DNA of 25,119 nucleotides, taken from Candidatus Komeilibacteria bacterium RIFCSPHIGHO2_01_FULL_52_14. GTDB taxonomy: Bacteria; Patescibacteriota; Patescibacteriia; UBA1558; 2-01-FULL-52-15. Below are positions 1 to 25,119 of this stretch, piece by piece. The stretch covers positions 1-25,119 of the forward strand of contig MHKK01000037.1 in the NCBI GenBank assembly GCA_001818365.1. Direction: 5' to 3'. Under the pieces are notes generated by a model. That model had not been told where the DNA came from. It saw only the letters and a program-made list of their open reading frames with translations, and did no database searches. A program made the position numbers and the translations under genes. Each line of letters starts with the position of its first letter. Positions within the stretch are counted from its first letter, which is position 1.

Positions 1-1
1 A

Positions 2-154
2 ATGATTTCACCGAAACATGCGAATTACATCATTAACGTCGGCTCAGCGACCTCGGAGGACGTTGTAACCATGGTCAGCTTTATTAAGCAGCAGGTACGC
101 GATGCCTACGGCATACAACTGGAAGAAGAAGTACAGATTGTGCCGGAAAGTTGA
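2..154 (+). CDS. murB: 3' end of UDP-N-acetylenolpyruvoylglucosamine reductase (MurB), partial; the start lies upstream of the window
   Basis: Frame 2 translates to ...ISPKHANYIINVGSATSEDVVTMVSFIKQQVRDAYGIQLEEEVQIVPES*. This matches the conserved MurB C-terminus (HANFIIN...A.DV..L...V...V....G..LE.EV). The TGA stop is at 152-154. Confidence 0.5.
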   Translation: MISPKHANYIINVGSATSEDVVTMVSFIKQQVRDAYGIQLEEEVQIVPES

Positions 155-187
155 TTTCACTCTCTAAAAGCGTTACACTAGCTCTCG

Positions 188-538
188 ATGGAATATCAGG
201 TTTACAGTAAAAACGTATTTGTCACCGATAGTTTATCGGAATATTTGCGTATGAAGATGGCGCATATCGACAAGCTGAGCGTTAATCCGATTGCCTGCAG
301 GGTTGACGTAAGCAGGGATGCGCATCACCGCAAGGGCGAGGTTTTTCGGATCGAGATCAATATGACGGTACCAAACCGTCTTTTACGCATCGTCGAGGTT
401 CAATCCGACATGCGGGCAGCCATCGACATAGCCACCGACAAATTATTGGAGCAGCTCAAAAAATACAAATCGAAAGCGATCGATCTGCGTCGGGGTTTTT
501 CGCGTTTATTCAAAAGGCAGCGCAGAAACTCGCGTTGA
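188..538 (+). CDS. hpf: ribosome hibernation promoting factor / ribosome-associated inhibitor A (short HPF/YfiA/RaiA family, 116 aa)
   Basis: Size, charge pattern and motifs (EYLRMK..L, RVDVS, FRIEINMTVPN..L, DIATDKLLEQLKKYK) are typical of the sigma-54 modulation protein / S30EA family. It lies immediately upstream of secA, as is common. Confidence 0.75.
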   Translation: MEYQVYSKNVFVTDSLSEYLRMKMAHIDKLSVNPIACRVDVSRDAHHRKGEVFRIEINMTVPNRLLRIVEVQSDMRAAIDIATDKLLEQLKKYKSKAIDLRRGFSRLFKRQRRNSR

Positions 539-545
539 CACCCCC

Positions 546-3404
546 ATGGCTTTCCTGACATCTCTATTTGGAGACGCGAACAAGCGTTTCCTACAAACGC
601 TTGCAACGATCGTCTCCGACGTTAACTCGAAAGAACAAGATTTAGCGAAGCTGTCCGATGAGGACCTTCGGTCGCGCACACTCGAATTAAAAAAGAAGCT
701 ATCGGATTCTCACGCTGCGAGCACCGATCAACTATCCGCTATCGAAAATTCGCTCCGGCTTGCAGCGAGCGAAGATGAAAAAAATCGTCTGCATCGTGCA
801 CGCATCGAACTCCTCAACGCGCCACTCAACGAATTGGCGCCTGACTCGTTTGCGATAGTGCGCGAAGCGGCCAAGCGCACCTTGAACCAGCGACACTTCG
901 ACGTCCAGCTCATGGGCGGGCTTGTTCTTCATTACGGCCAGGTCGCCGAAATGAAAACCGGCGAAGGTAAAACCCTTACGTCGACACTAGCCGTATACTT
1001 GAATGCACTCTCCGGCAAGGGCGTCCATGTCGTTACTGTCAACGACTATTTGGCCAGACGCGACGCCATCTGGATGGCGCAAATATTTCATTTGCTCGGT
1101 CTTTCGGTCGGCGTCATCATGCACGACGCGGCTTTTCTCTACGATCCGATGCATGTTTCCGCCGAGGAAGAGGAGCGGCGTGACGAGGGTGTCGCTCTCG
1201 AAATGAAGTTTTTGCGGCCCGTATCGCGCAAGGAAGCGTATCAGGCCGATATCACCTACGGGACCAACAACGAATTCGGTTTCGACTATCTCCGCGACAA
1301 CATGGTCTACGAGATGACTCAAAAAGTGCAGCGCGATCTGCACTATGCGATCGTCGACGAAGTCGACAGCATCCTGATCGACGAAGCACGAACTCCGCTT
1401 ATCATCTCGGCGTCTGATACCAGACCGACGCAGCGCTACTATCAATTCGCCGAACTCGTTAACCAGCTCGATGAAAAAACTGATTATGCGATTGACGAGA
1501 AGCTCCGTGCCGCGACGCTCACCGAATCGGGAATCACAAAATTGGAAAAATTGTTGAACGTCGAGAATATATACGTGCAGGGCGGCATCCAGACGGTGCA
1601 CCACATCGAGCAGGCATTAAAGGCCAAAACGCTTTTTCTTAAGGACCGCGACTACACTATCAAGGACGGCGAGATAGTCATCGTCGACGAATTTACCGGC
1701 AGAATGCTTCCGGGCAGGCGTTACTCCGAGGGACTGCACCAGGCCATCGAGGCCAAAGAAGGAGTTACAATTCAGCGCGAGAGCAAGACGATGGCGACGA
1801 TCACGTTCCAGAATTATTTTCGCCTATACACCAAGCTTTCCGGAATGACCGGAACCGCGGAAACCGAAGCCGAGGAGCTTGCTAAGATTTACAATCTGGA
1901 TGTAACGACAATACCCACGCATAGGCCGATGATTCGCCAGGATAACTCTGACCGGATCTACAAGAACGAAGCTGCAAAATTCGCCGCCGTCGTGCAGGAA
2001 ATCAAGACGCGCCACGAGAAGGGTCAGCCGATCCTTGTGGGAACCATATCGATCGACAAAAACGAGCGTTTATCGGCATTGCTTGAGCAGGAGGGGCTGC
2101 AATTTCATATTCTGAACGCAAAGCAGCACGAGCGAGAAGCCGAAATCATTGCACAAGCAGGAGCATACGGTGCCATAACCATTGCCACGAACATGGCAGG
2201 CCGCGGCGTCGACATCAAGCTCGGCGGCTCTCCCCACAACGAGGAGCAATTTAAACGGATCGTGGAGCTTGGCGGGCTGCACGTGCTCGGCACCGAGCGC
2301 CACGAATCACGGCGTATTGACAACCAGCTCCGTGGACGGTCAGGGCGCCAGGGCGAGCCGGGCTCGAGTCAGTTCCTTGTATCGCTCGAGGACGATCTGA
2401 TGAGAATTTTCGGAGCCGAACGCGTAAAAGGCCTCATGAAGAATTGGCCCGACGACATGCCCATCGAAAACAAATTCATCAGCAAATCCATCGAATCGGC
2501 GCAGAAGCGCGTTGAAGGTCATAACTTCGACATTCGAAAACATCTCGTCGAGTATGACGACGTCATAAATAAACAGCGCATGATCGTCTATGGTAAACGA
2601 GATCTGCTGCTGCAAACCGACCTCGACAACGAAGAGCTGCTTCCGGCGATGCTTCGCGACGAGATGCAGCAGGAGATTGAGTACGCACTTGATTCGTTTG
2701 CTACGGCCCCAGCAACTGCAGAATGGAGCACTAAGGAGCTCGTCGAGTTTCTACGCGCACTGTTAAATCCGACACCGCCTCAGCTGAAAGAGCTCGAGGA
2801 TCTTTGTACTTCCGCCGATGCACACGCCGCACGGGCGCAACTCTTTGAAAAAATTCAAGCGCTGTCCGATCTTCGATTCGGCACGGTTCGCAGTACCGTC
2901 AACAAGCAAATGGCGTCGCCAACCAAAAAATACCCGATCAATGAGATTATACGATCTTTCTACTTGCGCAGCATCGACATACTCTGGGTGGAGCATCTCG
3001 AAACGATCAATTATCTGAGGACCGGGATAGGTCTGCGCGGTTACGGTCAGAGGGACCCTCTGGTTGAGTATAAACGAGAATCGAAAGATTTATTCAATCG
3101 TTTACTTGCGGATATCCGCCGGCAGTTCGTTTTCGCCCTCATCAACATCGGCACGGAAGCTACCGGTCGCCCTGCCGCAACCGACGGACAAGAACGCCTT
3201 ACCGAACAGAAGGATGCGGTTAGCGTGTTCGGCGGTGCCGAGGAGCGCAAAACGGAAGCACCGACCTCAAAACCAAAAGACACTTCCGGAAAAAAAATCG
3301 GCCGAAACGATCCTTGCTATTGCGGAGCGATAAACCCCGATACCGGCCAGGTCTATAAATATAAAAAATGCGGCCTTATCAATGCTCCGTATCACAAGCA
3401 ATAG
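546..3404 (+). CDS. secA: preprotein translocase ATPase SecA (952 aa)
   Basis: Has the Walker A motif MKTGEGKT, the DEVDSILIDEARTPLIIS DEAD-like motor motif, TGTAETEAEE, NMAGRGVDIKLGG and the C-terminal Cys/His metal-binding tail RNDPCYCG...KKCG...YH. Confidence 0.95.
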   Translation: MAFLTSLFGDANKRFLQTLATIVSDVNSKEQDLAKLSDEDLRSRTLELKKKLSDSHAASTDQLSAIENSLRLAASEDEKNRLHRARIELLNAPLNELAPDSFAIVREAAKRTLNQRHFDVQLMGGLVLHYGQVAEMKTGEGKTLTSTLAVYLNALSGKGVHVVTVNDYLARRDAIWMAQIFHLLGLSVGVIMHDAAFLYDPMHVSAEEEERRDEGVALEMKFLRPVSRKEAYQADITYGTNNEFGFDYLRDNMVYEMTQKVQRDLHYAIVDEVDSILIDEARTPLIISASDTRPTQRYYQFAELVNQLDEKTDYAIDEKLRAATLTESGITKLEKLLNVENIYVQGGIQTVHHIEQALKAKTLFLKDRDYTIKDGEIVIVDEFTGRMLPGRRYSEGLHQAIEAKEGVTIQRESKTMATITFQNYFRLYTKLSGMTGTAETEAEELAKIYNLDVTTIPTHRPMIRQDNSDRIYKNEAAKFAAVVQEIKTRHEKGQPILVGTISIDKNERLSALLEQEGLQFHILNAKQHEREAEIIAQAGAYGAITIATNMAGRGVDIKLGGSPHNEEQFKRIVELGGLHVLGTERHESRRIDNQLRGRSGRQGEPGSSQFLVSLEDDLMRIFGAERVKGLMKNWPDDMPIENKFISKSIESAQKRVEGHNFDIRKHLVEYDDVINKQRMIVYGKRDLLLQTDLDNEELLPAMLRDEMQQEIEYALDSFATAPATAEWSTKELVEFLRALLNPTPPQLKELEDLCTSADAHAARAQLFEKIQALSDLRFGTVRSTVNKQMASPTKKYPINEIIRSFYLRSIDILWVEHLETINYLRTGIGLRGYGQRDPLVEYKRESKDLFNRLLADIRRQFVFALINIGTEATGRPAATDGQERLTEQKDAVSVFGGAEERKTEAPTSKPKDTSGKKIGRNDPCYCGAINPDTGQVYKYKKCGLINAPYHKQ

Positions 3405-3505
3405 AAGAGCCCACCTTCTGCACCATGCCGATGATTATCGAAACATAGCCGAAACAGCGGAGCGGCTTCCGGAAACACGGTAATTTCAGCGAATCATAGG
3501 AGCTC

Positions 3506-5269
3506 TTGAAAGGGTATAAGGAATCTGCTAGTATTCGCTCCGTTATGAATAAATACCGAGTTGAGGCAAAAACACATCGTCTCGCGACACCGACACAGGT
3601 GCGCGTGAGCATTTTTTTAATTGTCATATTGACCATCTCCGCCGTTTTCGTGGCTGTTCCGCAAAGCATTTTGGCAAAAATCAACCTTTCCATTCCCTTT
3701 TTCTCCCGATTCTACACGCATCTCGGTCTTGATCTTCAGGGAGGCACGCACCTGGTCTACCAAGCCGATCTCGGTAATATTGCGCCTTCGGAGCGCGATT
3801 CGGCCCTTGAGGGCGCAAGAGACGTCATAGACCGCAGAGTAAACTCGCTCGGTGTTGCCGAACCGGTCGTACAAACTTCCCATCAGGCAGGCAATTCCCG
3901 CATTATTATCGAGTTGGCCGGTGTTCTGGACGTCAATCAGGCAATTAAAAAAATAGGGGAGACGCCGCTTTTGGAATTTATGGAAACCGGGACTGCGACA
4001 ACCACTAAACCGACAAGTGAGCAGATTTCGGCTGTTGAAGAGAAAAATAAAGCCCAGGAGCAGGCAGCCAACGATATCATCAAACGGCTGCAGAAAGGCG
4101 AGATTTTCGAGGAGCTGGCAAAGCAATATTCCGAAGACCCGGGGAGCAAGGACAATGGTGGCGATCTGGACTGGATCGGTCGCGGTATCTTTACTCCGCT
4201 CTTCGAGAAAGCCATATTTGACGAAATGAAACCCGGCGATCTTCGGCCGGCGCCCCTGCAGACCGAGTTCGGATACCACGTCATTAAAAAATTAGAGGAG
4301 CGTACCACCGATACCGGCGCAAAGGAAATTCACGCCGCACACATTCTGTTCCGTACAGAGTCACTCAACCAGGACACGGGCCCCATCTGGATCAACACGT
4401 CGCTGTCGGGCAAAAATTTAAAGCGTGCCGAGGTGACCTTCACGTCGCGCGTCGGTGCTCCGGAAGTATCGCTTACCTTTGACAGCGAGGGGGCCAAGCT
4501 CTTTGAGGACATCACGCGCCGCAACGTCAACAAGCCCGTGGGCATCTTCCTCGATGGCTCGGCCATTTCAACGCCAAACGTCAACACGGTCATTACCGGG
4601 GGACAGGCGGTCATCACCGGAAACTTTTCCCTCGAAGAAGCAAAAACCCTGGCTCAACGGTTGAATGCGGGCGCTCTGCCGGTACCGATCTCTCTTTTGA
4701 GCCAGCAAACCGTCGGTCCGTCTCTCGGACGGGATTCCCTTGATAAAAGCGTCTTTGCAGGAGCCATCGGCTTCCTCCTGGTCGCCTTGTTTATGATCTT
4801 CCTGTATCGCCTGCCCGGTATTCTTGCAGTTTTGGCCCTGTGCCTCTATGCACTCATAACGGTCAGCTTATTTCAGATTATCCCGGTCACTCTTACCCTT
4901 GCGGGGGTTGCCGGTTTCATACTTTCGATCGGCATGGCAGTCGACGCGAACGTGCTGATCTTCGAACGCGTAAAGGAGGAGATCCGCAAAGGGCAAAACT
5001 TTACGAATGCCGTTGAAACCGGCTTTACGCGTGCATGGTCCTCAATACGCGATTCAAACGTCTCAAGTCTCATCACCTGTATCATCCTGTACTGGTTCGG
5101 ATCATCCATTATCCGGGGATTTGCGGTTACTCTCGCCCTGGGTATTGCCGTCAGCATGTTCTCGGCCATTACCGTCACACGCACCTACCTGCGAATCGTG
5201 ATCCGCTCGCAGGCGTTGCAGAAAACCTGGCTATTCGGAGTCAAGGCATCACATCAAACACATGCATAA
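3506..5269 (+). CDS. secD: protein-export membrane protein SecD with an embedded parvulin (PpiC-type) peptidyl-prolyl isomerase domain at about residues 172-265
   Basis: SecD hallmarks: LGLDLQGGTHLVYQAD, RVNSLGVAEPVVQ, IIIELAG, GETPLLEF, and C-terminal TM bundle motifs VDANVLIFERVKEE and ILYWFG. The embedded segment DIIKRLQKGEIFEELAKQYSEDPGSKDNGGDLDWIGRGIFTPLFEKAIFDEMKPGDLRPAPLQTEFGYHVIK matches the PpiC/parvulin rotamase signature. Start is TTG at 3506, preceded by AGGAG; an alternative ATG lies at 3545. Confidence 0.85.
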   Translation: MKGYKESASIRSVMNKYRVEAKTHRLATPTQVRVSIFLIVILTISAVFVAVPQSILAKINLSIPFFSRFYTHLGLDLQGGTHLVYQADLGNIAPSERDSALEGARDVIDRRVNSLGVAEPVVQTSHQAGNSRIIIELAGVLDVNQAIKKIGETPLLEFMETGTATTTKPTSEQISAVEEKNKAQEQAANDIIKRLQKGEIFEELAKQYSEDPGSKDNGGDLDWIGRGIFTPLFEKAIFDEMKPGDLRPAPLQTEFGYHVIKKLEERTTDTGAKEIHAAHILFRTESLNQDTGPIWINTSLSGKNLKRAEVTFTSRVGAPEVSLTFDSEGAKLFEDITRRNVNKPVGIFLDGSAISTPNVNTVITGGQAVITGNFSLEEAKTLAQRLNAGALPVPISLLSQQTVGPSLGRDSLDKSVFAGAIGFLLVALFMIFLYRLPGILAVLALCLYALITVSLFQIIPVTLTLAGVAGFILSIGMAVDANVLIFERVKEEIRKGQNFTNAVETGFTRAWSSIRDSNVSSLITCIILYWFGSSIIRGFAVTLALGIAVSMFSAITVTRTYLRIVIRSQALQKTWLFGVKASHQTHA

Positions 5270-6185
5270 TTTTCCATTCGTAGGATTACGCCGTCTATGG
5301 TATACGGGCTCCGGGCTGCTCGTTGCAGCAAGCATCGTCCTTTTTGCGATCTTCGGATTGCGATACGGCCTCGATTTTACCGGCGGCAGTTTGCTCGAGG
5401 TCGGTTATGCATCACAACGTCCGACCGTTGAAGCGCTCACGCAACTTCTCAAAGAAACCGGTGCGGCCGACGAAAAAATTCAGCCAAGCGGTTCCCTGGA
5501 TTATATTATCCGTCTCCCCGAGATCTCCGAAGACAAACACCAGGATCTGCTCAAAAAACTTTCCGATCAGGCCGCTGCGCTTGCCGAGGGCAATACCCTG
5601 TCGGAAAAACGATTCGAGTCCTTTGGCCCGACACTCGGCAGCGAGCTCAAGCGAAACGCAGTCATCGCGATCATCCTGGTGCTCATCGCAATCATCGCAT
5701 ATCTCGCGTACGCCTTCAGGAAGGTCTCCCGTCCCGTCTCGTCATGGAAATTCGGTGTTGTCGCCGTCATAGCGCTGACGCACGATATATTCATACCGGT
5801 CGGTTTGTTCACCCTCCTGGGACTTCTCTACGGGACCGAGGTTGACAGTTTGTTCGTGACGGCTTTGCTTACGCTCTTGGGATTTTCCGTTCACGATACC
5901 ATCGTGACGCTGGATCGGATCCGCGAGAATCTTTTTAAGCATCAGGACCTGACATTCTCCGAGATCGTGAACGTGAGCATCAACGAGACGTTTACCAGAT
6001 CCATCAACACATCGCTATCGACGCTTTTCGCGCTTATCGCGATTTATTTTTTCGGCGGCGCCACGATCCGCAATTTCGTTCTCGTGCTCATCATCGGTAT
6101 CATCATCGGCACGTATTCATCCGTCTTTATCGCAGCCCCGCTCTTGGTCACCTGGCATTCCTTTTCGAGCAAGCGCAAAATATAA
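5262..6185 (+). CDS. secF: protein-export membrane protein SecF (307 aa)
   Basis: Has LDFTGGSLLEVGY, the TM pattern, HDTIVTLDRIREN and LSTLFALIAIYFFGG. Overlaps the secD stop by 8 nt, consistent with translational coupling. Confidence 0.85.
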   Translation: MHNFPFVGLRRLWYTGSGLLVAASIVLFAIFGLRYGLDFTGGSLLEVGYASQRPTVEALTQLLKETGAADEKIQPSGSLDYIIRLPEISEDKHQDLLKKLSDQAAALAEGNTLSEKRFESFGPTLGSELKRNAVIAIILVLIAIIAYLAYAFRKVSRPVSSWKFGVVAVIALTHDIFIPVGLFTLLGLLYGTEVDSLFVTALLTLLGFSVHDTIVTLDRIRENLFKHQDLTFSEIVNVSINETFTRSINTSLSTLFALIAIYFFGGATIRNFVLVLIIGIIIGTYSSVFIAAPLLVTWHSFSSKRKI

Positions 6186-6213
6186 CGGCACCGCATACGG
6201 ATACGATTAAACC

Positions 6214-6237
6214 GGGCTTTGACAAAAGCCCTTTTTT
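6214..6237 (+). terminator. rho-independent terminator after secF
   Basis: Stem GGGCTTT/AAAGCCC with loop GACA, followed by TTTTTTG. Confidence 0.6.
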
Positions 6238-6256
6238 GTTGGCCTGCTTACATTAC

Positions 6257-6285
6257 TTGACGAATTTTGCCAATTATGCTATATT
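6257..6285 (+). promoter_or_regulatory. putative sigma-70 promoter: TTGACG, 17-nt spacer, TATATT
   Basis: -35 at 6257-6262 and -10 at 6280-6285. The predicted TSS near 6292 lies 8 nt before the ATG at 6300. Confidence 0.4.
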
Positions 6286-6299
6286 CGGCCATATCCACT

Positions 6300-7397
6300 A
6301 TGGCAACATCAATTCTCGACCAAGTACTGTCTTCGCAGAAGCAATCCGCTATTTCTCAGTTTGACCCTGAGCAAGTGGCTGCTAAGCTTTTTTCGATACT
6401 TTCAGAGCGCGAGCAGGACATTCTTGTGCGGCGCTATGGGCTTAAGGGAAAGGAAAAGATGACCCTTGAGGAAATCGGCAAGCAGTATTCGGTCACCCGG
6501 GAGCGCATCCGACAGGTTGAAAATGCTTCGATCAACAAAATACTGAGCGAATACCGCGATTCACTTCTGCGTGATCTTGAGGCGCTGATCCGCGACGTAC
6601 TTGAGGACCACGGCGAGCTTATGTCCGAGAATCGCCTGGTGCAAAATCTTCTCGACACCGACGCCGAGAGCGATCAATCGAAGGCGCTGGTACATTTCAT
6701 GCTGAACCAGCTTCTCGCGGAACGGCTGCAACTCGTCCGTGAATCCGATGCCGTCTATAAGACATGGTCGCTGCAAGCGGCACGATGGGATGAATTTCAT
6801 TCGATTATCGACCGGCTTGTCGAAATAATCAAAAAGCACAATGAGCCGCTCCGCCTCGAGCAGTTGCTCGACCGGGCCCGTGGAGCGGTATCCGTTCCCG
6901 AGGACGATTTCGAGCGTATTCTCGTAAACTATCTCGACGTCACGAAAAAAATTGAGGAGAACCGATTCAACGAGTGGGGTCTTTCGCATTGGAGCTTGAT
7001 CCGTCCTCGCCGCATGAACGATAAAATTTATCTGATACTGAAGCGTGAAACAAAGCCCTTGCACTTCGTTGAGATCGCAAAGCGAATCAACGATTCAAAT
7101 TTCGACAAGCGCGTTGCCTACCCTGCGACCATTCACAACGAGTTGATACTCGACGATAAGTATGTCCTGGTCGGGCGCGGCATCTATGCCCTCAAGGAGT
7201 GGGGTTATAAGCCCGGCGTCGTGCTGGACGTCATCAAGGACATCCTTCGTGAGAACGGCGCCATGTCCAAAGAGGAGATTATCACCGCGGTTTTGAAGAA
7301 CAGAATGGTAAAGAGGAGCACAGTGGTTCTCGCACTCATGAACAAGAAATTCTTTGCCAAGGATCAGGACGGCCGGTACGTGCTTGTGCAGTCATAG
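6300..7397 (+). CDS. predicted DNA-binding regulator with an N-terminal sigma-70 region-4 HTH and a C-terminal HARE-HTH (RNAP delta-subunit-like) domain. It is not a complete sigma factor.
   Basis: Region-4 signature: LSEREQDILVRRYGL..KEKMTLEEIGKQYSVTRERIRQVENASINKIL. The C-terminus PLHFVEIAKRIND...ATIHNELILDDKYVLVGRGIYALKEWG follows the HARE-HTH pattern. No sigma regions 2 or 3. The ORF track starts at TTG 6267; the ATG at 6300 (MATSILDQ...) is preferred because it lies downstream of the promoter. Confidence 0.7.
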   Translation: MATSILDQVLSSQKQSAISQFDPEQVAAKLFSILSEREQDILVRRYGLKGKEKMTLEEIGKQYSVTRERIRQVENASINKILSEYRDSLLRDLEALIRDVLEDHGELMSENRLVQNLLDTDAESDQSKALVHFMLNQLLAERLQLVRESDAVYKTWSLQAARWDEFHSIIDRLVEIIKKHNEPLRLEQLLDRARGAVSVPEDDFERILVNYLDVTKKIEENRFNEWGLSHWSLIRPRRMNDKIYLILKRETKPLHFVEIAKRINDSNFDKRVAYPATIHNELILDDKYVLVGRGIYALKEWGYKPGVVLDVIKDILRENGAMSKEEIITAVLKNRMVKRSTVVLALMNKKFFAKDQDGRYVLVQS

Positions 7398-7424
7398 TGA
7401 CGCGGGACAGAAAAACACAAACCC

Positions 7425-8948
7425 ATGCTGCCAGACATTAATGCGTTTTTGATTCAACTTGCATCGAAAAGTCCACTCGAGGTCGGGTGGATTTTGTTTA
7501 TTAAAGGCGGGTGGATCATCCTTGCCGTCATGACCATCCGCGCCATGCTGTTGATACGGTTGTATCAACTGCAGGGCAAGTACCTTCGCAAATTTGAATA
7601 CGTACTGCTCGCGATCGACGTACCCAAGGCAAGTGAGCAAACTCCGAAAGCCATGGAACAGGTTTTTGCGACGATTACCGGGGCTCACCAGGAGATCAGC
7701 AGGCGCACGAAATACGGAACAGGAGAGGTCCAGCTCCAATTTTCTTTTGAGGTCGTCTCACTGGACGGGTATGTTCAATTCCTCGTTTACACGCCAAAAA
7801 TTTACCGTGACCTCGTCGAGGGAGCCATCTACTCGCAGTACCCCGACTGCGAGATTACGGAGGTAGAGGACTACACCAAGAATATCCCGTCGGTATGGCC
7901 AAACGATCAGTATAAACTCTGGGGGTCGGAAATTGTTCTGGCAAAAAAAGAAGCATACCCGCTTCGCACCTACCCTTCGTTCGAAGATCAGCTCTCGCAG
8001 GAGCTCAAGGACCCGCTTGCGTCGCTCATCGAAAATATGAGCCGTATCCATCAAAACGAGCAGGTCTGGCTGCAGATGATCCTCGTACCGACCGAGAACG
8101 TCGTGTGGGTCAAACGCGCCTTAAAGGAGGCCTATAAGATCGCCGGGAAAAAGACCAAGGAGGAACAAAAAACCGGATATCTGGACAGGATTCTGTCTCC
8201 GCTTTATAACTTCCCCAACTGGTTCTCGTGGCTAGCAACCGGAGGAGGCGAAACGAAACGGGACCAGCAATTCGATTTCCGCGTGCTCAATCTCACCCCG
8301 GGAGAGCGGGCGTCTGTCGAAGCCATAGAGAAAAAAGCATCAAAGCTCGGCTATATCGTTAAAATGCGTATCGTATATCTGTCGACGCCGGAACAATATC
8401 AGCCGGCGCGCGTCATTAATTCCGTTTTCGGTGCCATCAAGCAGTTCGGCGATCTGACGTCCAATTCACTGAAGCCCAACAAAAAGACCAAAACATCGGT
8501 CGTCTGGTTCAAGTTCAGATCAAAAGGCAAACAAATCCGACTCATGCGCAACTATAAGAACCGGTCATGGTTCCGCGGCTCCAAATGGTATATCCTTAAC
8601 GTAGAGGAGCTCGCCACGCTGTATCATTTCCCGTCGATAACCGTCACGTCTCCGTATCTCAAGCGTACGGAAACCAAAAAGGGCGAGGCACCGGTCCAGT
8701 TGCCGGCAAGCATTGTCGAGGAGAAAGCGGCCGAGATCGGCTCGCTCAAGACCGAGCTTGAAGGTCTGGATCTCGATAATGATTATTACGAGCAGAAGTA
8801 CGGCAAATATCGGGTGCCAAAGCCGCAAAACCTCACAGAGAAGCAGGCGACCGTCGTTGAGAAGCCGACTCTCGATACACGCTCGGATAAACCCGAGCAG
8901 GAAGCTGAATCAAAGTCCACAGCCCCAAGCAATTTACCTCTCGGATAA
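7425..8948 (+). CDS. single-pass membrane protein of unknown function (507 aa). It is homologous to the N-terminal half of the 829-aa protein at 22123-24612.
   Basis: Has an N-terminal TM helix (WILFIKGGWIILAVMTIRAMLLIRL). Alignable blocks with the 22123 ORF include FEYVLLAIDVPK vs HDILLITIPK and ILNVEELATLYHFPS vs LLNSEEMVSLFHLPE. Its TAA stop overlaps the ATG of the next gene (TAATG). Confidence 0.75.
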   Translation: MLPDINAFLIQLASKSPLEVGWILFIKGGWIILAVMTIRAMLLIRLYQLQGKYLRKFEYVLLAIDVPKASEQTPKAMEQVFATITGAHQEISRRTKYGTGEVQLQFSFEVVSLDGYVQFLVYTPKIYRDLVEGAIYSQYPDCEITEVEDYTKNIPSVWPNDQYKLWGSEIVLAKKEAYPLRTYPSFEDQLSQELKDPLASLIENMSRIHQNEQVWLQMILVPTENVVWVKRALKEAYKIAGKKTKEEQKTGYLDRILSPLYNFPNWFSWLATGGGETKRDQQFDFRVLNLTPGERASVEAIEKKASKLGYIVKMRIVYLSTPEQYQPARVINSVFGAIKQFGDLTSNSLKPNKKTKTSVVWFKFRSKGKQIRLMRNYKNRSWFRGSKWYILNVEELATLYHFPSITVTSPYLKRTETKKGEAPVQLPASIVEEKAAEIGSLKTELEGLDLDNDYYEQKYGKYRVPKPQNLTEKQATVVEKPTLDTRSDKPEQEAESKSTAPSNLPLG

Positions 8949-10687
8949 TGGATCAAAAAGCAAACAGCGCAATTACCGTTTTTGCCGCAACGAACTTCCG
9001 CAATAAGCAGCAGCGTTTCGGTATCAAACGCGAAGACCGGCGACGCCACATGTACCTTATCGGTAAAACCGGTATGGGTAAATCGCAGTTGCTGGAAAAC
9101 ATGGCGATTCAGGATATCAGAAACGGCAACGGCGTAGCGGTCGTGGATCCGCACGGCGACATGATCGAGCGGATTTTGCGATTCGTCCCGCGCGAGCGGA
9201 TCAACGATGTCGTCTATTTCAATCCCGCCGATCTCGAGTATCCGATTGCGTTCAACGTGCTCGAGAAAGTTTCTCCCGAGCAGCGTCACCTCGTCGCATC
9301 GGGGTTGATAGGCGTTTTTAAAAAGATCTGGGCCGATTCCTGGGGACCCCGTTTGGAGTACGTTCTGCATAATGCCATTTCTGCGCTTCTGGAGTACCCG
9401 AGCTCAACGCTCTTGGGCATCATGCGCATGCTCACCGACAAGAACTTTCGCAAGCGCGTCATCATGAAAGTAAACGACCCGGTCGTCAAGGCCTTTTGGG
9501 TTGACGAGTATTCCAAATACCCTGACCGGTTCCAGGCCGAAGCGATCGCGCCGATTCAAAACAAAGTCGGTCGCTTTTTGACATCGTCATTGATGCGCAA
9601 CATCGTCGGACAGGTAGCCTCAACGATCAACATCCGCGAAATAATGGATCGCGAAAAAATATTTTTGATCAACCTTTCCAAGGGACGCGTCGGCGAAGAC
9701 AATTCGTCATTGCTCGGCGCCCTTCTGATTACGAAGATGCAGCTCGCAGCCATGAGCCGCGTCGACGTGCCGGAAACGGAACGTAGAGATTTTTATCTTT
9801 ACGTCGACGAGTTCCAAAATTTCGCAACGGAAAGTTTTGCCGGCATCCTGTCCGAGGCGCGTAAATACCGTCTCAATCTGGTTCTTGCGCACCAATACAT
9901 TGCACAGCTTATTAACGATGCGAACAGTCAGGTCCGTGATGCCGTATTCGGCAACATCGGGACTCTGATTACGTTCCGCGTCGGCGCAGCCGACGCCGAG
10001 TTCATGGAGCCGGAATTCGAACCGCAGCTCACGATGAACGACCTCGTCAATCTCCCAAAGTACCATGTGTATTTGAAGCTCATGATTGACGGCGTCACCT
10101 CGAACGCCTTCTCCGCAACAACGCTGCCCCCGTACACCATCCCCGAGGATTCTGCGGAAGTTGTTGAAAAGATTATCAAATCCTCCCGTGAACGGTATGC
10201 GAAACCCCGTGAGGTCATCGAGGATAAGATTATCCGCTGGGCGGAAAACAAAGGCGATGGTGAAGGCAGCGCTGATGCTCGCGACGCTGGTCAAGCACGC
10301 GACACGAGGGATCACGAACCTCGGCGCACTGTACCGGCTGCAAGTCGACCGTCTCGACATGATGCGGCCGACACCGGCCCGGCAAAGCAGCTTTTTAGCG
10401 CTATTTGCTCGAATTGCGGCAAAGCGACCGAGACCAAATTCAAGCCGGATCCGAACAGACCTGTGTATTGCCAGGACTGCCTGCAAAAAATTAAGAGGGG
10501 AGAGTTGCCTTTAAGGCGCGAGATGCCCGAGCCACCCCGTGCAGTTTCACTGGCCGAAGCGATTGCCATGCACCAAAAACACGGACCACCTGTGCAAAAC
10601 CACGGCCAAATTGCTGAAAAAAAGCATTCCGAGCATATTTTACAGCCAAAACAAGTTGTATCGATCCCGCATAGCAGTAACACCTAG
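8948..10687 (+). CDS. FtsK/HerA-superfamily P-loop ATPase (HerA/DUF87- or VirB4/TraG-like) with a C-terminal low-complexity linker and a CxxC...CxxC zinc ribbon. It is homologous to the C-terminal half of the 829-aa protein.
   Basis: Walker A is YLIGKTGMGKSQ and a VVDPHGD motif follows, as in HerA/DUF87. Walker B is LYVDEFQNF. Arg/Gln sensor block: EARKYRLNLVLAHQYIAQL. The tail is CSNCGK...KFKPDPNRPVYCQDC. Confidence 0.8.
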   Translation: MDQKANSAITVFAATNFRNKQQRFGIKREDRRRHMYLIGKTGMGKSQLLENMAIQDIRNGNGVAVVDPHGDMIERILRFVPRERINDVVYFNPADLEYPIAFNVLEKVSPEQRHLVASGLIGVFKKIWADSWGPRLEYVLHNAISALLEYPSSTLLGIMRMLTDKNFRKRVIMKVNDPVVKAFWVDEYSKYPDRFQAEAIAPIQNKVGRFLTSSLMRNIVGQVASTINIREIMDREKIFLINLSKGRVGEDNSSLLGALLITKMQLAAMSRVDVPETERRDFYLYVDEFQNFATESFAGILSEARKYRLNLVLAHQYIAQLINDANSQVRDAVFGNIGTLITFRVGAADAEFMEPEFEPQLTMNDLVNLPKYHVYLKLMIDGVTSNAFSATTLPPYTIPEDSAEVVEKIIKSSRERYAKPREVIEDKIIRWAENKGDGEGSADARDAGQARDTRDHEPRRTVPAASRPSRHDAADTGPAKQLFSAICSNCGKATETKFKPDPNRPVYCQDCLQKIKRGELPLRREMPEPPRAVSLAEAIAMHQKHGPPVQNHGQIAEKKHSEHILQPKQVVSIPHSSNT

Positions 10688-10719
10688 AAAATGCTATACT
10701 TTCATACAGTAACATTGAT

Positions 10720-11361
10720 GTGGATAACTTCAATCATCAAAAATTAATTATGCACAAAGAAAAAAAAGGATTCACCCAGCACCACTTTTTAAGTGGTAGC
10801 CATGGGTCAAGAATAGTGTCGAGTAACAAAAGTGGTGCCAGAAAGCTGGGTTTACCCAGCACCACTTTTAGCACCAAAAGTGGTGCTGGGTTCACGCTTA
10901 TCGAGCTTATCATCGTTGTGGCAATCATCGGACTGCTTGCCGCAGCGCTCTATGTGGCCATCGATCCGGCTGCACGTCTCGGTAATGCACGTGATGCGCG
11001 TAGGTACGCTGACGTAACGGCTATACTGAACGCAATTTTACAATATACGTCAGATACCTCAACACTGCCGACGCAGCTTGATTGTGCAGTAGGCACTTAC
11101 TGCATGATTCAGAATGGTGGTAGTGCTTCCGACGAAACAACGGGATCGAACTGCACGGAGCTCGATAGCAACCCGCCAACAGCTATGGCGATCGGATTAT
11201 CGTTAGTTGATAAATACCTTGCGTCTATCCCAATAGACCCGAGCGCAGCTTCCACTGCAACGAGCAGCTCAGGTTATTACCTAAAGCGATCAACGAGCGG
11301 TCGAATTACAGTCGGGTCGTGCACGAAATACCAAACTGCCTCAATCGAGGTCCAGCGGTAA
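10720..11361 (+). CDS. type IV pilin / pseudopilin (class III signal peptide, GFTLIEL N-methylation motif), copy 1, with an unusually long N-terminal extension
   Basis: KSGAG|FTLIELIIVVAIIGLLAAALYVA is a canonical prepilin-peptidase site and hydrophobic alpha1 helix with Glu+5. Four Cys are present in the C-terminal globular part. The ORF-track start is GTG. The true start is uncertain because the roughly 57-aa leader is atypical. Confidence 0.8.
   Translation: MDNFNHQKLIMHKEKKGFTQHHFLSGSHGSRIVSSNKSGARKLGLPSTTFSTKSGAGFTLIELIIVVAIIGLLAAALYVAIDPAARLGNARDARRYADVTAILNAILQYTSDTSTLPTQLDCAVGTYCMIQNGGSASDETTGSNCTELDSNPPTAMAIGLSLVDKYLASIPIDPSAASTATSSSGYYLKRSTSGRITVGSCTKYQTASIEVQR
10772..10890 (+). 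promoter_or_regulatory. structured leader element of pilin copy 1, built from repeated and inverted GCACCACTTTT / AAAAGTGGTGC blocks and including a perfect 15-bp-stem palindrome
   Basis: CCCAGCACCACTTTT-AGCACC-AAAAGTGGTGCTGGG lies at about 10854-10890. Additional copies at about 10774-10797 (ACCACTTTTTAAGTGGT) and 10827-10838 (AAAAGTGGTGCC) allow mutually exclusive pairings. Confidence 0.5.
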
Positions 11362-11417
11362 CATGACCAGGACGCATCTCCCGTAAGAGACGCACAAGAG
11401 CGCCGTTAGTTTGAGCT

Positions 11418-12023
11418 ATGAAGACCGCGAATGGATTCACCCAGCACCACTTTTCAAGTGGTAGCCATGTGTCAAGGCTAGTGTCGAGTAACAAAAGTGG
11501 TGCCAGAAAGCTGGGTTTACCCAGCACAACTTTTAGCACTAAAAGTGGTGCTGGGTTTACGCTTATCGAACTCATCATCGTTGTGGCAATCATCGGATTG
11601 CTTGCGGCAGCACTCTATGTTGCCCTTGATCCTGCAGGTCGCATTGGGAGGTCCCGCGATGCACGGCGATATACCGATGTGTCTGCCATATTGAATGCCA
11701 TATTGGAATATACGGCCGATACGACTACGTTGCCAACGAACGTCGCTGCTCTCAACACCGATGTCTACTACGTTGTTCAAAACGGCAGCAACGGGCAGGT
11801 CACTGCCGAAACAAGCATTCCGTGCAACGAAACGGGTATCCGTAACGGAGTCATCCTGGGTTCGCAACTCGTCAGTAAATATATTTCTACGATACCGCAG
11901 GATCCGAGGATCACCACAGCAACCAGCTCATCGCAATACTATATTCGTAAAACGACCAATGATAGAATCACCATTGGAGCATGTGAACACTATCAGTCGG
12001 GTTCGGTGGAAGTGCAGCGATAG
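11418..12023 (+). CDS. type IV pilin / pseudopilin, copy 2 (tandem paralogue)
   Basis: Has the same leader and GFTLIEL N-terminus as copy 1. The first roughly 190 nt are about 90% identical at nucleotide level; the globular C-terminal domain is divergent. ATG start. Confidence 0.8.
   Translation: MKTANGFTQHHFSSGSHVSRLVSSNKSGARKLGLPSTTFSTKSGAGFTLIELIIVVAIIGLLAAALYVALDPAGRIGRSRDARRYTDVSAILNAILEYTADTTTLPTNVAALNTDVYYVVQNGSNGQVTAETSIPCNETGIRNGVILGSQLVSKYISTIPQDPRITTATSSSQYYIRKTTNDRITIGACEHYQSGSVEVQR
11437..11555 (+). promoter_or_regulatory. structured leader element of pilin copy 2, duplicate of the copy-1 element
   Basis: Same block arrangement. The central palindrome CCCAGCACAACTTTT-AGCACT-AAAAGTGGTGCTGGG at 11520-11555 has one stem mismatch. 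Confidence 0.5.
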
Positions 12024-12099
12024 CATCTCGATCAGAAGTATCAAAATTACGGTCATCCCCTCGATTCCGTTACACCGCAGCGCGGGGTAACGGGGTTGA

Positions 12100-12160
12100 C
12101 CCCTCACCAGAGCCCTGGTGAGGGGTCTTCGTCGCTGCGCTCCTTGACAGGGGTTTTTTT
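12100..12160 (+). terminator. putative terminator region after the pilin genes
   Basis: GC-rich hairpin CCCCTCACCAG-AGCC-CTGGTGAGGGG (11-bp stem) at 12100-12125, followed 28 nt later by GGGG TTTTTTT at 12150-12160. Outer complementary CGCAGCG/CGCTGCG segments flank it. Confidence 0.4.
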
Positions 12161-12171
12161 CATGGTACATT
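12144..12171 (+). promoter_or_regulatory. putative sigma-70 promoter of the heat-shock operon: TTGACA, 16-17-nt spacer, TACATT
   Basis: TTGACA at 12144-12149 and a TAcaTT-like -10 at about 12166-12171, immediately upstream of CIRCE. Confidence 0.45.
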
Positions 12172-12176
12172 AGTAA

Positions 12177-12203
12177 TTAGCACTCTCAACCTTTGACTGC
12201 TAA
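12177..12203 (+). promoter_or_regulatory. CIRCE operator (HrcA binding site)
   Basis: TTAGCACTC-tcaaccttt-GACTGCTAA matches the CIRCE consensus TTAGCACTC-N9-GAGTGCTAA with one mismatch in the right arm. It sits directly upstream of hrcA. Confidence 0.85.
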
Positions 12204-12207
12204 TCGC

Positions 12208-12879
12208 ATGAACGTACGCCAGGAAGAATTGCTTTTTAAGCTCACTGAGGCATACCTCACGACCGCAGATCCCGTCAGTTCGGGTCTTTTGGCTCATAAG
12301 GCGGGGTTTTCGATTAGTTCGGCAACCATACGAAACGAACTTGTACAGCTCGAGGAAGAGGGCTTTCTGTACCAACCTCATACATCGGCCGGACGGATTC
12401 CGACCCTGAAGGGGATCGAGCGCTACATCGCGCAGGTGCGGGAAGCGGCCCTTCTCTCCGAAGGAGAGCAGGTACGGCTAGAGGCCATATTCAAACATGA
12501 CGGGCTCCGGGGGCTTGCTAAGGAGGCCGCGGCATACTGCAAGGCGGCAGCTGTCGTAGCGAGAAACGGAAATGATTTCTACTACACCGGCTTTTCCAAT
12601 TTGTTCTCCGCGCCCGAATGCTCGAATGCGCAGCTCGTCAGGGCAGTCAGCCGGTCCATAGACGCGCTGGAGGATGCCCTTCCGCAATTCATCGAGAGCG
12701 GGCAATCGTCGTCCCCGAAGCTCTACCTTGGAAAACATAATCCGCTCGGTGCCGACTGTGCGGTCATGTTCATCGGCGACGGGAAACATGCAAAGACGCT
12801 CGTCGGGATTATCAGCATGGTACGAACGAATTATAAAAAAAACATGGCCGTCCTGAAATCGATATCGCAGTATCTATAA
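12208..12879 (+). CDS. hrcA: heat-inducible transcription repressor HrcA, short form of about 223 aa
   Basis: The N-terminal wHTH (RQEELLFKLTEAYL...PVSSGLLA...SSATIRNELVQLEEEGFL) and the C-terminal LVGIISMVRTNYKKNMAVLKSISQYL are HrcA-like. The ORF-track TTG at 12193 lies inside CIRCE, so the ATG at 12208 is preferred. Confidence 0.75.
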   Translation: MNVRQEELLFKLTEAYLTTADPVSSGLLAHKAGFSISSATIRNELVQLEEEGFLYQPHTSAGRIPTLKGIERYIAQVREAALLSEGEQVRLEAIFKHDGLRGLAKEAAAYCKAAAVVARNGNDFYYTGFSNLFSAPECSNAQLVRAVSRSIDALEDALPQFIESGQSSSPKLYLGKHNPLGADCAVMFIGDGKHAKTLVGIISMVRTNYKKNMAVLKSISQYL

Positions 12880-12881
12880 CT

Positions 12882-13436
12882 ATGGAACCTTTACAGCACG
12901 ATACGGCTCCGGCAGCCGACAAAAAATCTTCGCACCAAGCATCACCGCCCGCGAAAGGCACAGCCGATGTCGCTTCGCTTACTTCCCAGCGTGACGAGTA
13001 TCTGAACGGCTGGAAACGCGCTCTCGCCGATTATGAAAACTTCAAGCGCGAATCAATCGAGCGTCTCGATACGCTTACGCGAACGACTCTGAAAATGTTC
13101 CTGCTCGATCTCCTGCCGTTCATTGATGCCTACTACACAGCGCTTTCCCACGTTCCCGAAAGCGAACGCTCACACCAATGGTACCTGGGCTTGCTCCAGG
13201 CGCAAAAGCTCTGGGAACAGCTTGCTCAGCGACATGCCATACGGCGCATGAACAGCATCGGTGTTCAATTCGATCCTGCCCGACACCACGCACTGGCAAC
13301 AGCACAGGAAACCGGCAAAAAAGAGAACGAGATCACCGGGGTCGCGCAGGAGGGCTACCTGATACGTGATGAGGTTCTGCGTCCGGCCCTCGTAACCGTC
13401 AATAAAATTGCTCCGGAAGCCGCTCCTCAAAAATAA
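12882..13436 (+). CDS. grpE: nucleotide exchange factor GrpE
   Basis: LNGWKRALADYENFKRE and the C-terminal GVAQEGYLIRDEVLRPALVTV are GrpE signatures. It sits between hrcA and dnaK. Confidence 0.85.
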   Translation: MEPLQHDTAPAADKKSSHQASPPAKGTADVASLTSQRDEYLNGWKRALADYENFKRESIERLDTLTRTTLKMFLLDLLPFIDAYYTALSHVPESERSHQWYLGLLQAQKLWEQLAQRHAIRRMNSIGVQFDPARHHALATAQETGKKENEITGVAQEGYLIRDEVLRPALVTVNKIAPEAAPQK

Positions 13437-13467
13437 CTAAACAACAACTATCATTAATACCAATTCT

Positions 13468-13884
13468 ATGTCACTCATCAAATGGACCCCGCTGTACGAA
13501 CCCTTCCTCGATATGGAGAAAGCGTTCAATGAAATGGGCATGCTGCAGGCGGCATCGTTACCCCCGATCGACCTCTATGAGAAAGGTGATCAGCTTATCG
13601 TTGATGTTGCCCTTGCCGGCATTGACCCGTCCCAGGTAAAGATCAACATCGAGGACAATGTCCTGAATATCGAAGGGTCGGTGGAAAAGAAATCGGAGGT
13701 TGATGAAACCAACTATTACCGGAAAGAGGTACGCAGCGGATCCTTTCACCGCGTTATAGCCCTCCCGACAGCCGTAAACGGAAGCGAAGCAAAGGCCGAG
13801 TACGATAAAGGGATTCTTCGTATCAGGATGCCAAAAAAGGAAGAAGTGAAGCCGAAGAAGATAGATATCACGATAAAGAAATAA
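13468..13884 (+). CDS. small heat-shock protein, Hsp20 / alpha-crystallin family
   Basis: The alpha-crystallin domain pattern IDLYEKGDQLIVDVALAGIDPSQVKINIEDNVLNIEG...YYRKEVRSGSFHRVIALPTAVNGSEAKAEYDKGILRIRMPK. Confidence 0.85.
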   Translation: MSLIKWTPLYEPFLDMEKAFNEMGMLQAASLPPIDLYEKGDQLIVDVALAGIDPSQVKINIEDNVLNIEGSVEKKSEVDETNYYRKEVRSGSFHRVIALPTAVNGSEAKAEYDKGILRIRMPKKEEVKPKKIDITIKK

Positions 13885-13902
13885 CTTACCCACCCTCGCA
13901 CT

Positions 13903-14238
13903 ATGCAACCACAAGCGCATCAACTGAGCCTGAAACTGCTTGAAAAGTGTCCTTCGTGTCAGTCCTTCGTTCCGGCGGCCAACGTTCACATTCTGGCCGA
14001 AAGCGATACCAAACTGCTGGCGCATCTTGCCTGCCAGCACTGTACCGCGAAATACCTGACCTATATCGTCAATCAGGAGCACGGCATCGTCGGCAACGCG
14101 ATTGTAACCGACCTGAGCTACGCCGAAGTACTCGCTTTTGATTCACTGAAGCCGCTTAATGAGGATGACGTGCTCACCCTCCACCGGTCAATCCATTCGA
14201 ACGACTTTATTGCGTATATTCGAAACAAAACTCATTAA
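13903..14238 (+). CDS. small hypothetical protein with a CxxC-N24-CxxC zinc-ribbon-like motif, embedded in the heat-shock operon
   Basis: CPSCQSF...LACQHCTAK. The ORF fills the gap between hsp20 and dnaK in the same orientation. No recognised family. Confidence 0.5.
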   Translation: MQPQAHQLSLKLLEKCPSCQSFVPAANVHILAESDTKLLAHLACQHCTAKYLTYIVNQEHGIVGNAIVTDLSYAEVLAFDSLKPLNEDDVLTLHRSIHSNDFIAYIRNKTH

Positions 14239-14248
14239 TTACTCATAA

Positions 14249-16137
<1,889 letters not shown>

Positions 16138-16138
<1 letters not shown>

Positions 16139-16428
16139 TGGCTGAAGAAAAACGTGAGATACAAATTCGCATCCCTGACGACGTATTGAAAGGCAGGTAT
16201 GCGAACATAGTACGGATCGATACGACACGCGAGGAATTCATAATGGACTTCGGAGTCATAAACCCCCAGCAGGGAACCGGTATCGTTACCGAGCGGATCA
16301 TTATGAATCCCGCGCACGTCAAACGCATGATCGAGGTATTGAATCGCGTCATGCAGGGATACGAAAAAAGCCACGGAACGGTCGCTCCCGCGGAGCAGCA
16401 AAAGGAGATCGGCTTCACCACCGCCTAA
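16138..16428 (+). CDS. small conserved hypothetical protein (96 aa) between dnaK and dnaJ; tentatively a DUF3467-like family member
   Basis: The ORF is start/stop coupled to dnaK (TAATG). Family assignment is from memory of similar small proteins (EIQIRIPDD...YANIVRIDTTREEFIMDFGVI) and is not verified. Confidence 0.5.
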
Positions 16429-16434
16429 AGCGAT

Positions 16435-17541
16435 ATGGCGAAGGACTACTATGCACTCTTGGGCGTTAACCGCAACGCAACCGATGCGGAGATTAAGGCC
16501 GCGTTCCGGCGCCTTGCGCACGAGCACCACCCTGATAAGCAGCAAGGCAACGAGGCGAAGTTCAAGGAAATAAACGAAGCGTACCAGGTACTCGGTAACA
16601 AGGAGAAACGAAGCCAGTACGATCAGTTCGGTACGGCGTTCGAAGCCGGCGGAGCAAACCCGTTTGGTGGTTTTGCCTGGCAGGATATGCGCGGCGGAAA
16701 TCCGTTCGGCAACGGATCGTTTCAGGGCACGCAATTCGATTTCGGCGATCTCGGTGAGATGTTCGGCGATGTGTTCGGTTTCGGCTCAGCCAGAACGGCA
16801 AGCGCCGATCGCAGTACTCGTGGTGCGGACGCTGAACTGACCATACCGCTCTCATTTGATGAAGCATATTTCGGAGCAGAAAAATCTCTCGAGCTCATGC
16901 TCGACGCGTCCTGCGAGCATTGTCTGGGATCGGGAGACGAGCCGGGTGCTCGTATCAGCAAATGCACGACCTGCGACGGCAAGGGTGTCATTACTCAAAT
17001 GCGTACGACATTCTTGGGAGCAGTCAGAACGCAATCCCGATGCGGCACGTGTAACGGAACGGGGAAACGCTCGTCAAAAAAATGCACCGTCTGCCACGGC
17101 AGGACAACCGTTCAAAAGCACCAGACGCTCAACGTTAAGATCCCCGCAGGCATCGATCCGACCCGCACGATCCGGCTCGGCGGCAGAGGACACGCTGGCA
17201 GCCGTAGCGGTTTGCACGGCGATATTTATATTCGCGTCACCGTTTCCCCTCACCGGTTGTTTGAACGCGAGGGCGATGATATAAAAAGTACCGAGGAGAT
17301 TCCGCTGTCGCTTTTGGCACTTGGCGGCACTGCCGAAGTACAAACTCCTACCGGACCCGCCAAACTCAAAGTTCCCGTTAATACGAAAAGCGGCACTCGC
17401 TTCATATTGCGAGGCAAGGGCTTTGAGCATCTATCGGGACGAGGCAGAGGAGACCAATATGTTACCGTGCATGCGCGAGTACCTGAAAGGATGACACCCC
17501 AGCGAAAGAAGATGCTTCTTGAATTTGAAAAAGGCGAATAA
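16435..17541 (+). CDS. dnaJ: molecular chaperone DnaJ
   Basis: J-domain with HPD (YYALLGV...HEHHPDK), a G/F-rich linker, and four CxxCxGxG zinc motifs (CEHCLGSG, CTTCDGKG, CGTCNGTG, CTVCHGRT). Confidence 0.95.
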   Translation: MAKDYYALLGVNRNATDAEIKAAFRRLAHEHHPDKQQGNEAKFKEINEAYQVLGNKEKRSQYDQFGTAFEAGGANPFGGFAWQDMRGGNPFGNGSFQGTQFDFGDLGEMFGDVFGFGSARTASADRSTRGADAELTIPLSFDEAYFGAEKSLELMLDASCEHCLGSGDEPGARISKCTTCDGKGVITQMRTTFLGAVRTQSRCGTCNGTGKRSSKKCTVCHGRTTVQKHQTLNVKIPAGIDPTRTIRLGGRGHAGSRSGLHGDIYIRVTVSPHRLFEREGDDIKSTEEIPLSLLALGGTAEVQTPTGPAKLKVPVNTKSGTRFILRGKGFEHLSGRGRGDQYVTVHARVPERMTPQRKKMLLEFEKGE

Positions 17542-17597
17542 GCGCGTATCCATAAAAAAGTGCTAAAATGAGCTCTTTTTTTATTTGTCTTTGATTA

Positions 17598-17626
17598 TTG
17601 ACAAAAAATTGAATATTGTGTATAAT
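17598..17626 (+). promoter_or_regulatory. consensus sigma-70 promoter with extended -10: TTGACA, 17-nt spacer, TGTG-TATAAT
   Basis: TTGACA at 17598-17603 and TATAAT at 17621-17626 with exactly 17 bp between. TGTG lies immediately 5' of the -10. An AT-rich UP-like region lies upstream. Confidence 0.7.
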
Positions 17627-17727
17627 CTAATGTTCAATAATAGAGTGCTGGCATTGTGTCCGCATTCGATGCGTACCTTGATAATCTACGACTTCAACTC
17701 AACAGTATCCCTGAGGAGGGGACTGCA

Positions 17728-19359
17728 ATGACGGAGATCTGGATTCTCATCGGGCTACTTGTGCTGATCGCAATGATCGGCAACTGGGGCACGGTCTGGA
17801 TGTTTGTCCGAACCGCGTCGCAGAGGATCTACCGAATGATCGTCAAGAATAAGCCGAAGTTCGGCAAGCAGGCACCGAGCGGCAAGAACAAACAGCGAGG
17901 TAAAAACATGCGCGGTAAAAGTACCTTGATCAGCATTGCTGTCGTACTTACCGGGCTGATCATAGCCGGCTTGAGCTACGTGATACCGTGGTACAACGGC
18001 CTGTTTGATGCTGAGTGGATAACGCTCAATGGTTCAGCTATGTGGATCGCCGACCTGCTCTACTGGCTGGTCACGTTGTCGCTCTTAATTGTAACGATTG
18101 TAGCCATTGTGGAACTCCGTAAATGGCTTAAATCGCGCCGACGCGACAAAACCACCGACACAACTGGAAAAGACTGGCACGCCTCCATTTGGTTTACCAT
18201 CGAGTTCCAGCACAGCGCTGCCGTCTACTGGTATTGGTTCGGTAGAGGAAAGATCAGGCGGACACGAGACGCGGGGACGTATTTTAAGTGGCCGTGGCTC
18301 GAGATCGTCGAGGTGATCACACGCAAGCTCGTCGATGTTGAAATTGAAACTCAACAGCTTCCTGCTGGCAGGATAGCACCGTCTGGCGCAGGAAGAGCGC
18401 GCCCGGAGGAAGCACATACGGACCGCGCACGTCTCGAAATAGATAAAGCACGCGCTCGTGAACGGCGTGTCAGCGGAACACTGTCATACAAATTTCGTAT
18501 GACGGTGTCTACGCGGTCTGCCAAGGAAACGGACGAGTACAAGGACGGTATTCAGACGATCCTGCAGTCGGACAAGTCCTACCGCGACTTCACCTCAAAG
18601 GAGTTCAGGGCGCGGTTCGGCGAACTTATCGCGGCACGTCTCAGAGAAGTGCTACCGCAGATGCCCTTTGAGGATGCTTTCTTTATCCCACCGATGGTGA
18701 TTCTGCTCGGCAGGACGGACGAGATCGCTGGCGACGATTCAGCTGTGAGCTCCAAACGCTGGCAGCGGCTGCAGGATGACAGTGCCAACGCCCCCAAAGA
18801 CGTACAACTGGTCGTTAAGGGCCTCAAGAAACCGATCAACATTTTCAGAATTGACCTGAACGAACCCGAACAGGTGGTCGCGGCCGTGAGGGAACGTTCC
18901 AATTCACTTCTCGCAACCTTCTTCAACCTGGGCTACAAGGTCACTCGGTTTGGCATCTCGGACATCAACCCGCCCGAGGAATTGCAGAACGCACTGAAGA
19001 AACTCGCCAATGCCGAGCTTGAGCGCGACGCACAGCTCACCGTCTATCAGTCACAGTTCGTCGACAAGGCAGAAGCCGAGCGAGATCAGCGAAACATTCA
19101 AGCCGACGCATCGAACTATACGTTCGAGGTGTTCGTGTCCAAAGCCGAGGAGGTAGCGAAAAAGTACAGTATCCCCTTGATGGTGGCCATGGAGTTCATG
19201 CGTTTCCTCGAAGATCGTCGGACTCGCAGACTGATGGAGGGCAGACTCCTCCAGGTCGACGTTAGTTCCGACAATCCGATACCGGCAGCGCTTCTCTCCC
19301 TCAGCAAGACCTTCGAAGATCTCCTGTCCGGTAAAACTGCACCGCCACAGAAGTCGTAG
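17728..19359 (+). CDS. membrane protein with a C-terminal SPFH / band-7 (stomatin/prohibitin/HflKC-like) domain
   Basis: Two to four N-terminal TM helices. The C-terminus (IFRIDLNEPEQVVAAVRERSNSL...ISDINPPEELQNALKKLANAELERDAQ...AEAERDQRNIQADA) follows the SPFH pattern. The ATG at 17728 has a GAGGAGG RBS 7 nt upstream. The ORF-track GTG at 17656 has no RBS. Confidence 0.7.
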   Translation: MTEIWILIGLLVLIAMIGNWGTVWMFVRTASQRIYRMIVKNKPKFGKQAPSGKNKQRGKNMRGKSTLISIAVVLTGLIIAGLSYVIPWYNGLFDAEWITLNGSAMWIADLLYWLVTLSLLIVTIVAIVELRKWLKSRRRDKTTDTTGKDWHASIWFTIEFQHSAAVYWYWFGRGKIRRTRDAGTYFKWPWLEIVEVITRKLVDVEIETQQLPAGRIAPSGAGRARPEEAHTDRARLEIDKARARERRVSGTLSYKFRMTVSTRSAKETDEYKDGIQTILQSDKSYRDFTSKEFRARFGELIAARLREVLPQMPFEDAFFIPPMVILLGRTDEIAGDDSAVSSKRWQRLQDDSANAPKDVQLVVKGLKKPINIFRIDLNEPEQVVAAVRERSNSLLATFFNLGYKVTRFGISDINPPEELQNALKKLANAELERDAQLTVYQSQFVDKAEAERDQRNIQADASNYTFEVFVSKAEEVAKKYSIPLMVAMEFMRFLEDRRTRRLMEGRLLQVDVSSDNPIPAALLSLSKTFEDLLSGKTAPPQKS

Positions 19360-19412
19360 TACCCCGGCGAAAAGCCGGAACGAGCCCCGCCAACGTGCGG
19401 ACAAGCTCAAAG

Positions 19413-19453
19413 CCCCCCACTTGCGAAGTATGCAGGTGGGGGGTTACTTATTT
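19413..19453 (+). terminator. rho-independent terminator after the SPFH gene; it may act bidirectionally together with two further hairpins
   Basis: CCCCCCACTTGC-GAAGTAT-GCAGGTGGGGGG is a 12-bp stem with one G.U pair, followed by TTACTTATTT. Further perfect hairpins GATCGCGCT-TACAA-AGCGCGATC (19454-19476) and GTCGAGC-TTA-GCTCGAC (19489-19505) lie in the same convergent gap. Confidence 0.6.
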
Positions 19454-19525
19454 GATCGCGCTTACAAAGCGCGATCATCCCGAGCGCAGTCGAGCTTAGC
19501 TCGACGTAGCCGAGGGATCTCAATA

Positions 19526-20503
19526 TTATGCAGTAGCGAGAATTGCAGAAACGTCCGCAGGCGAATCTGCCATCGTCAGCTTTTGACGCAGCTCCGAGGC
19601 CCGTTCATGTCCGCGGACATAATGCGTCAGATGACGCCGGATCTCGCGGAACGGTACGGAATTACGCGACCGGTCGAACAATGCCACATGATCGGCTAAA
19701 ATCATCTTGATCTTCTCCCATGCCATTGCATCGAATGACTCTGTCGCCAGATACTGCTTTACCTGAGCAATGACCCATGGCCTGCCGATGACACTCCGTG
19801 CAAGACCGAGCCCGTCTGCGCCGGTCTGATTGAGCACCTCGCGAGCGCTCTCAATCGTTGTGACGCCGCCGTTCGCAAGAACCGGACCATTCATAAAGCG
19901 CTCCTTAACCGCCCGGATAACGTCGGTGCGGATTCCTCCCTCGAACGGATCTTCAAAACTTCTGCCATGCACCATAATGGCGGCAAGCGGCAGATCCTGA
20001 ATATGTTCAAGCATATCAAGTACGGTAACGGCCGAACGGTCCGCGATGCCATGTGCCGCACTACGGATCGAAGCGCGGACTTTTATGGAAACTGGGATAG
20101 ATACGGCTTCAATGACTGCCGCAATAAGCCGCTTGCAAAGATCGGGATCCCGCATCAGGGCCGCACCGCAATAATTCCGCGCGATCTTGTGAGCAGGGCA
20201 GCCAAAGTTGATATCTATGCCCGCAACGCCGCGCTCTTCAACGAATCGAGCTGCTTGCGCCAGGACAGAAGGGTCTTTACCCATAAGCTGCACGACCAGC
20301 GGCTGCTCTTCGGGAGCAAAACGAAGCATATCGATGGTTTTCTTGGATTCATGAACCAAAGCATCCGCAGAAACCATTTCAGAATACACGACGTCGGCGC
20401 CGAAACGTTTTGCGATCTGACGGAATGCGGAGTCGGTTACGCCGACCATCGGCGCAAGCGCGATAATAGGGCGGGGGAGTGATTTCCAAAAATTGGTATC
20501 CAT
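19526..20503 (-). CDS. tRNA-dihydrouridine synthase (Dus family, TIM-barrel flavoprotein)
   Basis: PIIALAPMVGVTDSAFRQIAKRFGADVVYSEMVSA and LVVQLMGKDP are Dus signatures. The ATG (MDTNFW...) at + 20501-20503 is preferred over the ORF-track TTG at 20518. Confidence 0.85.
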   Translation of the reverse strand: MDTNFWKSLPRPIIALAPMVGVTDSAFRQIAKRFGADVVYSEMVSADALVHESKKTIDMLRFAPEEQPLVVQLMGKDPSVLAQAARFVEERGVAGIDINFGCPAHKIARNYCGAALMRDPDLCKRLIAAVIEAVSIPVSIKVRASIRSAAHGIADRSAVTVLDMLEHIQDLPLAAIMVHGRSFEDPFEGGIRTDVIRAVKERFMNGPVLANGGVTTIESAREVLNQTGADGLGLARSVIGRPWVIAQVKQYLATESFDAMAWEKIKMILADHVALFDRSRNSVPFREIRRHLTHYVRGHERASELRQKLTMADSPADVSAILATA

Positions 20504-20517
20504 AAAAATGATTCGCA

Positions 20518-20546
20518 ATCGTACCAGAATGCCGTCACCGCGTCAA
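20518..20546 (-). promoter_or_regulatory. putative sigma-70 promoter for dus on the minus strand: TTGACG, 17-nt spacer, TACGAT
   Basis: The reverse complement of + 20541-20546 is TTGACG. The reverse complement of + 20518-20523 is TACGAT. This gives a leader of about 8 nt. Confidence 0.3.
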
Positions 20547-20552
20547 CAAAAT

Positions 20553-20673
20553 CAGAATTTTGAATCTCGAATTTGGAATGTGGAATACAGAGGGGGATGC
20601 GCCATTCCAGTTTCTAGATTCTAAATTCAGATTTTAAATTCCAGATTCCAGATTCTAAATTCTAGATTCTAAA
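20553..20673. repeat. array of about five degenerate 13-14-bp direct repeats (consensus CYAGATTCTAAATT), plus an inverted, more diverged copy upstream, flanking a 25-bp G-rich core
   Basis: Direct units CTAGATTCTAAATT, CAGATTTTAAATT, CCAGATT, CCAGATTCTAAATT and CTAGATTCTAAACT span 20611-20673. The inverted arm GAATTTTGAATCTCGAATTTGGAATGTGGAAT spans 20555-20586. The core is ACAGAGGGGGATGCGCC. Confidence 0.7.
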
Positions 20674-21612
20674 CTACAGCCAGTTCCTTTTCTTGAAATA
20701 CGCGAGTATACCGGTTACCAGTAAACCCATACCGACGACAAGTATCCAAAAACCGTACGGATGAAGAACGAGCGGCATGCCGAGCGCATTCATGCCGAAG
20801 ATCGTTGCAACCAGCGTTGCCGGCAAGATGCTCACGGAGATCGCCGTCAAAACGCGCATCGCATCGTTCAGTTTGAATGAGATCAACGAATCATTCGCTT
20901 CCTGAAACGCATTGATCGTTTCTTTCAATATTTCCAAAATCTCCCAGATGTCTTTTGTCCGGTCAATGATGTTCCCAAAATACAAGGCAAGCCCGGGATG
21001 AAGAACAAAAACGCCCGGTATCGAAACGCCCACCAATTTCTTCAAAGTGCTCTTGTGCGCGTTAACGATTCGCCTGAAGTTAACGATGTTGCGCTTTATC
21101 AACAGGATCTTTCCGACCATCTGTTTTTCATGCCCAGAAAAAATATTATGCTCGATATTCCCGATATCCTCGGACATGTGATCGAGCATCGGGAAGACGC
21201 TTTCCTGCAATCTTCGCAGCGTCTCATACAAAAGATGCGCCGGCGTCTGATCGAGATATCGCTCGCGCATGATGTTACTCTTCAAGCAGTCGTCAAAAAA
21301 CTGATCCAGCACCGGATGCTTTCCGTCGCTCACCGTGATCAAATAGTCCGGACCGATAAAGAAATCGATTTCGGCCGGCCGGATCTCTTTTTCATGTCGG
21401 ACATAGTACGGAAAGAGGAGTATCAGAAAAACATACGCATCATAGGATTCGATCTTCGGCCGCTGCGCGATATTGATGCAGTCCTGCAGATCAAGCGGAT
21501 GGAACTGAAAATTATCCCGCAAAAATTGAATATCATCCTCCGTAGGTGAGACGATGTGTATCCAGTGAACGCGGTTCGATCGTATGAGTCGTACCCGATT
21601 GACCATTAGCAT
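20674..21612 (-). CDS. corA: magnesium/cobalt transporter CorA
   Basis: Has the GMN motif (IFGMNALGMP) followed by two C-terminal TM helices and KKRNWL. The N-terminal region is acidic. The start at + 21610-21612 (MLMVNR...) has AGGAGGTG 9 nt upstream on the minus strand. The ORF-track start at 21654 lacks an RBS. Confidence 0.85.
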   Translation of the reverse strand: MLMVNRVRLIRSNRVHWIHIVSPTEDDIQFLRDNFQFHPLDLQDCINIAQRPKIESYDAYVFLILLFPYYVRHEKEIRPAEIDFFIGPDYLITVSDGKHPVLDQFFDDCLKSNIMRERYLDQTPAHLLYETLRRLQESVFPMLDHMSEDIGNIEHNIFSGHEKQMVGKILLIKRNIVNFRRIVNAHKSTLKKLVGVSIPGVFVLHPGLALYFGNIIDRTKDIWEILEILKETINAFQEANDSLISFKLNDAMRVLTAISVSILPATLVATIFGMNALGMPLVLHPYGFWILVVGMGLLVTGILAYFKKRNWL

Positions 21613-21637
21613 GAGTATACCACCTCCTGCGAAAAAC

Positions 21638-21646
21638 TGGTATAAT
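21638..21646 (+). promoter_or_regulatory. extended -10 promoter element TGgTATAAT, 7 nt upstream of the ATG at 21653. It predicts a leaderless mRNA. The same hexamer reads ATTATA on the opposite strand and may serve the divergent corA promoter.
   Basis: The sequence is CTGGTATAATTGCGCCATGG, and the ATG sits at the expected TSS distance. Confidence 0.4.
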
Positions 21647-21652
21647 TGCGCC

Positions 21653-22126
21653 ATGGTAGAGAGTTCTCAAGAGCGAATTCCCCAGCGCACCAACGAGCAG
21701 CCAGCTCCGATGCGGCAGACCGAGCGGGAATCAAAACTCGAGCAGGCGTCCGAGCGTCAACGGTCGGCTGATGAGCAGGCGGCAGCCGCAGTTGCCGCTA
21801 AAATTCGTGAAACCGCGGGTGCCAGACCGGCGATCATGGTGACGGCCAAGGATCCGGAACTCAAAGCAATCGAAGATATTCTTGCCGAGGGTTTGGAGGA
21901 ATTTTTTTTAAACCTGCCGCCGTCGGACCAGCAATCATTTAAACGAACAGGCGAGGAAACGGCGCAGAAAATACGGATTGTCATACGGAAGAAAACATCG
22001 CGCATCAAGGATATCGTTGCATTGATCGCAAAATGGCTTAAAGCGCTCCCCGGCATCAATCGTTTTTTTCTTGAGCAGGAAGCGAAGATCAAGGCCGACA
22101 AGATAGTTCAGCGTTTCCGATTATGA
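21653..22126 (+). CDS. small hypothetical protein (about 158 aa from the ATG at 21653) with a low-complexity Q/E/R/A-rich N-terminus and a conserved-looking C-terminal half. It is start/stop coupled (ATGA) to the downstream 829-aa gene.
   Basis: The open frame overlaps the downstream gene by 4 nt. The ORF-track start at 21584 would overlap corA. The internal M at MVTAKDPELK is an alternative start. Confidence 0.45.
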   Translation: MVESSQERIPQRTNEQPAPMRQTERESKLEQASERQRSADEQAAAAVAAKIRETAGARPAIMVTAKDPELKAIEDILAEGLEEFFLNLPPSDQQSFKRTGEETAQKIRIVIRKKTSRIKDIVALIAKWLKALPGINRFFLEQEAKIKADKIVQRFRL

Positions 22127-24612
22127 TCTGGCAACTGATCGCGATTCTGATCTTACTTCTGTTTGCTTTCACACTCGTGATCCTTTTTCGCGTTGTTTTG
22201 AAAAATAGAAAGCGCCGCAGCTACAAACACGACATACTGCTCATCACCATACCGAAGTATGCCGATCTTGGTAGCAAGCAGGAAATCCCGATTAAAGAGC
22301 GCCTTTCGCAGGTAGAAAACCTTTTTGCATCGCTCGCGTCAACCCGGGCAGAACGCGGCATCGAGCCCTATTTTACGGGCAGAAGCGACCACTTTGCTTT
22401 GGAAATGGTTTCACATGACGGAAGCATAGGTTTTTACGCAGCACTCCCGCCGCAAGCCACCGAATTTTTTATCCAGCAGACGCAGGCCGTCTACCCGCAC
22501 GCGCACTTTGAGCGCGTCTCCGACTATAATATTTTCCAGCCGCATGCCGCCGTCTTAAGCGGCCATCTCGTCTTCAGGAGGCATTTTATTTTTCCGCTGA
22601 AAACATATCGCTCGTTCGATCACGATCCGATGGATGCCGTGATGAGCGCCCTGTCCAAAATTCCCCGCGATTCGGGAGCCACCATTCAGTTCGTTATTCG
22701 CTCGGCACGCAAGGAATGGCATGCGGAGGGACGTCGCATCAGCAAAGAAGCGTATCGCACCTCGTCGCTTCAGGAAGCGTTGAAGAGCGCAAAATCCAAG
22801 AGCGGTTCTTCTGTGGTTTTCCACGCGCTCGGCAGCACGGCACGCGTCGTCGGCTCGACGTTCGTAAGCACGCCGAAAAAGGACAAAGAAAAAATACCGA
22901 CCATGCAGCAGCATACCTTGACTCCACAGGAACAGGAGGCGGTCAAAGCGATCGAGGAAAAAAATAATAAGGGCGGCTTTGACGTCAACATCCGCATCAT
23001 CGTTTCGGCTCCGGACTCGCAGCATGCGGAAGCGCATCTGCGAAACATCATGAACGCCTTCGGCCAGTACAACAGTTACGAATTCGGCAACGCGTTCAAG
23101 CCGCTCTTTCATCATTCGCACGACAAGATTGTCAATGATTTTATTTACCGGTACTTCAATCCGGCAGCTTCCCTCCTGCTGAACTCAGAGGAAATGGTCT
23201 CACTTTTCCATCTGCCGGAACGCACGACCGTATCCAATGTGCTGTGGCAAAAAGCGCGAAGCGCTCCGCCGCCGATGGAGATGCCCACGGAAGGAATTCT
23301 GTTCGGTCATTCAGTGTATCAGGGAGCGACGGTCGAGGTCCGCATGAAAGACACTGACCGGCAACGGCACGTATACATGATCGGGCAGACCGGTACCGGA
23401 AAATCGAATCTTCTGGAGTCCCTGGCGGTGCAGGACATCAAAAGGGGAGCAGGCGTATGCGTGATCGACCCGCACGGCGATCTGGTTGATCATATTCTGG
23501 GGAATGTCCCTCCTGAGCGGTACAAAGACGTCATTATTTTCGATCCTTCCGATACGGACCGGCCGCTCGCACTCAACATGATGGAATTTACAACGCCGGA
23601 GCAGAAGACCTTTGTCATCAACGAGATGATATATATCTTCGATAAGCTCTATGACCTTAAAACAACCGGGGGCCCCATGTTCGAACAATACATGCGGAAC
23701 ACCATGTTGTTGATGATGGAGGACCCCGCGTCCGGTTCGACGCTGTTGGAAATTCCAAGGGTACTGGCGGACGAAAAATTCAGACGCTACAAGCTCACGA
23801 TGACAAAAAACCCGGTCGTCCGCGATTTCTGGGAGAAGGAAGCCCACAAGGCGGGCGGCGATGCGTCCCTTGCCAACATGGTGCCTTACATCACGAGTAA
23901 GCTGAATCAGTTCATCGCGAACGATATCATGCGGCCGATCATCGCACAGCAGAACAGCTCGTTCAATTTCCGCGACGTGATGGACTCCCAAAAGATACTG
24001 CTGATAAACCTTTCAAAGGGACGCATCGGGGACCTCAACAGCATGCTGCTCGGCATGATCTGCGTCGGGAAACTTTTGATGGCGGCGTTGAGCAGGGTGG
24101 ACGTCGAGAAGGAGCTTCGCAAAGATTTCTACCTTTATATCGACGAGTTTCAGAACTTCGTGACGGAGAGCATTGCCGTCATACTCTCCGAAGCCCGAAA
24201 GTACAAGCTCAACCTGACGATGGCGCATCAGTACATAAATCAGCTGGTGAAGAACAACAACACCAACGTCAAAGACGCCGTCTTCGGCAACGTCGGCACC
24301 ATCATCGCTTTCCGCGTTGGCGTTGACGATGCCGAGCCCATTGCTCAGCAGTTCGCTCCCGTGTTCGATAAATTCGACGTCATGAATATCGAAAAATACC
24401 ATTGCTATATCCGTCTCCTGATCGACAATCAAAACCCGCCGGCGTTCAGTTTTAAGCCGACACGGCCGCCTGCCGGCAACCGGGCCGTTGCGCAGTTACT
24501 CCGTGAGCAGTCCCGTCTCCGCTACGGGCGCCCGCGGGCGGAGCTTGAAAAGGAGATATTCACCCGAACGAGCATACCTGCGGCTCCCGCCCCCTTGCCG
24601 CCGATTGCGTAA
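22123..24612 (+). CDS. membrane-anchored FtsK/HerA-superfamily ATPase (829 aa). It is a single-polypeptide paralogue of the gene pair 7425-8948 plus 8948-10687.
   Basis: N-terminal TM helix. The N-terminal half aligns to the 507-aa protein. The C-terminal half has Walker A YMIGQTGTGKSN, VIDPHGD, Walker B LYIDEFQNF, and EARKYKLNLTMAHQYINQL. It has no zinc-ribbon tail. Confidence 0.85.
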   Translation: MIWQLIAILILLLFAFTLVILFRVVLKNRKRRSYKHDILLITIPKYADLGSKQEIPIKERLSQVENLFASLASTRAERGIEPYFTGRSDHFALEMVSHDGSIGFYAALPPQATEFFIQQTQAVYPHAHFERVSDYNIFQPHAAVLSGHLVFRRHFIFPLKTYRSFDHDPMDAVMSALSKIPRDSGATIQFVIRSARKEWHAEGRRISKEAYRTSSLQEALKSAKSKSGSSVVFHALGSTARVVGSTFVSTPKKDKEKIPTMQQHTLTPQEQEAVKAIEEKNNKGGFDVNIRIIVSAPDSQHAEAHLRNIMNAFGQYNSYEFGNAFKPLFHHSHDKIVNDFIYRYFNPAASLLLNSEEMVSLFHLPERTTVSNVLWQKARSAPPPMEMPTEGILFGHSVYQGATVEVRMKDTDRQRHVYMIGQTGTGKSNLLESLAVQDIKRGAGVCVIDPHGDLVDHILGNVPPERYKDVIIFDPSDTDRPLALNMMEFTTPEQKTFVINEMIYIFDKLYDLKTTGGPMFEQYMRNTMLLMMEDPASGSTLLEIPRVLADEKFRRYKLTMTKNPVVRDFWEKEAHKAGGDASLANMVPYITSKLNQFIANDIMRPIIAQQNSSFNFRDVMDSQKILLINLSKGRIGDLNSMLLGMICVGKLLMAALSRVDVEKELRKDFYLYIDEFQNFVTESIAVILSEARKYKLNLTMAHQYINQLVKNNNTNVKDAVFGNVGTIIAFRVGVDDAEPIAQQFAPVFDKFDVMNIEKYHCYIRLLIDNQNPPAFSFKPTRPPAGNRAVAQLLREQSRLRYGRPRAELEKEIFTRTSIPAAPAPLPPIA

Positions 24613-24625
24613 ATCTGGTATAGTG

Positions 24626-24703
24626 AACTTGTCAAAAACAAAACAAAAAAGAAAACAAAAACAGAGACAGAATCGAAACACAAACGGCTAAGACAAAAAG
24701 CAA
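24626..24703 (+). repeat. A/C-rich low-complexity tract (AAACAAAACAAAAAAGAAAACAAAAACAGAGACAG...) forming the 5' leader of the next ORF
   Basis: About 80 nt that are almost devoid of T and G on the + strand. Confidence 0.6.
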
Positions 24704-25119
24704 ATGCCTGATGTAAACAAAATCAAGGAGCTTGAGGAGTTTATTGTCAAACAGGAACTCGAGCTCAAAAAAATGAAAATCATTCTCGAGGAGCTGAAAG
24801 GCAAATCCTCGAGCCAGGCTGTCGACTACGTAATTAAGGCATCCGAGGTCGGCACCGAACACGAATCCGACGAAGGCCTTGTCATTGAAGGTGTGTTTGA
24901 CGGACAGCATATGATAGGGCCGGACGGGAAGAAATATTCCGTTCCGGCGAACTATGCGTCAAAGTCAAAACTCGTGGAAGGTGACATTTTAAAGCTGACG
25001 ATCGACCGCCAAGGCAATTTCATTTATAAACAGATCGGCCCTATCGAACGGAGGCGCCTGATCGGATCGCTCGTCAAGGATCGGGAGAAAGGGGAGTACG
25101 TCGTACTTGCCGGCGATAA
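24704..25119 (+). CDS. hypothetical protein, N-terminal 138 codons; the ORF runs off the window end. It is not in the supplied ORF track.
   Basis: The open frame from the ATG at 24704 runs to the window end with no stop and has protein-like composition (MPDVNKIKELEEFIVKQELELKKMKIILEELKGK...GPDGKKYSVPANYASKSKLVEGDILKLTIDRQGNFIYKQIGPIERRRLIGSLVKD). No family recognised. Confidence 0.5.
   Translation, partial: MPDVNKIKELEEFIVKQELELKKMKIILEELKGKSSSQAVDYVIKASEVGTEHESDEGLVIEGVFDGQHMIGPDGKKYSVPANYASKSKLVEGDILKLTIDRQGNFIYKQIGPIERRRLIGSLVKDREKGEYVVLAGD

Follow-up and report, generated by a model that had tools for sequence, protein, structure and literature searches.

The secD gene analyzed here raises the question whether a folding catalyst can be part of the SecD polypeptide itself and, if so, what it would do there. 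How chains are handed over from Sec to folding factors is still being worked out; known cases are PpiD-YfgM, SurA, PrsA and the Mycoplasma dome. The window, that is the whole stretch of DNA that was analyzed, comprises 25,119 nucleotides of Candidatus Komeilibacteria bacterium RIFCSPHIGHO2_01_FULL_52_14 (contig MHKK01000037.1), and all features described below are encoded on its plus strand. A first-pass annotation of this DNA had proposed a parvulin-type domain within SecD.

The secD gene (3545..5269) starts with an ATG at 3545 and encodes a protein of 574 amino acids; an in-frame TTG at 3506 is an alternative start that would extend the protein to 587 amino acids. The gene is flanked by secA and secF. 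The 952-aa ORF directly upstream (546..3404) was assigned as SecA from its translation, and the adjoining downstream ORF (5262..6185), which overlaps the end of secD by 8 nt, passes the SecF profile TIGR00966 with 284.5 bits (cutoff 160) and encodes the SecF partner. Among 80 related loci, a SecF-like ORF is located downstream in 79, and a SecA-like ORF, searched for with the SecA protein of the window, upstream of secD in 16. The whole SecD protein scores 399.4 bits against TIGR01129 (secD), for which the curated equivalog cutoff is 244.4, and is 100% identical to a public gene call of 574 aa (P0001). A Foldseek search with the full SecD model retrieved the SecDF structures 5YHF, 5XAN and 3AQP (E ~1e-26).

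Pfam, AF2 (helices 16-37 and 396-554) and Foldseek all show the topology of SecD, with TM1, a P1 base and head and five C-terminal TMs. TM1 (3590..3655, aa 16-37) is hydrophobic (VSIFLIVILTISAVFVA) and coincides with the AF2 helix 16-37. The N-terminal part of the P1 base (3710..3988, aa 56-148; Pfam SecD_1st, E=2e-16) ends with the strand TPLLEF; the base aligns with residues 33-~127 of T. thermophilus SecDF and contains the Sec_GG motif in the Pfam scan. The P1 head (4388..4720, aa 282-392; Pfam SecDF_P1_head, E=2.5e-31) aligns with the T. thermophilus protein from residue 160 onward, and TM2-TM6 (4721..5224) match SecD_SecF_C (PF02355, E=2e-18). Within TM2-TM6, D467 (4943-4945) aligns with T. 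thermophilus D340 (aligned segments GMAVDANVLIFER / GAAVDGNVLSFER; GMAVDANV in the query, GAAVD340GNV in T. thermophilus), which is reportedly the TM Asp in the proton path. This residue is invariant among the 96 homologues compared, which are 53-69% identical to the protein of the window. The protein is a genuine SecD with a separate SecF.

Between the P1-base and P1-head subdomains, this otherwise normal SecD contains ~113 additional residues (nt 4016-4354). The insert matches parvulin profiles with E = 6e-24 and 4e-20, reaching 85.3 bits for PF13616 (gathering threshold 22.5) and 73.2 bits for PF00639 (gathering threshold 21.7). These scores lie far above the curated thresholds and confirm the parvulin-type domain proposed for SecD. 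The best PDB sequence match of the insert is SurA (E 5e-21), in sequence it is closest to the active domains of SurA P2 and PrsA, and it folds as a parvulin, with four helices packed against an antiparallel sheet of four strands. This PPIase domain of the parvulin type is complete and interrupts the SecD chain between strand TPLLEF of the P1 base and the strand that opens the P1 head. The site had been placed between the P1-base motifs and the TM bundle and has to be moved slightly, to between P1 base and P1 head. The profile check did not return an ordinary P1 head lacking a rotamase match, because the segment is a parvulin and is flanked on both sides by the ordinary P1 subdomains; a divergent version of the ordinary P1 head was likewise ruled out by the Pfam scan and the Thermus alignment.

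The domain begins with helix alpha1 (4016..4093, aa 158-183), a long stalk into the parvulin that AF2 models as H158-183 with pLDDT >90, and continues with the parvulin core from alpha2 to beta4 (4094..4306, aa 184-254). The loop from beta4 to beta1 (4307..4321, aa 255-259), where the former C- and N-termini would be joined, varies in length and has up to ~45 extra residues in three homologues (P0030, P0038, P0043). The strand KEIHAAHILFR (4322..4354, aa 260-270), the putative permuted beta1, comes next, and a flexible linker of 11 residues (4355..4387, aa 271-281; pLDDT about 68) leads to the P1 head.

From sequence comparison and structure modeling, the parvulin domain of this SecD appears to be circularly permuted. 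Native parvulins have the order beta1-alpha1-alpha2-alpha3-beta2-alpha4-beta3-beta4; the insert is a homologue with permuted connectivity, in which the chain would run alpha1-alpha2-(alpha3)-beta2-alpha4-beta3-beta4, a short loop and then beta1. The Pfam matches begin at profile position 10 or 30 and the upstream beta1 is absent, while the trailing strand 260-270 aligns with beta1 of the following parvulin in SurA. AF2 places a strand at 260-270, with pLDDT 97-98 in a model of the insert by itself. Moving beta1 to the front in silico raised the PF13616 score from 90.4 to 96.4 bits (coverage 12-115) and the PF00639 score from 76.9 to 81.0 bits (coverage 1-94), and the re-permuted insert gave one colinear alignment to Pin1 55-163 (E=9e-10). 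The gain in score from this rearrangement, 4-6 bits, is modest. The residues H266-I267-L268 do not vary among the homologues (96/96), and the HIL strand is missing, together with the core, in all SecDs without a parvulin. That the trailing HIL strand is a part of the P1 head or the hinge was ruled out by this absence and by the pLDDT of the strand in the insert-only model.

Because the beta1 strand comes after beta4, the domain ends at 4354 and not at 4300, and the extent of 4019-4300 given in the first-pass annotation was corrected to about 4016-4354. The permuted strand order was absent from that annotation. The top structural match, 8HM3/8HM4, was considered as a protein sharing the permuted connectivity and was discarded, as its sequence includes a beta1 strand at the N-terminus; the structural alignment spans 106-120 residues.

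The insert contains the residues of both the parvulin active-site network (Pin1 H59, C113/Asp, T152 and H157) and the proline pocket (Pin1 L122, M130 and F134). The network is retained as D198 (S196/D198, 4130-4138), T240 (4262-4264), H245 in the motif FGYH (4277-4279) and H266 (4340-4342). H266 is equivalent to Pin1 H59, and as a result of the permutation this histidine would be supplied by the strand placed after beta4. The proline-pocket residues in the core are L208, F216 and F220. The roles of all these residues we take to be those assigned in the Pin1 and Par14 literature. D198, H245, H266 and T/S240 are conserved in 96/96 homologues, and L208, F216 and F220 in most of them. Mean pairwise identity among the 96 homologues is 0.58 in the parvulin core, 0.66 in the P1 head and TM regions and 0.70 in the P1 base; the flanks are poorly conserved (alpha1 0.30, P1-head linker 0.25). 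The conserved residues predict PPIase activity for the domain. The dual His of parvulins is probably largely structural, and for some domains with the parvulin fold, such as the inactive one of PpiD and SurA P1, no activity could be measured.

The architecture is widespread among relatives. All of the 120 closest database homologues carry the parvulin, and all of those with an organism name are Patescibacteria. A parvulin is present in 36 of 80 GTDB species loci. The earlier statement that the fusion is not a described standard architecture holds for the searched literature, with the qualification that the architecture is common in part of the Patescibacteria. SecD variants in related genomes include proteins with no insert, with one parvulin or with two nested parvulins, as well as parvulin-bearing SecDF fusions. 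A search with the insert against 1.84 billion representatives, clustered at 50% identity, yielded 16 SecD fusions among the best 150; a clean family count cannot be drawn from it, because multi-parvulin proteins outscore single fusions. The SecD backbone tree was calculated by NJ and carries no support values. A stand-alone parvulin was found neither in the 25 kb of the window nor within +-3 kb around the 80 loci.

The connection between base and head is hypervariable. Minimal SecDs have 12-43 residues there. In L032, L036 and L067 the stretch is an acidic linker of low complexity, 47-116 residues long; a single parvulin brings it to about 135 residues and a pair to about 240. Tandem-parvulin SecDs of related Patescibacteria (e.g., L014, L020 and L025) resemble the SecD of the window in insertion site, stalk, linker and the trailing beta1-like strand. 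In 22 tandem variants both His positions of the inner, native-order core are intact (22/22 and 22/22), whereas those of the outer, permuted core are retained in only 2/22 and 4/22; the outer domain has thus mostly lost the His pair, which is intact in the single permuted domain of the window. This pairing is the one expected if a permuted parvulin contains a native one within its beta4-beta1 loop. An arrangement in which each core pairs with the strand following it is disfavoured by the His pattern.

Canonical SecD and SecDF proteins (T. thermophilus 3AQP/5YHF, D. radiodurans 5XAN) share with the protein of the window the backbone TM1 - P1 base - P1 head - TM2-6, the TM Asp and the partner SecF, which is encoded next door here. 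They differ in the connection within P1: in the alignment to Thermus SecDF, query residues ~151-286, about 136 residues made up of a linker, the apparently permuted parvulin and a second linker, stand in place of a connection of ~32 residues (Tt 128-159). To our knowledge, no solved SecDF has a catalytic domain in P1. PrsA of Bacillus and Listeria (4WO7, 1ZK6, 5HTF) is a protein of its own, a lipid-anchored dimer that carries an N/C chaperone domain and has its strands in the native order, whereas the SecD insert has no NC domain (no Pfam match), is anchored by SecD itself and seems to have permuted strands. A flanking chaperone domain of the PrsA/SurA/PpiD type (NC or SurA_N-like) was detected neither in the Pfam nor in the NCBIfam scans, and the NCBIfam PrsA and SurA matches were limited to the parvulin segment and far below the cutoffs. 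The parvulin lies within the SecD chain, without the separate anchor or soluble periplasmic form of these proteins. By analogy, the insert can be likened in its action to the PrsA/SurA/PpiD chaperones, but it is not a member of this group.

Parvulins that cooperate with the translocon are known as separate proteins. PpiD-YfgM is a parvulin-containing chaperone at the Sec translocon that receives emerging chains and is not fused to it (PMC9643414), and SurA works together with SecDF/HTL, likewise without being fused (PMC9987972). In E. coli, these chaperones make contact with SecYEG or SecDF and take over chains as they emerge. Both associate non-covalently and transiently, in contrast to the covalent SecD insert; in addition, the tandem parvulins of SurA are in native order, and the SecD insert aligns to the junction between beta4 of one and beta1 of the next. 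In M. pneumoniae, the PrsA-like Mpn444/Mdp proteins were crosslinked to SecDF, and the PrsA-like lipoproteins Mpn444/Mdp444, Mpn436 and Mpn489 form a Sec-translocon 'dome' (10.1101/2024.09.05.611430; 10.1101/2025.04.25.650208). The likeness to this system lies in an active-parvulin folding machine stably coupled to SecDF in a small-genome organism without an outer membrane; the dome, however, consists of separate large lipoproteins forming a cage, an architecture unrelated to the in-chain SecD insert. Neither of the two M. pneumoniae papers mentions a fusion, and in the openly accessible literature we found no description of a SecD-parvulin fusion or of a permuted parvulin.

The insert most likely serves as a built-in PrsA/PpiD-like foldase or holdase for chains leaving the translocon. 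The long alpha1 helix and the flexible 11-residue linker would tether the parvulin, on the external side of the membrane, beside the P1 head, which is mobile and binds substrate. The P1 head of SecDF would capture unfolded chains emerging from SecYEG and could pass them directly to the tethered parvulin, which would isomerise their prolyl bonds or act on them as a chaperone. In these small-genome bacteria without an outer membrane, the fused parvulin may replace a separately anchored foldase. It is reasonable to assume that, through the fusion, a foldase would be linked covalently to the exit of the translocon, where PrsA acts in trans. Overall, a permuted parvulin inserted in SecD P1 that acts as a built-in foldase is the best explanation, and we regard it as probable.

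The evidence bears differently on other explanations. There is a smaller but appreciable chance that the insert is catalytically silent, like the PpiD or SurA P1 parvulin, and serves only to enlarge the P1 head by a further surface for substrate binding or holdase action, so that SecD would gain chaperone capacity without isomerase capacity. Against this speak the D-H-H-T network and proline pocket, conserved across the 96 sequences of the single-insert form, the active SurA P2 and PrsA domains as nearest sequence relatives, and the retention of one fully intact site in 22/22 tandem forms. The exact position of the insert at a base-to-head connection of hypervariable length, together with the poor conservation of stalk helix and linker, would also suit a role mainly in the mechanics or regulation of the P1 hinge and not on substrates, either as a bulky spacer that tunes or gates the proton-driven swing of the P1 head or as a docking site for another envelope component. 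We consider this very unlikely, since a spacer would need no parvulin active site intact at 96/96, the low-complexity linkers of relatives give length far more cheaply, and the core identity of 0.58 approaches that of functional SecD domains.

That the fusion is an artefact, resulting from mis-assembly or from a frameshift that merged secD with a separate parvulin gene, has next to no probability, as only the general risk of metagenome assemblies speaks for it. The reading frame is uninterrupted with SecD domains on both sides, an identical gene call exists on an independent public record, and AF2 gives a single coherent chain. Hundreds of homologues, drawn from a wide range of sources (NCBI, JGI, ENA, Logan), have the architecture, and this recurrence across independent assemblies refutes an artefact.

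The covalent fusion, which is conserved in a large group of Patescibacteria, constitutes independent evolutionary evidence placing a parvulin foldase at the P1 head of SecDF, and it offers a compact, genetically defined object for testing foldase-translocon coupling. Where other bacteria use a separate protein, the foldase of this CPR bacterium seems to be a fixed part of the secretion machine. The permuted strands and the nested two-parvulin relatives represent a clear natural case in which a well-studied enzyme fold underwent both domain insertion and circular permutation. Tentatively, and with more doubt than confidence, the insert may be the first natural circularly permuted parvulin and the first folding catalyst placed covalently in the moving, proton-driven P1 of SecDF. 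If so, a single polypeptide would mechanically couple the capture and release of emerging chains with their prolyl isomerisation, and the two-parvulin SecDs would be a domain-within-domain elaboration, with a native parvulin inside the beta4-beta1 loop of the permuted one. The fusion would then be a natural Rosetta-stone link placing SecDF and PrsA/PpiD-type foldases on the same step, and a minimal system to ask if protein folding at the exit of the translocon is a driving force of export.

In UniProt, the near-identical entry A0A1G2BRU0, which belongs to the same 90% cluster as the SecD of the window, is named only "SecD". Because of such annotation, the foldase is invisible to gene-name-based metabolic or proteostasis reconstructions of CPR genomes. 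Two loci encoding the fusion carry other taxon labels: L015 is labelled Binatia, and L003, labelled Lysobacteraceae, has a GC content of 30% and is clearly mislabelled.

The secD gene (3545-5269, + strand; 574-aa ORF with ATG at 3545 and stop at 5269) is located downstream of secA (546-3404, +), a 952-aa ORF that reads as SecA when translated, and upstream of secF (5262-6185, +). The end of secD overlaps the start of secF by 8 nt (5262-5269), which suggests translational coupling of the two genes. NCBIfam models identified the ORF as SecD (TIGR01129, 399 bits, cutoff 244) and its downstream neighbour as SecF (TIGR00966, 284 bits, cutoff 160). The proton-path transmembrane aspartate D340 of Thermus thermophilus SecDF (3AQP) corresponds to D467, which is conserved in the alignment and among homologues, and the backbone looks like that of a working SecD. 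The start of secD is ambiguous: no obvious Shine-Dalgarno sequence lies close to ATG 3545, the start chosen in the public gene call, and the in-frame TTG 3506, with GGAG 3 nt upstream, would add 13 residues (587 aa). At the C-terminus of SecA (~3300-3404) the tail DPCYCGAINPDTGQVYKYKKCGLINAPYH resembles the zinc-finger motif usually found at this end, with its Cys pairs set much farther apart than in the classical CxCx8C[HC].

The first-pass annotation had proposed a parvulin-type PPIase inside SecD that would couple a foldase to the translocon exit, and a profile scan had been named beforehand as the refuting test. In the 587-aa numbering, Pfam detected Sec_GG (72-88), SecD_1st (102-160), Rotamase_3 (177-264, E = 5.7e-24), Rotamase (176-261, E = 3.6e-20), SecDF_P1_head (296-393) and SecD_SecF_C (396-562). 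The Rotamase matches are far above chance, and the segment was assigned to parvulin and not to the ordinary P1 head, which is recognized separately. The parvulin observation is thereby confirmed. The proposed interpretation is supported and was refined in two points, the topology of the domain, which appears permuted, and its exact insertion site: it lies inside the P1 region as claimed, but between P1 base and P1 head instead of between P1 and the membrane bundle.

Six lines of sequence and model evidence indicate that the SecD parvulin appears to be complete, with its strands in circularly permuted order. Of the Pfam matches, that to PF00639 starts at profile position 10 and that to PF13616 at position 30, and the first helix of the insert has no beta1 strand before it. 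Instead, beta4 (FGYHVIKK) is followed by a five-residue loop and then by KEIHAAHILFR (nt 4322-4354), a canonical parvulin beta1 motif. A phmmer search of the PDB aligned this strand to TEVHARHILLK, beta1 of the second SurA parvulin, which comes after the first, so that the insert reads as an excerpt of a tandem parvulin that begins with alpha1 of one unit and ends with beta1 of its successor. When the strand was placed first in silico, the PF13616 score rose from 90.4 to 96.4 bits (coverage 29-115 to 12-115) and the PF00639 score from 76.9 to 81.0 bits (10-94 to 1-94). The re-permuted insert matched the whole Pin1 PPIase domain (Pin1 sequence checked against 1PIN) in one colinear BLASTP alignment (Pin1 55-163, E = 9e-10), placing the second His of the permuted strand on Pin1 H59. 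AlphaFold2 predicted the full chain with a pLDDT of 89.9 and the insert alone with a pLDDT of 91 and a pTM of 0.81, in the order H158-183, H188-195, E207-211, H218-227, E243-254 and E260-270; the trailing strand E260-270 reached pLDDT 97-98 even without SecD context. The length of the beta4-beta1 loop differs among homologues, which can carry up to ~45 additional residues there; this fits the expectation for a loop joining former termini. Furthermore, custom HMMs were used to score 80 SecD loci of GTDB species genomes, and the permuted strand is absent from every relative without a parvulin core.

Alignment to 3AQP showed that residues 58 to ~150 correspond to T. thermophilus 33-127 and 287-564 to 160-438; ~136 residues stand in for a connector of ~32 residues. 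This base-head connector is hypervariable across the 80 loci: it comprises 12-43 residues in minimal Patescibacteria SecDs, about 130-150 with one parvulin and about 240 with two. A few SecDs inside the parvulin-bearing clade carry an acidic low-complexity linker in place of the parvulin, and in L032, L036 and L067 (ORF residues 135-270, 165-225 and 160-230) such connectors have 47-116 residues; these linkers may be remnants after domain loss. A variable helix attaches the insert on one side (identity 0.30) and a flexible linker on the other (identity 0.25, pLDDT ~68), tethering a conserved and apparently intact parvulin at the P1 base-head junction. With an identity of 0.58 versus 0.66-0.70 for the remaining SecD, the core nearly matches the rest of the protein in conservation.

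Among the 80 loci, one parvulin was found in 14 intact ORFs and two in 22 (L014-L017, L019-L029, L031, L033-L035, L047, L064, L065); two additional loci are broken or partial, and all others, including all Chloroflexi and cyanobacterial outgroups, have none. The 22 include a Magasanikbacteria two-parvulin SecD fused to SecF (L028) and three Peregrini-/Gracilibacteria single-chain SecDF fusions of 1046-1149 aa (L047, L064, L065), in which the inner parvulin is intact and the outer parvulin-like segment is very degenerate, with an extra insertion. Two-parvulin forms are ordered core1, strand', core2, strand'', P1 head. The His is kept in strand' and in beta4 of core2 in 22/22, in beta4 of core1 in 2/22 and in strand'' in 4/22. 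On the simplest reading of these sequences, strand' and core2 would together make up an intact parvulin of native order, inserted into the beta4-beta1 loop of a degenerated outer permuted one; in the single-insert form the intact domain is the permuted one itself. The His pattern independently supports pairing of the last strand back with the first core, the same permuted topology as in the window SecD. In a rough backbone-only NJ tree without support values, one- and two-parvulin forms are interleaved in one large clade, and the Moranbacteria-type and Peregrini-/Gracilibacteria-type forms fall in separate clades.

Searching 5.8 billion clustered proteins, SecD and Rotamase domains were found together in all 120 best matches, among which every organism named belongs to Patescibacteria and every protein name given by the source is SecD. 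With the insert as query, 16 of the best 150 representatives at 50% identity were SecD fusions and the others ordinary multi-parvulin proteins. The window SecD falls into one 90% cluster with a protein of Candidatus Komeilibacteria (OGY89296.1 / UniProt A0A1G2BRU0) that is annotated "Protein translocase subunit SecD". Eight parvulin-SecD loci (L003, L011, L015, L021, L029, L031, L034, L035) have non-CPR NCBI titles (Lysobacteraceae, Bdellovibrionales, Binatia, 'uncultured Gammaproteobacteria'); all eight nest within the Patescibacteria clade in the backbone NJ tree, which carries no support values. The Lysobacteraceae label of L003 is wrong, given its 30% GC; L015, labelled Binatia, has 64% GC. 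Far from being a one-off, the fusion has spread widely through its lineage and already lies in public databases without remark; that it is an artefact is hardly conceivable. Full-text searches of largely open-access literature turned up neither a described SecD-parvulin fusion nor a permuted parvulin.

Conservation across 96 homologues, which share 53-69% identity with the query, is another of the six lines of evidence for the permutation: H266-I267-L268 of the permuted strand are invariant, as are S196, D198, G206, G243 and H245, and T or S occupies position 240 throughout. By the residue roles described for Pin1 and Par14, D198, H266, H245 and T240 correspond to the C113(Asp)-H59-H157-T152 hydrogen-bond network, and L208, F216 and F220 to the proline pocket (L122, M130, F134). 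That the insert is a catalytically silent holdase is unlikely, and a purely mechanical hinge spacer is very improbable. On the most likely reading, the insert would be a built-in foldase or holdase that receives chains from the P1 head, and a bacterium with a small genome and no outer membrane could then do without a separately anchored PrsA. Neither the 25-kb window nor the 3 kb on either side of secD in the 80 loci encodes a stand-alone parvulin. PrsA, PpiD-YfgM and SurA work on the same exported chains right outside the channel (PMC9643414; PMC9987972). The PrsA-like lipoproteins of M. pneumoniae, which contain an active parvulin, crosslink to SecDF and form a dome above the translocon (10.1101/2024.09.05.611430; 10.1101/2025.04.25.650208). 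We classify SecD plus parvulin as a covalent version of a known functional partnership; most worth pursuing are the permuted and nested topology and the Rosetta-stone value of the fusion for SecDF-foldase coupling.

Downstream of the sec genes, a heat-shock cluster (12193-17541, +) encodes an HrcA-like protein (matched weakly and over its C-terminal part alone), GrpE, Hsp20, a 111-aa protein without assigned function, DnaK and DnaJ, placing cytoplasmic chaperones near the secA-secD-secF block. In a 376-aa protein (6267-7397, +), Sigma70 region 4 (E=4e-13) occurs together with a weak hit to HARE-HTH, an atypical combination for a sigma-like factor. Two regions (7425-12023 and 21584-24612, both +) encode VirD4/TrwB/TraG-like coupling-protein ATPases. 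The first ATPase (8948-10687) ends in a treble-clef zinc finger (PF23477) and is flanked upstream by a 507-aa protein without Pfam match and downstream by two pilin-like proteins that bear methylation motifs at their N-termini; the second (22123-24612) is preceded by a 180-aa protein with no assigned function.

What the first reader, a model, noticed from the sequence alone, without database searches (positions are those of the whole stretch)
10720..12023. Tandem pilin paralogues with a near-identical 5' module and divergent 3' globular domains
About 190 nt are roughly 90% identical between the copies. This region covers the leader, the GFTLIEL site and the alpha1 helix. Substitutions within the mature N-terminus are synonymous. 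The downstream globular domains then diverge strongly. This is the architecture expected for exchangeable pilin tips, with adhesin or host-range variation and possible recombination between copies. It is relevant to surface attachment.
Basis: seen in the sequence. Interest (0 to 1): 0.55.

Follow-up and report, generated by a model that had tools for sequence, protein, structure and literature searches.

The report
Mobile hairpin inside pilin leader peptides
The near-identical start of these two neighbouring pilin genes is mostly a small palindromic mobile DNA element that landed in the Gly-Phe-Thr codons of the pilin signal peptide, rebuilt the cleavage site and is translated as an extra-long leader; the same hairpin also sits in other pilins, ribosomal RNA, RNase P RNA and housekeeping proteins of several bacterial phyla.

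Summary
The two tandem pilin genes (10750-11361, 11418-12023; Candidatus Komeilibacteria, a CPR bacterium) share about 193 nt at 93% identity. Flanks are unrelated upstream, and synonymous sites are saturated downstream.

The shared block is not simply "leader + GFTLIEL + alpha1". 120 of its nt are an in-frame insertion between a normal short leader ending in G-F-T and the real G|FTLIEL site. The insertion has two palindromic units with arms CCCAGCACCACTTT/AAAGTGGTGCTGGG, each flanked by a 5-nt direct repeat TTYAC. The right end ...GGG plus the duplicated TTYAC re-creates Gly-Phe-Thr.

Close homologues lack the insert. A population allele lacks 48 nt of it. An unrelated 485-aa pilin carries the same composite at 95% identity, with 55-61% identity beyond it.

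Thirty-five independent pilin genes carry related elements, and none has a stop in the pilin frame. The same hairpin also occurs in-frame in an IleRS-like synthetase, a glycosyltransferase and SelB. It is also found in RNase P RNA, 23S rRNA and group I introns across phyla.

Best reading: a MITE-like element that behaves like Rickettsia palindromic elements, tolerated because the leader is cleaved off. The paralogues themselves are old. No transposase was found, and I found no description in the papers searched.

The parts
10750..11361 (+). pil1: type IV pilin/pseudopilin-like gene (203 aa from ATG 10750; an in-frame GTG at 10720 gives 213 aa). It has an abnormal 47-residue leader.
   Evidence: ORF. 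PF07963 at residues 46-68. TIGR02532 above cutoff and GspG equivalog below cutoff. Identical to P0002/P0123 of Candidatus Komeilibacteria MAGs.
10750..10775 (+). Ancestral-looking short leader MHKEKK-G-F-T of pil1. It ends in the left copy of the 5-nt target duplication TTCAC (10771-10775). It contains an A8 run (10761-10767).
   Evidence: Sequence. Homologues without the insert begin M-(K/R-rich)-G-F-T-L-I-E-L directly. No similarity to pil2 upstream of 10767.
10776..10850 (+). Palindromic unit 1 (75 nt). It comprises the left arm CCAGCACCACTTTT, a 38-nt loop that contains a degenerate copy of the right arm, and the right arm AAAAGTGGTGC[CAGAAAGC]TGGG. The right arm is interrupted by an 8-nt insert at 10839-10846.
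   Evidence: Inverted repeats I4, I10, I14. The loop is 81-82% identical to the single-unit element in the pilin of L012, and visibly similar, in inverted orientation, to the intergenic copy L105:5203-5268.
10851..10855 (+). Middle copy of the target duplication (TTTAC) between unit 1 and unit 2.
   Evidence: Read. The same GCTGGG-TTTAC-CCAGC junction is present in pil2 and in L161.
10856..10890 (+). Palindromic unit 2 (35 nt): a 14-15 bp perfect stem with loop AGCACC. Its last three bases, GGG (10888-10890), are the Gly(-1) codon of the functional prepilin cleavage site.
   Evidence: Inverted repeat I6, 16/16 complementary with 6 nt between the arms. It dominates the RNA centroid fold of pil1 (z = -5.1).
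10839..10886 (+). 48-nt block (placement ambiguous within the 11-nt direct repeat AAAAGTGGTGC at 10828-10838 and 10876-10886) that is absent from a population allele of pil1.
   Evidence: P0124 / L153 (ENA ERZ4903185) encodes ...SSNKSGAGFTLIEL. The DNA alignment shows one clean 48-nt gap and an otherwise identical sequence.
10891..10959 (+). Right copy of the target duplication (TTCAC 10891-10895) followed by alpha1-N coding sequence FTLIELIIVVAIIGLLAAALYVA. This is the real mature N-terminus.
   Evidence: 90% nt identity to pil2 with all but one change synonymous. The amino-acid sequence is nearly invariant in the homologues inspected.
10960..11361 (+). pil1 alpha1-C and globular domain, strongly diverged from pil2.
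   Evidence: 63% then about 45-58% nt identity. 44% aa identity in the globular part. Synonymous sites saturated.
11418..12023 (+). pil2: second pilin gene (201 aa) with leader MKTAN-G-F-T plus the same 120-nt insertion. NCBI records annotate it from an internal start as 146 aa.
   Evidence: P0001 is found on at least 13 contigs. The truncated annotation is P0121.
11436..11560 (+). pil2 copy of the composite: TTCAC 11436-11440, unit 1 11441-11515, TTTAC 11516-11520, unit 2 11521-11555, TTTAC 11556-11560.
   Evidence: Register +665 relative to pil1, 95% identical. One arm mismatch at 11528 (C to A). The loop is polymorphic, AGCACT or AGCACC, among contigs.
12098..12160 (+). Likely transcription end of the pilin pair. 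There is a perfect 13-bp G+C-rich hairpin (12098-12127), then a second short hairpin with a T7 run (12139-12160).
   Evidence: Inverted repeat I9. Terminator-like site at 12139-12154. No terminator-like site on the + strand between pil1 and pil2.

Best explanation
A small non-coding palindromic mobile element (MITE-like) inserts at the pentanucleotide TTNAC and duplicates it. Its ends are CCAGCACCAYTT...AAGTGGTGCTGGG.

The universal Gly-Phe-Thr codons of prepilins (GGN TTY ACN) contain that target. The element's right end ...GCT GGG, followed by the duplicated TTY AC, rebuilds Ala-Gly|Phe-Thr. The prepilin peptidase site therefore survives downstream of the insert.

The insert is translated from the original start codon as part of a much longer leader (47 aa here). 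The leader is presumably removed with the normal cleavage, so the pilin stays functional (inferred).

In this genome a two-unit composite (75 + 35 nt plus three TTYAC copies, 120 nt in all, in frame) sits in both tandem pilins and in at least one unrelated pilin. Copies are kept alike by transposition and/or copy-to-copy gene conversion.

The near-identical 5' module is therefore the shared element plus the adjacent alpha1-N codons. Those codons are conserved because the protein sequence is nearly invariant. The two genes are otherwise ancient paralogues.

Shown: the anatomy, the flanking duplications, presence and absence among homologues and alleles, open reading frames, and occurrence in other genes and phyla. 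Inferred: the transposition mechanism, peptidase cleavage at the second G|F, and gene conversion.
For: Anatomy
- Three TTYAC copies bracket two palindromic units.

Insert absent or varying among relatives
- Most of the 120 best homologues cover only 72-81% of pil2; of the 20 sequences read, all but P0001/P0002 and three distant ones (P0019, P0047, P0057) start M..KGFTLIEL without the insert.
- Those three distant homologues carry a one-unit version. Its arms are nucleotide-identical even in AT-rich genomes.
- A population allele of pil1 lacks 48 nt of the insert.

Discrete unit
- The L161 pilin (485 aa) has the composite at 95% identity, but its next 75 nt are only 55-61% identical.
- In L152 two unrelated pilins share elements at 79% identity against 41-53% in their flanks.

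Target duplication independent of pilins
- Six non-pilin copies have identical 5-nt flanks: TTTAC three times, TTCAC twice, TTGAC once.
- In the metagenome sample the left flank was TTYAC in 31 of 34 hits although the search pattern did not require it.

Translated
- 35 unique pilin-associated elements have 0 stops in the pilin frame, against 50 and 20 stops in the other two frames.

Behaves like a Rickettsia palindromic element
- It is in frame inside a class I tRNA synthetase, a GT4 glycosyltransferase and SelB.
- It lies at helix tips of RNase P RNA, in 23S rRNA and in group I introns.
- Some Deltaproteobacteria MAGs carry dozens of copies.

Old paralogues
Against: - No autonomous element or transposase bounded by these ends was found in about 160 loci, in IMG/VR or in PLSDB.
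- Many copies, especially the Deltaproteobacterial ones and those in RNA genes, show no clean 5-nt duplication.
- About half of the pilin insertions measure 3n+1 between the TTYAC copies yet are in frame with an upstream ATG. This needs a second event, such as 1-nt slippage in the adjacent poly-A Lys codons, or variable duplication length.
- The inner parts of many copies are perfect palindromes of unrelated sequence. A plain TIR model does not predict this. It hints at a hairpin-dependent mechanism or an RNA-level function.
- Identical arms across phyla are unusual for MITEs.
- Cleavage of a 47-aa leader by prepilin peptidase is untested.
- The 48-nt allele rests on one short assembled contig.
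Confidence: 0.72

Rival explanations
1. Co-opted cis-regulatory hairpin. Whatever its origin, the stable stem-loop that starts 17-24 nt after the start codon is kept because it tunes translation or mRNA stability of highly expressed pilin transcripts, and of other abundant RNAs. It would do so, for example, as a binding site for a conserved hairpin-specific protein or as an RNase III site.
For: - The element is more conserved than neighbouring synonymous sites (dS 0.12 against 0.57).
- The arms are identical across phyla, while distal stems covary. 44 of 132 unique cores have at least 4 extra pairs, against 0.7% of shuffles.
- The fold is far more stable than shuffles (z = -5.1 and -3.0).
- It is enriched in abundant structured RNAs and in pilins.
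Against: - Presence is patchy among close pilin homologues, and an allele with a 48-nt indel exists.
- It occurs inside unrelated ORFs and intergenic DNA with target duplications.
- Some genomes carry dozens of copies.
- There is no Rfam family. Only chance matches to microRNA-type hairpins appear.
- Low divergence between copies is equally explained by recent spread or conversion.
Confidence: 0.15
2. A conserved 5' recombination module lets globular 'tips' be exchanged between tandem pilin copies, giving cassette-like antigenic or adhesin variation. The identity is maintained for that purpose.
For: - Direct repeats of about 190 nt at 93% in tandem genes are a competent substrate for homologous recombination.
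- Third-position identity falls gradually (0.93, 0.87, 0.80, 0.53, 0.07), as at a conversion-tract edge.
- L148 shows the same pattern in another genome.
Against: - Both genes are complete and separately startable.
- There are no silent cassettes in the window.
- No chimeric or deleted alleles were seen among the contigs and clusters examined.
- Most of the conserved block is an element also found in non-pilin genes and RNAs.
- The same composite is in an unrelated pilin without flanking homology.
Confidence: 0.08
3. The insert is not translated. It is removed or skipped, either by RNA excision at the long stem or by ribosomal bypassing between the matched GGN-TTY-AC take-off and landing sites, as in phage T4 gene 60.
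For: - Matched codon triplets flank a very stable hairpin.
- Elements also sit in rRNA, where intervening sequences are often cut out.
Against: - An excised or bypassed segment needs no open frame, yet 35 of 35 pilin-associated elements are stop-free in the pilin frame only.
- No stop codon follows the putative take-off site.
- In the 3n+1 class the upstream ATG is in the pilin frame through the element, and skipping from TTYAC to TTYAC would break the frame.
Confidence: 0.03
4. Simple recent tandem duplication whose 3' parts diverged fast under positive selection.
For: Tandem arrangement and an identical architecture.
Against: - Synonymous sites beyond mature residue 25 are saturated.
- pil2's globular domain is closer to homologues from other organisms than to pil1.
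- There is no similarity upstream of 10767.
Confidence: 0.02

Closest known systems
Rickettsia palindromic elements (RPEs)
   Same: - Short palindromic interspersed repeats.
- Found both in intergenic DNA and inserted in frame inside protein-coding genes, including an aminoacyl-tRNA synthetase (PMC1779305, read).
- RPEs are also reported in RNA genes (my own knowledge of the RPE literature, not checked here).
- Here the element is in frame in pilins, an IleRS-like synthetase, a GT4 glycosyltransferase and SelB, and inside RNase P RNA, 23S rRNA and group I introns.
   Different: - RPEs are 100-150 bp and confined to Rickettsiales. This element is 35-75 nt.
- Its 12-14 nt arms are identical in CPR bacteria and several other phyla.
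- It shows a 5-nt TTNAC flanking duplication.
- It has a preferred harbour at a signal-peptide cleavage motif, which it regenerates.
- Sequence relationship to RPE families was not tested.
Bacterial MITEs (for example Correia elements of Neisseria)
   Same: - Terminal inverted repeats.
- Short target-site duplication.
- No coding capacity.
- Multiple copies.
- Subfamilies with unrelated internal sequence.
- Can be co-transcribed and fold into hairpins.
   Different: - No parent insertion sequence was identified.
- Many copies are perfect hairpins over their whole length, with covarying inner stems.
- Distribution is cross-phylum.
- Strong bias to coding and structural-RNA sites rather than intergenic DNA.
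REP/REPIN elements mobilised by RAYT tyrosine transposases; IS200/IS605-derived palindromic elements
   Same: - Hairpin-forming repeats whose structure, not just sequence, is maintained.
- Highly amplified in some genomes (the Deltaproteobacteria MAGs here).
- A TTAC-like target recalls IS608 (my own knowledge).
   Different: - No GTAG or CGTC tag was seen next to the palindrome (by reading the flanks).
- No RAYT or TnpA was found.
- The flanking pentanucleotide covaries on both sides (TTTAC/TTTAC, TTCAC/TTCAC, TTGAC/TTGAC). That is a duplication, whereas IS200/IS605 elements insert without one.
Type IV pilins / type II secretion pseudopilins with class III signal peptides
   Same: - G|F-T-L-I-E-L cleavage/methylation motif.
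- Hydrophobic alpha1-N.
- Small globular domain.
- Best solved relatives are Geobacter pilin domain 1 and PilA, matching only through alpha1.
   Different: - The leader is 46-47 residues here and up to about 85 in P0128.
- In characterised pilins it is about 5-30 residues (my own knowledge).
- The GspG equivalog score is far below its cutoff.
Pilin variation systems (Neisseria pilE/pilS, Moraxella Piv inversion, R64 shufflon)
   Same: Several pilin copies share a conserved 5' part and differ in the 3' globular or tip part.
   Different: - No promoterless silent cassettes.
- No inverted gene arrangement.
- No recombinase gene in the window.
- The conserved block is largely a generic mobile hairpin.

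Membership tests
Type IV pilin / pseudopilin (prepilin-type N-terminal cleavage/methylation domain) | G-F-x-x-x-E motif followed by a hydrophobic helix of about 20 residues | tested here: met
   PF07963 30.2 bits (cutoff 21.2) in both proteins. TIGR02532 29.1 bits (cutoff 16.3). Sequence AG|FTLIELIIVVAIIGLLAAALYVA.
Type IV pilin / pseudopilin (prepilin-type N-terminal cleavage/methylation domain) | Short, positively charged leader directly preceding the cleavage site (about 5-30 residues in characterised pilins; from general knowledge) | tested here: not met
   The motif starts at residue 45/46. The leader is 46-47 aa because of the 40-codon insert. Homologues without the insert have 5-20 aa leaders.
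Type IV pilin / pseudopilin (prepilin-type N-terminal cleavage/methylation domain) | Cleavage and N-methylation by a prepilin peptidase; assembly into a fibre | not testable with these tools
   No peptidase or assembly genes are in the window. This needs proteomics or experiment.
GspG (type II secretion major pseudopilin) equivalog | Full-length match above the NCBIfam trusted cutoff | tested here: not met
   TIGR01710 scores 34.8 and 37.8 bits against cutoff 88.85. Only the N-terminal ~65 residues align.
MITE (miniature inverted-repeat transposable element) | Terminal inverted repeats on a short non-coding unit | tested here: met
   Arms of 14-16 nt are perfectly complementary. The same arms occur in 132 unique cores.
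MITE (miniature inverted-repeat transposable element) | Target-site duplication flanking each copy | tested here: inconclusive
   Clean 5-nt TTNAC repeats occur at the window copies, at 31 of 34 metagenome hits and at six non-pilin copies. They are absent or unclear at many Deltaproteobacterial and RNA-gene copies. No orthologous empty site was compared.
MITE (miniature inverted-repeat transposable element) | Several dispersed copies per genome, with presence/absence polymorphism | tested here: met
   - Dozens of copies in the JACRCE01 and JACRCB01 MAGs.
- At least 3 copies on one CPR-like contig (L012/L105).
- Patchy among pilin homologues.
- An allele with a 48-nt indel.
MITE (miniature inverted-repeat transposable element) | A cognate autonomous element or transposase with the same ends | tested here: not met
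   No long-range arm pairs or transposase ORFs were found in the fetched loci. Nothing was found in IMG/VR or PLSDB. The search was not exhaustive.
Rickettsia palindromic elements | Palindromic repeat inserted in frame in ORFs and compatible with protein function | tested here: met
   It is in frame between the Pfam domains of an IleRS-like synthetase, GT4 and SelB. 35 of 35 pilin copies are stop-free. This concerns behaviour only. Protein function itself was not tested.
Rickettsia palindromic elements | Sequence membership in RPE-1 to RPE-8 and restriction to Rickettsiales | not tested
   No RPE models were available. The hosts here are CPR and other phyla, so it is treated as an analogue, not a member.
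REP/REPIN-RAYT | Conserved GTAG or CGTC tetranucleotide at the palindrome foot and an associated RAYT gene | tested here: not met
   Flanks read show no such tag. No Y1 transposase was noticed in the ORFs inspected. The inspection was limited.
Programmed translational bypass (T4 gene 60 type) | Stop codon right after the take-off codon, and a coding gap that need not be open | tested here: not met
   There is no stop after GGA/TTC. The gap is open in 35 of 35 cases in the pilin frame only.
Cassette-type pilin variation (pilE/pilS-like) | Silent partial copies lacking a promoter and 5' end that donate sequence to one expression locus | tested here: not met
   Both copies are full length with their own start codons. 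No further GFTLIE-type starts or arm copies exist in the 25-kb window.

The most novel reading that the evidence does not exclude
The hairpin is not just junk DNA. It would represent an undescribed, cross-phylum class of hairpin-dependent mobile element. An as yet unknown enzyme would recognise the invariant 12-14 bp stem foot and TTNAC.

The element would use the universal Gly-Phe-Thr codons of prepilins as a 'safe harbour', because it rebuilds the peptidase site.

Its copies would have been co-opted in CPR bacteria in one or both of two ways:
- As leader-extension or translation-tuning modules.
- As portable homology that lets unrelated pilin genes exchange 5' ends.
Probability: 0.25. Interest if true: 0.8.

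Novelty: new variant of a known kind. Interest (0 to 1): 0.6.

Why it matters
**Annotation.** This is a concrete pitfall. Gene callers either truncate these pilins (NCBI starts pil2 inside the alpha1 helix, 146 aa) or report odd 45-85-residue leaders. Tools that predict class III signal peptides will miss them.

**Selfish DNA in ORFs.** In-frame, translated palindromic selfish DNA is classically a Rickettsia curiosity. This extends it to the Candidate Phyla Radiation and beyond. It also gives a mechanistic reason for one hotspot: the target pentanucleotide lies inside the conserved G-F-T codons, and the element's GGG end restores the cleavage site.

**Testable questions.**
- What mobilises a 35-75 nt hairpin whose stem foot is identical across phyla?
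- Why does it accumulate in RNase P RNA, rRNA and introns?
- Can prepilin peptidases handle leaders this long?

**Pilus biology of CPR episymbionts.** Apparent "conserved 5' modules" between pilin paralogues need not signal a variation system.

Tried and rejected
**Known RNA family or riboswitch.** Rfam gave nothing at gathering score. Only chance microRNA-like hairpins appeared at E up to 5.

**Attenuator or terminator reading of the four complementary segments.** No U-run follows the 3' hairpin, and no terminator-like site lies between the genes.

**Internal start codon after the hairpin.** There is no ATG, GTG or TTG in frame between the element and GFTLIEL.

**Ribosomal bypass or RNA excision.** Rejected on reading-frame statistics.

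**tRNA-derived origin or primer-binding site.** The arm resembles a tRNA 3' end (ACCCAGC-A-CCA). The tRNA scan of 36 loci and the window found only 4 tRNA genes, whose acceptor ends I did not read, so the lead stays untested.

**Search for an autonomous element.**
- Unpaired arms in the fetched loci led only to ordinary genes: a methyltransferase, Lon-like protease and ribosomal proteins.
- IMG/VR gave 0 hits.
- PLSDB gave 0 hits.

**Literature.** Searches for the arm sequence, the TQHHF peptide, and MITEs in CPR found no description.

**Failed or low-yield searches.**
- Protein word-index search with the 41-aa insert peptide failed: no candidate shared three words. One capped search was wasted.
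- The exhaustive HMMER search with the two-unit peptide found only 3 clusters. One-unit versions score too low to count that way.
- I first inferred selection for multiples of three from the genome sample (9 of 11). The larger metagenome sample showed a 3n+1 class as well, so I replaced that argument with the stop-codon test.

**Integron attC or shufflon sfx sites.** The consensus sequences do not fit. This was judged by reading only.
Full report
**1. What is at the coordinates**

The window is a contig of a Candidatus Komeilibacteria (Candidate Phyla Radiation) genome. The two ORFs are identical to proteins named from such MAGs.
- pil1 runs from ATG 10750 (or GTG 10720) to 11361.
- pil2 runs from 11418 to 12023.
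- They lie head to tail, 56 nt apart.
- Upstream is a VirD4/TraD-like ATPase gene.
- Downstream are a strong hairpin (12098-12127) and then the hrcA-grpE-hsp20-dnaK-dnaJ cluster.

Both proteins carry the prepilin cleavage/methylation motif. Pfam and NCBIfam place it at residues 45/46-67/68, not at the N-terminus. Solved relatives match only through the alpha1 helix.

**2.

In an ungapped +665 register:

| Segment | Identity |
|---|---|
| 60 nt before 10767 | 23% |
| 10771-10890 | 95% |
| 10891-10959 | 90% |
| Next 105 nt | 63% |

Identity then falls to about 45-58%. Nei-Gojobori estimates are dS 0.12 (insert), 0.57 (mature residues 1-24; 8 synonymous and 1 non-synonymous change) and saturation beyond.

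In the globular part pil2 is 55-59% identical to homologues from other organisms, but only 44% identical to pil1. The genes are therefore ancient paralogues with a young-looking 5' block. A uniform recent duplication is excluded.

**3. What the conserved block really is**

Both proteins begin like ordinary prepilins: MHKEKK-G-F-T and MKTAN-G-F-T. Forty extra codons follow before the real ...A-G|F-T-L-I-E-L.

The 120 nt consist of:
- TTCAC (10771-10775)
- unit 1 (10776-10850)
- TTTAC (10851-10855)
- unit 2 (10856-10890)
- TTCAC (10891-10895)

Each unit starts with CCAGCACCACTTTT and ends with AAAAGTGGTGCTGGG. In unit 1 the right arm is interrupted by CAGAAAGC.

The 16-mer arm occurs six times in the two genes and nowhere else in 25 kb; 0.09 are expected. 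The region folds far better than shuffles (z = -5.1 and -3.0). It matches no Rfam family.

The last three bases of unit 2, GGG, are the Gly(-1) codon. GGG plus the duplicated TTCAC reads Gly-Phe-Thr. The insertion has therefore rebuilt the cleavage motif that it split.

**4. It is an insertion, not an ancestral long leader**

- Most of the 120 best homologues cover only 72-81% of pil2 and are mostly 155-175 aa. Of the 20 read, all but P0001/P0002 and three others start M-(basic)-G-F-T-L-I-E-L.
- Those three more distant homologues (P0019, P0047, P0057, 43-47% identical) have a one-unit version, GFTQHHF...KSGAGFTLIEL.
- Their DNA shows the same arms to the nucleotide, although two of the genomes are AT-rich.
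- A population allele of pil1 (P0124 on L153) lacks exactly 48 nt. That leaves a single unit with a perfect right arm.
- An unrelated 485-aa Cys-rich pilin (P0126 on L161) carries the same two-unit composite, including the 8-nt interruption and the AGCACC loop. It is 95% identical, but the next 75 nt are only 55-61% identical and the upstream leader is unrelated.
- Its orthologue on L012 has only one unit.
- In L152, two pilins that are otherwise barely alignable (41-53%) carry elements that are 79% identical.
- In L148, the figures are element 94%, alpha1-N 81% and the rest 69%.

The element is therefore a discrete unit that moves, or is copied, between pilin genes of a genome.

**5. Distribution beyond pilins**

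Hosts include:
- many CPR lineages;
- MAGs labelled Deltaproteobacteria/Thermodesulfobacteriota, with dozens of copies per genome embedded in longer composite repeats;
- MAGs labelled Nitrospirae, Elusimicrobia, Acidobacteria, Spirochaetes, Leptospirales and Chthoniobacterales.

Bin labels can be wrong. The 'Gammaproteobacteria' contig L012/L105 looks CPR-like and syntenic with L161.

Copies lie in:
- 23S rRNA (L035, L068, L079);
- RNase P RNA, at the tip of P12 in L053 and of another hairpin in L105;
- group I introns (L101, L121).

Copies also lie in frame between the Pfam domains of a class I (IleRS-like) tRNA synthetase, a GT4 glycosyltransferase and SelB.

None was found in 2.9 million viral contigs or in PLSDB plasmids.

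**6. Target and duplication**

In pilins the flanks are GGN-TTYAC and GGG-TTYAC. In a pilin that has G-Y-T they are GGATACAC and GGGTATAC (L033).

The same pentanucleotide flanks non-pilin copies on both sides, and it covaries:

| Locus | Flank on both sides | Context |
|---|---|---|
| L105 | TTTAC | intergenic, after mreB |
| L123 | TTTAC | non-pilin |
| L140 | TTTAC | non-pilin |
| L147 | TTCAC | non-pilin |
| L092 | TTCAC | non-pilin |
| L063 | TTGAC | non-pilin |

About 0.6 exact matches are expected by chance for the whole set.

In the metagenome scan only the right flank was specified, yet 31 of 34 left flanks were TTYAC. This is the signature of a 5-nt target-site duplication with target TTNAC.

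It explains why prepilin genes are hit again and again: GGN TTY ACN contains the target. Many copies in RNA genes and in the Deltaproteobacterial repeats lack a clean duplication. The rule is therefore not universal, or old duplications have decayed.

**7. Is it translated?**

Among 35 unique pilin-associated elements:
- the pilin frame has no stop in any of them;
- the other two frames have 50 and 20 stops, and are open in only 11 and 21 elements.

Two reading classes exist. In one the left arm reads T-Q-H-H-F (spacing 3n). In the other it reads L-P-S-T-T-F (spacing 3n+1). One case reads P-A-P-L.

In most 3n+1 cases shown, an ATG followed by a short basic leader lies in the pilin frame; no ATG is visible in the stretch shown for L132 and L134. 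The T-Q-H-H-F frame is closed by stops a few codons upstream. In the four I examined (L125, L130, L143, L148c), a 1-nt change in the poly-A Lys codons just before the Gly codon would reconcile the frames. This suggests compensatory slippage, which is an inference.

In the window, unit 2 plus its duplication is 40 nt and the 8-nt interruption of unit 1 adds 8. Together these are the 48 nt missing from L153, so both alleles are in frame.

These data argue for read-through translation as part of the leader. They argue against RNA excision or gene-60-type bypassing.

**8. Hairpin, not only terminal repeats**

Beyond the 12-nt arms, 44 of 132 unique cores continue as perfect palindromes for at least 4 more pairs, against 0.7% of loop shuffles. 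The inner sequences are completely different between copies.

Either the hairpin itself (in single-stranded DNA or RNA) is required, or the generating mechanism makes palindromes. This, together with the invariance of the arms across phyla, is what an ordinary MITE model does not explain.

**9. Mechanism proposed**

A hairpin-type mobile element inserts at TTNAC. In prepilin genes it lands in the Phe-Thr codons. Its GGG end plus the duplicated target restores G|F-T.

Insertions that keep or regain the frame survive, because the whole leader is discarded by the prepilin peptidase. That step is inferred, not shown.

Within a genome, copies spread to other pilin genes and homogenise each other. 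In this window that accounts for 120 of the ~193 conserved nt.

The other ~70 nt are alpha1-N codons. Their protein sequence is nearly invariant in the homologues inspected. Their dS of 0.57 is lower than saturation, so some spill-over of conversion from the element is possible but not required.

**10. Comparison with known systems**

- The closest behavioural analogue is the Rickettsia palindromic element: interspersed 100-150 bp repeats in intergenic and protein-coding regions, including a tRNA synthetase (PMC1779305).
- Structurally it resembles a MITE, but no parent element was found.
- It is not a REP/RAYT-type repeat by the features I could read.
- It is not an attC site.
- It is not a pilin cassette system.
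- I found no paper that contains the arm sequence in a bacterial context, or the TQHHF peptide.

**11. Verdict**

The mosaic is real. The conserved module is mainly a selfish or possibly co-opted hairpin element in the signal peptide, not evidence for an exchangeable-tip system.
- The tandem pilins themselves are ordinary.
- The element, its regenerating target choice and its cross-phylum spread are the interesting part. They appear to be undescribed.

Noticed in passing
window 11418-12023 (public annotation of the same gene): NCBI records annotate pil2 as a 146-aa protein that starts at MAIIGLL inside the alpha1 helix (P0121). This drops the cleavage motif. The insertion evidently misleads start-codon calling.
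   Followed up: partly
window 3506-5269 (+): The SecD homologue has a PpiC-type peptidyl-prolyl isomerase (rotamase) domain (residues ~176-264). It is inserted between the SecD first P1 segment and the P1 head subdomain. This is an unusual fusion.
   Followed up: no
window 7425-10687 (+): Directly upstream of the pilins lie a 507-aa protein with no Pfam/NCBIfam hit in my scans (carrying a precomputed PF26449/DUF8128 hit on other contigs) and a VirD4/TraD-like coupling ATPase. The ATPase carries a C-terminal CxxC-x17-CxxC treble-clef zinc finger. The pair is conserved on all longer contigs that carry pil2.
   Followed up: no
window 10761-10767: An A8 run lies in the Lys codons of the pil1 leader, just before the first Gly codon. 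Similar poly-A tracts precede the element in other pilins. They may be where frame-restoring 1-nt slips occurred.
   Followed up: partly
L149:2173-2247 (P0128) and P0127: Some pilins carry three or four tandem units, or repeated ARKSGAGFTLL junction copies. This gives leaders of about 70-85 residues with several potential G|F-T sites.
   Followed up: no
L004-L122, contigs JACRCE01/JACRCB01/JACRNL01/JACRCI01 (Deltaproteobacteria MAGs): The same core hairpin is present in dozens of copies per genome. It is embedded in longer mosaic repeats (for example tgtcattgcgagc ... gctcgcaatgaca) and occurs in both orientations. This is a REP/BIME-like amplification in a different phylum.
   Followed up: partly
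L053:869-921 and L105:5510-5601: In RNase P RNA the hairpin forms or extends the tip of P12 in one organism. In another it extends a different terminal hairpin, as a 99-nt insertion. In L105 a further copy lies only 250 nt upstream, after mreB.
   Followed up: partly
L067 (- strand), upstream of the pilin at 2530-2589: An ORF whose sequence looks GIY-YIG-like by eye (not scanned) (...YYEAFKEEQIARMREHNLKH...) runs without a stop into the element-bearing pilin gene. Whether small GIY-YIG nucleases are linked to the element was not examined.
   Followed up: no
window 10774-10785 and all arms: The arm ACCCAGC-A-CCA has the form of a tRNA 3' acceptor strand plus discriminator plus CCA. Its complement looks like a primer-binding site. 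No matching tRNA was looked for beyond the fetched loci.
   Followed up: partly
L157-L160 (contig ends): Several metagenome contigs of this population break within or just beside the repeated 5' module. This is as expected for a ~190-nt near-identical repeat. Assemblies of such pilin loci are fragile.
   Followed up: no

Follow-up and report, generated by a model that had tools for sequence, protein, structure and literature searches.

Two Patescibacteria pilin genes with a probable tandem insertion of a small palindromic mobile element at their prepilin cleavage sites

Two type IV pilin genes lie in tandem on a contig of a Komeilibacteria bacterium (CPR/Patescibacteria), and both carry palindromes within their leader codons. 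We conclude, with a probability of roughly 0.8, that these palindromes result from the insertion, in tandem, of a mobile palindromic element that is dispersed among genomes; the insert would be read through in translation, and its product is probably removed with the leader. In both genes, the 120 nt between two Gly-Phe-Thr sites consist of two tandem copies of a palindromic element placed at TTCA, within Phe-Thr codons. The scenario that we favour starts from a small ORF-less element whose ends are inverted repeats, (C)CCAGCACCACTTT(T), around a variable centre, and which is often bounded by a 4-bp TNNA target duplication. It would have inserted into the Phe-Thr codons of the prepilin cleavage site, leaving a partly decayed copy A and an intact copy B. 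The right junction would regenerate Gly(-1)/Phe(+1), and the left junction would leave a dead pseudo-site made of G-F-T and the arm-encoded QHHF. Translation most likely starts at the original ATG of the pilin and runs on across the insert, after which prepilin peptidase would cut at the downstream site and yield a normal mature pilin. Throughout, the window is the whole 25,119-nt stretch of DNA analysed, and an arrow marks the cleavage site.

Pilin leaders and anatomy of the insert

The first-pass annotation put about 50 open codons ahead of the real class III site, G↓FTLIEL; both ORFs are indeed open from an ATG, for 47 (gene 1) and 46 (gene 2) codons. That site has the expected form in both genes, with Gly at -1, Glu at +5, about 20 hydrophobic residues and the string AG↓FTLIELIIVVAIIGLLAAALYVA; in gene 1 it reads G↓FTLIELIIVVAIIGLLAA, and the PF07963 N_methyl domain was matched with E = 3e-7. 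At 47 and 46 aa, however, neither leader is of the short hydrophilic kind, and both exceed the 6–26 aa of prepilin leaders in described systems (PMC4471445). The ancestral leaders, of 7 aa in gene 1 and 6 aa in gene 2, are still present 5' of the insert (Table 1), and the two pilins share the layout MxKxxG-FTQHHF...KSGAG↓FTLIELIIVVAIIG. Excising 10775–10894 from gene 1 restores MHKEKKG↓FTLIEL, and the equivalent removal from gene 2 restores MKTANG↓FTLIEL. Apart from the insertion, the pilin leader is ordinary.

Table 1. Coordinates of the pilin genes and of the parts of their inserts (window positions)
Feature	Position	Strand	Description
Pilin gene 1	10750–11361	+	203 aa; same protein as P0001 from a Candidatus Komeilibacteria MAG
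Ancestral short leader MHKEKKG, gene 1	10750–10770	+	Gly codon GGA at 10768–10770; the empty orthologous L119a has MHKREFKG↓FTLIEL
Left target copy TTCA	10771–10774	+	inside Phe-Thr codons; makes pseudo-site G-F-T
Element copy A, 76 nt	10775–10850	+	left arm CCCAGCACCACTTTT, degenerate reverse half AAGTGGTAGCCATGGGT, spacer ending AAGAATAGTGTCGAGTAAC
Copy A right arm	within 10775–10850	+	AAAAGTGGTGC[CAGAAAGC]TGGG, with 8-nt interruption
Middle target copy TTTA	10851–10854	+	between copies A and B
Element copy B, 36 nt, intact hairpin	10855–10890	+	terminal GCTGGG encodes Ala-Gly(-1)
Right target copy TTCA	10891–10894	+	supplies the first bases of the true Phe(+1)-Thr(+2) codons in the mature pilin
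Pilin gene 2	11418–12023	+	201 aa, P0002
Gene 2 composite	11436–11559	+	same build, +665 relative to gene 1
Gene 2 parts	TTCA 11436–39; copy A 11440–11515; TTTA 11516–19; copy B 11520–11555; TTTA 11556–59

The two copies contribute 80 and 40 nt to the insert, and each follows the scheme C-CCAGCACCACTTT(T)...(A)AAAGTGGTGCTGG-G. Decay shows in copy A as a degenerate internal reverse half (AAGTGGTAG at ~10791), and the reverse block at 10828–10853, its right arm, carries the 8-nt interruption. Copy B is intact in gene 1 and has one C>A arm mismatch in gene 2. Three forward and three reverse blocks had been described at first pass; we found two of each per gene. The perfect stem, given there as 15 bp and as ending before the Gly-Phe codons, in fact spans 16 bp in copy B of gene 1 (10854–10869/10876–10891, with the 6-nt loop AGCACC), and it includes the Gly codon GGG (10888–10890) and the first T of Phe. 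The degenerate second site noted in the same annotation (KKGFTQHHF in gene 1, ANGFTQHHF in gene 2) is indeed present, and corresponds to the left target copy followed by the translated left arm.

Within the window, the repeat is confined to the pilin leaders: GCACCACTTTT and its complement occur eight times in the 25-kb window, all in these two leaders, compared with a mean of 0.34 occurrences, and never eight, in the shuffled window. Predicted folding of the leaders is strong, the regions of gene 1 (-56.1 kcal/mol, z = -5.4) and gene 2 (-58.5 kcal/mol, z = -3.5) both being far more stable than shuffled sequences.

Gene 2 has the leader MKTANG followed by the same 120-nt composite as gene 1. 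The two repeats align with 92% identity, and homology begins precisely at GGATTCAC, 5' of which the leaders are unrelated. Since that homology sets in at the left junction, one paralogue probably received the composite from the other, by gene conversion or homing. Downstream of gene 2, window positions 12095–12160 hold a strong GC-rich hairpin (CCCCTCACCAG...CTGGTGAGGGG) and a terminator-like stem followed by a T-run. No such structure follows gene 1, so the two pilins may be co-transcribed.

A dispersed family of hairpins

To count the element elsewhere we used the exact pattern CCAGCACCACTTT-N(1–31)-AAAGTGGTGCTGG, with one genome per species. The exact hairpin was found at no fewer than (at least) 117 genome loci, mostly in Patescibacteria; a few non-Patescibacteria MAGs among the matches listed were labelled Spirochaetes, Gammaproteobacteria, Clostridia, Methylomirabilota and Dehalococcoidaceae. 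A scan of viral contigs gave no match. Pilin G-F-T sites hold 17 of the 123 copies among the matches listed, and most copies are not beside pilins. The same matches include intergenic copies, copies in 16S rRNA (L023, L095) and 23S rRNA (L094), and three group I introns with a copy (L007, L073, L117). Six RNase P RNAs also carry one (L033 3795–3834, L107 3951–3996, L114 7562–7606, L109 2948–2980, L070 5868–5914 and L087 7606–7660); their 13-bp arms are the same and their centres differ in each of the six genomes. In L033, the RNase P RNA that was aligned, the hairpin sits at the P13/P14 position. In-frame copies were seen in large ORFs that, to judge from flanking motifs, encode a UvrD-like helicase (L037), LigA (L040), an aminoacyl-tRNA synthetase (L055), LepA (L075), Obg (L089) and DnaE (L098). 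Rickettsia palindromic elements (RPEs) likewise insert into RNA genes, and both marks of an RPE-like selfish insert, in-frame insertion into unrelated ORFs and presence in RNA genes, were found here.

Elements have perfect arms of 13–16 bp, which form terminal inverted repeats as in MITEs, and arm spacing ranges from 3 to >250 nt between copies. The centre differs in every CPR copy listed, including copies from the same genome, and in some of them is itself a perfect palindrome. Direct repeats of 4 bp without a mismatch, mostly TNNA, bound 42 of the 121 copies scored among the matches listed, against a mean of 4.7 and a maximum of 12 when the flanks were paired at random; in a further 21 of these copies the flanks match at three of four bases, and 58 have no recognisable target duplication. 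A 6-bp GTNNAC duplication was also considered and rejected, the per-position analysis favouring a 4-bp TNNA with the C...G as part of the element. Immediately next to the core, the two bases of the outer pair vary together (C-G, T-A, A-T) and are complementary in 93% of the copies among the matches listed. At the same loci, nine of 19 imperfect copies have fully mirrored arm changes (for example, CCCGCACCACTTT/AAAGTGGTGCGGG), and two more have one mirrored change.

Two variants of the family were observed besides. In a Spirochaetota MAG (CAWIGG01) and relatives (L036, L045, L051, L052, L093, L099), the same arms surround a conserved centre, GATTGCCYGTCCTC, and are part of a larger repeat, in contrast to the CPR copies, whose centres are all different. 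At two loci, one with a hairpin only (L098 917–950) and one with a GIY-YIG ORF (L171 ~590–880), an element lies at the apparent extreme N-terminus of DnaE, here identified by its motif; these insertions use TTYA in M..F-[TI]-HLHVHS and recreate G-F as in pilins.

Reading frame and the cleavage site

Each of the 17 pilin-site copies among the matches listed can be read through in the pilin frame without a stop, and 15 of these open frames extend back to an ATG, after which there is usually a lysine-rich leader with a terminal Gly; the corresponding counts for the other two frames are 2/17 and 0/17. The frame is kept even where the length of the element is not a multiple of three, and in L001 a 1-nt difference in the left flank apparently restores it. 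Ten candidate frame-breaking insertions were inspected or classifiable and none was real, all being intergenic or in rRNA. Frame conservation together with the lack of a frame-breaking case argues for read-through and against bypass, RNA excision and an internal start.

Left arms can be read in all three frames, as GFTQHHF, GLPSTTF and GIYPAPLF, and some distant pilin homologues (32–53% identity) carry the left-arm motif in one of these three; conservation is therefore at the nucleotide level. The right junction, by comparison, always reads Lys-Ser-Gly-Ala-Gly↓Phe-Thr, a consequence of the terminal ...GCTGGG of the element and of the duplicated TTYA target. The obligatory Gly(-1)/Phe(+1) is thereby restored on insertion. 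Since an element placed at the cleavage site rebuilds that site, the extra peptide that it encodes is probably removed with the leader. From the survivorship of copies, the rebuilt Gly(-1)-Phe(+1) probably explains the over-representation of pilin sites (17/123 listed copies), possibly aided by copying between conserved pilin 5' ends.

Another reading places the start of translation inside the insert at a non-ATG codon, giving a leader of ~23 aa and making the upstream ATG irrelevant; we consider it very unlikely. Gene 1 does have an in-frame GTG at 10822–10824, which could be an alternative start, and rules for start sites in CPR are poorly known, but the right arm and loop of copy B offer no in-frame start. 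Moreover, the 17 listed loci keep the frame open back to an ATG and a typical short lysine-rich leader ending in Gly, and such a frame would not persist if the ATG were unused. The first-pass annotation had left the choice between an unusually long class of prepilin signal and a non-ATG start: the leader is unusually long, and translation most likely begins at the upstream ATG.

Orthologous loci and the case for regulation

Locus L118 is syntenic with the window, with genes for a sigma70_r4/HARE-HTH protein, DUF8128, a TrwB-like ATPase with a zinc finger, a pilin, HrcA, GrpE, HSP20 and DnaK. Locus L119 has the upstream part of this order in common with the window and L118, and differs after its two pilin genes. 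The pilin leader of L118 is MKNKG↓F and those of L119 are MHKREFKG↓F and MGRQNKRKLG↓F, all short and palindrome-free. The first-pass annotation had named orthologues lacking the palindromes as evidence against a conserved regulator in the leader, and the short leaders of L118 and L119 therefore refute that regulator. The gene cluster 5' of the pilins is itself conserved (window 6267–10687, L118 1–3932, L119 1–3348) and encodes, besides the sigma70_r4/HARE-HTH protein and DUF8128, a TrwB/TraD-like coupling ATPase that has a treble-clef zinc finger at its C-terminus. A second protein, in which DUF8128 and a TrwB-like domain are fused, is encoded at window 22123–24612.

In one rival proposal, the hairpins would serve pilin regulation in cis, as a dedicated attenuator, riboregulator or thermometer RNA in which 1:2/3:4 versus 2:3 pairing controls pilin expression. 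Structure prediction is strong, the alternative pairings do exist, and compensatory changes run through the hairpin family. Nevertheless we regard this proposal as very unlikely, as the hairpins are wholly absent from syntenic orthologues, recur in rRNA and RNase P RNA as well as in introns and unrelated ORFs (over 100 unrelated contexts in all), and lie inside the ORF, 8–47 codons after the ATG. There is no U-tract terminator after them, and many pilin genes have a single copy, which leaves no alternative pairing to switch. Rfam gave no match on the whole window at gathering thresholds, and a relaxed search of 10600–11700 returned only chance miRNA-like matches. Of the original proposal, then, the alternative pairings stand, as a by-product of having two tandem copies of one palindrome, and the switch does not; similarly, the compensatory arm changes are real, and belong to a dispersed repeat family rather than to the pilin leader. 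As a secondary matter, hairpins in the pilin mRNA may still have a regulatory role.

Highly improbable, in our judgement, is an insert that goes untranslated, through translational bypassing of the kind seen in T4 gene 60 and yeast mitochondrial byps, or through removal at the RNA level. Matching take-off and landing codons (GGA TTC AC and GGG TTC AC) do surround a stable hairpin, and the same hairpin occurs in RNAs where its removal could be tolerable. Yet no stop codon follows the take-off site, and the frame is kept not only at the 17 listed pilin sites but in every housekeeping-gene copy examined, apparently at times by 1-nt compensating indels as in L001; keeping the frame would be unnecessary if the insert were skipped.

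A role of the blocks as operators bound by the upstream sigma70_r4/HARE-HTH protein can hardly be upheld: its gene is conserved 5' of the pilin cluster in the window, L118 and L119, but in the latter two the cluster is kept without the blocks, an arm spacing of 3 to >250 nt is a misfit for a dimeric double-stranded DNA operator, and copies are found in >100 unrelated loci.

GIY-YIG nuclease relatives

In longer relatives, an ORF of ~80 aa for a GIY-YIG nuclease lies between such arms. GIY-YIG ORFs stand between or beside arms in L022, L074, L083 and L124. In L022 and L124 the order is arm, ATG...GIY-YIG, arm and an in-frame G↓FIALI...; in L074 and L083 it is arm, GIY-YIG, complete hairpin and G↓FTLVE. 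Five ORFs matched Pfam PF01541 with E = 1e-10 to 1e-16, all of them in relatives elsewhere and none in the window, and ORF-bearing relatives with the same or similar ends are L022, L083, L124 and L171. Neither a GIY-YIG gene nor further copies of the element were found within 36 kb of contig including the window. The end of the copy A spacer (...AAGAATAGTGTCGAGTAAC) resembles, in frame, the ...KRI... tail of GIY-YIG ORFs and may be a remnant of such a tail, a likeness of sequence that is only suggestive.

One minor pilin was recovered in three states: empty (L203, MTRIEKFRHKG↓FTLVEA), with the hairpin only (L204), and with GIY-YIG plus hairpin (L074). Flanks of the three are near-identical, TTTA is duplicated, and the insertion lies at GGRTTTA^C. 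In L074 an ancestral start, MTRMTKIEKFRHKG, is seen upstream, out of frame.

At these four loci the GIY-YIG ORF is fused in frame, via a ...KSGAG linker encoded by the hairpin, to a pilin-like protein (L074 3622–4520; L083 5749–4310, minus strand; L022 1752–1120, minus strand; L124 ~600–1100). Judged from sequence, the fused nuclease would make up the 'leader' of a prepilin, ~100 aa long and cleavable. Searched against proteins, the GIY-YIG::pilin junction gave 14 matches, with no further fusions indexed.

An independent sample of 74 metagenomic GIY-YIG loci was collected with a narrow GIY-YIG alignment, a first alignment having been too diverse. Exact flanking inverted repeats of at least 11 nt were present in 34 of the 74, whereas mismatched controls mostly had inverted repeats of 6–8 nt. 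The metagenomic units are 267–326 bp long, their arms start A/T-CCC...CAC, and many have 4-bp direct repeats.

Other GIY-YIG ORFs are bracketed by different perfect 15-bp inverted repeats at the same set of loci. Perfect inverted-repeat families around GIY-YIG ORFs include CCCCGCCCTCTAAGC, CCCCGCACATAAAAC, ACCCCCACACC..., ATCCCTCACC... and ACCCCGTTAGA..., all of which start with a C-rich run; loci of these other families are L022 871–1083, L029 5655–5894 and L129–L198. This range suggests many co-evolving lineages of nuclease and arms. The hairpin family is related to units of ~270–330 bp in which such inverted repeats bracket a GIY-YIG nuclease ORF of ~80 aa, and the nuclease is the probable mobilising enzyme.

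Discussion

Taken together, these observations allow a broader reading that we put forward tentatively, as possible rather than established: an undescribed class of very small mobile elements in Patescibacteria, for which the prepilin site serves as a 'safe harbour'. One form would be a unit of ~0.3 kb with 10–25-bp inverted repeats, a 4-bp duplication and a single GIY-YIG gene of ~80 aa; the far more numerous form would be ORF-less hairpins in rRNA, RNase P RNA, introns and, in frame, essential proteins. The harbour would be safe because the element rebuilds Gly(-1)|Phe(+1), so that the host prepilin peptidase removes all element-encoded sequence. If true, a nuclease fused as a cleavable leader (L074, L083, L022, L124) could come under the control of a strong pilin promoter and be set free in the cytoplasm. 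It would also suggest a new silent route for a selfish element, namely insertion where a host protease removes the insert, and it predicts that type IV prepilin peptidases tolerate leaders of ~50 to 100 aa.

Mobile elements of CPR are poorly known. Our analysis replaces a 'pilin riboswitch' reading with a testable mobile-DNA explanation, and provides a signature for a dispersed CPR repeat family: (C)CCAGCACCACTTT...AAAGTGGTGCTGG(G), TNNA flanks and GIY-YIG relatives. For annotation, it is a warning that QHHF, PSTTF, PAPLF and KSGAG in CPR proteins are translated repeat arms. Members of the family may also lie behind some non-intron GIY-YIG ORFs and short 'uncharacterised insertions' in CPR rRNA genes.

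Compared with known regulators and decoding signals, the leaders fit poorly. An attenuator or riboswitch-like leader would not lie inside an ORF, be missing from orthologues, and lack both a U-tract and an Rfam match, and programmed bypassing as in gene 60 or byp is at odds with the missing stop at take-off and the frame kept in 17/17 listed copies. Long-leader prepilins (type IVb/Flp) resemble the window pilins in having a leader of >15 aa with a terminal Gly; the length in the window pilins, by contrast, is due to a recent insertion, the leaders of their orthologues being 5–10 aa.

The closest known analogues appear to be Rickettsia palindromic elements, MITEs and GIY-YIG homing genes. RPEs are short palindromic repeats that lie in frame in unrelated protein genes and are translated as an extra peptide (PMC10969869). 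The present elements are likewise short, palindromic, translated and in frame in unrelated ORFs, but have a 28-nt core as against about 100–150 bp and are hosted by Patescibacteria and others; unlike RPEs, they combine a hypervariable centre with the 4-bp TNNA duplication, the GIY-YIG link and the prepilin-site niche. We treat RPEs as an analogue only, set apart by host range and size. With bacterial MITEs (Correia, ERIC, RUP, QMITE) the elements share terminal inverted repeats, non-coding miniatures and occasional in-frame fusions, and part of the copies also have what may be a target-site duplication. Unlike in MITEs, however, internal sequence is not conserved between copies, which is a misfit for a classic MITE burst, and in place of a classical DDE transposase partner the ORF-bearing form encodes only the ~80-aa GIY-YIG nuclease.

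Tiny palindromic mobile inserts in rRNA and protein-coding genes are familiar from the GC clusters and byp elements of yeast mitochondria, which the present elements resemble in size, palindromic form and choice of sites. Yeast byps are bypassed by the ribosome, whereas frame conservation argues for read-through here. A survey of insertions in CPR rRNA genes described non-intron GIY-YIG ORFs and short uncharacterised insertions, with no mention of inverted repeats, hairpins or pilins (PMC11270868). Like free-standing or intron-borne GIY-YIG homing genes and those rRNA insertions, our elements have GIY-YIG cargo, sites in rRNA and group I introns, and empty and filled alleles with matching flanks. 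They differ from GIY-YIG homing genes in that the ORF lies within 10–25-bp perfect inverted repeats and 4-bp direct repeats, the nuclease is minimal, without a DNA-binding extension, and ORF-less hairpins outnumber the ORF-bearing forms. A literature search that covered the sequences of the arms, the motifs of the peptides and CPR elements of palindromic, MITE or GIY-YIG type found no description of the hairpin family, which, with its exploitation of the prepilin cleavage site, appears to add a variant to the known kinds of selfish DNA.
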